A stretch of 64,000 nt of DNA, from positions 1,088,001 to 1,152,000 of the forward strand of contig OY781066.1 of NCBI GenBank assembly GCA_963676395.1. The letters are read 5' to 3'. Each line of letters starts with the position of its first letter. Positions within the stretch are counted from its first letter, which is position 1. Source of the DNA: a bacterium. Lineage in GTDB: Bacteria; Fidelibacterota; Fidelibacteria; Fidelibacterales; Fidelibacteraceae. The position numbers and the translations under genes were made by a program. This document shows positions 1-64,000 of the stretch, in pieces. The notes beneath the pieces are model-generated. The model saw nothing but the letters and a program-made list of their open reading frames with translations. It was not told the DNA's origin and did no database searches.

Positions 1-830
1 AAGCAAAGGATCTTGAAGTCTTGATCGATCGTGCTATAAAAGAAGATATTGTCTTATCAAAATACAAGATCATATTACCTGATGATGTGCGAATGTTCCT
101 GATCATGTCCTCTGGTGGTGATGCCCGTAAAATGTACAACACGCTGGATATTACCGTTCAGCTTGTTCGCGGAAAAGATATGGGTTCCATGACATTGAAC
201 ATAACAAAAGAAGATATTCAATCGGCCTTACAAGAACGCGCTTTGCTTTATGATAAAGATGGAGACTATCATTATGACACCATTTCAGCCTTTATTAAAT
301 CTGTAAGAGGCTCCGACCCGGATGCTGCTGTTTACTGGATGACCGTTATGTTAGAAGGTGGTGAAGATCCACTTTTTATTGCACGACGTTTAATCATTCT
401 TGCAAGTGAAGATATCGGGAATGCCGACCCGCAAGGGCTTGTGATCGCCAATGCCGGTTTCCAAGCTGTAAAAGCTATCGGCTTGCCGGAAGGCGCTATT
501 GTGCTTTCGCAGGTAGCTACCTTTCTGGCATCTTCTCCAAAAAGTAATGCCTCCTATATGGCACTTCGCCGGGCGAAATCTTCTATCAGAGATACGGGCT
601 TCCAATCAGTTCCTCTACATTTACGGAACGCACCCACTGACGCCATGAAACAATTTCAATACGGCTTGGGATATCAATATCCTCACGATAATGATGATGG
701 TTTTTCAGATCAGGATTATATGCCGAAACAAAGACCCGATGTAAATCTCTACGAGCCAAAACAACTCGGTTACGAAAAATTTATTTATGAGCGACTCATA
801 AAGTGTTGGCCAAAACGCTTCAAGGGATAA
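1..830 (+). CDS. rarA: Replication-associated recombination protein A (MgsA/RarA AAA+ ATPase), C-terminal part; begins upstream of window
   Basis: Motifs GDAR, YDKDGDYHYDTISAFIKSVRGSDPDAA, ASEDIGNADP, VPLHLRNAPT, YQYPHD. Confidence 0.95.
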   Translation, partial: AKDLEVLIDRAIKEDIVLSKYKIILPDDVRMFLIMSSGGDARKMYNTLDITVQLVRGKDMGSMTLNITKEDIQSALQERALLYDKDGDYHYDTISAFIKSVRGSDPDAAVYWMTVMLEGGEDPLFIARRLIILASEDIGNADPQGLVIANAGFQAVKAIGLPEGAIVLSQVATFLASSPKSNASYMALRRAKSSIRDTGFQSVPLHLRNAPTDAMKQFQYGLGYQYPHDNDDGFSDQDYMPKQRPDVNLYEPKQLGYEKFIYERLIKCWPKRFKG

Positions 831-831
831 T

Positions 832-2085
832 ATGTCAATTCTCATCAAGAATACTTTAGTAAATAACAATCAATGCGATGTGCTAATAGAAAACAATTAT
901 TTTTCTAAAATTGGAAGTAACATCCAAACTCAAGCAGATACGGTTATTGACGGGAGCAGATTTGCCGTTCTTCCGGCTTTTTATAATATGCATACGCACT
1001 CTGCCATGACGCTATTACGAGGCTATGCGGACGATCTCGGGCTATATACGTGGTTAAACGACCATATTTGGCCTCTTGAAAGTAAACTTAAAGAAGAAGA
1101 TGTTTATCATGGTACGCGATTAGCCATACTTGAAATGGTCAAAAGCGGGACAGTCTTTTTTAATGACATGTACTTTTTCCCTCATGGCACGGCAAAAGCC
1201 GCAGATGAGATGGGAATACGTGCTGATATTGCACCTGTATTGATTGATGGATGTGACAGCAAGAAATGTGATGACATGATAAATTATACCAAGGAAACTA
1301 TCTCGCACTCAAAGGACTATTCATCTCGAGTTCGATTTACGGTTTCACCTCATGCCATTTATACTGTCTCGGCTGAGACTCTTAAAGCTTCTGCAGATCT
1401 ATCTCGCAAAGAAAACCTCCCATTTCAAATACATGTTTCCGAAACTCAGAATGAATACAAAGAATGTATGAAAGAGCATGACAAATCTCCGGTGCAATAT
1501 TTGGATTCTTTAGGTGTACTATCAGATAACGTAACTGCTGTTCACTGTATATATCTTGATGATAAGGATCGCGAGATCCTAAAAAACAGAGGCGTCAATA
1601 TCGCACATTGTCCGGCATCGAACATGAAACTTTCTTCAGGAAATTTAAACTACGCAGCTATTCGTAAAGCCGGTGTAAAGATCACGCTCGCAACAGATGG
1701 AGCAAGCTCAAACAACAACCTCTCCATGCTGGATGAAATGAAACTCGCTGCGCTACGCTCGAAGTGTCATAACGAAGATCCCACAGTCGCTTCGGCTCAA
1801 GAAATATTTAAAATGGCAACCAAAGATGGCGCAAAGGCAGCCGGATTACATGCCGGGGAAATTCAAGAAGGATATCTAGCCGATTGTATGCTTGTAAATT
1901 TGAACCACGTGTCATTAACTCCATCAGATAATCTAATATCCGATATGGTTTATTCGGCCTCTCCCGAATGCATTGATACCGTTATATGTGACGGACGTAT
2001 CCTAATGCAAAACAGAAAAGTCAAAAATGAAGAGAAAATTATTCAAGCAGCCAATGCTTGCTATCGGGATCTACTTAAAAGATAA
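832..2085 (+). CDS. Amidohydrolase, 5-methylthioadenosine/S-adenosylhomocysteine deaminase (MtaD)-like
   Basis: NMHTH metal motif, PHAIYT, IHVSET, HCPASNMKL, TDGASSNN; starts 1 nt after the rarA stop. Confidence 0.85.
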   Translation: MSILIKNTLVNNNQCDVLIENNYFSKIGSNIQTQADTVIDGSRFAVLPAFYNMHTHSAMTLLRGYADDLGLYTWLNDHIWPLESKLKEEDVYHGTRLAILEMVKSGTVFFNDMYFFPHGTAKAADEMGIRADIAPVLIDGCDSKKCDDMINYTKETISHSKDYSSRVRFTVSPHAIYTVSAETLKASADLSRKENLPFQIHVSETQNEYKECMKEHDKSPVQYLDSLGVLSDNVTAVHCIYLDDKDREILKNRGVNIAHCPASNMKLSSGNLNYAAIRKAGVKITLATDGASSNNNLSMLDEMKLAALRSKCHNEDPTVASAQEIFKMATKDGAKAAGLHAGEIQEGYLADCMLVNLNHVSLTPSDNLISDMVYSASPECIDTVICDGRILMQNRKVKNEEKIIQAANACYRDLLKR

Positions 2086-2108
2086 TCTATCAAACGTATA
2101 TATCTTGT

Positions 2109-2140
2109 ACCCCCGCTTTGATCGGGGGTTTATTTTTTAT
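2109..2140 (+). terminator. Rho-independent terminator
   Basis: ACCCCCG-loop-CGGGGGT followed by a T-rich tract, just after the amidohydrolase. Confidence 0.75.
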
Positions 2141-2148
2141 TCGATTTT

Positions 2149-2164
2149 TGTGACTTACGTCACA
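2149..2164. promoter_or_regulatory. CRP/FNR-family-like operator
   Basis: TGTGA-cttacg-TCACA, exact TGTGA-N6-TCACA consensus, about 170 nt upstream of the 2333 ORF. Confidence 0.45.
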
Positions 2165-2332
2165 CTATTTGGGCAGGTGTTTTTATTTATATGAAATATG
2201 ATCTATATTCTTTTGGGAAAGAATTCATTGAGGTTTAATAGTAAAATATCCGACTCATAGAATACCTCTACGAAGTCAAACTGAAACACAATATAAAAGG
2301 ACTGTATGGCAGTCCAATAAAAGGGACGAAAC

Positions 2333-4684
2333 ATGGGACGAAATAAATTTTTCTCTTCGGGGAAATGGCTATTTTTAATATTAATATACTCTTCATCATT
2401 TTCTCAGATCATACTCAACGAAATGATGATCGATCCAAGCAATGAAAATACCGGTGAATTTATTGAGTTATACAACACCTCTGATTCCATCATCGATCTG
2501 AGCAATTTTTATATTTGTGATGAGCAAGACACCGATAAACTTATCCCGTTTCCCGATTCAATACTCCCTCCACATCAATATGCCATTATACTGGATCCGA
2601 ATTATGAAGGCGAATATTTACATATACTACCTGACACATCGTATTTACTTTGTATTGATGATTCGAGATTCGGAAAATACGGTATATCAAATTCAACTGA
2701 AAAAACCTTTTCACTGCTGGATAATAACAAACAGATTTTGGATAAATATCGCAGCGGAACTCCCGAGTGGCCAAAAACAAATTATACTATCGAACGCTAC
2801 TATCCATATCAAGATATTTGGAGAAGTTCAATATTAAAGTTTGGCAGCCCCTGTAGAAAAAATACTATATCTCCACAGGACAAAAGCATCAATATTACTA
2901 ATGTTTCCTCTAAACTTTTGGATGATTCTTTAGAGATCAATTTCACTATATTAAATAACGGAACCAGCTTAATTGACCATATTGTCTACAGCATATCTTT
3001 AATATTCGACAACCTCTCTACCGAAATCAATCAAACACTTACCGATTCAGTAGAAATTGAAATTACTCCTTTTGATTCCATTACCATCACCCGGCATTTT
3101 CCAATTTTTTGTAAAGGAAAGTGCACGACTCAGGCTATAGCTTGCTACGATGAATGTATCGATACATTTACTTCCTTTGCTCACATTCCTCTTGCAGAAA
3201 ACGATATGATCATAAATGAATTTGTATGTAAACCAAGAAATAACTTTTCTTGTGAGTATATTGAACTTATATCTAAGTGCTCCTTACCTATTCAACTTTA
3301 TGGGCTCAAATTTTTCGATCTTACCGACTTCGTTGTACTTGACACCAATTACATTCTTATGCCGGACTCCCTAGTTGTGATTGCCCAATCCATGTCCTTT
3401 TACGATGACTTCCCATTTGTTACAAATACACTCTACCCCAGCGCATGGCGTAGTTTAAACAATAGCGAAGATCTCATACATATCACAAATAATGATATAT
3501 CTTCCATTTGTTATTTGCAATATGATAACAATTGGGATCTTGCCGATGACTGCGCCATGCTGCTTGTTGACACAACATTAGATTATCGAAACCCAAGACA
3601 TTGGGAAGTCTCACAAGATGGTAGTCCGGGCAAGCCAAACATCAGCGAACAACAACTGACTCAACTTTCTTGTTATTCCTCCCGAAATTATTATACGATT
3701 AAAGACACATTCGCGATCTTTATTATCAATAATGGTTTTCTCAACACAGATGCGCTTTCGTTCCGGGTTAATGAGGAATTTTTAACACTACCACCTTTAG
3801 CCCCCGGAGATAGTTTTTTATGTTATCCGGATACTTCTCGATATACAACTGAAGGTTATAACTATATTGATATCGAATGTGAACCATATTTTTTACATCA
3901 TATTAAATATTATAGACCCTACTCTGCACCTCCTTGTTTTTTAAATGAGATCATGTTTGATCCTTTGGACACATATTCACAAGCGGAGTTCATTGAACTC
4001 GAAAGCATACACTCTTCATTAGACCTAAGTCATTGGAAAATACGCATAAACAAACGTACTGTAGAACTTAGTGACTCATTGCATTCAGCTTTTTCCGTAT
4101 TCTGCTCCGATAATAACACCTTAGGCTGGAGTTCAAATACCTACGAATACTCCACCTTCCCTTCTTTGCCAAACTCGGGAGCGGAAATATATCTACTTGA
4201 TCCGATGGATCGTATAATAGACTTTTGTGATTTTCGCGATCATAAAAAAATAATAAAAGGTAGAAGTTTGGAAAAACAATTTACCGGTATATCTTCTTCG
4301 GATACCGAATTATGGCACGCATCAGTCGCGGAATCCGGAATGAGTCCAGGTTACAGAAACAGTATAAGTGCGCACCCTTCCGGGCGAAACTCACTTGGCG
4401 TTTATCCTAAAATCTATTCACCCGATAATGATGGAAACATTCAATTCAGTGTTGATTCTGAATCAGGTCTAGAGTATTGTGAACTTTCGTGTTTTAACTT
4501 GGCGGGAAAACTTATAGTCAAAAAAACACAAAATTGTTTTATGCAATCCTCGGCAATGATATTTTGGGACGGAAAACTATCTGACAAATCTTATCTCCAA
4601 CGTGGAGTTTATCTAATCTCTTGCAAACTTTTCACGCTAGAGGGAAAAATTCTAAGATTAAAGGATTCTTTTGTTGTAAAATAA
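2333..4684 (+). CDS. Secreted lamin-tail-domain repeat protein with FlgD-Ig-like C-terminal domain
   Basis: Signal peptide; three (L/I)NE...E(F/Y)IEL...(G/M)SP modules; C-terminal FNLAGKL...WDGK...GVY. Confidence 0.7.
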   Translation: MGRNKFFSSGKWLFLILIYSSSFSQIILNEMMIDPSNENTGEFIELYNTSDSIIDLSNFYICDEQDTDKLIPFPDSILPPHQYAIILDPNYEGEYLHILPDTSYLLCIDDSRFGKYGISNSTEKTFSLLDNNKQILDKYRSGTPEWPKTNYTIERYYPYQDIWRSSILKFGSPCRKNTISPQDKSINITNVSSKLLDDSLEINFTILNNGTSLIDHIVYSISLIFDNLSTEINQTLTDSVEIEITPFDSITITRHFPIFCKGKCTTQAIACYDECIDTFTSFAHIPLAENDMIINEFVCKPRNNFSCEYIELISKCSLPIQLYGLKFFDLTDFVVLDTNYILMPDSLVVIAQSMSFYDDFPFVTNTLYPSAWRSLNNSEDLIHITNNDISSICYLQYDNNWDLADDCAMLLVDTTLDYRNPRHWEVSQDGSPGKPNISEQQLTQLSCYSSRNYYTIKDTFAIFIINNGFLNTDALSFRVNEEFLTLPPLAPGDSFLCYPDTSRYTTEGYNYIDIECEPYFLHHIKYYRPYSAPPCFLNEIMFDPLDTYSQAEFIELESIHSSLDLSHWKIRINKRTVELSDSLHSAFSVFCSDNNTLGWSSNTYEYSTFPSLPNSGAEIYLLDPMDRIIDFCDFRDHKKIIKGRSLEKQFTGISSSDTELWHASVAESGMSPGYRNSISAHPSGRNSLGVYPKIYSPDNDGNIQFSVDSESGLEYCELSCFNLAGKLIVKKTQNCFMQSSAMIFWDGKLSDKSYLQRGVYLISCKLFTLEGKILRLKDSFVVK

Positions 4685-4745
4685 CATAAATGTTTGAATA
4701 GCATTTATTGACGCGTAAATTTATACCATCACTAAAGGAGAATAT

Positions 4746-5288
4746 ATGAAAAAATTACTAAGCACCTTACTTTGTCTTGTCTTTGTTTCGTGTGGTGTAA
4801 ATAGCCTTGAGTTCAGCAAATTTTCTAAATCAATGGATGTTATCAACTCTATTGATCTTAAAAAGTATCTCGGAACATGGTATGAATACGCCAGACTTGA
4901 TGTTTCCTTTGAACGCGGAATGATCAACACGCAGGCAAAATACGCTCTGTTAGAACCGGATAAAGAAGGACGCACTTGGATCAAAGTCACAAACTCAGGA
5001 GAAAAAAATGGAAAAGCAAAAAAAGCTGAAGGCAAAGCTGTTATTGCAGATCCCAATCAACCTGCACGCTTAATGGTTTCTTTCTTTGGTCCTTTTTATG
5101 GTGATTATAACATTATTGCCTTAGATACGGAGCACTACAGGTGGGCTTTAGTCGCCGGCGGTTCAAAAGATTACCTGTGGATACTTACACGTGAGAAAGA
5201 CCTAGACCCGAAGATCTTATATTCTCTCAAAACCCGTGCCCAAATGTATGGTTTTGATACAGACAAATTGATCTATCCTCAGGAATAA
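4746..5288 (+). CDS. blc: Lipocalin family outer-membrane lipoprotein (Blc)
   Basis: Lipobox FVSC, YLGTWYEYAR, SFFGPFYGDY, YLWILTR; AGGAG RBS. Confidence 0.9.
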   Translation: MKKLLSTLLCLVFVSCGVNSLEFSKFSKSMDVINSIDLKKYLGTWYEYARLDVSFERGMINTQAKYALLEPDKEGRTWIKVTNSGEKNGKAKKAEGKAVIADPNQPARLMVSFFGPFYGDYNIIALDTEHYRWALVAGGSKDYLWILTREKDLDPKILYSLKTRAQMYGFDTDKLIYPQE

Positions 5289-5574
5289 AATATAATTTCA
5301 TATTTTAGCGATCGTAATAAACCGTTTATATTTTTGATACGGTTCTTTATTTTCCTACGTCTTTGCAACTTTCATAAACATTATTTGTAATCAAATCATG
5401 AATTTACAGATAACGAAAGTAGCATTAATAAGCATATATTGTTCGTGGATCAAAACTCGGAGTGCATTAAAAAGAGATCTTGAAATAATTAACAAAAACC
5501 GAATAGCTATTCATCTCAGAACTTCACTCGAAACATGGATTCGCAAATTCCAGGATAAAAATATTCCGTAAAGT

Positions 5575-5601
5575 AAAAAGGGTTGGACACGTCCAACCCT
5601 T
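5575..5601 (-). terminator. Terminator downstream of secA
   Basis: AAGGGTTGGAC-ac-GTCCAACCCTT perfect hairpin with A-tract on its left. Confidence 0.8.
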
Positions 5602-5628
5602 ATGTTTTCAATCAGTTTCTAGTATGAT

Positions 5629-8600
5629 TTATACAGCTCCGTGACAATGTTTGTATTTCTTGCCACTGCCGCATGGGCATGGATCATTTCGACCCACTTT
5701 GGGCATATCGCGCTTAACCGGCTCGGCTTTACCTGCTTTGGGCGCTTGAGGTTGAGAGGGTGTATTCACTCCACCTTGTTTTGCACCTTCGGCAAAAGCC
5801 ATATTCTGACTTTGCGCTTGAGATACGCGCACTTGTTGTGGCGACGGAGATTCATCTTGAAGTTTAATATCAGTTCTAAACAATAACCTCAAAGCTGTTT
5901 TATTGATCTGTGCCAACAAATTTTGAAATGATTCAAATGCCTGAGCTTTATAAATCAATAAAGGATCTTTCTGTCCATAAGCCTGAAGACCAACACCTTC
6001 TTTGATCTGATCAAGTTCATAAAGATGTTCTTTCCATAAGCCATCAATGCTGTTTAAATAAGCCCAACGTTCAAAATCACGCATAACCTCCGAAGGGTAA
6101 AGCATTTTTTTTCTATCATAAGTTTCTTTGGCTTGTTGTGTAAAATACTCTACAATTTCTTCACGTTTCATATTTTGATGATCACTGGGAATGTCGCACA
6201 TAAGCGTTGTCAACATTTCCTGACGCAATGCATCCCACATCCAATTGGCCGGATTTGAATCTGCGGTATGATCTTCAACTTCCGAAGAAATAAACTCTTC
6301 CAACATCATGTTGATCTCACTCTGTAGATTACCACCTTCAAGAGCATAGGAACGACGATCATAAACAACTTCTCGTTGTTTGTTCATCACATCATCATAT
6401 TCAAGAAGATGTTTACGTATGCCAAAGTTTCGTTCTTCAACACGCTTTTGTGCTCGTTCGATCATACGAGTCATCATAGGCATAGAAATAACTTCATCAT
6501 CGGGAATGGCATCGAGCAGGGCGTTCCCACGAAGGTTTCCGAAAAGGCGCATGAGGTCATCTTCGAGCGAAATGAAAAAGACAGATTCGCCGGGGTCACC
6601 TTGTCGCCCCGCTCGACCGCGTAACTGATTATCAATACGACGTGATTCATGTCGTTCAGTTCCGATGATCTTAAGTCCACCCAATTCACGAACTTCATCA
6701 TTTATCTTAATATCCGTACCACGACCGGCCATATTTGTGGCAATGGTAACGGCACCGGGTTGTCCCGCAAGCGAAACAACATCAGCTTCCCGTTGGTGCT
6801 GTTTAGCATTCAACACATTATGTGGAATACCTGCCCGCTTTAATTGTTTTGCGATCATCTCAGACATTTCAACCGAGATAGTACCGACAAGCACAGGTTG
6901 GCGACGTTTAAAGCAAGCAGCGATCTCATTTATAATCGCATTGTGTTTTGCCTGCCGACTTTTATAAATCAAGTCATCCTGATCATTTCTAATAACCGGT
7001 TTATTGGTTGGAATTGAAACAACTTCCAGGTCATAAATTTCTTCAAACTCGTTTGCTTCGGTCGAGGCCGTACCTGTCATACCCGCCAACTTATCATACA
7101 TACGGAAGTAGTTCTGAAGCGTGATCGTAGCCAAAGTTTGGTTTTCACCTTCGATACGTACACGTTCTTTAGCCTCAATAGCTTGATGTAATCCGTCGCT
7201 ATAACGACGTCCGGGTAAAATACGACCGGTGAATTCGTCAACGATCAAAACCTTGCCGTCTTTTACTACATATTCAACATCTTTTTCATATAAAGCATAA
7301 GCTCTTAACAGCTGAGTGATATTGTGGATCATTTCTGATTTTTGACCATGTTTCTTTTGCAATTCAGCTTTTGCTTTAGCTTTATCCTCTGCACTTGCAG
7401 TTTCATCGCTATCGATCTTTACAAACTCTTCACCAATATCGGGAATAACAAAATACTCAGGATCTTCTGGGTTCATCACATGACGACCATCATCAGAAAT
7501 GACGATCGTATGAGATTTTTCATCAATAGCATATAAAAGCGAATCATCAATCTCATGCAGGCGTTTTTCCTGCATAAAAAAGTTTTCAGTTTTATATAGT
7601 TTATCCTGTACTTCCGCCGACTGCATCATTTTCAGGAATCGGGGGTTTTTAGGTTCTCCGTGTTGAACCTGTAATAACATTGTCCCAAGTTCCAGTTCAT
7701 GATCTCTGTCATCGGGAAGACGCTGGATCTCATCTAATAATGTATTGATCTTTTTCTTTTGGGCGCGCACAAGTTTTTCAACCTGTGGTCTCAATTTTTT
7801 ATAACGTTCATTAGAATTTGATTGAACCGGACCGGAAATGATCAGAGGTGTTCTCGCCTCATCAACAAGCACGGAATCGACCTCATCAACAATAGCATAA
7901 TAATGTCCACGCTGAACCATGTTCTCATGTCTGATCGCCATATTGTCCCGAAGATAATCAAAACCAAATTCATTGTTCGTACCATAAACAATATCACAGG
8001 CATATTGCTCTTTACGAGCATTAGGCGGCATTGAATTCAATATTTTCCCAACACTCAAGCCAAGAAAACGATAGATCGCGCCCATCCACTCAGCATCACG
8101 TTCAGCCAAATAATCGTTCACGGTCACAACATGCACACCGCGTTTTGTCAGGGCATTCAAAAAGATCGGCATGGTCGCAACCAAGGTCTTACCTTCACCC
8201 GTTTTCATTTCGGCAATATTACCGTTATGAAGAACCTCTGCACCCATAAGCTGAACATCAAAGGGAATCATGTTCCACTCGAGCTCATTTCCGAGCACAT
8301 TGAATTTCTTTCCGACAAGTCTTTTTGCCGTTTCTTTAACTATTGCAAAAGCTTCAATCTTCAGCTTATCCAGAGCAGTCTGTTCAGCTTCATAGATCAT
8401 TTTATCTTTTGCTTCATTATCTAGTTTATTTTCTTCAGCTTTATTTTTTGCTTCTTCACGTTGATCATGTATATAAACGATCATCTCTTGTGTTCTGGCT
8501 CGAAGATCATCATCACTTAAATCATGCATTGTATCATATTTTGCATTTATCTCTTCAGGAAGGCCCGTGATCTTTTTTAAATAGCGGTCGGAAGAAGTGC

Positions 8601-8634
8601 CGAATAATTTTACCAAAAGTTTTTCAAAAGCCAT
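5629..8634 (-). CDS. secA: Preprotein translocase subunit SecA
   Basis: [38 protein letters not shown]-terminal [22 protein letters not shown]. Confidence 0.99.
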
Positions 8635-8640
8635 AATATA

Positions 8641-9096
8641 TTAACCTTCTTTAACTGGTGATATCTCAGGGATAAGAATATTTTCTTCTACAAGATCCTT
8701 ATAGATCCGGTCCAGCATACCATTAACAAAAACATGAGACTCTTCTGTAGAAAATTCTTTTGCCAATTCGATTGCTTCGGAAATGGTAACTCTGGGAGGT
8801 ACATCTTCAATGAACATCATTTCAGCAATTGATTGACGAAGTATGATCTTATCCATTAAAGTTATGCGAGAAAAAGCCCAGTTTTTTGAACGTTTTTTAA
8901 TTCGTTCATCGAGCTCATCAATATGATTGATCGTTTTGTGGATCAATGCTCTAAAGAACTCTTCATCAAACTCAGGATCTTCATTCATTTGAAGTGTGCG
9001 TTCAATGACATCATTTAAGCTTTCATTTTCCTGCTGTAAATATGCATACAAATGTTGAATGCACAGCATGCGGGCGTTGCGGCGTAATTTTTTCAT
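8641..9096 (-). CDS. nusB: Transcription antitermination factor NusB
   Basis: RRNAR N-terminus, DKIILR, EAIELAKEFS, FVNGMLD. Confidence 0.96.
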   Translation of the reverse strand: MKKLRRNARMLCIQHLYAYLQQENESLNDVIERTLQMNEDPEFDEEFFRALIHKTINHIDELDERIKKRSKNWAFSRITLMDKIILRQSIAEMMFIEDVPPRVTISEAIELAKEFSTEESHVFVNGMLDRIYKDLVEENILIPEISPVKEG

Positions 9097-9461
9097 ATAT
9101 GGGGTGTCCTTTGACTAGTCTTAAAGGGGGGAAAACACATTTTCAATGACGTTCTCATAGCGCACTAATATACAATACTTTATATGCGATTTACAAGAAA
9201 GAATCTAAGTATTAAAATTGAAATTAAGCTTAATATCAAAATCTATCTAAAGGGAACATGCATTTAGTATTTTATGTTTTTCAGCTATGTTAATTGATAA
9301 TTTTAGCTCAACAACCTTAAGCCGCAACAAGAGAAAACAAGCGAAATATTACTTTTATAAGTTTTATTGAGGCTTATAGATAATTGAATTAAAGCATTTT
9401 TTTTTCGGGTTTTTTCATTATCTTATTTGGCGTGGGAAGTAATGACCACAAAAGGATAAAT

Positions 9462-10340
9462 GTGAAAAGACCCATAAAAATATTGTTATCGCTTCTTGGC
9501 TTCACTTGCCTGTTTGCCGGTGAATTCTTTGAAGATTTTTCTTACAGAAATACCCTTGATCCCAAACTTAATGAACGCGGCTGGACGATTGTTTCGGGAC
9601 TAAGCGCTCCTCCCCAAAATGCAAAATATATAGCTAAATATATTTCGTTTACCAAAGACCCTAATGATGATGCAAACACCATCTTGGAGATAAAGGCCAG
9701 CTGCCGAAACACTAAAGACAGTATGCGTCACTCTCGCATTGAATCCGGTATCCGCTTTTTAGAGGGCACCTATGCAACTCGCATCCATTTCAACAACGAA
9801 ATGAAAAAAACAAAAGACGGTAACATTCAAGCTTTCTATACTATTTCGTCACCATTAACCGAAGAACGCCCTGAATACTCTGAATGTGATTTTGAATACC
9901 TTCCCTACGATATTTGGAATGATATGGGTAAAACCCGACCCGCCATCTATGCCAGTACCTGGGAGAATTACATAAGCGATCATGCCACTGAAGACCTTGC
10001 ACAATATATAAAAAAACAAAAACTTAAAGGCTGGCATCTGGTCATCATTCAAATCATGAATGGCGAAGTTTCTTATTATTTAGATAATAGTCAAAAACCT
10101 ATCGCCATACATAAGATATCCGATAAAGGTTCTGACGTATACCCGGAATCACTTATGAGGATCGCCTTCTCAAATTGGATATCAAAAGTAAACTTAAAAC
10201 AAAACAAACGACGTACCTCTACAATAAAGGTTGATTGGGTCTATCACATTGAAAATAAGGCCTTATCCTTAAATGAGGTTTATAAACGAGTCAGACTTCT
10301 TCAAAAGGACGACATAAGATATTTAGATACAATGGAATAG
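9462..10340 (+). CDS. Secreted glycoside hydrolase family 16-like protein
   Basis: Signal peptide from GTG 9462 (AGGA RBS); catalytic ExDxE motif (ECDFE); GTY, GWH and VDWV beta-jelly-roll motifs. Confidence 0.65.
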   Translation: MKRPIKILLSLLGFTCLFAGEFFEDFSYRNTLDPKLNERGWTIVSGLSAPPQNAKYIAKYISFTKDPNDDANTILEIKASCRNTKDSMRHSRIESGIRFLEGTYATRIHFNNEMKKTKDGNIQAFYTISSPLTEERPEYSECDFEYLPYDIWNDMGKTRPAIYASTWENYISDHATEDLAQYIKKQKLKGWHLVIIQIMNGEVSYYLDNSQKPIAIHKISDKGSDVYPESLMRIAFSNWISKVNLKQNKRRTSTIKVDWVYHIENKALSLNEVYKRVRLLQKDDIRYLDTME

Positions 10341-10371
10341 CAGACAATTGAACAAATAATTTCATTATAGC

Positions 10372-10403
10372 AAAAGCCTTGGATTATAATCCAAGGCTTT
10401 TTT
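10372..10403. terminator. Bidirectional terminator
   Basis: Perfect palindrome AAAAGCCTTGGATTATAATCCAAGGCTTTT between convergent genes. Confidence 0.8.
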
Positions 10404-10515
10404 ATATGGTTTATCAGCCGACGAAACATGAAAAGATGTCATCTGATAGAAAAATCATTTCTTTCAATCATCCAACAGATCTTTGCTCGATTCTCGTAAT
10501 TAAACATGACTAAGA

Positions 10516-10806
10516 CTATGTGAATTTCTTGTTTTTCTTTACAACAACTATCAACAAGGTGCTTTGCAATAAGGTCGCAATACTATTAGTGACTAATAGG
10601 GCAATAGTATGAAAACGAATCCCATAAAATGTCCAAAACAAATATATCAAAAAGAACCCAATAATAAACACCATCGAAAGAGAACTCTTTTCTGGACTTC
10701 TATATTCTTTTATGACCTGGACTAGCAAAACCAAGCAACCGGAAAGTCCGGCAACAAGTCCAAGTGTTTCAAACAATGCAGGGGATACAGAATCAAGAAA
10801 GTTCAT
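10516..10806 (-). CDS. PQ-loop/SemiSWEET (MtN3/saliva)-like small transporter
   Basis: About 96 aa, 3 TM helices, QVIK...SLS...WTFYG...TN pattern; GGAG RBS before ATG 10806. Confidence 0.65.
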   Translation of the reverse strand: MNFLDSVSPALFETLGLVAGLSGCLVLLVQVIKEYRSPEKSSLSMVFIIGFFLIYLFWTFYGIRFHTIALLVTNSIATLLQSTLLIVVVKKNKKFT

Positions 10807-10856
10807 TATAAGGCTCCAATTAGTATTTTTATATATAAGCAATCTTCCATAAGAGA

Positions 10857-12062
10857 TTACTCACCAATTTCTTTTCTCTGATATGTTTTTCCAAGTTCAA
10901 CAGATTGGCAATACTCAGAATTCCAACTTTTCTTAAATATCTCCGTCACGCGGTTTGCAAGCTGAGCGTTTTGAATAATGACTCCAAGATTACGTCCCTT
11001 GTAATAGTAACTCTTCGACCAATTGGATGTCCCCAGCCAAAACTCTTTGTCATCCACCACCATAAATTTACAATGTTCAACACGCGCATATCCAATATAG
11101 CCTTCGCTTGCTTCGGGAATGGTGGAAAATTTAATTTCAATATTTGGAATAGCATGCAGTGATTTTATGTAATTAATACGTGGTGAATAATAATTCCAAT
11201 CCGAGAGTATCATCTCAACCTCTACACCTCTGGCAGCCGCTTTGCGAAGTGCCACATCTAAAACGTCATAGTATTCCCCGCGAGAATAAGGAGAATAACT
11301 CAGCAGTTGAATATGAATACTTTCTCTCGCTTCATTGATCATCCGCAGCAATTGAAATTCATCCCAATTAGCTTCATGATAAATGATCTTAGGATTGCTG
11401 GCGCTAGGTATAATGGTTGTTTTACCATGCTCCGCTAATTTTAATCTGAACATTTTCATGTCATCCGAATATTCAATATTTGCAAGCAATGCCTCAGTAT
11501 CCGCGTCTTCTGCCGATAATAACCAGTCTAATTCAAAAAGCTCTTTATAAAATTTTACCAGATTTTTGCTTTTGATCCTGATCCCCAATTCATGAATATG
11601 CTTCAATGCTCGCCAATCAAAATTCTGCGAACCGATAAAGATATCTTTATTATCCACAATAAAATATTTAGCGTGCAATACACCACCGCTAATATCCTTT
11701 AAACGATAAACGTGCACGTCTATTCCCGAATGTTCATTCAGTTTATCCGCTGTTTCGGGATAAGTTTTATACATGCTTCCATCAACGATAAAGCGTATTT
11801 TTACACCACGATCTGCAGCTGAAACGATCGCATTTAGTATAGGTTCGAGTGCTTCACCTTTCTTGTGAGAAATATAAAATTGACCAAGATCAATAGAGTG
11901 CTTTGCAGCATTAATCATTTCCAACCATACCTCAGGCGTATTACGAATATCGGAATTATCCAAGGATGTCTCGATGGGAATACTCTCCACCAATTCGACG
12001 GATCCGGCCCAAAGTGCTGACATGCTCATAATGATCATCAATCCTTTAATAATAATTTTCAT
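10857..12062 (-). CDS. Secreted phospholipase D superfamily protein (PLD3/K4-like)
   Basis: Two HxKxxxxD motifs (HAKYFIVD, HCKFMVVD), LVESIP, GSQNFDWR, GTSNWS; signal peptide from ATG 12062. Confidence 0.85.
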   Translation of the reverse strand: MKIIIKGLMIIMSMSALWAGSVELVESIPIETSLDNSDIRNTPEVWLEMINAAKHSIDLGQFYISHKKGEALEPILNAIVSAADRGVKIRFIVDGSMYKTYPETADKLNEHSGIDVHVYRLKDISGGVLHAKYFIVDNKDIFIGSQNFDWRALKHIHELGIRIKSKNLVKFYKELFELDWLLSAEDADTEALLANIEYSDDMKMFRLKLAEHGKTTIIPSASNPKIIYHEANWDEFQLLRMINEARESIHIQLLSYSPYSRGEYYDVLDVALRKAAARGVEVEMILSDWNYYSPRINYIKSLHAIPNIEIKFSTIPEASEGYIGYARVEHCKFMVVDDKEFWLGTSNWSKSYYYKGRNLGVIIQNAQLANRVTEIFKKSWNSEYCQSVELGKTYQRKEIGE

Positions 12063-12346
12063 AACAGATCCTTTTATTATGGTAAAATATATAAAGAAAT
12101 TAATGATTATCCAACCGAGTCGAAGCAGAAGGCAGCAGTTAGAAGTTAGAATTTTTAATAGAAAAGCGGAATCATAATTAAAGAATATGGTCACAAATTT
12201 ATAGAAGTCAGAAATCAAAACACATCACCTTCTTGAATTCATCAATTTCAACTCACGTTCATCCCATTGATTGTTCGATTACTCATCTTTAATCTTTTTT
12301 CTTTAATCTTACGAAAGTAAATTTACCATCATACAAAGGAGTCACT

Positions 12347-12802
12347 ATGAGCGAAGCTTGGCATGTAGCACCGGGTAGAGGTTTCGGAGATATTCTGTTC
12401 GGGATCTCAAAAGAAAAACTTGTTGAATTGTTGGATAAACCAGATGCCCTTGATAAAAGTGTTGAAGGTGATGATATCTGTGAACATTACTACTATGATG
12501 ATCTGGATATTGCATTTACCTTTTCTTCAGCCGAAGGAAATAAACTATTGGTAATAACAATTGGCAACCCTCAATACTTGATCGCCGAGAAACTTCATAC
12601 CGGCATGGAAATGGAGGAGGCTTTAACGGAAATTGAAAAGCTCAAATGGGAAGCTCCGGAAATTGAAGAAGTTGAAGAAGATAATTTGATCTTTAGTTTT
12701 GGAGAAACAGGTGTGGATGTTTGGTTTGAAGACGGCATCCTAACCGGATTTCAACTGACACCCCAGTGGAAAAATGATGAAGAAATTGATTGGCCGGAAT
12801 AA
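12347..12802 (+). CDS. Hypothetical acidic protein
   Basis: AGGAG RBS, 151 aa ORF, strongly D/E-rich. Confidence 0.7.
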   Translation: MSEAWHVAPGRGFGDILFGISKEKLVELLDKPDALDKSVEGDDICEHYYYDDLDIAFTFSSAEGNKLLVITIGNPQYLIAEKLHTGMEMEEALTEIEKLKWEAPEIEEVEEDNLIFSFGETGVDVWFEDGILTGFQLTPQWKNDEEIDWPE

Positions 12803-12828
12803 CAAAGGCCAAAAGCTAGAAGCTGGAA

Positions 12829-12932
12829 TGTTTCATCTCGACCAAAGGATCAACAATAGTTGAAGCGAAGAGATCTCAAACGACAAATAAATACTTATAA
12901 TTTAAGATTTCTCCACTTCGGTCGAAATGACA
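12829..12932. repeat. REP/MITE-like palindromic element (family A)
   Basis: Ends TTTCATCTCGACC ... AGATTTCTCCACTTCGGTCGAAATGACA form an imperfect inverted repeat; related copies at 29569 and 63420. Confidence 0.7.
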
Positions 12933-12937
12933 CACTG

Positions 12938-13927
12938 TCACTTTATAAAATCTAAATACGCCGATTCTCCATAGTACTTATACCCTTGTTCGTCAAATTC
13001 TGTACCACTCAATATTGAATGAATAAATCCATTCCGATATACTTGAACCGTATGTAAAATTTCACGTTCAGGATTTTCTTTTAACAGTATCTGTAATCTT
13101 TTTTGAAAAGCCGTAAAGCGTATTATCTCGCCAGTCCGCTCTTCTTGAAATGAAACATACATATTCCATCTTTTCAACATCAATTTACTGTTCCACCAAG
13201 TGCCACCCTGAGCGGAAACAACAGGTTTGCCTTTATATAGCGCTACACTGTCGTTATAAGCCATAACACAAAGATATGTATCGTCGCGTTTGGATATAAA
13301 ATCATACATCAAACTATCAAAATGACCGGCATCGTATTTATAATTATAATTACTATCCATAAATGCAATTCTATCTATCCGGTCCGGAATAACATCTATC
13401 CCTTGCAAATAACGTAATATCCATGATCCGCCTGCGCTGTGACCATTCAAACTTACGGTATAGTTTAATTTTTTAAATGGTTGAAGAAGTTCATCCATCA
13501 TTTTCCGGATCAAGTCAATATAATTGTCCGGATGCTTATCATCATATAATTGCCAGGCCCAATATCTTGGTTGAATATAGATCACAATCAAATTTTTATT
13601 TTTCAATACCTTTCTCAAGAATCGGGTTTGCGCCCCAATATGCTGAATATCATAATGCCAGTTATCACCCGCCTCCATTTTCTTGCCTTTTGTCCAATCA
13701 ATGGTATTTCCTGCGGGACAGGCATAAAAACAGATAATAGTTTTTTTATGTTTTTTAAGAGTATTTTTATCGGGAGCATTAATATGAACATCTATATCAT
13801 TACCCCACACAAAATCTTTGCTTTGCTCATGCAGGTTGGGGTCTTGTGTAAACCCCTCCAATGCCAACGAAAAAGCAAACGAAATGCAAAAAGCCAAACA
13901 CACCCAAAGCTTAAAAAGATGTTTCAT
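12938..13927 (-). CDS. Secreted hypothetical protein, possible alpha/beta hydrolase fold
   Basis: Signal peptide from ATG 13927 (GGAG RBS); GHSAGG (GxSxG) motif. Confidence 0.6.
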   Translation of the reverse strand: MKHLFKLWVCLAFCISFAFSLALEGFTQDPNLHEQSKDFVWGNDIDVHINAPDKNTLKKHKKTIICFYACPAGNTIDWTKGKKMEAGDNWHYDIQHIGAQTRFLRKVLKNKNLIVIYIQPRYWAWQLYDDKHPDNYIDLIRKMMDELLQPFKKLNYTVSLNGHSAGGSWILRYLQGIDVIPDRIDRIAFMDSNYNYKYDAGHFDSLMYDFISKRDDTYLCVMAYNDSVALYKGKPVVSAQGGTWWNSKLMLKRWNMYVSFQEERTGEIIRFTAFQKRLQILLKENPEREILHTVQVYRNGFIHSILSGTEFDEQGYKYYGESAYLDFIK

Positions 13928-14028
13928 ATCTTCTCCATTAATTATTGCTACACTATAATATAAGTGAGAAATAAATAATAACAAACCAATGGGTCATTGA
14001 TCGATTCTTCATTTTTTTCGGATAAACG

Positions 14029-14060
14029 AAAACCGCCTGTCAGTGGCGTGACAGGCGGGG
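14029..14060 (-). terminator. Terminator downstream of degP
   Basis: CCGCCTGTCA-loop-TGACAGGCGG with A-tract on its left. Confidence 0.7.
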
Positions 14061-14092
14061 TTGTATATCTAATATACTAAGGAGAGTTGTAT

Positions 14093-15472
14093 TTACTTTG
14101 CTTTGACGGTAATAAAACGTTTATTACCGTTTTTTGTTTCAATTAAAATTAAAACTGTTTGGTTTTTTTCAAATTTATCGAATTCGCGATGATAATCATC
14201 AATATCCTTAACCGTTTTACCTTCAAGTGTGATAATTCTATTACCGGGACGAAGTCCTTTTTGATAGGCTTCGGATGAAGGTTTTACTTTTACGATCACA
14301 ACACCTTTTTGGGTATCTAATCCAAATTCTCTGGCCAATTCTTCACTGTTGTTCCTGACGGAAAATCCAAGATCGATATCCACTTCGGCTTCTTCGAGAT
14401 CGGCCAAAGTTTTTTCACCGGGGATCTCATCAAGTTTTACGTTAATATTCTTAATCTTTTGGTCTCTTACCAAAGTCAATTTTACGGTTTCACCGGGTGA
14501 ACGGGATGAAATATTGATCTGTAGTTCTGAAGGAGTTTCTACATCTTCGTTGTTTACTTTGATGATCACATCACCGGCCTTTAGTTTGGCTGATTCTGCG
14601 GGACTGTCTTCAACAACATCCGAAATAAGTACACCGTCAATATCATCCAAACCAAGAGATTTGGATAGATCCTGATTTAATTCTTGTATGTTCACACCCA
14701 ACCAGGCGCGTATCACACGACCTTCGGAAATTAGATCATTCATCACTTTCTTGGCAAGATCAATGGGGATAGCAAAACCTATACCATTTGAACCACCACT
14801 GCGGCTTAAAATAGCAGAATTAATACCAATCACTTCGCCATTGAGATTAACCAAAGCACCACCGGAGTTTCCCGGGTTGATCGATGCATCGGTCTGGATA
14901 TATGATTCATATGTATTCAAGCCGACACCGGAACGACCCAGTCCCGATACAATACCGTGAGTAACCGTATTACCAAGTCGGGCTGAAAAGGGTGAGCCTA
15001 TAGCAAGAACAAATTCCCCTACACTAACGTCATCGGATTCACCGAGTTCTGCCGCGGGAAGTTTATCACCATCAATTCGAAGCAAAGCAATATCGGTCTT
15101 TGAATCTCCACCGATAAGTTCAGCTTCAAATTCGCGTTTATCAGACAAAACAACGGTAATCTCTTCGGCATCCTTAATAACATGATTGTTGGTAATAACA
15201 TAACCGTCTTTTACCAAAACACCCGATCCCAAAGCAGACGAGCGGTATTCGCGTTCTTTTTTAGGTGTATCAAAACCAAAAAACTCAAAAGGAATATTCA
15301 ATTCGGCCAAGGGGTTATTGATTTTGGTTACACGCTCTGCAGTAATCGTAACAACTGAAGGTGATACTTTATCTGCAACATTAACAAACTGATCAGAAAG
15401 TGATCGTAGGTCCTGTGCGCCAAGCGGCACAAGCATAACAGCGACCAGTAAAATTGACATCCATTTTTTCAT
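14093..15472 (-). CDS. degP: Do/DegP/DegQ family serine endoprotease with two PDZ domains
   Basis: TNNHV, DIA, QTDASINPGNSGG catalytic triad; two PDZ domains; signal peptide; AGGAG RBS before ATG 15472. Confidence 0.92.
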   Translation of the reverse strand: MKKWMSILLVAVMLVPLGAQDLRSLSDQFVNVADKVSPSVVTITAERVTKINNPLAELNIPFEFFGFDTPKKEREYRSSALGSGVLVKDGYVITNNHVIKDAEEITVVLSDKREFEAELIGGDSKTDIALLRIDGDKLPAAELGESDDVSVGEFVLAIGSPFSARLGNTVTHGIVSGLGRSGVGLNTYESYIQTDASINPGNSGGALVNLNGEVIGINSAILSRSGGSNGIGFAIPIDLAKKVMNDLISEGRVIRAWLGVNIQELNQDLSKSLGLDDIDGVLISDVVEDSPAESAKLKAGDVIIKVNNEDVETPSELQINISSRSPGETVKLTLVRDQKIKNINVKLDEIPGEKTLADLEEAEVDIDLGFSVRNNSEELAREFGLDTQKGVVIVKVKPSSEAYQKGLRPGNRIITLEGKTVKDIDDYHREFDKFEKNQTVLILIETKNGNKRFITVKAK

Positions 15473-15672
15473 TTGTTTTCTCCTATTCAATCGTTGTCAT
15501 AAATGAATAGAGATCGGCGAAAGTTCCAAAATTTTTAAAAAACCTCCATGACAATACCTCGAATTACGAATATCAATTAATGAATAAGAATTTTTGGGTT
15601 AGAAAAATGAATGGGAATTCTTGAATTATCAATCCGAACGACCCTCCGCCACCAAGCCCCGAAAAAAATAAC

Positions 15673-15701
15673 TTGTATAAAATGTAATTTCAGACTAAGT
15701 T
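15673..15701 (+). promoter_or_regulatory. Putative sigma70-type promoter heading cassette array 1 (Pc-like)
   Basis: A-tract, then TTGTAT-N17-TAAGTT. Confidence 0.4.
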
Positions 15702-15790
15702 AACTACGAACATAACAAAAAGCTATAAAACTTGGACGTCTATCAGATAAAACAGACAGGACTAAAGTATTAAAGAGAAATAAACACAAT

Positions 15791-15850
15791 AAACAATACA
15801 TGCCATATTGGAGATATATACACAATAGGCATACACTAACGTTGTAAAAC
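15791..15850 (+). repeat. First recombination site of array 1 (short attC-like hairpin or attI-like site)
   Basis: TGCCATATTG...CAATAGGCA hairpin followed by core GTTGTAAAAC (15841-15850), the exact reverse complement of GTTTTACAAC at the end of the next gene. Confidence 0.55.
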
Positions 15851-15856
15851 ATTAAA

Positions 15857-16786
15857 ATGAGAGATATGAAATGGCCAAATGATAAAGAGTTTGCATTTAC
15901 GATAATAGATGATACGGATAATGCAACATTAGATAATATTGCTTCTGTTTATTCATTTTTAGCAAGTAAAAATATCAAAACCACGAAAACAGTGTGGATT
16001 TATCCTTCAAGAAATAATTTTACTGGGCAAACTATACAGAATGATGATTATTTTTCATTTCTTTTTAATTTAGAAAAGCAAGGATTTGAAATACAATTAC
16101 ATAATGTTGGAAGTGGAAAATTTAAACGTACAGAAATAATTGAAGGATTAAAAATATTCAAAGAAAAATTTGGAAGATATCCTAAAATGCATATAAATCA
16201 TTCTTCCAATCCAGATAATTTATATTGGGGTTATAAAAGATACGGTATTGTCCTAAGAAGTATAATTAAGTTGTTAAAAGGTAAAATAAGACGATTTTAT
16301 GGAGATGAAATTGAAAGTGAATATTTTTGGGGAGACTACTCCAAGGATAAGATTAAATTTATCAGAAATAGAGCTTTTAATGGTATTAACACTTTGAAAT
16401 ATGACCCTCGAATGCCATTTAAGGAAAAGCATAAGGAATATACTAACTATTGGTTTAGTTCATCTGATGGACATACAGTTGAGGAGTTTAATGATTTAAT
16501 ATCAAAATCTAATATAAACGAACTAAAAAGACAAAATGGTTTATGTATAGTTTATACTCATTTTGCTTCCGGGTTTATTGATTCTAATGGCAAACTAAAT
16601 GAAAGGTTTAAAGAAAATATAGAATATTTGTCAATTCAGAACGGATGGTTTGTACCTGCAAGTGAAATATTAGAGTATTTAATATCTCAAAAGAAAAAAG
16701 ACTATGTTAGCAGTTTTTATATTAATGTCTTGGATTTTAAATGGCTATCAAATAGGATTTTAAAGAAAATGAAATATGGACGATAA
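15857..16786 (+). CDS. Cassette gene: polysaccharide deacetylase-like (NodB/CE4-like) hypothetical protein
   Basis: FAFTIIDDTD, GFEIQLH, IVYTHF, WFVPASEIL patterns. Confidence 0.55.
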   Translation: MRDMKWPNDKEFAFTIIDDTDNATLDNIASVYSFLASKNIKTTKTVWIYPSRNNFTGQTIQNDDYFSFLFNLEKQGFEIQLHNVGSGKFKRTEIIEGLKIFKEKFGRYPKMHINHSSNPDNLYWGYKRYGIVLRSIIKLLKGKIRRFYGDEIESEYFWGDYSKDKIKFIRNRAFNGINTLKYDPRMPFKEKHKEYTNYWFSSSDGHTVEEFNDLISKSNINELKRQNGLCIVYTHFASGFIDSNGKLNERFKENIEYLSIQNGWFVPASEILEYLISQKKKDYVSSFYINVLDFKWLSNRILKKMKYGR

Positions 16787-16790
16787 CGTT

Positions 16791-16921
16791 TTACAACAAT
16801 AAATATACGTAATGCGGGGCGATTTGCTAAATTTAAACTTTGATACATTTAATAAACAAGGTAACGGTTAGATAGTAAGGAGCTTAGAAATCCCGCACTA
16901 CGCATATTCAAGCCGTTAGCG
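16791..16921 (+). repeat. attC-like site (131 nt)
   Basis: R''-like TTACAAC 16791-16797; arms AATATACGTAATGCGGG (16802-16818) and CCCGCACTACGCATATT (16892-16908) pair 15/17; R'-like GTTAGCG 16915-16921. Confidence 0.8.
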
Positions 16922-16959
16922 GCAAGTTAAAGAGAAGACCCTGCAAAAAATGATGCATA

Positions 16960-18984
16960 TTGAAAAAGATTGATTTACATATTCATACTAAAGCTTCAAT
17001 TACAGATGCTGATTTTTCTTTTAGTTTAGATAAATTAAAAGAATATGTTGAAACTCTTAAAATAGATTGTATTGCTGTAACGAATCACAATCTATTTGAT
17101 TTGGAACAGTTTCAAGAGATTTTTAGAGAATTATCCTGTAAGGTTTTACCAGGTGTAGAAATAAACCTAGAGAAAGGGCATTTGTTGTTAATTTCGGAGA
17201 ATACGGAGCTTGAAGAATTTGAAAGTAAATGTAAAAAAGTTGAAATACTAATTGAAAATAAAGACGATTATATTTCTGTGGCTCAATTGACAGAAATATT
17301 CGGAGACTTGTCTAGATATTTGCTTATTCCTCACTATGATAAAGCAAAAGTTATTCGTCAAGAAACAATAGACGAACTAAGTAGTTACATTTCAGCAGGG
17401 GAAGTCGGTAGTCCGCGAAAATTTACATATTGCATTAAAAATCCACAAAGTTTAGTTCCTGTATTATTTAGCGATTTACGTTTTAAAGAAGAGATGACTG
17501 AGTTCTCTCCGCGCCAAACATTTATTGATATTGATGACACATCTGTAAGAGCCATTAAAATTTGTTTGGCTGATAAAGACAAAGTTTTTCTGACTGAATC
17601 AGAAGGTCATAGGTTTTTTCAAGTATTTGAAAATGGACAAAAGCTATCAAACGGACTAAATGTCATTTTAGGTAAACGTTCAAGTGGAAAGAGCTTTACA
17701 TTAAAAAGAATTTATAGGGATTTTGATAATGTAAAGTTTATTGAACAGTTCGAATTACTTGAAAAAAATGAAGAAAAGGATAAGAAAAGATTCAATGATT
17801 TGCTATCCACCAAACAAAATAGTGTTTCAGAGGAATATCTTAAAGAGTTTAAAGAGGTTGTCGATGATATTTTAAAGATTGACCATGTTGAAAATGAAAA
17901 GGCTGTTGAAAATTATCTTGATTCATTATTAAAAGTAGCTTCTGAAGAGGAAAAAAAGGATGTTTACTCAAAGTGTGCACTTTTCAATGAAAGTAAATTT
18001 ATTGAATCAGAAAATGAAGGTTTAAAAAGACTTATTGATTCAACCCAAATGTTAATTGACAACATTGAATATCGGGATATTATTGACAAACATGTATCAA
18101 AAGAGTCGTTACGAGAATTAATCATCGATTTGATTTTGAAATACAGAGAACTTCAAGAACTAAATCAAAAACAATTATGGGTCAACTCAATTATTTCGAA
18201 TATAAAAATAGAACTAAAGTCTAATACAGCCTATTCTTCGATTGACGAGATTGATTTTTATCAAATACAGTTTGATAAAATCAAACTATTAAAGTTTTCT
18301 GATATTGTTAGTAGCGTTAAGAAGGAAAGAATCATTAAGCAAAATGAAGTTAGGCGGTTTAAAATTGTAGCAAGCACAAAATTATTTAAAGGTGCTCAAG
18401 AACTTTTAGATAAAAGTGGAAAGAAGACTCGATTTAAAGATGCATTTGATAAATATGAAAATCCAATTGAATATTTAGATGAGTTAAAGCAAATTGAAGT
18501 ACTTCCTGAAACAGACTACTATAAGTATTTTATAGAAATAGAATACATGATTTTAAATGAACATGGAGTAGAGGTATCAGGAGGAGAACGTTCAGAATTT
18601 AATCTTTTAGAAAAAATTCAAAATGCTCATCACTTTGATATGTTGCTGATTGACGAGCCTGAATCCTCTTTTGATAATTTATTTCTTAAAAATGATGTTA
18701 ATGAACAGATTAAGGAAATTGCAAAATCAATGCCTGTGATAATTGTAACACACAACAATACTGTTGGGGCATCAATCCAACCAAATTATATACTTTATAC
18801 AAAAAGAGAGATTATAGATAAAAAAGCAGTTTATAAAATATTTTCTGGAAATCCATCTGACCCTGAATTAATGACAATTGATGGAGAAAAAATTGAGAAC
18901 TATGAAATCATGCTGAATTGTTTAGAGGCTGGGGATTCAGCTTATAATGAACGAGGAAAATCTTATGCAACACTTAAAGATTAA
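16960..18984 (+). CDS. PHP phosphoesterase + ABC/SMC-like P-loop ATPase fusion (Ppl/TrlF-like; candidate anti-phage protein)
   Basis: DLHIHT, VTNHN, GVE, PH, FSD (PHP); Walker A GKRSSGKS; coiled region; signature SGGE; Walker B LLIDEPE; VTHN. Confidence 0.8.
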   Translation: MKKIDLHIHTKASITDADFSFSLDKLKEYVETLKIDCIAVTNHNLFDLEQFQEIFRELSCKVLPGVEINLEKGHLLLISENTELEEFESKCKKVEILIENKDDYISVAQLTEIFGDLSRYLLIPHYDKAKVIRQETIDELSSYISAGEVGSPRKFTYCIKNPQSLVPVLFSDLRFKEEMTEFSPRQTFIDIDDTSVRAIKICLADKDKVFLTESEGHRFFQVFENGQKLSNGLNVILGKRSSGKSFTLKRIYRDFDNVKFIEQFELLEKNEEKDKKRFNDLLSTKQNSVSEEYLKEFKEVVDDILKIDHVENEKAVENYLDSLLKVASEEEKKDVYSKCALFNESKFIESENEGLKRLIDSTQMLIDNIEYRDIIDKHVSKESLRELIIDLILKYRELQELNQKQLWVNSIISNIKIELKSNTAYSSIDEIDFYQIQFDKIKLLKFSDIVSSVKKERIIKQNEVRRFKIVASTKLFKGAQELLDKSGKKTRFKDAFDKYENPIEYLDELKQIEVLPETDYYKYFIEIEYMILNEHGVEVSGGERSEFNLLEKIQNAHHFDMLLIDEPESSFDNLFLKNDVNEQIKEIAKSMPVIIVTHNNTVGASIQPNYILYTKREIIDKKAVYKIFSGNPSDPELMTIDGEKIENYEIMLNCLEAGDSAYNERGKSYATLKD

Positions 18985-19282
18985 TGATAACAAAGGGTTT
19001 TATCAAATAGAACCTAACCAATGGAAAGAGATTGATAAAATCGACAAGGAAGATTTGATGCTTTTATTGGATAAAGCAATAGAATCAGAGTTTGAAATGG
19101 ATAAATTTGAAGCTGATAAAATATCCAACAAAGCGCATTCTATAATTTATAGAAACCTTTATGAAAAATTCTCAGAATTGTCTGAAAACAAGAATAGATT
19201 TAAAGATGAAAGCGAATTATTGTACAAGAATGCTTTTGATAAATACAGCCAGATTGAGTCTAATGAAACTGATGAAGGATAA
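18965..19282 (+). CDS. Small acidic hypothetical protein overlapping the PHP-ATPase gene
   Basis: GAGGA RBS before ATG 18965; 20-nt overlap with the upstream gene; same cassette. Confidence 0.7.
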   Translation: MQHLKINDNKGFYQIEPNQWKEIDKIDKEDLMLLLDKAIESEFEMDKFEADKISNKAHSIIYRNLYEKFSELSENKNRFKDESELLYKNAFDKYSQIESNETDEG

Positions 19283-19289
19283 AACCAGC

Positions 19290-19420
19290 TGCTAACACGC
19301 AATATACGTAAGCTGGGTGATGTAGCCAATCTAAGCCTTTGTACATTTATTCAAAATTACAGTGGTTTGATAAGTATTTTCTCCGAAATCCCAGCCTCCG
19401 CATATTGCCATCCGTTATAC
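19290..19420 (+). repeat. attC-like site (131 nt)
   Basis: R''-like TGCTAAC 19290-19296; arms CAATATACGTAAGCTGGG (19300-19317) and CCCAGCCTCCGCATATTG (19390-19407) pair 15/18; R' GTTATAC 19414-19420. Confidence 0.8.
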
Positions 19421-19519
19421 ACAATTCAAAAATTATTTTCCTAAGCAGTAAAATGATGATAGAGTTTCAAACTGTGGATAAATTCGATTTTTTCTTTTAT
19501 TATAGTGGGGGATAATATT

Positions 19520-19927
19520 ATGAACAACGAACAAACAATTAAACTCGTAATTAGCAGGCTTATTGAAGAAGGCAAATTGGATGTAGTCGAAAAATCATTT
19601 TCAAAAAACTATGTCGCCCACGCAGGAGAAAAAGAGTACAAAGGACATGATTTTATTAAAAATTTTGCCGAACAGCTTCATTCTGCAATTCCCGATATTA
19701 AAGTCGTAAAAGTTGAATTCCTGAATAAATCAGGAAATATTATAACGTGGCAGAGAATATTAAGCGGGACACATAAAAAAAATATGATGAGAATTCCTGC
19801 GAGTGGCAAAAAAGTAAAATGGATTGAAATGGTGGTTAGCCGTTTTGAAAACGGAAAGATTTCTGAAGAATGGATTGTCTCAGAACTTATGGGGCAATTA
19901 TTATTAAAAGCTCCTACAAAGAAATAA
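19520..19927 (+). CDS. SnoaL-like ester cyclase (NTF2 fold)
   Basis: AIPDI, GTH...IPASGKKV, RFENGKISEEW. Confidence 0.85.
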   Translation: MNNEQTIKLVISRLIEEGKLDVVEKSFSKNYVAHAGEKEYKGHDFIKNFAEQLHSAIPDIKVVKVEFLNKSGNIITWQRILSGTHKKNMMRIPASGKKVKWIEMVVSRFENGKISEEWIVSELMGQLLLKAPTKK

Positions 19928-19965
19928 TAAAAATAACAAAGAATATTGGAAAAGGGACTTATCAT

Positions 19966-20367
19966 ATGGAATACTTGGGTTCTTGTTTATGCAAAGGAAT
20001 TAAATTTAAAGTTATCGGTGATTTTGAGAGTTTCTATTTATGCCATTGCAGATATTGCAGGAAAGACACCGGGTCTGCTCATGCGGCCAATTTATTTTCT
20101 ACAACAGCAAAAATAGAATGGATAAAAACGGAAACGGAAATTAAGATATTTCAACCGCATAAAAGCAATCATGTGAAGGCCTTTTGTACAAATTGTGGTT
20201 CCGCTCTACCTAATTTGCAAATGGATGGCAAACTTTTAGTCGTTCCGGCAGGATGTTTAGATACTGAATTAGAAAAAAGACCTAATGCACATATTTTCAT
20301 TTCAAATAAAGCAAGTTGGGATGAGTCGCTGGAAAAAATATATAAATTTGAACGTTTCCCAGAATAA
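19966..20367 (+). CDS. GFA (CENP-V/Mss4-like) family protein
   Basis: GSCLC, CHCRYCRK, FCTNCGS, HIF...KASW. Confidence 0.9.
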   Translation: MEYLGSCLCKGIKFKVIGDFESFYLCHCRYCRKDTGSAHAANLFSTTAKIEWIKTETEIKIFQPHKSNHVKAFCTNCGSALPNLQMDGKLLVVPAGCLDTELEKRPNAHIFISNKASWDESLEKIYKFERFPE

Positions 20368-20610
20368 TAAATATAAGTACATCTGCTCCATTTTTTTGCA
20401 GACATCGAGAAACAGCTTAATCAAGATTAATCGATTAGTATTAAAACTTAATGCTTTTTATAAGTAATGGCAGTAAATGTGGTAAATATAAAGGTTTTTA
20501 GCCCGTCTAAAACATTATTAAATATCTTTTTTGTCCCGTTGGGGCTGTTATATTTTTGGGAACGATATACTCCCGGGTTTCGAAATGTTTGACCGCAATG
20601 CGACCCTTTA

Positions 20611-22023
20611 TTATCTTCTAAGGCGATCCGTCAATCGTTCCTCCGCCATTGCGATCAGGTCTGCTGAAGTTTTTTGATGTCGCTTGATTAGATCTTTTTC
20701 ATCCAGCTCGCGGATCTCACCATTCACTACCACATGCTCACCGTTGATGATCACATGGTCGACCGGACTCATGGCAAAGTTAAAGACAATGGCGGCGGCG
20801 GGATCATGCAGTGCGCCGGAGTACTCCAGCTTATCCATGTCGATCAAATTAATGTCGGCACATTTACCGGCTTTGATCTGCCCGATGTCATCTCGTCCCA
20901 ATGCTTTGGCGCCTCCCACCGTTGCCATCCACAGGACTTCTTCGGTGTTAAGCCAATATTTGGGCTCACGGAGTCGGGAAAGCAACATGGCGTTACGGAC
21001 TTCCAACAGCATATTCGAAGAATCGTTCGATGCGGAGCCGTCAACAGCGATGCTCACATTTGCACCGGCTTCGAGCAGTTCTTTTACCCTGCAAATGCCT
21101 GAACCAAGTCGCATGTTCGAAGAGGGACAATGTGAGGTACCGATCTTCATCTTACCGGCTTCGGCGATCTCTTCATCATTTAAAAAGATGGAATGTGCAA
21201 ACCAGGCATAGGGCTTAACCCAGCCCAGAGTTTTCATATAAGCGAATGGTCGTTCGCCACTGCGCTCTATGCAAAATTCTTCTTCATCTTTGGTTTCAGC
21301 AAGATGTGTATGGATCTGCAGGCCGTGTTTCTCGGCAACCTCCACCGTCTTACGCATGGAGTCTTCGGTTACCGAAAAAGGTGAACAGGGCGCTAATGAA
21401 ATTCGCAACATAGAACCAAAAGTATCATCATGATATCTTTCCACCAGTCGTTCGATATCTTCAAAGATCGTTGCTTCACTTTGGATCACATCATCGGGTG
21501 GCAGCCCGCCGTCTTTCTTGCTTAAGGACATTGAGCCCCGCGTGGGTTGAAAACGCATACCCAATTCTTGCGCTGCCTGAATTTCGGAATCGATCAACGT
21601 TCCTTCAGCTTTTTTGGGAAACAGATACAAATGATCGGAGCTGGTAGTACAACCCGATTTCATTAATTCGGCCATAGCCGCTTTGGCGGAAATGTAAAAG
21701 GCTTCTTTGCTGATACCGCGCCAGATCTCATAGTTAGTGATCAACCACTCAAAAAGCTCTGCCTTTTGAGTGGAGTATATATTCCTCGTAAGAGTTTGAA
21801 AAAAGTGATGATGCGTATTCACAAAACCCGGTAGCACCAACATGCGCGAGGCATCGATCACTTTATCGGCTCTCCCGGTAAATTCCTCCGGTCCGGCCGA
21901 AACGATGAGATTATTCTCCATATAGATATGCCCTCCACTAAAGGTATCAAGCACATCATTTGTATTAACATCTTCTTTCATGCGACAGCACAAAAGCGGG
22001 TTTTTAATTAAGATCGAACTCAT
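20611..22023 (-). CDS. 8-oxoguanine deaminase-like amidohydrolase
   Basis: NTHHHFFQTLTR, RGSMSL...GGLPPD, APCSPFSV, HTHLAET, HCPSSNMRLGSG, VDGSASND. Confidence 0.85.
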   Translation of the reverse strand: MSSILIKNPLLCCRMKEDVNTNDVLDTFSGGHIYMENNLIVSAGPEEFTGRADKVIDASRMLVLPGFVNTHHHFFQTLTRNIYSTQKAELFEWLITNYEIWRGISKEAFYISAKAAMAELMKSGCTTSSDHLYLFPKKAEGTLIDSEIQAAQELGMRFQPTRGSMSLSKKDGGLPPDDVIQSEATIFEDIERLVERYHDDTFGSMLRISLAPCSPFSVTEDSMRKTVEVAEKHGLQIHTHLAETKDEEEFCIERSGERPFAYMKTLGWVKPYAWFAHSIFLNDEEIAEAGKMKIGTSHCPSSNMRLGSGICRVKELLEAGANVSIAVDGSASNDSSNMLLEVRNAMLLSRLREPKYWLNTEEVLWMATVGGAKALGRDDIGQIKAGKCADINLIDMDKLEYSGALHDPAAAIVFNFAMSPVDHVIINGEHVVVNGEIRELDEKDLIKRHQKTSADLIAMAEERLTDRLRR

Positions 22024-22036
22024 ATGTCTGCTCTGT

Positions 22037-23497
22037 TTATTTTAATACTTCTTCGTTAAATGCTGTGATCAATTCGTCAATTTCAGGGACCAATCTATGT
22101 ACAGACTCCCAATATTCTTCGTGATCATACCATTGGGCATTCAGCTCTTTCAAATCCTTACCTTGCTGTTCGATCCAAGTATAGTATTTTAAATTGTGGA
22201 TACGTTTCTTGGCATAATAATCCAGTTCCAACATGTTATCAATGGCAATATTGTTAACCATTTCATAATCCTGAACCGCATTATCATGTACATATGCCCC
22301 GCGTTCTTCTTGAAGCTCTTTGAGACGAGATCCATAAAGCTCGATGGAATCTGTACAAATGGTCGTGACAATATCGTTTTCATTCAGTTCGTAATATTTG
22401 GCAAACTTGATGGCACCCACCAGGTTCCCAATAGAGGAAATACCCAACAATTCCAACTGATCGATCAACTCTTGTTTTACACCTTGCTTACGCAGATACT
22501 CATGACCTTCTTCTTCGTTAAATAAACGCAGCATTCTAATAGTCGCTTCATCATCAACCGCTATAGCCAAATCGGTTTCGCGCACATTGTGGATCCACGG
22601 AATGTGTTTGTCGCCGATGCCTTCGATGCGGTGACCACCGAATCCGTTGTTCAACAAGGTTGGGCATTGCAAGGCTTCCGCAGCGGCAACTTTGAGGTTT
22701 TTAAATTTCTTTTTCAAGAAGTCTCCACAGCCCAGCGTTCCGGCAGAGCCTGAGCTCAGCACGATCCCGGCAAATCTGTCTTTATCACCTTTGACTTTGT
22801 TCATCATTTCAAGAACAGCGTTTCCCGTGACTTCATAATGCCAGAGGTGATTTCCCAATTCATCAAATTGGTTAAAGATCATTATATCATCGCCTCGTGT
22901 TTTTGTCAACTCCCAGCATTTATCAAATATCTCTTTTACATTGCTCTCACATCCGGGTGTTGGAATAACTTCGCCGGCTATCTTTGATAACCATTCAAAA
23001 CGTTCTTGAGACATCTCTTCCGGTAAAATAGCAATAGAATCACAACCCAGTAATGCCGAGTTATAAGCGCCACCACGACAGTAATTGCCCGTGGATGGCC
23101 ATACGGCTTTTTGCGTTGTAGGATCGTACTGACCGGTTACCAGACGGGGTGCGATACAACCGTACGTTGCGCCGACTTTATGAGCACCGGTCGGAAACCA
23201 TTTGCCAACCAAGGCAAAGATCTTTGCTTTTACGCCGGTCAGTTCCGATGGTAATTCAATGTAATTCGGTTCACCGAAACCGCCGCCGCTATGGACGGGT
23301 TCGTTCTTCCACGTAATCCGGAAAAGGTTTCTGGGATGAACATCCCAAAGTCCAATTGACTTTAATTCTTCTTTATATTTATCTGGAATTAAATTCGGGT
23401 CTTTCATCTGCGCGTAGGTTGGATAAATAATGTTCATCTCTTTCGCTCGCTGCGCGTTGATCTTGATCTGTTTTGGGTTAAGGGTTAAATCGATCAT
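22037..23497 (-). CDS. PLP-dependent fold-type II enzyme (cysteine synthase/TrpB-like beta family, long form)
   Basis: PTGAHKVG (PLP lysine), STGNY, SSGSAGT, HRIEGIG, GISS. Confidence 0.8.
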   Translation of the reverse strand: MIDLTLNPKQIKINAQRAKEMNIIYPTYAQMKDPNLIPDKYKEELKSIGLWDVHPRNLFRITWKNEPVHSGGGFGEPNYIELPSELTGVKAKIFALVGKWFPTGAHKVGATYGCIAPRLVTGQYDPTTQKAVWPSTGNYCRGGAYNSALLGCDSIAILPEEMSQERFEWLSKIAGEVIPTPGCESNVKEIFDKCWELTKTRGDDIMIFNQFDELGNHLWHYEVTGNAVLEMMNKVKGDKDRFAGIVLSSGSAGTLGCGDFLKKKFKNLKVAAAEALQCPTLLNNGFGGHRIEGIGDKHIPWIHNVRETDLAIAVDDEATIRMLRLFNEEEGHEYLRKQGVKQELIDQLELLGISSIGNLVGAIKFAKYYELNENDIVTTICTDSIELYGSRLKELQEERGAYVHDNAVQDYEMVNNIAIDNMLELDYYAKKRIHNLKYYTWIEQQGKDLKELNAQWYDHEEYWESVHRLVPEIDELITAFNEEVLK

Positions 23498-23508
23498 GTT
23501 TGCCTCAT

Positions 23509-23982
23509 CTATTTAAGCGTTATTAATTTTGTTTGTCCTCTGAGTTCAAATTCATCGTGAAATTCATCGATCAAAGTAGGTCTCAGGGTCAGAAAAAGAT
23601 CACTGTCTTTTTCTATCAATTCTTTAACTTCTTTATAAAATCCTTTTTTTTGCCATAGTTCTATGGGACCGATCTCGTCAATATACACCGGGCCGTTTTT
23701 TATATCTTTCACTATTCTCTTAGCAAAAAGCATTCCCTGTCCGGAAAATGAAAACCGGCCTATCTCACAGCATTCGTCCCAATCCTCGGAGATAGCGCTC
23801 TTTAATCTTATAAAAGAACGTCTTTTGCCACTCTTCAAGTGATAAAGATCATATCCAATGCATCGCTCATTTTCAAAATGCTTCAGAGATAAAAACCCGT
23901 CACCTTTCGCTTCTTGTTCAAAATGCTTTTTCAAATAACTTGTTTTTCCGGAATCAATATCTCCGCAGATAATCGTGATCAT
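23509..23982 (-). CDS. Small P-loop NTPase (NTPase_1/DUF2478-like)
   Basis: GDIDSGKT, IDEIGPIE. Confidence 0.75.
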   Translation of the reverse strand: MITIICGDIDSGKTSYLKKHFEQEAKGDGFLSLKHFENERCIGYDLYHLKSGKRRSFIRLKSAISEDWDECCEIGRFSFSGQGMLFAKRIVKDIKNGPVYIDEIGPIELWQKKGFYKEVKELIEKDSDLFLTLRPTLIDEFHDEFELRGQTKLITLK

Positions 23983-23983
23983 A

Positions 23984-24778
23984 TTAATCCCGCAAATGTT
24001 TCACTTTTTTATTATTTGCCACTGCCTGCATCTCGGAAATAATTGATATGGCAATTTCATGTGGTAAAGTTCCGCCTATACTCAATCCTGCCGGTGTATA
24101 TAAGGTATCAATATTTGCTTCCGGAAATGCCTGAAGTAATTCGTCTGTCATGCGTTTCTTTTTCGTACGCGAAGAAACCAAACCCACATATTTCGGTTTC
24201 CAATCAGAGCCATATATTTTGTGCAATACAACACCATCGTATTTATGTTGGTAGGTTGCAATCACGTAAAAAGCATCCTTTTCCACTATACGATCACTCA
24301 AGGCATCAACAAATGGAGCGTGGATCTTTTCGTCGACATCAGGTATCTGGGCCAACACATCTTCACGATCATCGATTAAACAAATATGATAATTCAACTG
24401 CTTTAAATGATAGCTCAATGCCTTACCGATATGTCCTGCACCAAAGATGTAAACAAATTTTTTGGGGGCAAAATACTCAAAGAACAAGGTTGCCGTTCCT
24501 CCGCATATCATGCCGGTATCGGTGCCTTTTCCAGGCTCATTCATATTATAGGTTTCCGTGCAGTTCTTCTTGATTTCAAACAGACCCATTGCTTTTTCAA
24601 TGGCCATCTTCTCAATGCTTCCGCCGCCGACCGTACCGGAAATCTTACCGTCCGGATACACGATCATTTTGGTTCCGGTCGCCGCGGGTCCTGAACCTTC
24701 CTTGGCTATTACCGTGACGAGAACACCGCATATGCTGCCTTCAGCCAGATCTAATAATTCCATGTATAAACTTTTCAC
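23984..24778 (-). CDS. XdhC/CoxI family molybdenum-hydroxylase accessory protein
   Basis: GTVGGGSIE, GMICGG, FGAGHIG, GLSIG..PHEIAISI. Confidence 0.9.
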   Translation of the reverse strand: MKSLYMELLDLAEGSICGVLVTVIAKEGSGPAATGTKMIVYPDGKISGTVGGGSIEKMAIEKAMGLFEIKKNCTETYNMNEPGKGTDTGMICGGTATLFFEYFAPKKFVYIFGAGHIGKALSYHLKQLNYHICLIDDREDVLAQIPDVDEKIHAPFVDALSDRIVEKDAFYVIATYQHKYDGVVLHKIYGSDWKPKYVGLVSSRTKKKRMTDELLQAFPEANIDTLYTPAGLSIGGTLPHEIAISIISEMQAVANNKKVKHLRD

Positions 24779-25500
24779 TCGTAATCCTCTTTAAATAAAC
24801 TGATCATTTCTATGCCTTTTAAATGGCGAGTCGGCGTTGCCTGAAGTACATATTTCTTAGCGATTTCATAATCTGTTATCAATGTGCCCGAAACCATATC
24901 CATACCATATTCGAATAGTATTGGAGAGAGCGGTGTGGTGGGCCCCAGTATAACATTGTAACTTCTCTCAGGAAGATTTTCCAGTATGCCATCAAAGGTA
25001 TGATTTGTAATGGATGTGGCTGTTAATGCGGCAACATCTACCTTAGGCAAGAATTTGGGGATATCCGATTCTGTATGATCGCCCGGATGAGGCTGTTTCT
25101 CAAAAATATAACATTTCCTGTAGTGAGCTTTTTGATCATCCAAAAAAGGGAAATGCCCAATAATACCAAGCACCTTATTCTTACCTTTTTCGCTGATGAC
25201 TTTCTTTGCATTTACCACACGATATTTGCCGATGGTCTTCGAGAGTCCACAATTGATCGCCGCCATACCGATGGAAGCTTCCAGTAAATTATCTGAGAGT
25301 GCGTACCTTGCCAATTCTTTTAAATTCAAATCCTCGAGATTTCCGGCTTTTGTCACATTCACGCCATGACCGCAATATTTAATAGTCGAGGCAATCCCGC
25401 ACATTTCCTGTGTTTTAACCAATACAGAATGAACGCCAATGATCACTTCTTGGACGTCAAGCTCCTCAATGTCTGAAATTAATCGTTCGAGTAGTTTCAT
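24775..25500 (-). CDS. DUF364/DUF4213 Rossmann-like protein
   Basis: EASIGMAAIN, IGHFPF, TATSITNHT, LGPTTPL. Confidence 0.8.
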   Translation of the reverse strand: MKLLERLISDIEELDVQEVIIGVHSVLVKTQEMCGIASTIKYCGHGVNVTKAGNLEDLNLKELARYALSDNLLEASIGMAAINCGLSKTIGKYRVVNAKKVISEKGKNKVLGIIGHFPFLDDQKAHYRKCYIFEKQPHPGDHTESDIPKFLPKVDVAALTATSITNHTFDGILENLPERSYNVILGPTTPLSPILFEYGMDMVSGTLITDYEIAKKYVLQATPTRHLKGIEMISLFKEDYE

Positions 25501-26121
25501 TTAAAAGATCAATGAATTGGTAACTTCGAGACTCAAGGCCAATACCAGCGATAAAACCGGCAAAGCAAAAGACATGGTTTCAGAATTTCTTTTCCATTCA
25601 AGCGCTTCTTCATTCTTGAGATAAAGAGCAACGAGTCCGGCACTTACAATGGCATTCGTTGCGATAAACATTATAGACTGAGCCAAAGGAAGATTATTCA
25701 AACCCATCTCAGGCTTGAACACCAATGTTTGCAGAAGGGTAAAAGCCACAATCCAGCCTAAACCGACAAGAAATGACGATAAAACGATCTTGCGCCCTTT
25801 GTATGCATAAACAAAAGCAAACACAACCAACCCTTCTAAAAGGATGGAGATCGCGGGATTGACCACAGACATAGGTGAACGCGTTGGCAAAGCCAGATCG
25901 ATCAACTTAATCGATGCGGCTATCATAGATACCCACAAAACTGCCTGTGTTTTGTTGCTTTTCTTGTAAGCGTTATACATAAAATACATGCCAATGGGAA
26001 ACATGAACATACCGGACATACCATGAGGTAAAAGGTGTAAAACATAACCAAGTGTTGCTTCGGCAACCCCCCAAAGTGCTCCCATAAACAAGATCATTAA
26101 AATTGCTGATTTGTTTTTCAT
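25501..26121 (-). CDS. Hypothetical integral membrane protein (5-6 TM, ECF S-component-like size)
   Basis: Hydrophobic helices, GALWGVAEATLG; GGAG RBS. Confidence 0.65.
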   Translation of the reverse strand: MKNKSAILMILFMGALWGVAEATLGYVLHLLPHGMSGMFMFPIGMYFMYNAYKKSNKTQAVLWVSMIAASIKLIDLALPTRSPMSVVNPAISILLEGLVVFAFVYAYKGRKIVLSSFLVGLGWIVAFTLLQTLVFKPEMGLNNLPLAQSIMFIATNAIVSAGLVALYLKNEEALEWKRNSETMSFALPVLSLVLALSLEVTNSLIF

Positions 26122-26139
26122 TGTATTCTCTCCATTTTA

Positions 26140-26985
26140 CTATTGGTTTAAACTTTCTATAAAATCTTTGATCATGCGCAAACTGACCACATTGCGATAT
26201 TTCGCGGTTGAACGAGCGTCATCAATGGGCTTGATCAACATATCATAATCAGCCAAGATCCTTGATACATCTTCATTCAATTCCTTAACTGTTCTGTTTT
26301 TTAATTTATTATCTATGTCTGTAGAATGCACGATCTTCGCGGAAACCGACCCCAGGGCAATGCGAATATCAACAACTTTTCCATCCTGTACATCGGCAAG
26401 ACCCAGCATAGACGCTTTAGTTAAACTCATGCCTTTACGCTGTCCCAGCTTTCGATAATAATTATATTCATACACTTTATTCGGAATGATAATATCCGTG
26501 ACAAGTTCATCCGCTTTTAAGCAAGTCTTTTTCAAACCGACAATAAACTCATCCATACTAACGGTTCTTGAACTCTTAGCATTCTGCAGAACGATCTTAG
26601 CATCGACCGCATAAAGGTAAGGCAGTGTATCTCCGGCAGGTGAGGCATTACAAACATTTCCTGCAAGGGTTGCCATATTGCGAGTTGGTGGTGACGCCAT
26701 TTTTTGGATCATGTCTCTGAAAACCTTGGGAACGATCTCGTTTTCGACGATATCAGTCAAAACAGCACAAGCACCCATATGGATCTGATCACCTTCAACA
26801 TAGATCTTTTTTAATTCTTCAAGATGATCAATGAACAAGAGCGGTTTGTCAAACTTCGGCGCCAAGGCGAATCCCCGGGCACGCTGGACCATAAGATCCG
26901 TACCACCGGCCATGACCGTACACTCTTGCTTGGCTAAAATATTCAGTGCTTCATGTAAATTATCAGGACGAATGCCATCTACCAT
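26140..26985 (-). CDS. Xanthine dehydrogenase family FAD-binding subunit
   Basis: AGGTDLM, RNMATLAGNVCNASPAGD, PIDDARSTAKYR; true start probably at MVDG, overlapping the upstream stop. Confidence 0.9.
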   Translation of the reverse strand: MVDGIRPDNLHEALNILAKQECTVMAGGTDLMVQRARGFALAPKFDKPLLFIDHLEELKKIYVEGDQIHMGACAVLTDIVENEIVPKVFRDMIQKMASPPTRNMATLAGNVCNASPAGDTLPYLYAVDAKIVLQNAKSSRTVSMDEFIVGLKKTCLKADELVTDIIIPNKVYEYNYYRKLGQRKGMSLTKASMLGLADVQDGKVVDIRIALGSVSAKIVHSTDIDNKLKNRTVKELNEDVSRILADYDMLIKPIDDARSTAKYRNVVSLRMIKDFIESLNQ

Positions 26986-27452
26986 AAGCCTTCTCCTATT
27001 TCCATTGCCATGCGAACACCTTTGATGATCATATTGTATCCCGTACAACGACACAAATTGCCGGAGAGACCTTCCTTGATCTCCTCGTCTGTGGGGTTCG
27101 GATTTGCGTTTAACAGCGATTCGGTGGAAATCACAAAACCCGGCGTACAAAAACCACACTGAACCGAACCTGCTTTCAAGTAACCTTTTTCAATAGCTTT
27201 GTAGCGCTCAGTGTGTTTAAAACCTTCGAGTGTGACAACAGATTTCCCGATAACTGCGCCTGCCGGCAACATACAAGAATTCACGGAGCGTCCGTTAACC
27301 AACACAACACAAGCCCCACACTCACCTTCGCCGCAACCTTCTTTAACACTTTTCATACCAAGGTCATCACGCAGTAAATCCAGCAATCGCCGACCTGCAT
27401 CCACATCTATTTTTATCGCTTTATCATTTAATGTAAATTCAACACGCATCAT
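26979..27452 (-). CDS. Xanthine dehydrogenase family (2Fe-2S) subunit
   Basis: GCGEGECGAC, QCGFCTPG, GNLCRCTGY. Confidence 0.95.
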   Translation of the reverse strand: MMRVEFTLNDKAIKIDVDAGRRLLDLLRDDLGMKSVKEGCGEGECGACVVLVNGRSVNSCMLPAGAVIGKSVVTLEGFKHTERYKAIEKGYLKAGSVQCGFCTPGFVISTESLLNANPNPTDEEIKEGLSGNLCRCTGYNMIIKGVRMAMEIGEGLW

Positions 27453-29532
27453 TTTTCTCCAATAATGTCTCGGGCTTAATAGGTAAATGATTGATCGGTT
27501 TGCCTATAGCATTTGCAACCGCTTCGGCTACGGCAGGAGGAGACCCGACAAAAGATAATTCGCCGGCACATTTAGCACCAAAAGGACCGAATTCATAGGG
27601 ATTTAATACAAAATCACACTCTATCTCTGCGGCGTCCATTGAGGTCGGAATTTTATAATCGGTCAAATTTCCATGAACCAATTTCCCTTCCCGCGACTCC
27701 ATCACTTCGATACTCGCCCATCCGACTCCCTGTGCAATACCACCTTCCATCTGGCCAATAAGCGCGCGCTCATCAATAGGCACACCCACATCATAGACGG
27801 CATAGATTTTTTTGATCGTTAATTCATAGGTGACCGGGTCGATGTCAACTTCCGCCACATTAGCACCCCAGGAATGAACGGGATAACAATCCCCTTTAAA
27901 ATGTTCATCATCCCAAGATAAATATTTTGGGTGCTCATAGCGTTTGCTTAATTCAAAACTATCCTCATCCCAGCGTTTTTTCATTTCAAGTGCGGTATCC
28001 CGAAGTAAGCCACCTACGATCATCGTTGTACGCGATGCCACCGTGGGGCCCGAATCGGGGATCAATCCGGTATCGACTTTTTCGTAGATCACGTTTTCAA
28101 TAGGGATCTCAATGGTTTCGGCCACGATCTTTCGCAAAGCAGTCTCGGCACCTTGTCCCATCTCAACGCTGGAAACTTTTAGAGTAACGCTATCACCCTT
28201 CTTGACTAAAATAATTTTACCATTGATCATGGTCTCGCCTTTGCCCGTAAAACCACAGCCATGCAAAAAAAGCGAAATACCAATACCCTGATATTTTTTA
28301 TTATTCTTGAGCTTGGTATAGTAATCGGAATTCTTGACGATCTTTTCAACGATCTCGGGCAACACAACTTTCTCACGAACCTGTCCACCGGTACAGGTAG
28401 GATCGCCTTGTTTTAGGATGTGCTGCATTTTGTATTCAAGCGGATCGAGTCCAAGCTTGATCGCGATATTATGAAAAAGCATTTCTAAAGCGAATAATGA
28501 TTGCGGCGCACCGAAACCGCGATAGGCTCCGGAAGGCAGAGAATTGGTCATATAATTTCGACCGCGCACATTCAAATGCTTGATATTGTACACATTGGTT
28601 GCAGAAAAAATAGCACGCTGAAGCACCACGGGAGATAAACCATTGTAAGCACCGGCATTCAACATGATATCAATATCCAAAGCAACAATATGATTATTTT
28701 TATCAAGCGCCGCTTTAATATGGGTCTTTGAAGGATGTCGCTTGGTGGAACACATCACATCTTCATCACGATCATAGATCATCATCACCGGCAATCCGAT
28801 TTTCTTTGTAGCAACAGCAACGTGGCAACCGTTCAACGAAGGGAACTCTTCCTTGCCGCCAAAGGCTCCACCGGTAACCGACTGCACAACCCGGATCTTA
28901 TCCTCGGGTAAATCCATGGCTTCGAGCAAAGCACCTTTAACATAAAAAGGACATTGCATAGAACCGTAGACAAAAAGCGTATCGTCTTTCATTTCGGCGG
29001 CGATACCATTTGGTTCCAAATAAACATGTTCCTGGTATCCTGTACTAAATGTATCTTCAAAAATTTGGTCGGCATTTTCAAATGCCTTTTCAGGATCTTC
29101 TTTTTTATAGTTGTAATCTGTAAAAACGGTAGATTTTTCAATGGCATCTTCCAGAGTAAAGAGGGCCTCCTCTTCCTCATACGTGATCTTGATCTTTGAA
29201 GCAATGGAATAAATAATTTCACGATCGGGACCAACGACCAGCAAAATGGGCTGTCCTATATACTGTACATCATCCTCCGCAAAAAGCGGATGATCGGACA
29301 CCACGGTTCTCATTCTGTTTGCACCCGGCACATCGTTCTTATCTACTATGAAGTAGCCATCCGGGATCTCGGGAATTTCTATAGATAAGATCTTTGCCTT
29401 CGGCTTTTCACTACGAATAGTCTTTGCATAAAGCAAATTATCGAACGACCAATCGGAAATATACTCGGCTTCACCCCGAAGTTTTTTTCTGGAATCTACT
29501 CGTAAAATTGATTTGCTGATTTTTTGCTTCAT
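27439..29532 (-). CDS. Xanthine dehydrogenase family molybdopterin-binding subunit
   Basis: GGAFGGKE, AYRGFGAPQ, EMGQG, TVASR, GAKCAGE. Confidence 0.93.
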   Translation of the reverse strand: MKQKISKSILRVDSRKKLRGEAEYISDWSFDNLLYAKTIRSEKPKAKILSIEIPEIPDGYFIVDKNDVPGANRMRTVVSDHPLFAEDDVQYIGQPILLVVGPDREIIYSIASKIKITYEEEEALFTLEDAIEKSTVFTDYNYKKEDPEKAFENADQIFEDTFSTGYQEHVYLEPNGIAAEMKDDTLFVYGSMQCPFYVKGALLEAMDLPEDKIRVVQSVTGGAFGGKEEFPSLNGCHVAVATKKIGLPVMMIYDRDEDVMCSTKRHPSKTHIKAALDKNNHIVALDIDIMLNAGAYNGLSPVVLQRAIFSATNVYNIKHLNVRGRNYMTNSLPSGAYRGFGAPQSLFALEMLFHNIAIKLGLDPLEYKMQHILKQGDPTCTGGQVREKVVLPEIVEKIVKNSDYYTKLKNNKKYQGIGISLFLHGCGFTGKGETMINGKIILVKKGDSVTLKVSSVEMGQGAETALRKIVAETIEIPIENVIYEKVDTGLIPDSGPTVASRTTMIVGGLLRDTALEMKKRWDEDSFELSKRYEHPKYLSWDDEHFKGDCYPVHSWGANVAEVDIDPVTYELTIKKIYAVYDVGVPIDERALIGQMEGGIAQGVGWASIEVMESREGKLVHGNLTDYKIPTSMDAAEIECDFVLNPYEFGPFGAKCAGELSFVGSPPAVAEAVANAIGKPINHLPIKPETLLEKNDAC

Positions 29533-29568
29533 ATTTAACTCTTAACTGTGTGTAAGAAAATATCCAAA

Positions 29569-29605
29569 TTGTCATCTCTCCACTGCGCTCCGGTCGAGAT
29601 GACAA
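29569..29605. repeat. Collapsed REP/MITE-like hairpin (family A) inside the operon
   Basis: TTGTCATCTC-tccactgcgctccggtc-GAGATGACAA. Confidence 0.65.
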
Positions 29606-29630
29606 AAAACATTTTTTCAAAATTTAACCT

Positions 29631-30224
29631 TTATTTACCACCCTCAAGAAACACATCCCTGTAATAACATTTTATCATCTCATAATCTTCGGCAGTATCC
29701 ACATCCAGTCCGATACCGGCATCATCCACATCCACGATCGCTACATCCTTTTTACTATGAATATAATTTCGTAAAATTTCTGTGTCCTCCCAAGATAATA
29801 TTTCCTTAGCGAGTTTTGAGTTAAATAACGCCGGATGTCCTTTCTTGCCTTTGTACCTTGGAATAACAATATCAGCATCTTTGTTCAATAATATCTTAAA
29901 GGTTTCTTTTTTTACCACCGGTTGATCTCCGGGAATAATAAGAAAGCGATCTGATGTCACCTCTTTAATACCTCGCCTCACGGAGGAAAACATGCCCAGG
30001 TCGAAGTTCTCGTTCTTTACAACATCTACTTTTGGTAGATCTTGTGTCAAATCACGGATAACATCGATCTGATACCCACCCACAACGATAATATTTTCGC
30101 AAAGATCACTCATACTTTCGATACAGCGTTGCAAAATACTCTTGCCATAAAGATCAAGGGCGGGTTTAAAATCACCCACGCGTGAAGAATATCCGGCGGC
30201 TAATATAATGGCATCGATTGTCAT
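29631..30224 (-). CDS. mocA: Molybdenum cofactor cytidylyltransferase MocA-like nucleotidyltransferase
   Basis: ILAAGYSSR, GMFSS, GDQP, GHP, DVDT; located in a Mo-hydroxylase operon. Confidence 0.75.
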   Translation of the reverse strand: MTIDAIILAAGYSSRVGDFKPALDLYGKSILQRCIESMSDLCENIIVVGGYQIDVIRDLTQDLPKVDVVKNENFDLGMFSSVRRGIKEVTSDRFLIIPGDQPVVKKETFKILLNKDADIVIPRYKGKKGHPALFNSKLAKEILSWEDTEILRNYIHSKKDVAIVDVDDAGIGLDVDTAEDYEMIKCYYRDVFLEGGK

Positions 30225-31420
30225 TTGATTTCCTCAATGGATTTAACCGACACATTGGGAAAAATAATTTTTTGTGTCGCGGCTTCTATATCCTTTAAAC
30301 CCGACCCCGTTATTAAAAGCGCGATCTTCGCCATGGGATCAATGTCTTTTTGCGTCTTCTTATAACCGGCATAGCTCGCAGCTGCTGCGGGTTCGGCAAA
30401 GAGACCGGCTTTTTCGGACAATTCTTTTTGTGCTAAAAGTATTTCTTCATCGCTGACCATAACCGACTGTCCTTTAAACTCCCGTAAGTTCTTTAACGCA
30501 TAATATCCGCAACGCGGAATATCCACGGCAATAGAGTCCGCAACAGTTTGCGAAGCGCATTCGCTGAAATGTCCATCTTTCAAAGCATGATAAATAGCCG
30601 CCGACCCTTCAGCCTGGACTGCCATGATAGTCGGCATTTTCTCTATTAATCCAAACTGTAAGAGATCCTTGAATCCCTTATACACACCACTCATGATCAC
30701 GCCGTCGCCCACAGGAACAAACACAACATCCGGCGCATCGCCAAACTGACGAAATAATTCAATGGCAACGGATTTTTTACCTTCGATAGTGAGTGGATTG
30801 TAGGCGGTGTTACGACTCATCAATTTATGTTTTTTTGAGTACTCCAAAGACAGGTCAAAAGCCATATCATAATTGCCATCGACACTTACAACCTTAGCTC
30901 CATATTGCAGAGCTTGGATCATCTTAGCTTTGGGTGCGGTCTTGGGTAAAAAGATCGTCGCCTTAATGCCGCACGCAGCGGCAATACCCGCCATGGATGA
31001 ACCGGCATTCCCGGTAGAAGCTAATACGATCTCCTTAATGCCATGCTTTTTAGCAAAAGCAGCAACCAAGATAGAGGCCCTATCCTTAAATGATTTTGTT
31101 AGATTCCCGCTGTCATCCTTCAAATACAAATGTTCATGTATGCCGAGCTGATCGACTTTCCATAAGGGTGTGCGACCAACAGGCAGATCGGGAATATCGT
31201 CAATGTCAACCGGAAGCAATGCTTCGGGATCGAAAGGACCATCCACGGAATACTTGATTTCCAAAATTCCCCGCAAAGGTTCATTATCTTTTTGTGCTTT
31301 TGCACAATAAGGACAAACCATCATCTCCGGTGTGATCTCAAACTCGGCTCCGCATTCAGAGCAGATGTATTTGCTTGTAATTGGCATTCCTAACTCATTT
31401 TCATTTATCTTTCTCGTCAT
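30221..31420 (-). CDS. Threonine synthase-like PLP enzyme (start 31420 or 31387)
   Basis: N-terminal CxxC...CxxC, SFKDRAS, ASTGNAG, PVGDG, EPAAA, TGSGLKD. Confidence 0.85.
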   Translation of the reverse strand: MTRKINENELGMPITSKYICSECGAEFEITPEMMVCPYCAKAQKDNEPLRGILEIKYSVDGPFDPEALLPVDIDDIPDLPVGRTPLWKVDQLGIHEHLYLKDDSGNLTKSFKDRASILVAAFAKKHGIKEIVLASTGNAGSSMAGIAAACGIKATIFLPKTAPKAKMIQALQYGAKVVSVDGNYDMAFDLSLEYSKKHKLMSRNTAYNPLTIEGKKSVAIELFRQFGDAPDVVFVPVGDGVIMSGVYKGFKDLLQFGLIEKMPTIMAVQAEGSAAIYHALKDGHFSECASQTVADSIAVDIPRCGYYALKNLREFKGQSVMVSDEEILLAQKELSEKAGLFAEPAAAASYAGYKKTQKDIDPMAKIALLITGSGLKDIEAATQKIIFPNVSVKSIEEIK

Positions 31421-31609
31421 CCTGAAAAATTCTCGAAGAGAATTTGTTCAGCCCGTAGGGTTCCGCCGAATTCACCGGAGGTGAAGGTAGTGGAAGATCT
31501 GAGAAAGGCTTAAATTAAATTTTCATTTCTCTTCCCCAGATCTCGCTTCGCGATCCGTCTTACGACGGACTGAATAGCCCTGAACAAGTTCAGGTCTTTC
31601 AGGATGACG
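31415..31609. repeat. Composite REP/MITE-like palindromic element (family B)
   Basis: 13-bp terminal inverted repeats CGTCATCCTGAAA / TTTCAGGATGACG enclosing nested hairpins. Confidence 0.75.
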
Positions 31610-31642
31610 GGGAAGGTTCAACTTTCAACCTACGACTTTCAA

Positions 31643-32653
31643 CTACATCGTGAGGCCCATTATCGCTTTCGCGGTGTGCAGTCTATTTTCCGCTTCGTCG
31701 TAAATAATGGCCGCAGGACTATCAATAACTCCCGGCGTAACTTCATTACCGCGATCGGCCGGAAGAGCGTGCATGTATTTCACATCTTTTTTAGCTAAAG
31801 CCATGCGACGTTCATCGCAGATCCAATCTTTATGTTTTTCAAGATTAGCCTTCATTTCTTTCATGCAGGCCTCTTCATTGGCATTGTATTCATCAAAAGT
31901 ATAATTGCCAAAGCCACCCCAATTTTTGGGAATCACAATATCGGCATCTTCAAAACCGGCATCCATATCATCAACGAAATTCAATTTGCCGCCGTTCTCT
32001 TTGGCGTTGTTATGAGCAACATTCACCAGATCTTTGTAGAGCGGAAATTCTTTGGGAGCGGCCACGGTGACATCCATGCCATAACGAGGAAAAAGTAAAA
32101 TTTGTGTCAGCGGTACGGATAAAGGTTTCGCATGCGAGGTGGCATAAGCCCAGGAAATCGTGATTTTGATATCTTTGAGTTCTTTACCAAAATATTCTTG
32201 AATGGTCATCAGATCTGCCAATCCCTGCATGGGATGATAAAGGTCATCCTGCAATGACATGATAGGGATGCGTGAGTTATCGGCTAACTCGTTCAAATAC
32301 TTATTTCCGATTCCGTAAAAGCAATTACGGCAGGCAATGCCGTGTCCCATTCTTGATAACACCATGGCGGTATCGCGAGCCGATTCACCGTGCGACAGCT
32401 GCATCTTGTCGGGTGTCAGGTCATGCGCATGGCCGCCTAACTGAGTCATACCGGCTTCCATGGAATTACGAGTACGAGTGGATTGCTCAAAGAACATCAT
32501 GAATAAAGTTTTATCTCGTAGCATGCGATGCGGTGTCCATTTATAATATTTCTTTTTGAGTGATCCCGCCAATTTTAGTGCATGATCGATCTCTTCTTTT
32601 TTCCAATCTTGAAGGGTAATAAAATGTTTACCTTTAAAATCTTTGTTCTTCAT
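31643..32653 (-). CDS. Carbamoyltransferase, YgeW-like (ATC/OTC family)
   Basis: STRTR, HPMQ, HALP; SWAYATSHAKPLSVP resembles the YgeW-type loop. Confidence 0.8.
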   Translation of the reverse strand: MKNKDFKGKHFITLQDWKKEEIDHALKLAGSLKKKYYKWTPHRMLRDKTLFMMFFEQSTRTRNSMEAGMTQLGGHAHDLTPDKMQLSHGESARDTAMVLSRMGHGIACRNCFYGIGNKYLNELADNSRIPIMSLQDDLYHPMQGLADLMTIQEYFGKELKDIKITISWAYATSHAKPLSVPLTQILLFPRYGMDVTVAAPKEFPLYKDLVNVAHNNAKENGGKLNFVDDMDAGFEDADIVIPKNWGGFGNYTFDEYNANEEACMKEMKANLEKHKDWICDERRMALAKKDVKYMHALPADRGNEVTPGVIDSPAAIIYDEAENRLHTAKAIMGLTM

Positions 32654-32668
32654 TGAATATCCTTTTAT

Positions 32669-33865
32669 CTACAATTGTTTTTCTTCTAATACATAAGGTA
32701 ACGCGGCATAAAATGCGCTGCATTTTTCTAAATGCTCTACCGGCACCTTTTCGTTGGGGGCGTGTGCCATTACTTCGTTACCCGGACCAAAGCCAATACA
32801 AGGTATCTTATGTTGTCCGCAAAGCGCTACGCCATTGGTGGAGAAAGTCCATTTGTCAATGCGCGCATCTTCGTCAAACAAGGCTACATGCGCTTTTACA
32901 CCGGCTTGCACTAGGGGATGATCTTCGGGGATCTTCCATGTGGGGAAATATTTTTCTTGTTTGAAAATTTTGCCGGTATAACTTTCGCGAGCATAAACAG
33001 GCACACTGACAACAGAGTCATCACCCAATAAATTTTGTACTTCAGCCACGGCAGATTCTTTGGTTTCACCCCAGGTTAATCGGCGGTCGATATGCATAAA
33101 AGCTTTATCGGGCACGGCGCAAAGCGAAGGTGATTCAGTATTTAATACCGTGGGAGCAATACTACCTTTTCCAAGAAATTCATCATCTTTTAACACTTCA
33201 TGCAATTTTTCAATTTTTAACGCTGTGCGTGCTGAGGAATAAATTACATTCTTACCACGTTCGGGAGCGGAACCGTGGCAGGATAATCCGGTGACATGGA
33301 TTTCCATTTCCATACGACCGCGGTGTCCGCGATACAATCCCAAATTGGTCGGTTCTGTGATCACAGCCAAATCGGGAACCAATTTTTCTTCTTCGATCAA
33401 ATATAACCAGCACATGCCGTCACAGTCTTCTTCCATAACGGTAAAAGTAAAATATATAGAGTAATCGCCATCGTAATTCATTTCTGTTAAAATACGAGCC
33501 GCTGTCACCATCGAAGCCGCGCCGCCTTCTTGATCGACCGTACCGCGTCCATGCACATAATCATCTTTAATTAATCCCGAAAAAGGAGGTATATCCCACT
33601 GATCAACATCGCCTGTATCAACGGTATCAATATGCGCATCAAAGGCCAAAACCTTAGGGCCCTTCCCTACGCGTGCAATCAAGTTACCCAATCCATCAAT
33701 GCGAACATCCTTCACACCGGCAGTTTCAAGTTGCTCTTTTATTTTTAATACAACATCTTTTTCTCCGGCTGATAATGATGGGATCTTTACCATCTCCGAT
33801 AGACATTCCGCAGAGTAGTCGCGGTAGTCTTTTGCCATTTTTCTAATTTCTTTAATTTTTTTCAA
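32669..33865 (-). CDS. ygeY: YgeY family M20 hydrolase
   Basis: DAHIDTV, GRGTVDQEGG, EEDCDG, GHRGRME, WTFSTNGV, AHAPNE. Confidence 0.9.
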   Translation of the reverse strand: MKKIKEIRKMAKDYRDYSAECLSEMVKIPSLSAGEKDVVLKIKEQLETAGVKDVRIDGLGNLIARVGKGPKVLAFDAHIDTVDTGDVDQWDIPPFSGLIKDDYVHGRGTVDQEGGAASMVTAARILTEMNYDGDYSIYFTFTVMEEDCDGMCWLYLIEEEKLVPDLAVITEPTNLGLYRGHRGRMEMEIHVTGLSCHGSAPERGKNVIYSSARTALKIEKLHEVLKDDEFLGKGSIAPTVLNTESPSLCAVPDKAFMHIDRRLTWGETKESAVAEVQNLLGDDSVVSVPVYARESYTGKIFKQEKYFPTWKIPEDHPLVQAGVKAHVALFDEDARIDKWTFSTNGVALCGQHKIPCIGFGPGNEVMAHAPNEKVPVEHLEKCSAFYAALPYVLEEKQL

Positions 33866-33883
33866 TCTTGACCTCTACGATCT

Positions 33884-36800
33884 TTATTTTGTGACATTTT
33901 CTATGGCATCACGCATCACGCACATATCCACCACGCGATGCAGTGATATATCACCGACCCAATGATTCATTATTTCAACATCTTTTATTTGATAATCTTT
34001 ATCTAGTGTGATCCTGTAGTTGTCTGTAGAAAGCTTTAGCTCGTCAGCTTTCACTTCCAAACAATACACATCACCGTTTTCTTTGTACAGAATATGATCC
34101 GGTTTGCTCCAATACCCTTTATCCAAAGAATAAAAACTCTTTTCGCAAAGTGCGATATTCGGTTTGTCCGCAAAGGGACGACCGATACTCGGACAAAAAG
34201 TCGTACAGTTTCCACATTCGTTACAGTAGTCTGCAATATTTAAAATCTGATAACTTTGCTCAATAATAAAATCTTTATCTTGCTCAATCTTATAACCATC
34301 TTTATCCACAAGTACTTTACTCATCTCCTTACGAAAAGGAATAATTTCGTAGCCGGCATTGGCACGATTGGGACAAACCGTAATACAGATATCACAAACC
34401 TCATCACAATTCAAACAGCGTGCGGCTTCGATCTCTACCTCCCAATCTTCCATAGGCAGATCGACCAGCTCTTTTAATCCGCGTTTCTCCAAAGGAATAG
34501 TCCGCACTTCAACGTGTGGGATCACATGCGATAATTTTTGCGCATGTTTTTCACGCGTCCGTTTGATTCGCTCAATATTTTTATGTACCGGCTTTACACC
34601 CGATATTCTGGAAATGATCTCCAAGGCAACATCCTTACCATCGGCAATGGCTTTAATCAAAAAAGATGCTCCCCGGTGGGCATCACCGCCGATAAAGACA
34701 TTATCCATTTGTGTTTCGAAGCTATACTTGCTTCCCAATTCGTCATCGGATGCAAAATCAATATCTAGATCTTGACCAAAAGCCGGAATAACGGCATCAG
34801 CCTCTATCGTGAAGTCTTTACCGGGAATAATCATCGGTTTTGGACGACCACCCTGCTCATCTTTTTTCAGCTCCATTGTATGGCATACAAGCGCCGTGAC
34901 TTTTCCATCTTTGGAAATGACTTTTGCCGGCGATGCCAATTCAATTAACTTAACGCCCTCTTCCAAGGCGGCTTCAATTTCATCATAATCCGCCGGCATT
35001 TCATACTTGGTACGACGGTAAACAATGGTCACGCGGGCATCTTTGCTTGCCAGTCGCTTCACGGTCCGGCATACATCCATAGCGGTATTCCCACCACCCA
35101 AAATCAAAATATTCTCACCCAATTCGGGAGCGTTTCCCCTTCGTACTGCGGCAAGAAATTCCAAAGGATCCATCATGCCATGAACATGTTCACTACCCGG
35201 AATATTTGCATCGGATGACTTTTGTGCGCCTGCAGCAATATATACATAATCCGAGCCCTGTCGCAATTCGGTAAATTTCGCTTCATCGATCTTAGTATTC
35301 AAATGCACTTTCACACCGGTATCGAGAATGTTCTTGAGATCAAAATCCAGTGCTTCTTTCGATAATCTAAATTCCGGAATAGCCGAGGCCAACATACCGC
35401 CAATCTCGGATTTTGATTCATAAATATCAACATGACAACCGGCGAGTTGTAAATAGTAAGCACAGGACAAACCCGAAGGTCCGGCACCAATGATACTGAT
35501 CTTTTTATCGTTGTCATTTCCCGTATGCAGGATCTTGAGCTGACCGCTATTCTCTGCGATGAATCGCTTAATATCACGAATACGTAATGCGGAATCGTAG
35601 TTGATGCGCGTACACGTATCCTGACAAGAATGGTCGCAGATCATTCCGGTCGAAATGGGAAATGGATTCGTTTCGAGGATCGTTTTTAATGCCTTGAACC
35701 TGGAATTACTGTGAGCAAAATCCAGATACGCAGGAATATTTTGATGTGTGGGACACGTATGGGTACACGGTGCGAAGGTGCAATCGTATGGACCCAAGAG
35801 ATGATCCGTCTTAATGCTTTTGGGCTTATGGTGATATATGGTATCTTTCTTGACCTGCTCGGCATAAGTCGCCAAATGCCTATTATGGCCATCCTTTGGC
35901 CATGTGTCGATATTTTCAAGATACTGCAAAAGACGTGTATAGCCGCCAGGTCGTAACACATCGGAACAAACCGTTACGGGATTTAAACCACAGCTTAGAA
36001 CATTCATTACATTGTTGGCATTCACACCACCGCAAAAGGAAATAGCCAACTCAGGGAAAACATTACGTAACTTTGCCGCCACATTGATAGAGATAGGATG
36101 TAGGGCTTTACCGCTCATGTACATGGATTCCTCGGAAAAAACATGCTTGTGATTCACCGATTCCAGCGTGTTGGTTAACTTGATGCCAAAGAACAAGCCT
36201 TCCGCATCTCCGGTGTTTTGCAAAGAACGGATCAGATCGCAAGCGGCATCGAATTTAATATCATGTTCAAATGCCACATCGGGAACCGTGGTATCGTAAC
36301 CCATGGTTTTATTCAGGATCTCGTTGATCTCATCTTGACCCAACAGTGTGGGATTGAGCTTAATAAATGTATGGAGTTTTTTCTCGGTGAGTAAATATTG
36401 ACCAATGGTTTCTATCTCATCTGCGGGACAGCCGTGCATAGTGGATAAGGTAATATTGTTCGATATCATATTCGGAATCTCAATATGATCAATGTCAGGA
36501 TAGATGTCGCGGATCTCATCGATCATGGCGGCTTTCTCAACCGAACAATCATTCATTTTAGAAAAGAACCACTGAACATTATCATTCAGGATGCCCTTCA
36601 TATCGTAACCCACACTCATGTTAAATACGGTTCCAAGATCTTGCGAGTAATTTAATTCTTTGCGAAGAATATGAATGATGATCCACGCTTTCAGGTATTC
36701 TTTAAAAGATTGTTTTATCTTTAGCTCCTGCGACCACTCGCAGTTGTAACCTTCATCTGAGATATCAATACAGGGTTTTGATACCTCGATCTCGTCAAGA

Positions 36801-37063
36801 GTTTGCACGGTTTTTAATTCTATATAGCGTGCTCCGCACAACCAACCGGCAATAATATTCTGTGCCATCTGCGTATGAGGACCGGCAGCCAATCCAATGG
36901 GTGTTTCCAGATCCTGACCAAAGATCTGAGTCTTAAACACATCATTTGCGCTTGGCGTAAAAAACAAACTCCGATAAACACCAAAGATATTCCCTTTGTT
37001 TAAAGAGGATAAAACACCTTCAAGAAGAGGTTTGATCGCATGGGGATACATCATATCACGCAT
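33884..37063 (-). CDS. ygfK: YgfK family flavin/Fe-S oxidoreductase (annotated putative selenate reductase subunit)
   Basis: AAGPHTQMAQNI, YNCEWSQEL, TLSTMHGCP, GAGPSG, GGGNTAMD, CNECGNC ferredoxin motifs; likely start 37063. Confidence 0.9.
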   Translation of the reverse strand: MRDMMYPHAIKPLLEGVLSSLNKGNIFGVYRSLFFTPSANDVFKTQIFGQDLETPIGLAAGPHTQMAQNIIAGWLCGARYIELKTVQTLDEIEVSKPCIDISDEGYNCEWSQELKIKQSFKEYLKAWIIIHILRKELNYSQDLGTVFNMSVGYDMKGILNDNVQWFFSKMNDCSVEKAAMIDEIRDIYPDIDHIEIPNMISNNITLSTMHGCPADEIETIGQYLLTEKKLHTFIKLNPTLLGQDEINEILNKTMGYDTTVPDVAFEHDIKFDAACDLIRSLQNTGDAEGLFFGIKLTNTLESVNHKHVFSEESMYMSGKALHPISINVAAKLRNVFPELAISFCGGVNANNVMNVLSCGLNPVTVCSDVLRPGGYTRLLQYLENIDTWPKDGHNRHLATYAEQVKKDTIYHHKPKSIKTDHLLGPYDCTFAPCTHTCPTHQNIPAYLDFAHSNSRFKALKTILETNPFPISTGMICDHSCQDTCTRINYDSALRIRDIKRFIAENSGQLKILHTGNDNDKKISIIGAGPSGLSCAYYLQLAGCHVDIYESKSEIGGMLASAIPEFRLSKEALDFDLKNILDTGVKVHLNTKIDEAKFTELRQGSDYVYIAAGAQKSSDANIPGSEHVHGMMDPLEFLAAVRRGNAPELGENILILGGGNTAMDVCRTVKRLASKDARVTIVYRRTKYEMPADYDEIEAALEEGVKLIELASPAKVISKDGKVTALVCHTMELKKDEQGGRPKPMIIPGKDFTIEADAVIPAFGQDLDIDFASDDELGSKYSFETQMDNVFIGGDAHRGASFLIKAIADGKDVALEIISRISGVKPVHKNIERIKRTREKHAQKLSHVIPHVEVRTIPLEKRGLKELVDLPMEDWEVEIEAARCLNCDEVCDICITVCPNRANAGYEIIPFRKEMSKVLVDKDGYKIEQDKDFIIEQSYQILNIADYCNECGNCTTFCPSIGRPFADKPNIALCEKSFYSLDKGYWSKPDHILYKENGDVYCLEVKADELKLSTDNYRITLDKDYQIKDVEIMNHWVGDISLHRVVDMCVMRDAIENVTK

Positions 37064-38330
37064 AATAGGCCTCATGTAATTTTTTAACGGCTTTTTTAAT
37101 ATCTGTATTCATTTCTTTTTCATTCACGGTCTTTATTTCATTGTTGGCAAAAATGATCTTTCCTTCGGAAACGGTCATATACATTTCCTTACCCTGAACC
37201 CCGAACATGAGATGATAAAACAGGTTGCCTAAATTCAAGGGTGTTACCGGCCGATAATTGGTGATCGCCAGATCGGCCGTACTGCCTTCTTGCAAGGTGC
37301 CGCTATTGGGGATGTATGATGCAACCATATCCGCAGCATTCTGGAACAGCACCCTATTTGCATCGGGAATATTGGCATGTCTCAGTAGAAAGTGCGAACG
37401 CATAGTACCAAGAATATTGCCCGTCATACCATCGGTTCCCAGTACATAGTCGTGGATCTTTTCCATGTCCATCACACCCACATTGTTATTGGCATTTGAT
37501 TCCGGATTGGAAATAACCCTGGGTTGAATTTCGTTTAACAATTTATAATCCTTACCGGAAAGATGAATACAATGTGCCAGCAATGAGTTTTTATCCAGCA
37601 AACCGAATTTATTCAATCGGTCCACCGGACCGGCATAGCCCAATCGACGGCAATAATCAAAATCCGCCGCATCTTCACCGCAGTGAATGTGGATAGGCAA
37701 TTCAACCGGTTTTTCTTTGGCGATAAGAGCCATACTTTCTTCACTCAGGGTAAAATTTGCGTGCATACCAAGCAGTCCCCTAAGGGTATCGCTCTCCCGA
37801 TTGACTTTCCAAAAATTGATATTCTCTTTAATCTGTTCTTTTAATGATACCTCACCCATACGATCGGAGATCTCATAACAAAGCACACCTTTGACCCCGA
37901 TCTCTTTGAAAGCTTTCGCAATAATATCCAGAGATCCACTCACGGCATTCATGGACGCATGATGGTCGATAACGGTAGTGACTCCATAGCGTACGGACTG
38001 CATTAAGCCATTGACCGCGGAATAATAAATAGATTCCCCATCTAAAGTTTTATCAAGATGCCACCAAAGGTTATCCAGTATTTCCTGAAAATTGCGAGTT
38101 GGTCCAATAGGTGCCAAACCCGTCGCCAAAGCCGAATAAAGATGATGATGCGGATTTAACAAACCCGGCAGAACCAATCTCCCGCCAAGATCAACCGTTT
38201 CAATATTTCTTTTTCCAAGTCCTTCGCCAATCTTTAAAATTTTATTGTCTTTGATCTCGATATCGCAGTTTTCCTGCAAGAAAGATTGACCGTCGGTGAC
38301 GGTTGCATTGCATAAAATATAATGACTCAT
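37056..38330 (-). CDS. ssnA: SsnA-like amidohydrolase
   Basis: NPHHHLYS, ILDNLWW, IDHHAS, YEISDR, NPESNANN, GTDG; adjacent to ygfK. Confidence 0.8.
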   Translation of the reverse strand: MSHYILCNATVTDGQSFLQENCDIEIKDNKILKIGEGLGKRNIETVDLGGRLVLPGLLNPHHHLYSALATGLAPIGPTRNFQEILDNLWWHLDKTLDGESIYYSAVNGLMQSVRYGVTTVIDHHASMNAVSGSLDIIAKAFKEIGVKGVLCYEISDRMGEVSLKEQIKENINFWKVNRESDTLRGLLGMHANFTLSEESMALIAKEKPVELPIHIHCGEDAADFDYCRRLGYAGPVDRLNKFGLLDKNSLLAHCIHLSGKDYKLLNEIQPRVISNPESNANNNVGVMDMEKIHDYVLGTDGMTGNILGTMRSHFLLRHANIPDANRVLFQNAADMVASYIPNSGTLQEGSTADLAITNYRPVTPLNLGNLFYHLMFGVQGKEMYMTVSEGKIIFANNEIKTVNEKEMNTDIKKAVKKLHEAYYA

Positions 38331-38331
38331 C

Positions 38332-39681
38332 TTAAGCTCCGCCCTTTTGGGGTTTTATAAATTGTCCATATCCGGGTTTGGTGGTAATGCCTTTTTGATA
38401 ATCGTAAACAAATTCACCGCGAACCATGGTCTTAATTACCCGACCTGCAAACACAGTATTCTCGAAGGGTGTGGTTTTTCCCTTAGATAAAAATTCCTCA
38501 CCTCTAACGGTCCAGGTCATTGCCGGATCAACAAAAATCAAATCGGCATCTTTGCCTACTTCGATGGATCCTTTTCGATCCCAAATATGATATCGTTTTG
38601 CGGCATTTTCTGCCGTGACTGCCAATAATCTGCTCAATGACATCTTACGCTTGATCAATCCCCCGGAATACATATATGGAAAAATACTTCCACTGCCGGG
38701 GATGCCGGAATAATCGGTCCAAGCCGATCCGGTATTCTTTTGTGCTTTGGGTGCGGGTGCATGATCGGAAGCAATAAAATCCAAATCGCCTTCTATCAAC
38801 GCTTTCCACAATATTTCCGCGTTACCTTTTGATTTTACAACAGGTACAGTTTTCAGCGCAGCACCCATACGCTTAAGATCTTCATTGGAAAATTCCAAAT
38901 AATGTGGGCAAGTCTCACCACTGACATGCGTTTCCTTACCAATTAGCAGCGCCGCTTCTCCGGTTCCCACATGTACAATATGTAAGTCCGCACCAATAAC
39001 TTTTGCCATAGCGATAGCTTTTTTTACAGCAGATGTTTCGACCACCTCAGGACGAGAGCGGTAAAAGTTTATCCAGTTCTTACCCTTAGCTTTTTCTTCG
39101 ACTGTAAGTTTATTCACCATCTCAGGATCTTCGGCGTGCAATAAAACCGGGCGACCCAATTTTCTTGCCTCTGCCAAAACCATTTTAAATTGTTCAGAAC
39201 TTACAGCTCCAAAACTCTCCATACCGGAGATGAAATAAGTTTTAAAACCCATGACAAAATCCGCGAGCTCGGCCATGCTTTTTTCATAGTCGCCATCAAA
39301 CACTTGACTCGACACACCACCATGAAAACCAAAATCGATCACCGCGCGCCTGGACACCATAGCTAGCTTCGCGTTCAGGTTCGCCAAAGTAGTCACCGGC
39401 GGGATTGATGTGCATGGCATATCGATAATGGTTGTTACACCACCCGAAGCGGCACAGGCACAGCCGTGATAAAAGTCTTCCCTTTCGGTGAAACCGGGTT
39501 CATTAAAATGAACATGCGCATCGATCGCCCCGGGGAAAACTTGCAATCCAGATGCATCAAAGATATCCGGACCATCCAAATTTTCTCCTATATAGACAAG
39601 TTTCCCCTGATCTATTGCTATATCAAGGGAAATTAGTTCATTGCTTCCGGGCAATGCGATTTCACAATTTTTTATTATCAT
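38332..39681 (-). CDS. Cyclic amidohydrolase, allantoinase (AllB)-like
   Basis: DAHVHFNEPG, GGVTTIIDMP, HAED, ETCPHYL, SDHAP. Confidence 0.8.
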   Translation of the reverse strand: MIIKNCEIALPGSNELISLDIAIDQGKLVYIGENLDGPDIFDASGLQVFPGAIDAHVHFNEPGFTEREDFYHGCACAASGGVTTIIDMPCTSIPPVTTLANLNAKLAMVSRRAVIDFGFHGGVSSQVFDGDYEKSMAELADFVMGFKTYFISGMESFGAVSSEQFKMVLAEARKLGRPVLLHAEDPEMVNKLTVEEKAKGKNWINFYRSRPEVVETSAVKKAIAMAKVIGADLHIVHVGTGEAALLIGKETHVSGETCPHYLEFSNEDLKRMGAALKTVPVVKSKGNAEILWKALIEGDLDFIASDHAPAPKAQKNTGSAWTDYSGIPGSGSIFPYMYSGGLIKRKMSLSRLLAVTAENAAKRYHIWDRKGSIEVGKDADLIFVDPAMTWTVRGEEFLSKGKTTPFENTVFAGRVIKTMVRGEFVYDYQKGITTKPGYGQFIKPQKGGA

Positions 39682-41999
39682 GTTTTCTGTTTTTGCATTG
39701 CCCTGTAGACTTTCTCGGGTGTAAAGGGTGCTCCGACCATTCTTACCCCCACAGCATCATAAATGGCATTTGCAATGGCGGGCATAGGACCGTTGATGCC
39801 AATCTCGGAAACCGATTTGGCGCCATAGGGACCGGAGTCCTCATGTGATTCTACAACAAAGCTCTTCATCTTAGGTATATCTGCCGCCGTCGGGATCTTG
39901 TAGGATTTAAATCCTTTATTCAAAAGATTACCCTTGGCGGAGAAAATATATTCTTCGGTCATAGCATAGGCAATTCCGTTCACGGTAGCACCTTCGACCT
40001 GACCTTCGGCCAGCTGCGGGTTAATGGCTTGTCCGCAATCCACCGCCGATACAAATTCCAAAACTTTCACCTGACCCGTTTTGGTATCCACTTCCACTTC
40101 GGCAGCCTGACACATAAAGGGTGGCGGTGATTGTTCAACAATTTCCGAGGCCTCAGCCTGGATTTGGAATTGATTATGATCATACAAAGCGTAGCAACAT
40201 ATTTCGCCGTAACTTTTAGATATTTTTTGTCTTTTATCATAGACTACCGAATTCTCGGTAAAGAGGTCTTCGAGCTTCGCATCCATCATTTCTGCGGCAA
40301 CGCCAAGGATTTGATCTTTAACCTTAAGGGCACATTTCTTAACGGCCCGACCGGAAAGATAGGTCGTTGATGAAGCATATGCTCCCACATCAAAAGGTGT
40401 GCGATCGGTATCCGATGAATAAACTATGATCTTACTCAGCGGAATGTCTAGAGCCTCGGCCGCGATCTGGGCAAGAATGGTGTCCGAGCCTGTGCCAATA
40501 TCTGTGGCACCAATATTCATATTAAAGGAACCGTCTTCATTCATTTTCATATAAGCGGCCGCCATATCAACAAGTGGAATGGCCGAACCTTGCATTGATA
40601 CCGCCAATCCAACACCACGCACTTTATCACCGTTTGTGATCTTCTTATTATATTTATTGTACCAATCGATCTCTTTCACACAGATATCGATACATTCATC
40701 CAATTTACAGGAATTGACCACCTGAGGAACACCATCTTTTCCTTCACCCAATGCTTCGAAAACACCGGAGGTCTCACCGACCTGAATATGATATTTTTTA
40801 ATATATTCCGGCAGATCCAACTCAAGTCTACGCGTGATCATATCCAAATGCTGATTCAAGGCAAAATAACCCTGCGTAGCACCATAACCGCGATATGCAC
40901 CACCAACGGGCAGATTGGTATAGACAGAACGGCCCAGAAAGTGCATGTTCTCAATTTTGTTAAACAACGGTAATACCTTAGAACCGCAGTTAGATAACAC
41001 GGTTAAAGCATGCGAGCCGTAAGCACCGGAATTCAAAAGCGAATCCATTTCAAGGAAAGTGATCTCGCCGGTATTCTTTACGCCGGTTCTAAGACGAACA
41101 CGAATAGGATGGCGGGTACGGGAATTTTGAAATACTTCCGCACGCGAGATAACCAGTCGGGCCGGTCGCTTATGCCTAAGCGTTACCAATGAAGCTAAAG
41201 GCTCCAAAAATACTTCCTGCTTGGAACCAAAACCGCCACCGATACGCGGTTTGATCACACGAATTTTAGATAGCGGATAATCAATGGCCTGGGCCACAAT
41301 ACGGCGCACATGAAAAGGGACCTGAGTTGATGAAATAATCACCAATCGACCTTGCTCATCGAACATGGTTTTAACAGAATGCGGTTCAATGGCGCAATGC
41401 TGACCGTAGTGAGCATTGTAAGTTTCATCGATAACAAAGTCAGCTTCTTCTTCACCCTTCTTGATATCACCAAAGGCAATATCCACTTCGGCAGCCAAAT
41501 TCTTTTCGGGTTCGTATTTTGCACCAATAGGATAAGCATGGGAAGCATCGTGCAATTTGGGAGAATCTGGATCCATGGCTTTTTCCGCATCGAGAAGCGG
41601 TTCCATGACCTTGTACTTTACCTCAAGCATTTTTGCCGCCATGTGGGCTGTCTTGCGATCCTCAGCCACGATCATAGCAACGCGGTCGCCCACAAATCGC
41701 ATGGTGGTATCAAAGATCAAACAATCATAAGGAGACGGCTCAGGGAATCCTTGTCCCGCCGAAGTATGCAAAATTTGCTTTACATTCTTGTAATGCAGCA
41801 CATCCACCACACCTTCCACGGCACGAGCCTTGGAATCGTCGATATCCAAAATTTCGGCATAGGCGTGAGGGGAATACGCTAACTTACAATAGAGTGCATT
41901 CTTGATCTCGAAATCATCGACATACTTGGCTGAGCCGGTCGCAAGCGATAAAGCATCGACCTTTTTCTCAGGCTTACCTACGGTAGTATATTTTTTCAT
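39678..41999 (-). CDS. Molybdopterin-binding oxidoreductase subunit (XdhD-like)
   Basis: AGQGFPEPSPYD, GGGFGSKQ, GAYRGYGATQ, GAYASSTT, GAKSVSE. Confidence 0.9.
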   Translation of the reverse strand: MKKYTTVGKPEKKVDALSLATGSAKYVDDFEIKNALYCKLAYSPHAYAEILDIDDSKARAVEGVVDVLHYKNVKQILHTSAGQGFPEPSPYDCLIFDTTMRFVGDRVAMIVAEDRKTAHMAAKMLEVKYKVMEPLLDAEKAMDPDSPKLHDASHAYPIGAKYEPEKNLAAEVDIAFGDIKKGEEEADFVIDETYNAHYGQHCAIEPHSVKTMFDEQGRLVIISSTQVPFHVRRIVAQAIDYPLSKIRVIKPRIGGGFGSKQEVFLEPLASLVTLRHKRPARLVISRAEVFQNSRTRHPIRVRLRTGVKNTGEITFLEMDSLLNSGAYGSHALTVLSNCGSKVLPLFNKIENMHFLGRSVYTNLPVGGAYRGYGATQGYFALNQHLDMITRRLELDLPEYIKKYHIQVGETSGVFEALGEGKDGVPQVVNSCKLDECIDICVKEIDWYNKYNKKITNGDKVRGVGLAVSMQGSAIPLVDMAAAYMKMNEDGSFNMNIGATDIGTGSDTILAQIAAEALDIPLSKIIVYSSDTDRTPFDVGAYASSTTYLSGRAVKKCALKVKDQILGVAAEMMDAKLEDLFTENSVVYDKRQKISKSYGEICCYALYDHNQFQIQAEASEIVEQSPPPFMCQAAEVEVDTKTGQVKVLEFVSAVDCGQAINPQLAEGQVEGATVNGIAYAMTEEYIFSAKGNLLNKGFKSYKIPTAADIPKMKSFVVESHEDSGPYGAKSVSEIGINGPMPAIANAIYDAVGVRMVGAPFTPEKVYRAMQKQKT

Positions 42000-42005
42000 A
42001 ATGTT

Positions 42006-42473
42006 TTACTTTTTTTGAAGTCGTTTTGCCGCCAGCATGACCGCTTCCACGATCTTGACATAGCCGGTACAACGGCACAAATTTCCATCCATAGCCTTTG
42101 TTGCTTCGTCCTCTGTAGGATGTGGATTTTCCTGCAAAAGCGCATAGGTCGCAAGTACAATACCCGGCGTACAAAAACCACACTGCACGGCGCCGCAATC
42201 CACAAAAGCTTCTTGGATCACATGCGGTTCATGCAGATCGCCGATGCCTTTTACGGTGAGCAATGTATCATCTTCGCAGACCGAGGCTGTGAACATCAGA
42301 CAAGAATTGACCGGCTTACCGTTAAGCAACACAATACAGGCACCGCACTCACCCTCTTTGCAACCGCTTTTCACTTCGGTGAAACCGGCTTTACGCAGAG
42401 TAAAAAGCAAATGCTCCTCAGGCGTAAACTCTATTTTTACGGCTTTACCGTTTACATTTAATATTGAATTCAT
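42006..42473 (-). CDS. (2Fe-2S)-binding subunit of Mo hydroxylase
   Basis: GCKEGECGAC, QCGFCTPG, GNLCRCTGY. Confidence 0.95.
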   Translation of the reverse strand: MNSILNVNGKAVKIEFTPEEHLLFTLRKAGFTEVKSGCKEGECGACIVLLNGKPVNSCLMFTASVCEDDTLLTVKGIGDLHEPHVIQEAFVDCGAVQCGFCTPGIVLATYALLQENPHPTEDEATKAMDGNLCRCTGYVKIVEAVMLAAKRLQKK

Positions 42474-43285
42474 TGAACACTCTCCAGGGCAGAAATAATC
42501 GCGCGTTGTGTTTCGATCTTTGCCTTAATGCCCATATACTCGGGATCCGTAATGCGCGCACCCACAATACTTACATTCACCCGTTCTTGCACCTTGGCAT
42601 CCACAATTTCGTCCTTCTTTTTCCCAAGAAGATAGCTCTCGAGCTCAGACAGATGAGTGATGCGCTCTTTGGTACCCACAATATAGACCTTGGCACGCTT
42701 AATGACATCCGTCTCTAGCTCCAGCAATACCGTGATAGTGAACAAAGGCATATCGTTCACTGTTTTCACATCGCAATAATGTGCCGAGTAATGGGGCGTA
42801 TCTTTCACACGAACCGCAGTGATAAGAGTTTGCTCCCGCAATGCCGCATCGTTAAGATAGTCCTCAACCGCAACGACACCCTCATGTTTTCCCGCCAGAA
42901 CGATTTCAGCGTCAAGCGCCAAAAGGGCGCCGATCAGATCGGACCATGACGGCACGAAGGCGATCGAGCCGCCGATCGTGATGCGATTTCTACAAGGAGT
43001 ATTGGCTGCGTTTTTTAATGTTTTTACAAGAATGTGCTGAGGAGAAAGAGATGACAATACGTTTACCACATCGGCATAGGTGCTCATCGCCCCGATCTCC
43101 AGCATATCTTTGTCTTTTTTTACATAGTCCAACCCAAGCTTGCGCAGACAGATAATACCATCTACATCTCGCAACTCACGACCGCTGAGATGCGTGCCGC
43201 CACCATGGAGAACCACGTTTTTTATCTCTAGCAGAGAACGCGCCTCAGCCAGAGATACCGGAAAGTACCACTTAATTTTATTCAT
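42470..43285 (-). CDS. FAD-binding subunit of Mo hydroxylase (YgfM-like)
   Basis: GGGT, RNRITIGG, SDLIGALLALDA; start placed at ATG 43285 (MNKIKWY). Confidence 0.8.
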   Translation of the reverse strand: MNKIKWYFPVSLAEARSLLEIKNVVLHGGGTHLSGRELRDVDGIICLRKLGLDYVKKDKDMLEIGAMSTYADVVNVLSSLSPQHILVKTLKNAANTPCRNRITIGGSIAFVPSWSDLIGALLALDAEIVLAGKHEGVVAVEDYLNDAALREQTLITAVRVKDTPHYSAHYCDVKTVNDMPLFTITVLLELETDVIKRAKVYIVGTKERITHLSELESYLLGKKKDEIVDAKVQERVNVSIVGARITDPEYMGIKAKIETQRAIISALESVQ

Positions 43286-43292
43286 AATTAGA

Positions 43293-43321
43293 AATTTCCG
43301 ACAATGAGGGGCAAATGTCAA
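43293..43321 (-). promoter_or_regulatory. Putative promoter of the purine catabolic operon
   Basis: Minus strand TTGACA-N17-GAAATT ending 7 nt before ATG 43285; the -10 is weak. Confidence 0.35.
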
Positions 43322-43896
43322 GAAAATAATAGCCCCTACGGTGCAAGGCAAAGGGCAAAATTCAAAAGGCAAAGAAAGATCTATCCACAAATTGCTCTCC
43401 TTCAGCAAGCCTTCGAAAGGTCGGGTAGATAATAAATCTACATTATCTAATCAATATTTCTGAGATTCTTTTCCATTCTTCTCCAGAAAAAGAAGATTTT
43501 TCAGGTTTATATGAATTCCAGTCCGCACTTGATAAATCTTTAATTTTATCTCGCAATTCTTTTGCTGAATGCGGGCGCGTGCATAATTTTGTGTAAACGA
43601 TCTTTCAATCAAAGTTCCTCCTACGCTCTTCGAGCTTACATCTTCTCCGTCAGCCGACGGATTTGATGCACAGATCGGAAGGGCACGCAGATTTCTTTAC
43701 GTTTTTATCGGCAAAATCGATGCCCGACGACTTAAAATAATGCATCTATTTAATAAAATATTTTTGGGCGCATCGTGAACACTAAAGCTACGACCGGACA
43801 GGCGAAATCCACACAATCTTGTCCTTTTATAAAAGCTATGACTTTTAGCTATCCCATTACATAATAATATTAGTTTTAGAAATACAATAAAAGGAC

Positions 43897-43925
43897 TTGA
43901 TGAATACGGGGGTTTAAGCTAGATT
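43897..43925 (+). promoter_or_regulatory. Repeated promoter-like module, copy 1
   Basis: TTGATG-aatacgggggtttaagc-TAGATT (17-nt spacer). Confidence 0.45.
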
Positions 43926-44140
43926 CACATTAATTGCTATACAAATAAGAATTGCAGAATTGCGTAGCTAAAAAAATGAACACTCGGATTCAAAATCGGG
44001 GGGACAAAATTTTTGGAGCATTCATGCAAAAATGCATGTACAAAACAGGCCTGATTTTAGTAAATTTAAACTCTGAAACCCAAAATTGGATGCTATTCTT
44101 ACACTTTGCCGTTAAACACTATTAAAACAAGGATCCGCTA

Positions 44141-45274
44141 ATGAATAGATTATTTGGAAAAATGCGTTTGTCTCTTATAAATAAAGCCCAAAAGGGAAAT
44201 TATATTAAGTATGCAATTGGAGAAATTTTTCTTGTTGTAATTGGAATTCTTATTGCTCTTCAAATAAATAATTGGAACGAAGACAGAAAGGATAAAATAT
44301 ATAAACATAAAGTTTACGCTCAAATACAACAAGATTTACAAAGAGATACTCTGTATATCAGTGGCAGGATCGAATTTTATAAAGAAAAAAATGAACGGTT
44401 AGAAAAAATTATTAATAGAGAAATTCCAAAATCATACTACGATACACTTAATGCAAGCAATTATAAAAATTGCAGCAATTGTATTTGTGATTTAACAAGC
44501 AACTACTTTTTTCATTACTCTGATAAAGGATTTCAATTATTAAAATCATTGAATGAATCTCGCAATACCGAAAATGATTCGCTTTCGTATTTAATACTTG
44601 ATTTTTATAACGCTTACATACCCGCTTTGAAATTTGATAGTCAGATGCTAGCAGATATTATGAATGAAACAATTGATGAGTTTCAAAAATACGATTGGTA
44701 TGTTGATTGGGCTTATTATAACAGAGTTTACAACCAAGAATATCTGAAATACATTTTTGAAAGCGAAGAATATCGTAAAAAATGTGTCCGGTATTTAATC
44801 TATTCAAAATCGAACTACTTAAATAATTTGAAAATCTATAGAAGATATGCTGTAGAATTATTAAAGCTGCTGGATAAAGAATTATTTAACAAAAAGCTCT
44901 ACGAAAGAGAAAAACAGTTTATAGAAAAAATCAAAACAAAAGGAATTGATAAAGCCACTGACTATTATAAAACATTTAAAAAGAAGACAAAAAATGAAAA
45001 CAAGTTGCTATTTACTGAAAATGCAATGAATTTGTTGGGGTATTCCTATCTAAAGAAAAATGAGTTGATAACTGCCATTAAGATCTTTCAATTAAATGTC
45101 GCTGAACATCCAAATTCTTTTATTGTTTACGATAGTTTAGCAGAAGCATATTTAGCAAATGGAGAGAAGAAAAAAGCAATTGAAAATTATAAAAAATCAG
45201 TTGAACTAAATCCAAATAATGAAAATGCGATTAACATTTTAAAAACAATAACTGTGCCTACTATTGCTAAATAA
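44141..45274 (+). CDS. DUF6090-like protein with C-terminal TPR
   Basis: YIKYAIGEIFLVVIGILIALQINNWNE; NLLGYSYL...YDSLAEAY...YKKSVELNP TPR. Confidence 0.75.
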   Translation: MNRLFGKMRLSLINKAQKGNYIKYAIGEIFLVVIGILIALQINNWNEDRKDKIYKHKVYAQIQQDLQRDTLYISGRIEFYKEKNERLEKIINREIPKSYYDTLNASNYKNCSNCICDLTSNYFFHYSDKGFQLLKSLNESRNTENDSLSYLILDFYNAYIPALKFDSQMLADIMNETIDEFQKYDWYVDWAYYNRVYNQEYLKYIFESEEYRKKCVRYLIYSKSNYLNNLKIYRRYAVELLKLLDKELFNKKLYEREKQFIEKIKTKGIDKATDYYKTFKKKTKNENKLLFTENAMNLLGYSYLKKNELITAIKIFQLNVAEHPNSFIVYDSLAEAYLANGEKKKAIENYKKSVELNPNNENAINILKTITVPTIAK

Positions 45275-45569
45275 TCATGATAACAGAAAAATCACAGTCA
45301 TTCATTTTATAGCACTAAACATTTGCAAGCTACAAAGCCAAGCCATCATGTATATCTCGTGATCTCGTCGAAAACATCTCGTTAAAGATGTCTTAAACAA
45401 TATCAATCAAGCGATCGATTTGACGGTGAAGGGCAATAAGAAATAGGTTCCGAATTCCAAATTTATGATTCTTGATTTAATCTAGATTGCGTCTCCTTTA
45501 ATCATATTTAATTATCTTTATTAATTATTTCTATATTTTTCATCTTATTCCCCAAAACACAAAAACAAG

Positions 45570-45598
45570 TTGCCGAATACGAGGGTTTTAATTATATA
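45570..45598 (+). promoter_or_regulatory. Repeated promoter-like module, copy 2
   Basis: TTGCCG-aatacgagggttttaat-TATATA. Confidence 0.45.
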
Positions 45599-45788
45599 AA
45601 CCCAGAAATAAGAATTGTTCATATTTCAGGTTTGCATATGACAATAGAATCAATTGAAAATTATAATAAATCAAAATATTTTAATGAATTGCTTAGAAAT
45701 ATGATTGATTATAAGCTAAGAAACTCTCGCCATCTGCCACTACCCATATAATTTACCGTCAGATGTTATAAATACCGGTAAGCGAAAA

Positions 45789-46442
45789 ATGAAGAAAACA
45801 ATGAAAAAAATACTATTATTAAGCGGATATGCATGTAAATCGTGGATATGGGACAAATTCATTGAGCTTAACAAGGCAGATTATATAGTAGATAAGGTTG
45901 ATTGGCCGCTTAACTTGACTAATCGATTCCATAGCTTAGAGGATTATGTGGTATGGCTGAATAAGGAGTTGAAGAAAAAGAACTATGATTATGACTTGTT
46001 CATTGGTCATAGCATGGGGGGATTGGTTGCTTTACAATTAGCCAACAAATTATCAATTAATGAGATTATTCTAGTCGAATCTTTTATTAAAACACCTGAT
46101 GCTTTTTTTAAAAATCTTTTATATGACAATAATAATGAACTTGCTTCTAAGATAGAAAATATGATAAAGAATGAAAGCATACACTATTCAAAAGAATTAG
46201 GATACAAATTAAAAAATTTAGACTTAACCGAGACGGCTGTCAATTTTGAAGGTACTATACGACTACTATACGGTGATAGAGGGTACAATAGTTTGAATAA
46301 AGTCATGTCTAATCTTGATTTAAGTGGAAGGCTGGCAGATAAAATGGAGGTATCCATTATAAAAAACAGTTGTCACTTTCCAATGGTGGAAAATCCATAT
46401 GAGTTCAGCTTGATAATCAATAATATTTTAACTGATCATTAG
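45789..46442 (+). CDS. Alpha/beta fold hydrolase
   Basis: GHSMGG nucleophile elbow, YGDRG, HFPMVENP. Confidence 0.85.
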   Translation: MKKTMKKILLLSGYACKSWIWDKFIELNKADYIVDKVDWPLNLTNRFHSLEDYVVWLNKELKKKNYDYDLFIGHSMGGLVALQLANKLSINEIILVESFIKTPDAFFKNLLYDNNNELASKIENMIKNESIHYSKELGYKLKNLDLTETAVNFEGTIRLLYGDRGYNSLNKVMSNLDLSGRLADKMEVSIIKNSCHFPMVENPYEFSLIINNILTDH

Positions 46443-46624
46443 TATAAGCCATTTCTATGACGCCTGGCAAATAATTATTAGCACGGCATGATATCTTTTG
46501 TCGGAATGTGAGATACAATTTGTTAAAAACAAAATTTCTTGTGATTTACTCTGACTTCTCGTTTCCGACCTCTAATTCCTCATCTCCACACCTTCATCTC
46601 CATCGAAATACATAAAAAAACAAG

Positions 46625-46653
46625 TTGTTGAAGGCGAGGGTTTTGGGTAAGTT
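46625..46653 (+). promoter_or_regulatory. Repeated promoter-like module, copy 3
   Basis: TTGTTG-aaggcgagggttttggg-TAAGTT. Confidence 0.45.
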
Positions 46654-46698
46654 TTATGAAATTAGTTAACACACATAAAAATGAAATACATAAAAAAC

Positions 46699-46770
46699 AT
46701 ACGATATATGACGCATACACAGCCAAATTGGACAAGTATACGACATATATCGTATATGCAAACCTTAGAT
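46699..46770 (+). repeat. Short attC-like inverted repeat of a different sequence family
   Basis: ATACGATATATGACGCATAC (46699-46718) and GTATACGACATATATCGTAT (46736-46755) pair 18/20, followed by degenerate core CTTAGAT. Confidence 0.55.
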
Positions 46771-46795
46771 GAAATTATTTTTTTGAAGGATCAAT

Positions 46796-47062
46796 ATGAA
46801 AAGAAAAATATTACTCATGTTATTTATTATAAATACTATGATGATTCTTATATACTATATACCTTTTTGTCAACAGATTGCTCATGTTTTATTTAATAGT
46901 GAAGCAGCTTCAATTGGTATCATAGGTGGAGTAGATGGCCCAACTGTAATCTACATAGCATCACAAATAAATTGGTTCCCAATTATTATGTTTTCCATAG
47001 AAATTGTTTTAGGATTATACATATTGTTAACGCGTTCAAAAAATAAGAAAGATATTTTATGA
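46796..47062 (+). CDS. Small membrane protein with Na+-translocating decarboxylase beta-subunit (OadB) motif
   Basis: EAASIGIIGGVDGPTVIY between two TM helices; only 88 aa. Confidence 0.65.
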   Translation: MKRKILLMLFIINTMMILIYYIPFCQQIAHVLFNSEAASIGIIGGVDGPTVIYIASQINWFPIIMFSIEIVLGLYILLTRSKNKKDIL

Positions 47063-47634
47063 AATGGTTATATAACAATTGGTTTAAATCAACAATTTTT
47101 TTAGCGATATATATGCTCATACTATTATGCATATTCGTTATGAATAATAATTTTGGGTTATTTCTAATTTGGCTTCAAACTATAGTATACTTATTCCACC
47201 AATTTGAAGAATATGTTTTTCCAGGTGGATTTGGAGAATTCTTCAATACAAAAACGCTCGGTTCAAAAGATAAAGACTTTCCTGTAGATAAAAAGGTGTC
47301 TTTTTGGATTAATATCCCAATAATTTTTATTGGATTTCCTCTTTCAGCAATTCTATCAGGATTTATTGATATTTCAATTGGAATATGGACTGCTTATTTT
47401 TCAATAATTAACGCACTTTCGCATGTTGGAATGTTCTTTAAACATAGATATAATCCTGGATTTTTTGTTAGCTTGTTTCTAAATATTCCAGTCGGATTAT
47501 ACACGATATATTATTTTACAACGAACCAAATAATTTCAATAAATGCACATGTAATAGGACTAATTATAGGACTTATAGTTCAAGGAATTGTTATGGTTTA
47601 TGGGTTTAGAGTATTAAAACCAAAAATTAAATAA
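47059..47634 (+). CDS. HXXEE domain membrane protein
   Basis: HQFEEYVFPGG, YNPG. Confidence 0.85.
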   Translation: MKWLYNNWFKSTIFLAIYMLILLCIFVMNNNFGLFLIWLQTIVYLFHQFEEYVFPGGFGEFFNTKTLGSKDKDFPVDKKVSFWINIPIIFIGFPLSAILSGFIDISIGIWTAYFSIINALSHVGMFFKHRYNPGFFVSLFLNIPVGLYTIYYFTTNQIISINAHVIGLIIGLIVQGIVMVYGFRVLKPKIK

Positions 47635-47639
47635 ACTGT

Positions 47640-47751
47640 TGCTAACAGTGTGTATAAGTAATATCATGGCTTGTAGTTCGTATCAACATTATCACGGTTT
47701 GATAATTAATTGCTCCAAAGTCCGCCACTACTCATACACGAACCGGTAGCA
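47640..47751 (+). repeat. attC-like site (112 nt, mutated core)
   Basis: TGCTAAC directly after the stop codon; GTGTATAAGTAAT and ACTACTCATACAC arms; R' degenerate GGTAGCA. Confidence 0.7.
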
Positions 47752-47798
47752 GTAAGTTGAGACATAAATAACCTAAACGATGGATTATAGAGATAACA

Positions 47799-48686
47799 AT
47801 GAATTATAGAGATATTGTATTTATTACCGTTGCCGAAAATCTTAGCTTCTCAAAAGCTGCTGCTGATTTGCATATAAGTCAACCGGCAGTAACCAATCAT
47901 ATAAAGGAATTAGAAATTAAGTTTAATTCTAATTTATTCGAACGTAAAGGAAACAAAATTTACCTTACCCATAAGGGAAAGGTTGTGTATAATAAATACA
48001 AGCAAATTGAACAGTACTACAGGGAACTCGATTTTGAAATAGGTCAATTAAACAATAGCATGTCTGGTGACTTTATAATTGGAGCCAGCTCCACCATATC
48101 GCAATACCTTATTCCCAAAATAATTGCTTCATTTCATAAACGCTTCCCGAAAGTAAATATGCACCTAATGAATGGCAATTCGTTTGAAATAGAGCAACTT
48201 TTACTTGATAGCAAAATTGACATGGCACTGGTAGAAAATCACGCATCTCAATCAGGAATCAGGTATAAAAATTTCCTTGATGACGAACTAATTTTTGTGA
48301 GTGGAGAAAATAGTGTTTTCGCAAAGCGAAAGAACATTAATAAAAATGACTTACTGCAAATTCCAATTGTATTAAGAGAAAAGGGGTCGGGCACATTAGA
48401 AGTAATAAAAGAAGCTTTTTTAAAGCAAAATATTGATTTTGAAAGTCTAAATGTGCCTATTCACCTAGGAGGAACCGAAGCTATAAAGAATTTTCTGCTC
48501 GATTTTGATGGTTTAGCAATTATTTCAAAACAAGCTGTCATAACTGAACTGAGTTTAAAAAAACTGGTAGAAATTAAAGTCGCAGGTTTTAGTATTCCAC
48601 GCAAATTTCGTATCGCTTACAAAATTGGATATATAAGCCGGCAGGTTGAATTATTTGAAAATTTTTTACTGCACTATAATTTATAG
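47799..48686 (+). CDS. LysR family regulator (YeiE/CysL-like)
   Basis: SFSKAAADLHISQPAVT HTH, GASSTI, REKGSGT; adjacent to a YeiH gene. Confidence 0.9.
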   Translation: MNYRDIVFITVAENLSFSKAAADLHISQPAVTNHIKELEIKFNSNLFERKGNKIYLTHKGKVVYNKYKQIEQYYRELDFEIGQLNNSMSGDFIIGASSTISQYLIPKIIASFHKRFPKVNMHLMNGNSFEIEQLLLDSKIDMALVENHASQSGIRYKNFLDDELIFVSGENSVFAKRKNINKNDLLQIPIVLREKGSGTLEVIKEAFLKQNIDFESLNVPIHLGGTEAIKNFLLDFDGLAIISKQAVITELSLKKLVEIKVAGFSIPRKFRIAYKIGYISRQVELFENFLLHYNL

Positions 48687-48752
48687 TTATAGCATATAAC
48701 TATTTCGAATTTAATTATATTATAATCCAATTGTACTTTTGAACAAAAAAGT

Positions 48753-49712
48753 ATGAGAGGAATTATGACAATAAAAAGCCTAATAAATAGCAAAATAGAG
48801 TTTGTAAACATTAAATTGCTATATGTAATAATTATTAGTTTCTGTTTTCTACCGTTTGTATCTCCGGCAATTGCCTTATTTATAGGTTTAGTGCTTTCTC
48901 TTATCGGGATCAGGCACAAAAATATTCATAAATACACATCGCATATATTACAACTCTCTATTGTTTTATTGGGTTTTGGGATGAACCTAAGCGATGTACT
49001 TGCCGCTTCAAAAAGTGGTTTCCTCGAAACTGCAATTTCAGTTTCATGTGTAATGGCTTGTGGTATCTTATTAGGCAAGCTCTTTAAGGTTGAAAAAAAT
49101 ATCTCGCTCTTAATAGCAACAGGTACGGCTATTTGCGGAGGAAGTGCCATTGCTGCAGTTGCACCAATATTAAACAGTAAAAATTATCAAAATTCGTTTG
49201 CTCTTATTGTTGTATTTGTGCTAAATGCTGTCGCGCTATTTTTGTTTCCCCTAATCGGTCATAAGTTAGGCTTAAGCCAGGAAACATTCGGGAACTGGGC
49301 AGCTATTGCCATTCACGATACCAGCTCGGTTGTTGGTGCGGGGGCAAGTTATGGCGAAAAAGCATTGCAAGTTGCAACAACCGTTAAACTTATACGTGCC
49401 TTATGGATTATCCCGCTATCATTGGTTATCGCTTTTTTTAATAAACGTGACGAAAAAAAGAAGATTAAACTTCCATGGTTTATATTGATATTTGTCCTTG
49501 CCATCGTATTTGCTAATATATTTCCAAATTTTCAGACCAGCTATTCTCATTTTGCCTGGTTAGGCAAACGCGGAATGGTTGTCGCTCTGTTTCTAATTGG
49601 ATCAAACATCTCAATTGACCAAATCAAACAATCCGGAGTAAGGAGTTTTGCACTTGGAATTTCCTTGTGGGCAATAATTTCGGTTGGTTCATTATTTCTT
49701 TTGACCCGTTAA
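48753..49712 (+). CDS. YeiH family putative sulfate exporter membrane protein
   Basis: GTAICGGSAIAA, AIHDTSSVVGAG, KLIRALWIIP. Confidence 0.9.
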   Translation: MRGIMTIKSLINSKIEFVNIKLLYVIIISFCFLPFVSPAIALFIGLVLSLIGIRHKNIHKYTSHILQLSIVLLGFGMNLSDVLAASKSGFLETAISVSCVMACGILLGKLFKVEKNISLLIATGTAICGGSAIAAVAPILNSKNYQNSFALIVVFVLNAVALFLFPLIGHKLGLSQETFGNWAAIAIHDTSSVVGAGASYGEKALQVATTVKLIRALWIIPLSLVIAFFNKRDEKKKIKLPWFILIFVLAIVFANIFPNFQTSYSHFAWLGKRGMVVALFLIGSNISIDQIKQSGVRSFALGISLWAIISVGSLFLLTR

Positions 49713-49715
49713 GCT

Positions 49716-49898
49716 ATGCCAAATATCTATATCATACTAACCCTTGTTGTTTCCAGCTTGACAAAGGGAATAACCGGATTTGGATTTGCATTATTTTTTC
49801 TGCCAATACTTTTAACCCGGTACGGGCAAAAAAAAATAATTTCCGTCCTGATGATTGATAAACCATCAATATTTTTTAATATTGATACCACTTGTTAA
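49716..49898 (+). pseudogene. Truncated TauE/SafE sulfite exporter fragment
   Basis: SSLTKGITGFGFAL N-terminal motif, only 60 codons. Confidence 0.6.
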
Positions 49899-50000
49899 AT
49901 CAATTAAATTTCTGAAAGTATTTGAAATGAATAGGAAATATGAACAATAATGTCAACAGCTAACATTGCACAGATTGTGCTAAAATTAAACGGATAAATC

Positions 50001-51002
50001 ATGAGATATAATAATTCTACATTTAAAGCATTTCGGGTTGAAGAGAAAAATGGCAACTACATCGGTTCCGTTAAAAACATTGAATTCAGTACTTTGGACA
50101 AAGATGAAATCTTGGTAAGAGTGCACTACAGTTCACTAAATTACAAAGATGCTCTGTCTGCTTCGGGAAACAAGGGCGTTACAAAAAATTATCCCCATAC
50201 CCCGGGTATTGATGCTGTTGGGGTAATTGAAAAATCGAACGATATAAATCTAGAAGTTGGTGAAAAAGTAATAGTAACCAGCTACGATTTAGGGATGAAC
50301 ACCGACGGAGGATTTGCCGAATATATCAAAGTCCCTGCTAAATGGGCCGTTAAATTGCCCGAGAACATGACCATGAAAGAAGCTATGGTATATGGAACGG
50401 CCGGATTAACTGCCGGTATGTCGGTTTTAAGACTGACTGAATTGATAAAACCGGAAGATGGAAAAATAGTGGTTTCAGGCGCTACCGGTGGTGTAGGTTC
50501 ATTAAGCGTTTCGATATTGAGTAAATTAGGATACACTGTCGTCGCAATAACAGGAAAAGAAGCAGAACGGGATTATTTAATGAACCTTGGGGCAAAAGAA
50601 ATAATATTGCGCAACGAAATTGAAAAGTTAGATAAAAAACCCTTGTTAAAACCTTTATTTGCAGGTGCAATAGATACTGTTGGTGGAACAATTCTTGAAA
50701 ACATTATTAAATCAACTGATTCGATTGGTGTCGTTACTTGTTGTGGCAATGTGGCATCACCCAAACTTGACTTAACAGTTTTCCCCTTTATCCTAAGAGG
50801 AATTACGCTCATTGGAATTGATTCTCAAAACTACCCAATGAAATACAGGACAAAAGTGTGGGAAATGCTATCGGATAAATGGAAACCAAAACAATTAGAG
50901 GATACTTGCTTCGAAGTTAAGCTTGAAGAAATACAAGAAAAAATTGCCTTAATGCTTCAGGGAAAGCTAAAAGGAAGAACCATTTTGAAATTGATCGAAT
51001 AA
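50001..51002 (+). CDS. YhdH/YhfP (AcuI-like) quinone oxidoreductase / acryloyl-CoA reductase
   Basis: YSSLNYKDAL, PGID, GTAGLTA, GATGGVGS, PFILRGITLIGIDS. Confidence 0.92.
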   Translation: MRYNNSTFKAFRVEEKNGNYIGSVKNIEFSTLDKDEILVRVHYSSLNYKDALSASGNKGVTKNYPHTPGIDAVGVIEKSNDINLEVGEKVIVTSYDLGMNTDGGFAEYIKVPAKWAVKLPENMTMKEAMVYGTAGLTAGMSVLRLTELIKPEDGKIVVSGATGGVGSLSVSILSKLGYTVVAITGKEAERDYLMNLGAKEIILRNEIEKLDKKPLLKPLFAGAIDTVGGTILENIIKSTDSIGVVTCCGNVASPKLDLTVFPFILRGITLIGIDSQNYPMKYRTKVWEMLSDKWKPKQLEDTCFEVKLEEIQEKIALMLQGKLKGRTILKLIE

Positions 51003-51190
51003 ATACACAAAATTTTATGTCAGGTTCATCCTAATGTTGGATTCATGATCAATTATCTGTTCCTCACGGATGGATAACCATACGCATATCCCTGACTAAG
51101 CTTAAACCAACCGATAGCTGTAATGTGATAAAGAGCCATTTACTTATTGATACTCAAAGTTCAAAATTATTGAAAAACAAGGCAGAATAA

Positions 51191-51599
51191 ATGAACACAT
51201 GTAAAAAATGCGGTAATGAGTATAATATTTCAGTGGATAACTCAAAATTATGGTTATTCAAACATTTTAATGGCAGTTTTTGTGGCCATGTGGATTAAAA
51301 TATTTTATCGAAAATATATCTATAACTTTTATGAAATTCTAATTCTCTTGCTTTTTATAAGCGGAATGGAAATGTTAATGTTTTCGCTATTAGGCATGCT
51401 GAAGAGTCTAACAAAAATACATGTTATGAGCATTGGAGCTAACATTGTTTTAATTTATGCTTTCTGGGCAATTGGTCAATTTTTTGACAAAAGAAAAATA
51501 TTTAATTATATCAAAGCTCCTATTGCATATTTCTAAGGATTTATTTCTTTTACTATCGTGGCTTTAGGAATTGGATTTTTAATAGACTTGATAAAATAA
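51191..51599 (+). pseudogene. DUF3667-like membrane protein pseudogene (internal deletion plus nonsense codon)
   Basis: MNTCKKCG Zn-knuckle start is out of frame with the C-terminal TM part (NYGYSNI...WAIGQFF); in-frame TAA at 51534 followed by 20 more plausible codons to TAA 51597. Confidence 0.65.
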
Positions 51600-51601
51600 A
51601 A

Positions 51602-51680
51602 ATTACCGCTAACACGCTGTATAAGCAAAGACTGTTGATGTGCTAAATTTCAAGATTTGTGCAGGTTGATAAGTTTTAAG
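51602..51680 (+). repeat. Left half of an attC-like site (truncated)
   Basis: ATTACCGCTAACACGCTGTATAAG...TGCTAAATTT...GGTTGATAAG shares motifs with sites at 16791 and 19290; no right arm. Confidence 0.6.
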
Positions 51681-51715
51681 CGAGGAAGAGAGTTATCTTG
51701 TCTCAAGTCTTTCTG

Positions 51716-52945
51716 TCAAACGATATCGTAAAACGTCCCATAATCGGGGTCATACAATCTCTTATAGATCTTCGGTAAGGAAATATCCGTCTGTTCGGCA
51801 AAGTAATCGCAAACCATCCGGGCGACGGCTACATAATCATTTGCATCGAGTTGTTTGAGTTTTTCCCTTAGAACTTTGGGAAGGATATTTTTATGAAGAG
51901 TAAAATTATCGGGACCACCTTGCAAGAAGGTTTCAAAAAGTCGTTTAAGGATATAGCGGCCTTTAAATTCCAGCTGTTCCAGTTGCGGAGAGCGGAAAAT
52001 AATATCAACCGCAAGGCGTTTGTATAGGGTATTCTCGATCTCGACATCGGGATCGATCTCAATGCCGTATTTATAGCGATTGGTTTTATCTGCCAAAGGG
52101 TGTTCGCGTTCTACAATACTGGCGCCCTGGATAAAGCGTCCCGTGCGGGAAGCCAGGTAACGATCGAAGTCTTCACGATGATCCAGTTTAGCGATCACAG
52201 TATCCAAATAACGGGCTTCATCTTTGCTGAGCTCATGCTCGTTGGCCCAGTGTTCTATTTCTTTGCGATTTACAAATCCGGCCAGATAACCATCCGACAG
52301 ATCATGTAACGAATACGCAACATCATCGGCCCAGTTCATGATCTGGCATTCCAGACTGCGTTCGGCATGACGTTCTTTGCCACCGTTAACGAATTCTAAG
52401 TACTTATCCTGATCATCGTAGAGAAATTTACTTTCTTTGGTTCTGTCCGACCACAGTACTTTATATTTCAACACACCATCCACAAAGGCGCGGCTGGGTT
52501 TCATACCCTGATCACCTTCGAGATCTTCATGTAATTGCTCGGTCACGATCTTTAGTGTCTGCGCATTGCCTTCAAATCCGCCGGCCTCTTTCATAAGCCC
52601 GTTCAACATGGCCTCACCGGGATGTCCGTAAGGTGGATTGCCCAAATCATGGGCCAAACAAATGCCTTCTACCAAATCTACATCAATGGCTCTTTCTTTA
52701 AAATGTGTCGTGTTCAAATAATGAACAATAGAGCGACCGATCTGTGCAACTTCTAAAGAATGAGTTAAACGAGTACGGTAAAAATCGTGAGCACCGGATT
52801 TAAAGACTTGGGTTTTATTCTGCAAACGACGAAAAGCACCGCTATACAAAATGCGGTCGCGATCAACCTGGAACACCGTACGATAATGATCATCGTGACG
52901 GGCTCCCAATGTTTCGCCGTCAAAGCGATTATAAAAGTGTGTCAT
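51716..52945 (-). CDS. dgt: Deoxyguanosinetriphosphate triphosphohydrolase
   Basis: DRDRI, FRRLQNKTQV, RTRLTHSLEV, AHDLGNPPYGH, FEGNAQ, ADDVAY. Confidence 0.95.
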   Translation of the reverse strand: MTHFYNRFDGETLGARHDDHYRTVFQVDRDRILYSGAFRRLQNKTQVFKSGAHDFYRTRLTHSLEVAQIGRSIVHYLNTTHFKERAIDVDLVEGICLAHDLGNPPYGHPGEAMLNGLMKEAGGFEGNAQTLKIVTEQLHEDLEGDQGMKPSRAFVDGVLKYKVLWSDRTKESKFLYDDQDKYLEFVNGGKERHAERSLECQIMNWADDVAYSLHDLSDGYLAGFVNRKEIEHWANEHELSKDEARYLDTVIAKLDHREDFDRYLASRTGRFIQGASIVEREHPLADKTNRYKYGIEIDPDVEIENTLYKRLAVDIIFRSPQLEQLEFKGRYILKRLFETFLQGGPDNFTLHKNILPKVLREKLKQLDANDYVAVARMVCDYFAEQTDISLPKIYKRLYDPDYGTFYDIV

Positions 52946-53175
52946 TAGCTTACATTAACGACTTCGACAACTTCCGGAATTTCGTTTTTAAGGACACGTT
53001 CGATGCCGGCTTTGAGAGTCATTGTTGACATTGGGCAACCTTTACAAGCACCTGTCAAGCGGACTTCAACGACATTATCTTCACGGACGTTGACCAATTC
53101 ACAATCACCGCCATCCATCTGCAAAGAAGGACGGACTTTATCTAAAACTTCTTGAACTTTTGCTCTATCTAACAT
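52945..53175 (-). CDS. NifU/NfuA C-terminal domain protein
   Basis: [24 protein letters not shown]. Confidence 0.93.
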
Positions 53176-53259
53176 GATGTTTCCTTTATAGTTGATTCGT
53201 TTTTTCAAGACATAATATTAACACATAATTTTTATTATTCAAAGGAAATCGGGTGAAAG

Positions 53260-53313
53260 AATTTAGAATTTAGTATACAGTATTTAGTAGTTAGTAGGAG
53301 TAGTTAGAAGTTG
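53260..53313. repeat. Degenerate heptamer tandem array downstream of the four-helix-bundle gene
   Basis: TTTAGAA TTTAGTA TACAGTA TTTAGTA GTTAGTA GGAGTA GTTAGAA. Confidence 0.75.
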
Positions 53314-53604
53314 GGTGAGCGATTTTACATCAACAAATTTTAGATCATGTATTAACTCTAAATAATTTTCCGTTTCATTTAATGATCCTTTTGAGATTAA
53401 ATAAAAACGAACCTTATCCTTTAGATGAAATCGTCCGAATCCTTCAGAAATATTTGCCGGAATTGAAAGAGCAGATCGTCTGATCTGACTTGTCAGGCCA
53501 TACTTTTCTTCTTTTGGGAGTTTATTCGTGACCTTGTAGATATTTTTTACGAGAATATGAGCTTTTTGCCACACAATCAAATCTTGATAGCGTTTTGCTT
53601 TCAT
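53284..53604 (-). CDS. Four helix bundle protein (TIGR02436 / 23S rRNA-IVS-like), C-terminally truncated
   Basis: DLIVWQKA, PKEEKYGLTSQIRRSALSIPANISEG, GSLNE; last codons derive from the heptamer repeat. Confidence 0.85.
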   Translation of the reverse strand: MKAKRYQDLIVWQKAHILVKNIYKVTNKLPKEEKYGLTSQIRRSALSIPANISEGFGRFHLKDKVRFYLISKGSLNETENYLELIHDLKFVDVKSLTQLLTTPTNY

Positions 53605-53630
53605 TTTTCGTCCCTCAATTTATATTTCGT

Positions 53631-53671
53631 CCACTACTAACTACTGTATTCTAAATGCTAACGACTAACTA
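53631..53671. repeat. Degenerate heptamer array upstream of the four-helix-bundle gene, inverted relative to 53260-53313
   Basis: TACTAAC TACTGTA TTCTAAA TGCTAAC GACTAAC. Confidence 0.75.
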
Positions 53672-54628
53672 CTTCTCTTCCTTTTTCTCCCCATCATACG
53701 CATCAATAATCTTTTTCACCAACGGGTGCCTGACAACATCGATCACATTGAGTTCACAAATGGCAATACCGTCAATATCGCGCAACAAATCAATCGCGGT
53801 ACAAAGTCCGGAGCGTTGATTGTAAGGAAGGTCAATTTGAGTTACATCACCAGTAATAAAGGCTTTAGAGTTCACACCGATACGGGTGAGAAACATCTTC
53901 ATTTGCAAATCGGTGGTGTTTTGCGCTTCATCTAAAATGAGGTAAGCGTTATCTAAAGTTCGTCCACGCATATAAGCCAGCGGTACGATCTCGATCACAT
54001 GTTGTTCGATATAAGCTTTAAATTTCTCAGGAGCGATCATACTGCGCATGGCATCGTACAAAGGCGCTAAATAAGGGTCAATCTTGTCTTTCATGTCACC
54101 GGGTAGAAATCCCAGTCGTTCACCGGCTTCAACCGCAGGACGAGTAAGTATAATACGCCCGATCTCGCGATTCTTGAGAGCGGCCACCGCACAAGCAACC
54201 GCCTGATAGGTTTTACCGGTACCGGCCGGACCGATCGCAAAGGTAATATCGTTTTCCAAAGAAGCACGGAAATAAGCTTCCTGTCCCTCAGTACGGGGTT
54301 TGATCACACCTTTATGAGTAAACAATATAATAGAGTCATCGGGACCCGAATACACTTTTTCGTTATGATCCGTTTCCATGTTGATCACGGTTTGGATATC
54401 TTTTTTATCCAGTTGTTTTCGCGCCGGGATCAGATGGATCAGCTCTTCCAGCACATGGTTGATTTGTTCTACGACCTCAAACTCACCATCGATGATCAGG
54501 CGTTCTCCACGTGCGGTAATGGTAGCATTAAAATGATTTTGCAATATCTTAAGGTTTTCATCCCGTACCCCAAGCAAAGCTATAGGATCAAAGCCTTTTA
54601 TGATGATCTCGCGTTTGGTGTTCGTCAT
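53669..54628 (-). CDS. phoH: PhoH family ATPase
   Basis: GPAGTGKT, RPAVEAGERLGFLPGD, YMRGRTL, DEAQN, GDVTQIDLP. Confidence 0.95.
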   Translation of the reverse strand: MTNTKREIIIKGFDPIALLGVRDENLKILQNHFNATITARGERLIIDGEFEVVEQINHVLEELIHLIPARKQLDKKDIQTVINMETDHNEKVYSGPDDSIILFTHKGVIKPRTEGQEAYFRASLENDITFAIGPAGTGKTYQAVACAVAALKNREIGRIILTRPAVEAGERLGFLPGDMKDKIDPYLAPLYDAMRSMIAPEKFKAYIEQHVIEIVPLAYMRGRTLDNAYLILDEAQNTTDLQMKMFLTRIGVNSKAFITGDVTQIDLPYNQRSGLCTAIDLLRDIDGIAICELNVIDVVRHPLVKKIIDAYDGEKKEEK

Positions 54629-54641
54629 GGAGTCTCCCGGC

Positions 54642-57296
54642 CTATTTAGCCAATTTCCCGTAATTTTCTTTCAAGAGGGCCAGCGATTCTTCGTAGTTAG
54701 CCAATTTATTGCGCTCGTGCTGTACCACATTTTCCGGTGCGCGCGATACGAAATTCTCGTTATTTAATTTGCCTTTAATGCCTTTGATACGACCCTCGAA
54801 ACTGGCGATCTCTTTTTCGAGTCGCTCTTTTTCTTTATCGATATCGATCAAGCCTTCCAGCGATACAAATATCTCTAAATCACCTACCACGGCAGATGAT
54901 GATAGCTCGGGTTTGTCCACGCTTTCCGCAATGCTCAAATCTTTTACCTTTGCCAATGCCGACATATATTCGGCCTGTGTCTGCAGAATGCTTCTCGTCT
55001 CAACAGACCCACCACCGATCAACACATCCGCTTTCTTCGAAGGCGGTACGGTCATCTCGGAACGAATGGTACGAATCGCTGTGATCACATCCATCACCAG
55101 CCCCATTTCTTTCACGGCATTCGCCGAAGGCTTAAGTGCGTCGGTTGTCGGCCAATCGGAAACCATAATATCTTTTTCCTCATCGGCTTTTACGGACTGC
55201 CAAATTTCCTCGGTAATAAAAGGCGCATAAGGATGTAACAATTTGACGATGTTTCTTAAAACATAAATAGCCGTGTGAAGTGCGGCATTCTTTTTCCTGG
55301 CGTCATCACCATAAAGGCGTGATTTGATCAATTCGATATACCAGTCACAGAAATTATTCCATGTAAAATCATAAATATCTTTGGCTGCATCATTAAAACG
55401 GTACTCGCCAAGATTCTTATCAACGGATTCAATAGTGCTTTTAAGTTTCGCCAAAATCCATTTGTCAGCCGTTTCAAGATCAGCATCATCCGGAAGTATA
55501 CCCATTTGCGTGCTTTCGTCCACATTCATTAAAACAAAGCGTGATGCGTTCCACAATTTATTCATGAAGTTGCGGCCCAATTCAATTTGAGAAGTATCAA
55601 AAAGAATATCATGCCCCTTAGGTGCGATCAGCATCATACCGTAACGCAATGCGTCGGCACCGTATTGGTCGATCACCTCCAAAGGATCGGGGGAATTACC
55701 CAAAGATTTACTCATTTTGCGACCCTGCATATCACGGATCAATCCGGTAAAGTAAACATTCTTGAAAGGCAGTTCGCCCATAAATTCATAACCCGCCATG
55801 ATCATTCTTGCCACCCAAAAGAAAATAATATCGGGGGCCGTTACCAAATCATTCGTGGGATAATAATATTTTAAATCTTCATTGCTCTCGGGCCAACCCA
55901 AGGTAGAAAAAGGCCAAAGCCATGATGAGAACCATGTATCAAGAACATCGCTGTCCTGTTTGATACGCTTGCTACCACATACAGGGCAAATCGTAGGATC
56001 TTCGCGTTCGGCAGATTCCCAACCGCAATCGGTACACGTAAAAACCGGAATACGGTGTCCCCACCATAACTGGCGCGAGATACACCAATCGCGAATATTT
56101 TCCAACCAATGATTATAAGTCTTTACCCAACGTTCGGGATTAAATTTTATCTTGCCGCTGTTCACCGCTTCGAGCGCCGGTTTGGCAAGGGGTTCCATTT
56201 TTACAAACCACTGTTCACTCAAACGAGCTTCAACAGGAACATTTGCGCGTTCACTGTAACCGACTTTATGGATATGATCTTCAATTTTATCAAGAAGACC
56301 AAGCGCGTCAAGATCCGCTACAACAGCCTTACGACATTCGTAGCGATCCATACCCTTATACTTTTCGGGAACAACCTCATTCATGGAAGCATCTTCGTTC
56401 ATGATATTGATAAACTCAAGATCATGGCGCAAACCAATTTCATAATCGTTGGGGTCGTGAGCGGGAGTAATCTTCACAGCACCCGTACCAAATGCCATAT
56501 CCACATAATCGTCCTGCACAATAGGAATTTCGCGACCGACAAGAGGCAGAAGAATGCTTTTGCCGACCAAGTCCGTATAGCGATCATCTTTAGGATTCAC
56601 CGCGACCGCCGTATCACCCAACATGGTTTCTGGGCGAGTCGTAGCAATAACCAAGTAGCGGCCGTCTTCACCCTTAACGGGATATTTAAAATGCCAGAGC
56701 TTACCGTTCTTTTCCTGGTGAATTACCTCTTCATCCGAAAGGGCCGTATGCGAAACGGGGCACCAATTGATAATGCGTTTGCCTTTATAAATAAGAACTT
56801 TTTCGTAGAGCTGTACAAATACTTCGCGGACGGCCTTGGATAGACCTTCGTCCAACGTAAAGCGTTCTCTTTCCCAATCGCAAGAAACACCCAACTTACG
56901 CAGCTGGCGAATGATCATACCGCCGTATTGATCTTTCCAGTCCCAAATACGTTCCACAAATTTTTCGCGACCAAAATCATGGCGTGTTTTGTTTTCCGTT
57001 TCACGAATATGTTTTTCAACGCGGGCCTGAGTTGCAATACCGGCATGATCGGTACCCGGCAACCACATGGTTTCAAAACCTTGCATGCGGGCTTTACGGA
57101 CAAGTACATCCTGCAAGGTATTATTTAACACATGACCCATGGTGAGCATACCCGTCACATTAGGCGGAGGGATCATCACGCAAAAGGGCGCTTTTTTATT
57201 AGATGGTTCAGAATGAAAATACCCTTCTGTTTCCCAGTGGGTAAACCAGGCATCTTCAACTTTTTTCGGATCATAGGTTTTTGACAATTCCTTCAT
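54642..57296 (-). CDS. valS: Valine--tRNA ligase
   Basis: PPPNVTG, DHAGIATQ, WCISRQLWWGH, DTWFSS, KMSKS, C-terminal coiled coil. Confidence 0.99.
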   Translation of the reverse strand: MKELSKTYDPKKVEDAWFTHWETEGYFHSEPSNKKAPFCVMIPPPNVTGMLTMGHVLNNTLQDVLVRKARMQGFETMWLPGTDHAGIATQARVEKHIRETENKTRHDFGREKFVERIWDWKDQYGGMIIRQLRKLGVSCDWERERFTLDEGLSKAVREVFVQLYEKVLIYKGKRIINWCPVSHTALSDEEVIHQEKNGKLWHFKYPVKGEDGRYLVIATTRPETMLGDTAVAVNPKDDRYTDLVGKSILLPLVGREIPIVQDDYVDMAFGTGAVKITPAHDPNDYEIGLRHDLEFINIMNEDASMNEVVPEKYKGMDRYECRKAVVADLDALGLLDKIEDHIHKVGYSERANVPVEARLSEQWFVKMEPLAKPALEAVNSGKIKFNPERWVKTYNHWLENIRDWCISRQLWWGHRIPVFTCTDCGWESAEREDPTICPVCGSKRIKQDSDVLDTWFSSWLWPFSTLGWPESNEDLKYYYPTNDLVTAPDIIFFWVARMIMAGYEFMGELPFKNVYFTGLIRDMQGRKMSKSLGNSPDPLEVIDQYGADALRYGMMLIAPKGHDILFDTSQIELGRNFMNKLWNASRFVLMNVDESTQMGILPDDADLETADKWILAKLKSTIESVDKNLGEYRFNDAAKDIYDFTWNNFCDWYIELIKSRLYGDDARKKNAALHTAIYVLRNIVKLLHPYAPFITEEIWQSVKADEEKDIMVSDWPTTDALKPSANAVKEMGLVMDVITAIRTIRSEMTVPPSKKADVLIGGGSVETRSILQTQAEYMSALAKVKDLSIAESVDKPELSSSAVVGDLEIFVSLEGLIDIDKEKERLEKEIASFEGRIKGIKGKLNNENFVSRAPENVVQHERNKLANYEESLALLKENYGKLAK

Positions 57297-57538
57297 TTAT
57301 TCTCCCATATTTGAAGGCGTTAATAATAATGTGAAATTTAGTGAAAAAGCGGTCAGAATACAAGCGCAAGAGCAGGAAAGAACAACCAAAAACCGGAGAA
57401 CAGAAGTCAAAAGCTAAAGACCGGGATAATGTCTTATTCTTAATTCTTAATTAAATCCTCAACTCTCAATTATACATCCTACCATTTAATAGGACAATTT
57501 TTTATTGACTTCCTGAAATTCTTCTGCCATATTGTGGT

Positions 57539-58030
57539 ATGAAAGATTTTATTGACCTATCAGACTTAAAAATTCTATTCCCCGACAACGCAAGCTCGCT
57601 GAAATTTTTAGAAAAATTGCGATGGGGGAAAAAGCCTCAATGCCCGCACTGCGGTTCAGACAGGGTCACCTCATTCAAGAATGAAAACAGACATCATTGC
57701 AATGCCTGCAATGTCTCATTCTCGGCAACGGTCAAAACCATTTTTCACAACACACGCATACCTTTGCAAAAATGGTTTAAAGCCATTGCGTTGGTATTGC
57801 ATAGTGAAAAAAAAGTTTCTGTTCGTAAGCTTGCTCTAGTGATCAATGTAAATAAAAACACCGCTTGGCAGATGCTAAACAAGATCAATGAATCTATTAC
57901 ACACACAGGACAAAAACTTTCAGACGAGTTGAGGCTTGAAGAATTCGTGCTGGACGTAGAAAAACAACTTTCTATTCCACTGGAGTCTTTCAAGAAACTC
58001 GTCCTAAACATGATGGGAACACAGGAGTGA
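57539..58030 (+). mobile_element. IS1595-family transposase N-terminal fragment (Zn ribbon + HTH, no DDE domain)
   Basis: LRW...CPHCG...CNAC..FS...TIFHNTRIPLQKWF...NTAW. Confidence 0.75.
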
Positions 58031-58036
58031 ATAATC

Positions 58037-58297
58037 ATGAAAAACGAATTTGGGGGATAGACGCCGGTTCGGTCACGCCCTCGATCGTTGAGCTTGATTT
58101 GAAAGGCAAGCTACTTAGCGAGCGCTGTATTTCACACCCGGGAAAATCGGCCTTTTAACCCTTCATTAATTACCGAAGCTATGGGCAAAGATATTGAAAA
58201 TATAACGGGTGTTCCGATGCTGACTATCACCTACGATGATACCGAATCACCCAAGAATGATATTATCATTCCATACTTAAAATATGCTGAAATCTGA
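58037..58297 (+). pseudogene. Remnant of a CoA-substrate-specific enzyme activase (2-hydroxyacyl-CoA dehydratase activator fusion)
   Basis: Frameshifted N-terminal GIDAGSV (ASKHA phosphate-1 motif) joined to C-terminal PSLITEAM...GVPMLTITYD...KNDIIIPYL. Confidence 0.55.
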
Positions 58298-58328
58298 TAA
58301 AGCAAGGAACGAATTAAAATTCAATCAC

Positions 58329-58357
58329 TTGACATTCTAAGATTGATACGCTAAACT
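58329..58357 (+). promoter_or_regulatory. sigma70-type promoter
   Basis: TTGACA-N17-TAAACT, followed by AGGAG RBS and ATG 58376. Confidence 0.6.
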
Positions 58358-58375
58358 CTGCCAAGGAGACAGAAA

Positions 58376-59545
58376 ATGAAACTTGATGCTATTCAGTTTA
58401 ATGAATCGTTCCCACCTCTTATGGATGGTGTGGCAAATGTAACACGAAACTATGCCCATTGGATAAAAAAGAAATATGGTAAAGCTTATGTTGTAACGCC
58501 GGAATATCCCGGATTTATTGACGATGAGATATTTCCCGTTCTGCGTTATCCGTCCTTACCTTTGGCTTTAAGAAAACCCTATCGACTGGGCGTAGGACAA
58601 CACAATCCAAATCTCTGGAAAAAATTAAATTCTCTGCATGTTGATATCGTTCATGCACAAAGTCCATTCTCTTCCGGTAATATCGCCCTGCAATATGCAA
58701 AGCAAAAAGATGTTCCGCTTGTAGCGACCTTTCATTCAAAGTTCTATGATGATTTTAAAGAAGCCACACGCTCCGATGTTATCTCATGGCTCATGACTCA
58801 CCTTGTCGTTGATTTCTTCAACTATGCCGATGCGGTTTGGGCGGTAAATGAAAGTACTCGTGAAACCTTAATATCATACGGCTATAAAGGTCAAATTGAT
58901 GTTGTACCAAATGGAGCGGATTTTGAGATCCCTCAAAATCTTGATCTTTTGGTGAAAAAGACAAATAAACAATACGGACTAGATGAAAATGGATTGGTTT
59001 TTCTTTTTGTCGGCCAAATGATCAAGCAAAAAAATATCCCCATGATCATTGATGCACTTTCAATTATAAAAAAAGCCGGTGTAAAATTTGATATGCTTTT
59101 TGTAGGCGAAGGAAAATCCAAGGATGAGTTTATGGAGCAAACTCAAAAGCTCGGCTTAAACGACACTGTTCAATTCCTCGGTAAGATCCTGGATCGCAAT
59201 ATGCTCAAAAGCATTTTTGCGAGAGCTGATCTTTTCCTATTTCCATCTGTCTACGACAACGCTCCTGTTGTTACGCGTGAAGCTGCCGCCGTCGGCACCG
59301 CTTCTCTTATCGTAAAGGGTTCCAATGCCTCCGAAGGGGTAATCCATGGTGAAAACGGTTACCTCTGTGACGAATCAGCCGAAAGCGTTGCCGAAAGTAT
59401 TCAAAAGATCATTACTGACCGCGAAGCCTTAAAGCAAGCCGGACTTAAAGCTCAAACCAGCATTTTTCGCTCATGGGAAAGCATTGTGGACGATGAAGTG
59501 GTCCCAAAATATTTAGATATTATTGAGCGATATAAGAAACAGTAG
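58376..59545 (+). CDS. Glycosyltransferase family 4
   Basis: FPPLMDGV, TFHSK, VPNG, LFVG, FLFPSVYD...EAAA. Confidence 0.9.
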   Translation: MKLDAIQFNESFPPLMDGVANVTRNYAHWIKKKYGKAYVVTPEYPGFIDDEIFPVLRYPSLPLALRKPYRLGVGQHNPNLWKKLNSLHVDIVHAQSPFSSGNIALQYAKQKDVPLVATFHSKFYDDFKEATRSDVISWLMTHLVVDFFNYADAVWAVNESTRETLISYGYKGQIDVVPNGADFEIPQNLDLLVKKTNKQYGLDENGLVFLFVGQMIKQKNIPMIIDALSIIKKAGVKFDMLFVGEGKSKDEFMEQTQKLGLNDTVQFLGKILDRNMLKSIFARADLFLFPSVYDNAPVVTREAAAVGTASLIVKGSNASEGVIHGENGYLCDESAESVAESIQKIITDREALKQAGLKAQTSIFRSWESIVDDEVVPKYLDIIERYKKQ

Positions 59546-59590
59546 TCAGTAGTCAGTAGTCAGTAGTCAGTAGTCAGTAGTCAGTAGTCA
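59540..59590. repeat. Perfect heptanucleotide tandem repeat (CAGTAGT)x7
   Basis: Read directly; the first unit contains the glycosyltransferase stop codon. Confidence 0.95.
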
Positions 59591-59674
59591 AAATATAAAA
59601 GCAATAAATCAGTAAACAGAAGAGAGAAATCCGTCTTCTGTGTTATTCTGCTTTCTGATCATTCTTGCTTCCGG

Positions 59675-60319
59675 CTATTGATCCACTCTTCTGTAGGTAT
59701 AAACTGCTATACCTTCATCGCCGGTACGTTTATAGCCCATGGCATTCAGATATTTCCTATGCACTTCATGAGGATCCTTGATAATAAGTTTTTTATTATC
59801 GTCAATGCCGACGCGTTTCAAACCTTCGTGGTAGAAATAATGACCGGTTTTAAGATCACGATATTCCGGAATTGTATAATCTAATTCAACCAGCAGTTCA
59901 TCTGAAGAGATTTCACTGAACATAACCAGACCAACGGGACGCATATCTCTCAAACAAAAATATGATTTATATGTTTTTTGTGGATCATATTTAAATTTTG
60001 GGAAAAACTTTTCAATATCATCCTTATAAAACTGCAAGAGATTGTGTGTAAACTGAGACTTTTTGATATCAATTTCAATAATATCAAAATACTCTTTCCT
60101 TCTGCTCATTGAGATTAAATAGTATACATCTACAATGGCCACAAAACCATTCAAGGCAAACACCGGCCAAGCCCCGATCAACGCACCGTAACATGAGAAA
60201 AAGGCAGAGCCAAAAAGATTTAACCAACGCAAACGTCGGATGTTTTTCATTGTTAATGAAACCGCAGTTACCACTGAAGCAACATAACCGATGATCTCAA
60301 ATATCATTTGCTTATCCAT
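59675..60319 (-). CDS. YgjV-like membrane protein with C-terminal soluble domain
   Basis: IGYVAS...SLTM..I.RLR..N..G...YG; LDYTIPEYRD. Confidence 0.7.
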   Translation of the reverse strand: MDKQMIFEIIGYVASVVTAVSLTMKNIRRLRWLNLFGSAFFSCYGALIGAWPVFALNGFVAIVDVYYLISMSRRKEYFDIIEIDIKKSQFTHNLLQFYKDDIEKFFPKFKYDPQKTYKSYFCLRDMRPVGLVMFSEISSDELLVELDYTIPEYRDLKTGHYFYHEGLKRVGIDDNKKLIIKDPHEVHRKYLNAMGYKRTGDEGIAVYTYRRVDQ

Positions 60320-60334
60320 ATTCTTACTCTTTCA

Positions 60335-61603
60335 TTATAATTGATATTGTTTTTTCAAGCTCTCATAAACAGACGAATCCAAAAACACTTTGAACAACAT
60401 TTTATCTTCGACAAAACGACTTTCCAACACTTCGCCCAAGCGATGAAGATCTGCGATCAATTTTCCTTCACCGGGATCCACATAAAAATGATGCACAAAA
60501 GAACTGTCGTCAATACGCTTAATAATCTCTTCTATAAGTTTTTCCAAGCCAATCCCGCGTTGCGCAGAAATACAGAAGCATCCGGGATACTCTCTTTTAA
60601 CATACTTTACCGCCTCGACGCTATCCAGCATATCAGTTTTGTTAAATACCGTCACGAATTTCTTTTCGGGAATATCAAACTCCTGCAAAACTTCATCAAT
60701 AGTATCCATGTGTTCTTTAAAATTCGGATCAGAAATATCTATGATCTTTAGTAACAAGTCCGCCGTTTCAGCTTCCTTTAAGGTAGAACGAAAAGATGCC
60801 ACCAATTGGTGAGGAAGCTTTTGAATAAAACCAACCGTATCGCTTAAATAGATGGTATGTGAACTATCAAGCTGAACACGTCGTACTGTTGTATCCAACG
60901 TTTTAAACAACTGATCTTCCACATCTACGGAAGGACCCGCAAGGTGATTCATCATAGTTGATTTTCCGGCATTGGTATATCCTACCAACGCTACATTAAA
61001 CCGACGAGAACGAGACTTGCGTTTTGTATCTAATTGTACGGATATTTTTTCCAGATCTTGTTTAAGTTTTTTAATACGATCTCTCAGCAATCGCCTATCT
61101 ATCTCAATCTGAGTTTCACCGGGGCCACCGCGCATACCGATACCACCTGCTTGACGCTCAAGATGAGTCCACTGTTTAGCTAACCTTGGTAACAAGTATT
61201 CCGCTTCAGCCAATTGGACCTGAGTTTTTGCTTCGCGCGTTCTTGCGTGCATGGTGAAAATATCTAAGATTAAAGCAGATCTATCTACGATCTTGAATCC
61301 GGGAAAATCCGCTTCAAGGAATTTCTGTTGAGAGGGTGATAATTCATCATCAAATATGATAACATCCGCATCGTGTTCCTGGGCTAACTTTCCCAGCATA
61401 TTCAGTTTACCGGTTCCAAAATAGTGTTTAGGATGAATGGTTTCTCTCGACTGGATCAAAGAGTCCACAACCGTAGCTCCTGCAGTCTCTGCCAATCTAC
61501 CCAATTCTTCAATTGACCGTTCCGTATGGTCTACTTTACCCGGTAATGCAACAGCACACAAGATGGCTGTTTCGGGTTTTTTTTGTATATCGTGCATTCC
61601 CAT
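60335..61603 (-). CDS. hflX: GTPase HflX
   Basis: ELSPSQ, GPGETQIEIDRR, GYTNAGKST, DTVGFI, NKTD, SA. Confidence 0.97.
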   Translation of the reverse strand: MGMHDIQKKPETAILCAVALPGKVDHTERSIEELGRLAETAGATVVDSLIQSRETIHPKHYFGTGKLNMLGKLAQEHDADVIIFDDELSPSQQKFLEADFPGFKIVDRSALILDIFTMHARTREAKTQVQLAEAEYLLPRLAKQWTHLERQAGGIGMRGGPGETQIEIDRRLLRDRIKKLKQDLEKISVQLDTKRKSRSRRFNVALVGYTNAGKSTMMNHLAGPSVDVEDQLFKTLDTTVRRVQLDSSHTIYLSDTVGFIQKLPHQLVASFRSTLKEAETADLLLKIIDISDPNFKEHMDTIDEVLQEFDIPEKKFVTVFNKTDMLDSVEAVKYVKREYPGCFCISAQRGIGLEKLIEEIIKRIDDSSFVHHFYVDPGEGKLIADLHRLGEVLESRFVEDKMLFKVFLDSSVYESLKKQYQL

Positions 61604-63348
61604 TATTCGGTACTTTCTCCTTTTCGTATCAACAATAGCTCAAAGATAATACATAGCATTGCAAATAAGAAAAACAAAGTTTGCCCTTTTCTTCCTCTGA
61701 TCTGTTCCGCAATTCCTTTCGGATCCTCACGATCATACTCCAAAATATCATAAGATGCCAGATCCATCATCAATTGTTCACATTCATCCTTAGCCGGATT
61801 TACAGCAAAACTCCATTCCTTTTCATCACTCTTTAACATATAAAAACCAGGAATGTCAGTATGTGTAAACTGCTCCTTAACATTAAATATAGAGCCACCA
61901 GGTGTTGTCACTTCCACAAAACCTTTCCCTAAATCCACAACATCACCAAGTTCATATTGTAACAAGCTGTTATCGACAGATTGAATAATAAATTGATTTA
62001 AGCTTTGCAAAAAATAAGGAGATAAACCCATTTCATTCCATTTAAAATCAAGAGGCGATAATAATACATATAGTTTTTCGCTGGATCTAAACAATATCGG
62101 CTCTCCAGAATCCAACTCCCAAATATGTTCACGATTTTCTTTATCGGTCTTAAAATATTTATTGACCTTAAAACTACTTTCAGGATTATCTTTTGCTCTA
62201 AAATTCATATATCCATCAAGATTTGATTCTTTTTTTAATTTGCCACTATATTTTTCCCAAATCTTGCTTTGACTTTTTTCTCCTGAAACACTCAACACAA
62301 CGGGATGTTTTTGCGAAAATGCCAAAATACGATCTTGAAGTTTACCCTGCATATTTAAGAAAGCATTCAACCAAATCATATCAAAATTATTCAGGTCTTC
62401 TTTTGTCATATCTTCCATAGAACTAAGCTTAAGATCAACATTTTCCATAGCGCTAAGTGCTTTATACACATATGTGGAGTTTTGATTTTGATCATCAACC
62501 AGAAGGATGCGAATATTATTTTTCTTGTTTAAAATAAGGTAGCGCTTATTATCTTCCGGATAGTCATCCTGAGGGCCTTCAACCATACAAAATATTTGTT
62601 GATCGTTCAATCCCGTAACATGATAATCGATATACCCCGATCCGGTATTGTAAGCTTTTCCAATACGCTTAGAATTAACATAAACATTTGCACTTAGCTG
62701 CTCGACATCTTTATTCTTGCCTAAAAGAAAACTGATCTTCCGGGCACCCGAATCCTCTATATATTTTTCCTGCAAATCAACAATGGATATACTTAAGGCT
62801 TGTTTTGTTAAAGGAAGAACATACAGTGAAAGCTCAAGCTTATTCAGTTCAGATAATAGGTTCCGGTTTTGTTCGTTCTGTTGAAAGTCGCTAACAAAGA
62901 TCACATGACATACACCCGAATAATTTTCACAATAATCTTTTACTTTTAACAGCAAACTATCCTTCGAGGAATGTTCATTAAACATTATAAGATCCCAAGT
63001 ATTCAGTGCCTGAATCAACTGATCGGAATTGTCAATATAATCGGGATCTATCTGCGTGCTATAACTTTTATCAAGAATGATCAAACCTTTGTCCAAAGAT
63101 CTATTTGCTCTGTTAAAGAACGGTTGAGCTAAAATAAATACAAGCATTAAAATAAAGAGAGCTCTCAACAGCAAAATCAACCATCTCTGCCACTGCAGGC
63201 GTTGCATGGATTCGCGTTCTATTTCTCTTAAAAACTTTAAAGACGAAAAAGGTAACGGTCGGTAATTACGCTCACCAAAAAGATGAATGATAAAGGGCAC
63301 TGCGGCTAGTATACCAAGGAATAATAATGTTGGGAATAAAAAGCTCAT
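61603..63348 (-). CDS. BatA (aerotolerance regulator N-terminal) domain membrane protein with vWA-like region
   Basis: MSFLFP...PFIIHL...FSSLKFL...LLLR...LAQP; LDKSYS, SDFQ; C-terminal TM. Confidence 0.8.
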   Translation of the reverse strand: MSFLFPTLLFLGILAAVPFIIHLFGERNYRPLPFSSLKFLREIERESMQRLQWQRWLILLLRALFILMLVFILAQPFFNRANRSLDKGLIILDKSYSTQIDPDYIDNSDQLIQALNTWDLIMFNEHSSKDSLLLKVKDYCENYSGVCHVIFVSDFQQNEQNRNLLSELNKLELSLYVLPLTKQALSISIVDLQEKYIEDSGARKISFLLGKNKDVEQLSANVYVNSKRIGKAYNTGSGYIDYHVTGLNDQQIFCMVEGPQDDYPEDNKRYLILNKKNNIRILLVDDQNQNSTYVYKALSAMENVDLKLSSMEDMTKEDLNNFDMIWLNAFLNMQGKLQDRILAFSQKHPVVLSVSGEKSQSKIWEKYSGKLKKESNLDGYMNFRAKDNPESSFKVNKYFKTDKENREHIWELDSGEPILFRSSEKLYVLLSPLDFKWNEMGLSPYFLQSLNQFIIQSVDNSLLQYELGDVVDLGKGFVEVTTPGGSIFNVKEQFTHTDIPGFYMLKSDEKEWSFAVNPAKDECEQLMMDLASYDILEYDREDPKGIAEQIRGRKGQTLFFLFAMLCIIFELLLIRKGESTE

Positions 63349-63419
63349 TGGAGTAAGATAGGAAAATTATAGCTTAATATCAATAGCCTTGGGCTTTATT
63401 GAACCTGCGAAATATTTTA

Positions 63420-63600
63420 TCATCTCAACCGGAGAAAACCACCAATGCCGGCAAACGAAGCAGAGAGCTCTATTCACGATTTGCAGTATAAAGAATGGAG
63501 TCGAAAGAGAAATTCAATTTAATTTTCTCAATAAATCAATACGTGGATAGATCTCTCCACTTCGTCCAACTTAATATCTGAACTTAGAGCAAGATGACAA
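63420..63600. repeat. Degenerate REP/MITE-like element (family A)
   Basis: TCATCTCAACCGGAG...AGATCTCTCCACTTCG...AGATGACAA. Confidence 0.55.
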
Positions 63601-63615
63601 TTAAAATCGCGTTTT

Positions 63616-64000
63616 TTAATACCGCTTTTCTATTTCACTCCCTCTGAAATAATGTGCGAGAATAGTTTTATAATCGCGACCGGCATTCGCCTGGGCGACG
63701 GCACCTGTCTGACACATACCCACACCATGTCCCCAACCCGCACCGGTAAAAATGAATGAAATGGGTTTTTCAATGGGGCCTACCTTATCTACATAAAAAC
63801 ATGAACTCTTTAGAGGAGATTCCCAAAGCATTCGAATATTCAATTCACCCTTCTGGCGACAGTGACCTTCAGTGCCGATATATAAAATATCATAAATTCT
63901 TCCCGACACACCTCGTTCGATAGGAATAATATCATAAATCAAACCGATATCTTTAATTTTCTCAGCGACAGCCTTACTTAATACGTCGGGCGTGATGGTT
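63616..64000 (-). CDS. SpoIID/LytB domain protein, C-terminal part; begins beyond the window
   Basis: GAGWGHGVGMCQTGA...ILAHYF. Confidence 0.9.
   Translation of the reverse strand, partial: TITPDVLSKAVAEKIKDIGLIYDIIPIERGVSGRIYDILYIGTEGHCRQKGELNIRMLWESPLKSSCFYVDKVGPIEKPISFIFTGAGWGHGVGMCQTGAVAQANAGRDYKTILAHYFRGSEIEKRY

Follow-up and report, generated by a model that had tools for sequence, protein, structure and literature searches.

The described systems closest to the locus reported here are sedentary chromosomal integrons, among them those of the co-oriented 'inverted integrase' type in Treponema and others. In classical integrons, strand choice is directed by extrahelical bases of the folded attC bottom strand, which an insertion in the integrase IntI reads. 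Xer proteins use one short duplex dif site per replicon, and movement by XerC/XerD has been proposed for the pdif modules of Acinetobacter plasmids. According to PMC9668308, which cites Messier and Roy 2001, the additional domain of IntI defines integron integrases and cannot be dispensed with in integron recombination; it is also one of two signals for which IntegronFinder searches. Clusters of attC sites lacking an integron integrase are termed CALIN in the IntegronFinder papers (PMC9024848). Integron integrases are also described as inserting cassettes at secondary genomic sites (bioRxiv 10.1101/2022.09.11.507474), and integron arrays of Vibrio as rich in defence cassettes (bioRxiv 10.1101/2024.07.02.601686).

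In the 64,000-nucleotide stretch of DNA analysed here (the window), we find what is probably a satellite array of cassettes belonging to an integron-like system of gene capture (Table 1).

Table 1. Features of the window array, of the second cluster in the window and of the main platform in the same genome (positions refer to the window unless preceded by G000:C1)
Feature	Position	Strand	Description
Probable satellite cassette array	15778-20513		Second docking-site copy, two intact cassettes and decayed tail
Orphan attI-like docking site	15778..15845	+	Copy of G000:C1:713800-713867
Cassette 1	15842..16915	+	One ORF, attC site 1 at its end
Cassette 1 ORF	15857-16786		309 aa; function not assigned by family searches
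attC site 1 (type B)	16791-16921	+	131 nt; R1 129.0 bits (training-set member)
Cassette 2	16916..19414	+	Two-gene candidate anti-phage system
PDC-M49A	16960-18984		674 aa; PHP and ABC-type ATPase; PADLOC 971.8 bits over 1-674/674
PDC-M49B	18947-19282		111 aa; PADLOC 125.7 bits
attC site 2 (type B)	19290-19420	+	131 nt; R1 111.7 bits (training-set member)
Distal array end, decaying	19414..20513	+	Pfam, sequence, blastn, alignment A4
SnoaL-like gene	19520-19927		Distal array end; Pfam
GFA-family gene	19966-20367		Distal array end; Pfam
Vestigial type-B site start	about 20366-20390		3' of the GFA-family gene
Type-A attC, 5' half without 3' half	20440-20513		Decayed third site
Type-A attC, 3' half	45712..45759	+	GTC replacing GTT
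Full attC	47640..47751	+	R1 66.9 bits; outside training set
Tyrosine recombinase	G000:C1:712955-713794		279 aa; heads the main array, 390 kb from the window array
Main platform	G000:C1:712955-724586		Recombinase, attI and at least five co-oriented cassettes

The system shares with sedentary chromosomal integrons a recombinase adjoining its docking site, co-oriented cassettes that mostly appear to have no recognisable promoter, a cassette end formed by an imperfect palindrome with AAC...GTT, a cassette start complementary to its own distal site, a within-genome resemblance among site types, and a cargo rich in anti-phage systems. It differs from them in a 279-aa recombinase without the IntI-specific insertion, in cores of the form SMYAAC(A) and (C)GTTRKS instead of RYYYAAC and GTTRRRY, in a 17-bp stem without a conserved extrahelical base, and in a tightly fixed site length with a loop motif, CGGTTTGAYARG, common to different site types.

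Like a CALIN, the window array has at least two attC-type sites in a row with no integrase nearby. In contrast to the CALIN as defined in the papers cited above, which does not require it, the array opens with a near-perfect attI copy, and its sites are those of a non-IntI system. Cassettes outside the main platform, such as a single cassette in genome G002, resemble the insertions described at secondary sites, whereas the window array comprises its own attI copy and several cassettes. In size and two-domain build the recombinase resembles archaeal XerA and bacterial XerC/XerD, with NF040815 and PDB entries 4a8e and 5hxy as its best matches; unlike the Xer resolvases, it heads arrays of hairpin-bounded cassettes. 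In the literature searched, no integron-like system whose recombinase lacks the IntI domain turned up for the phyla concerned.

Cassettes of the window array

Cassette 1 opens with GTTGTAAAAC at 15841-15850, and GTTTTACAAC, which is exactly complementary to it (10/10), occupies 16788-16797, one base 3' of the TAA stop codon (16784-16786). The start of cassette 2, GTTAGCGGC (16915-16923), is complementary to GCTGCTAAC (19288-19296) at 8/9 bases. Counted from the 7-mer with terminal AAC to the 7-mer with initial GTT, the two closing sites are of equal length, and they share AATATACGTAA, GAAATCCC and CGCATATT at equivalent positions. The preliminary description had reported these complementary ends and shared motifs, and both hold to the base.

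The complementarity between the 5' end of a cassette and its own R'', in integrons the trace of a circular intermediate cut at G|TT, extends beyond the window. Among 44 consecutive site pairs from 16 arrays, 31 are complementary at 6 or more of 7 bases (mean 5.6/7), compared with 647/20000 random pairings (3.2%) and 4/74 same-site comparisons. The 44 include one pair, from 19290 to 47640 in the window, that does not enclose a true cassette, and several more with long gaps in which sites may have escaped detection. This circular signature, together with the missing insert at the same locus in the same-genus genomes searched, supports the earlier proposal that circular units were acquired by site-specific recombination.

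The sites lie directly after stop codons and have long hairpin folds, features also expected of structured intergenic repeats (REP/MITE-like elements or terminators) unrelated to recombination. Such repeats are a most improbable explanation in view of the own-end complementarity, the confinement of the sites to four clusters rather than genome-wide, and their strict orientation relative to the recombinase gene. In addition, a terminator scan reveals no T-tract terminators at the two window sites.

The protein encoded in cassette 1 matches no Pfam, NCBIfam or PADLOC family; in the protein atlas it falls into unnamed clusters only at 0.98, DUF2334 and polysaccharide deacetylase being weak leads (0.85). 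In cassette 2, Pfam also detects the PHP domain of PDC-M49A, of which no homologue is found in the 400 other sampled genomes of the phylum at E<=1e-30. Likewise, tblastn across all fetched recombinase-homologue loci yields no relatives of the cassette proteins. A sigma-70 consensus scan assigns no promoter of the Pc kind, which drives the cassettes of integrons: matches number 36, not above the 26.6 +/- 5.8 of shuffled sequences, and none lies in the attI copy, the lineage's promoter types being outside the range of the tool.

The far end of the array is decaying. Model R1, described below, finds no full site there, and the decayed distal sites are 81-88% identical to main-array sites by blastn. 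The 3' half-site near 45.7 kb begins at about the alignment column where the truncated 5' half-site of the distal end stops. It belongs to a second small cassette cluster at 45.7-47.8 kb, in which the full attC closes a cassette region with an alpha/beta-hydrolase gene and an HXXEE-family gene (Pfam). The second cluster, the decayed third site and the 68-bp attI copy were absent from the preliminary description.

Public sequencing data include one run that holds the stretch, as contigs only. The preliminary description had suggested looking for circular cassettes in reads; in these contigs no joint skips a cassette at a GTT boundary, a result that says little. Contig breaks fall within the attI copy (15786-15807) and within site 1 (16805-16821), and the one joint reported, from 20033 to 20449 (depth 4.6, one contig), is away from any GTT boundary. 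On the array the contigs have depths of 12.7-13.5, compared with 16.3-16.7 for the flanks, from which no cell fraction is derived.

Structure and sequence of the attC sites

We built a covariance model, R1, from nine sites of three genomes aligned over 130-132 nt. The scores of the two window sites are circular, as both, with seven others, trained the model. In the consensus fold, 22 pairs make up an R stem of 5 bp and an L stem of 17 bp, arranged as an attC palindrome R''-L''...L'-R' with AAC and GTT triplets. Compensatory double changes occur at 10 of the 22 pairs, and three pairs are invariant G-U (9/9 sites). The L stem of the consensus runs uninterrupted, without a conserved bulge, and individual sites show 1x1 mismatches only. 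The folded bottom strand has three invariant G-U pairs in place of extrahelical bases.

Scanning the 2.34-Mb genome with R1, as the preliminary description had proposed, reveals 11 sites at E<=1e-9, grouped in four clusters; four of the sites detected in the genome are outside the training set, at 94, 66.9, 53.6 and 50.4 bits. Searches with the two window sites by blastn return no further copies in the genome, and only the structure model found more. Elsewhere, site 1 has an 82%-identical copy in a genome of another family (G029:C5:1313-1454), and site 2 a 73%-identical copy at G025:C7:67869-67992. The short motifs alone are at chance level in the window, with 3 matches to CGCATATT (3.38 expected) and 12 to AATATRCGTA with at most one mismatch (10.99 expected); the exact matches to the latter, three in all, lie within the two window sites.

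The non-canonical cores pointed out in the preliminary description are a family-wide property. Both AAC and GTT are present in 65/74 sites, RYYYAAC fits 4/74 and GTTRRRY 2/74, and the site length is 127-135 nt in 69/71 sites.

Folded as single-stranded DNA, the bottom strands of the two window sites both reach -17.5 kcal/mol (z -2.60 and -2.03; 2 and 5 of 200 shuffles equal), compared with -15.5 and -13.2 kcal/mol for the top strands (z -1.43 and -1.08). The bottom strand is favoured in 62/71 sites, by a mean of -2.3 kcal/mol, an advantage with a bias, since the sites were selected by a model derived from this strand. The recombinogenic fold of site 1 is predicted on the bottom (-) strand. Strand choice may be set by the three invariant G-T wobbles, which become A-C mismatches on the top strand, and not by extrahelical bases. 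This would match a recombinase without the insertion by which the integrase of classical integrons reads extrahelical bases.

Docking site and recombinase

The two attI copies are 67/68 identical and are the sole two in the genome. Their identity stops at GTTGT, the crossover region, where GTT opens cassette 1. At the main locus, attI adjoins the recombinase gene as the probable main insertion point, starting 6 bp after the stop codon with a length of 63-68 bp; the window copy has no adjacent integrase. The conserved left half of attI precedes four different cassettes, which begin with GTTGTGCCCA in the main array, the cassette 1 start in the window, GTTAGGGGCA on a metagenome contig with a methyltransferase-like ORF, and GCTATCGGTA in genome G006. 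A further contig, G031:C108, terminates one base past GTT. Scanning of metagenomes gave no match to the exact attI pattern and one contig for a degenerate pattern.

Cassettes would leave as circles and enter attI at G|TT, by recombination with the folded bottom strand of attC. The approximately 250 bp left of the attI copy (15530-15778) match nothing. A circle made by the recombinase and carrying attI was considered as the origin of the array and rejected, since the left junction (GAG|AAAT) is unlike the G|TT crossover.

The main platform carries Abi_alpha/PDC-S47, a ThsA-like SIR2 protein, Septu PtuA/PtuB and an HD-CE/ATPase gene, in cassettes set apart by hairpin sites of about 131 nt. The preliminary description had noted the lack of a local integrase. 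In agreement with this, tblastn finds no recombinase or remnant near the window array, and no recombinase within 390 kb. The preliminary description had also suspected a poorly described cassette system of FCB-group bacteria and suggested a genome search for IntI-like recombinases, which yields a cognate recombinase next to the same docking site and no IntI-class protein. This single enzyme probably serves the window array in trans.

The layout R''/L''/L'/R', the AAC and GTT triplets, the attI and the own-end complementarity would all suit a classical integron or CALIN, in which ordinary attC sites are or were served by a canonical IntI, and the name of the best-matching NCBIfam model includes 'integron integrase'. 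The recombinase itself argues otherwise. It scores 237.9 bits with NF040815 (cut-off 220) and 209.8 bits with the IntI model TIGR02249 (cut-off 265), the latter in two pieces that omit model positions 182-238, and between aligned blocks it has 43 aa fewer than Vibrio IntI4 (2a3v). The IntI-specific additional domain around patch III is therefore absent. The catalytic-motif spacing is 53-67 aa in 74/74 homologue ORFs, all of which lack the insertion; an apparent IntI-like insertion in loci L117/L118 was rejected, the long tblastn span being a broken frame. In the single-contig, 95%-complete genome, no IntI exceeds the TIGR02249 cut-off, and tblastn yields only the 279-aa recombinase and two Xer-type genes. 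Together with the deviating cores and the bulge-free consensus stem, this makes a classical integron very improbable.

Much the same low probability applies to Xer/dif-type modules, moved by the host XerC/XerD with the 279-aa protein as a bystander. A xerD gene does lie 1.9 kb upstream of the recombinase gene, and the recombinase is equally close to Xer proteins and IntI; the genome encodes a separate bona fide XerD (362.3 bits, cut-off 329.6). However, the boundaries are 131-nt hairpins with a single AAC...GTT pair instead of short dif-like duplex sites, and the sites accompany the 279-aa family at 24 loci from many genera, in fixed orientation relative to it.

A reading that we take seriously but regard as unlikely is that the array is a fossil, a translocated or duplicated piece of the platform that has lost recombination and whose genes persist as ordinary chromosomal genes. 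The decayed distal end, with its truncated type-A site and the vestigial type-B start after the GFA gene, suggests that the array may be such a fragment. The lack of a local recombinase and of excision joints in the contigs of the one run would fit as well, and genome G006 shows decay of the system, with only the last codons of its recombinase left but attI and a cassette kept. Against this, the window attI differs from the copy at the active locus at only 1/68 bases, both full sites retain the complete fold (129 and 111.7 bits), all five array ORFs in the window are open, and the same cell has an intact recombinase gene. We favour the array as a satellite on which the recombinase would act in trans.

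Distribution and implications

We scanned 68 loci fetched around homologues of the recombinase with R1 and obtained 59 matches in 24 loci. All cassettes read away from the recombinase gene, with 46 sites downstream and co-oriented, 13 upstream and divergent, and none otherwise. The remaining 44 loci have no site, often because the contig stops right after the recombinase gene. Homologues with arrays occur in records of Flavobacteriales, Chitinophagales and Bacteroidales.

The window array is located between htrA-like and amidohydrolase genes, which are neighbours in related genomes. A comparison of this locus in relatives, also suggested earlier, shows that the insert is lacking there: in 13 of the 14 same-genus genomes with both flanks on one contig, the flank matches are about 90-580 bp apart, compared with 5.1 kb in the window. 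The G+C content is 0.28-0.33 within the insert and 0.35-0.48 alongside. In G002, the same intergenic gap holds the lone cassette mentioned above, whose one attC lies within a GIY-YIG gene.

Site anatomy, the circular signature, stem covariation, the association and orientation relative to the recombinase, the absence in relatives and the different cassettes behind the attI left half are shown by the sequences themselves; the movement of cassettes as circles, the action in trans and the basis of strand choice are inferred. Tentatively, and at a little short of an even chance, we propose that FCB-group bacteria possess a separate class of integron, whose recombinase is compact, Xer/XerA-like and free of the IntI domain and whose attC hairpins of about 131 nt have no extrahelical bases. 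In this class, three invariant G-T wobbles would set strand choice, and one recombinase would serve several arrays in trans, including the window array with its duplicated attI as a second capture point.

The system bears every sequence-level trace of integron cassette capture, without the IntI domain or extrahelical bases. If it works as inferred, it would be a second biochemical solution for cassette capture at hairpin sites, and the minimal needs of a tyrosine recombinase for a folded single strand would come within reach of direct test. It would also represent a large unsurveyed reservoir of cassettes. IntegronFinder 2.0 is reported to detect one complete integron in Bacteroidetes proper (PMC9024848); a census in which integrons are nearly absent from Bacteroidota would then be wrong, since this system lacks the two hallmarks on which integron finders rely. 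The window itself suggests that several arrays can coexist in one genome under a single recombinase, and that duplication can place a docking site far from its gene as a second capture point, now with a complete candidate defence system.

Insertion between the htrA-like and amidohydrolase genes

The preliminary description had read positions 15841..19420 as an integrase-less array of integron-like cassettes, and all the sequences it listed were found in place when the window was re-read. GTTGTAAAAC, at the start of cassette 1, has its exact reverse complement one base past the stop codon of a 309-aa ORF, and GTTAGCGGC is complementary to GCTGCTAAC at 8 of 9 positions. Both window sites are 131 nt long, counted from the 7-mer ending in AAC through the 7-mer starting with GTT. 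The short motifs common to the two sites, taken alone, are not above chance frequency in the window, and blastn found no further copies of either site in the genome. Support for the array therefore comes from its structure and context.

Comparison of the locus in relatives bears out the proposed acquisition. The flanking htrA-like and amidohydrolase genes, found on one contig in 14 same-genus genomes, are ~90–580 bp apart in 13 of them, versus 5.1 kb in the window; in the relative G015, the flank matches are separated by just 93 bp. The cassette genes have no match in the 18 same-genus genomes searched, and the G+C content is 0.28–0.33 in the insert versus 0.35–0.48 alongside. In the fourteenth genome, G002, the gap measures 4.5 kb and contains a single cassette in the opposite orientation that carries ORFs of 1043 and 110 aa and one site scoring 64.8 bits with R1, our covariance model of the sites. 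Cassettes have thus reached this gap twice, independently. The G002 cassette interrupts a small GIY-YIG gene, which is what occupies the gap in two other relatives (G006 and G011), and it looks like an insertion at a secondary site; its start, GTTACCC, pairs up with GGGTAAT before its attC. The GIY-YIG ORF is itself flanked by inverted repeats (GTCATCCYGAA...TTCRGGATGAC) in G006 and G011 and is probably a small mobile element.

The protein of cassette 1 has no family match and falls just into unnamed clusters in the atlas, with DUF2334 and polysaccharide deacetylase as weak leads. PDC-M49A/B, a candidate defence system of two genes (971.8 and 125.7 bits), is complete in cassette 2 and has no homologue in 400 other genomes sampled from the phylum. 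Beyond site 2 come a SnoaL-like gene and a gene of the GFA family, then what is left of a type-B site and, at the array end, a type-A site reduced to its 5′ half (A and B are types of attC). A complementary type-A 3′ half lies in the same orientation 25 kb away; a 22-kb core block, itself colinear in relatives, lies in between. The two halves break near the same alignment column and look like one site split in two. Separately, the stretch from about 43300 to at least 50500 has no DNA-level match in any of 21 same-genus genomes, and looks like a second variable island.

Features of the window and of related loci (plain coordinates are window positions; those given for L018, L021/L130 and L024 are positions within that locus; G000:C1 is the contig of the genome under study)
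Feature	Location	Remarks
htrA-like gene	14093-15490	left flank
attI copy	15778-15845	docking site
Cassette 1	15842-16915	GTTGTAAAAC at 15841-15850, reverse complement at 16788-16797
Site 1	16791-16921	loop motif at 16863-16876
Cassette 2	16916-19414	GTTAGCGGC at 16915-16923, GCTGCTAAC at 19288-19296
Site 2	19290-19420	loop motif at 19363-19376
Type-A 5′ half-site	20440-20513	array end
Amidohydrolase gene	20611-22023	right flank
Apparent second variable island	43300-50500	TPR protein, alpha/beta hydrolase, HXXEE protein, full attC (47640-47751), LysR regulator, PF03601 membrane protein
Type-A 3′ half-site	45712-45759
R1 sites in window	16791, 19290, 47640	three sites
Recombinase gene	G000:C1:712955-713794
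Main array	G000:C1:712955-724586	headed by the recombinase
R1 cluster	G000:C1, 715.4-724.6 kb	five sites
R1 cluster	G000:C1, 1833.8-1837.1 kb	three sites, opposite strand
Third array	L024 (G000:C1:1824001-1844000)	minus strand; sites at 8347, 9780, 11353, 12974, 15523
G002 cassette	L018 (G002:C23:18000-25644), ~1790-6260	attC at 2201-2330
GIY-YIG ORF	L008 (G006:C22), L010 (G011:C62)	in the gap
G006 recombinase remnant	L021/L130 (G006:C155), ~380-700

The recombinase and its docking site

The main array is headed by a 279-aa tyrosine recombinase. The protein passes the model NF040815 'site-specific tyrosine recombinase/integron integrase' (237.9 bits, cut-off 220) and fails the IntI model TIGR02249 (209.8 bits, cut-off 265), with a two-piece match that skips positions 182–238. 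Its blocks 15–179 and 204–274 align with 16–180 and 248–318 of Vibrio IntI4 (2a3v), and it is 43 residues shorter than IntI4 exactly at the IntI-specific insertion. The spacing between the KGxKxR and HxLRH motifs is 53–67 aa in all 74 homologue ORFs, and the best solved relatives are archaeal XerA proteins. Besides this protein, the genome encodes two tyrosine recombinases, a true XerD (362.3 bits against a cut-off of 329.6) and a further one of Xer type; the N-terminal domain is PF13495 in the 279-aa recombinase and PF02899 in XerD.

A 68-bp segment 3′ of the recombinase stop codon recurs in the window with one mismatch, and these are the sole two copies in the genome. The identity runs to ...ACACTAACGTTGT and stops there, giving way to the first cassette at the main locus and to cassette 1 in the window. 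Because the copy ends where cassette 1 begins, the window array opens with a copy of the docking site, attI, which the preliminary description had overlooked. No remnant of a recombinase was found beside this copy. Four different cassettes lie behind the conserved left half of the docking site: GTTGTGCCCA, with an Abi_alpha gene, in the main array; GTTGTAAAAC in the window; GTTAGGGGCA, with a methyltransferase-like ORF, on a metagenome contig; and GCTATCGGTA, with a TIR-like ORF, in G006.

The recombinase gene of G006 is cut to its last codons within the same xerD-M50-rsgA neighbourhood as in the genome under study; an attI-like site (GCT for GTT) and the TIR-like first cassette are kept there. 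The recombinase was found in 4 of 21 genomes of the genus, where the platform is ancestral and patchily lost. One contig (G031:C108) stops one base past GTT, and in 11 of 29 phylum loci around homologues the contig ends 34–207 nt beyond the recombinase match. Those 11 contig ends fit assembly breaks at the attI boundary, without proving them.

Fold and distribution of the sites

Folded as single-stranded DNA, sites 1 and 2 reach −17.5 kcal/mol each on the bottom strand, better than shuffled sequence (z −2.60 and −2.03), and are less stable on the top strand (−15.5 and −13.2 kcal/mol). An alignment of nine sites, of which two lie in the window, five in the rest of the genome and two in genomes that belong to other families of the phylum, spans 130–132 nt. 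In the bottom-strand consensus fold of these sites, AACG pairs with TGTT in a 5-bp stem, which an asymmetric internal loop (6 and 3 nt) separates from an uninterrupted stem of 17 bp; a loop of ~73 nt follows. Compensatory double changes occur at 10 of its 22 pairs. At three pairs, all nine sequences have G-U, which on the top strand would correspond to A-C mismatches, and the consensus has no conserved bulged base. The loop motif CGGTTTGAYARG, although outside the paired stems, is conserved between site types and between genomes of different families (alignments A2 and A3); a host or accessory factor may bind there.

The covariance model R1 was trained on the nine sites and scanned against the genome, a single 2.34-Mb contig on which the window occupies G000:C1:1088001-1152000. 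It returned 11 sites at E<=1e-9, four of them outside the training set, and one more doubtful site. The 715-kb cluster starts directly after the recombinase gene, on the same strand, and its cassettes also show own-end complementarity (for example GTTGTGCCCA with TGGGCACAAC, and GTTGTGTGTA with TACACACAAC). The cargo of this main array comprises Abi_alpha/PDC-S47, a 930-aa ThsA-like SIR2 protein, Septu PtuA/PtuB and an HD-CE/ATPase protein. A third array has no attI copy; its site at 9780–9910 of locus L024 is a hybrid, with a 5′ half like one site type and a 3′ half like another, so that its arms pair poorly.

A scan of genome records provided 68 loci encoding relatives of the recombinase (28–82% identity). 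Among them are isolates of Mariniflexile, Flaviramulus, Flavobacterium, Psychroserpens, Polaribacter and Algibacter, and MAGs labelled Chitinophagales, Bacteroidales, Melioribacter and others; the named relatives are mostly Bacteroidota. R1 gave 59 hits in 24 of these loci, 46 downstream of the recombinase gene and co-oriented with it, 13 upstream and divergent, and none otherwise. Five loci with more distant homologues, of 40–54% identity (L114, L117, L118, L119 and L104), have the upstream, divergent layout of classical integrons, but here too the recombinase is short, with 266 aa in L114.

Length is 127–135 nt in 69 of 71 sites found with R1 (three hits of 76, 191 and 196 nt left out). In 62 of the 71, the bottom strand is more stable than the top, with a mean difference of 2.3 kcal/mol; this figure is biased, since the sites were picked out by a model that was itself built on that strand. 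Cassette ends were compared by matching the 7 bases after GTT at the cassette start with the 7 before AAC of its own distal site. Across 44 consecutive site pairs, including one false cassette (window 19290 to 47640), the mean was 5.6 complementary positions, and 31 pairs reached at least 6 of 7, versus 647 of 20000 random pairings and 4 of 74 same-site comparisons. Most pairs with low scores bridge long gaps, in which a site probably escaped detection.

Proposed mechanism and relation to integrons

In sum, the cassettes carry traces of circles that were cut at GTT or beside it, the sites are constrained in structure, and the system has a dedicated recombinase and its docking site. By analogy with the integron paradigm, the folded bottom strand of attC would recombine with duplex attI, and a single recombinase would serve the attI copy and the sites of the window in trans. 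On the same paradigm, the invariant G-T wobbles may stand in for extrahelical bases in strand choice; the joint absence of the IntI insertion and of the bases read by it is at least coherent. In the one public run holding the stretch, contig ends fall within the attI copy and within site 1, and none of the contigs has a joint that skips a cassette.

Judged from its sequence, the system would work like an integron that fails one defining family test, the IntI domain. This additional domain is taken as defining in a passage of Ghaly et al. (PMC9668308), and a section of Smyshlyaev et al. (PMC8138268) describes the insertion as not fully conserved in a subgroup of 'integron-like' recombinases. 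Almost no integrons are reported in Bacteroidetes by IntegronFinder 2.0 (PMC9024848). A full-text literature search returned no description, for the phyla concerned, of an integron-like system whose recombinase is without the IntI domain. What is new in the window is the duplication of the docking site at a second locus, together with the presence of several arrays per recombinase.
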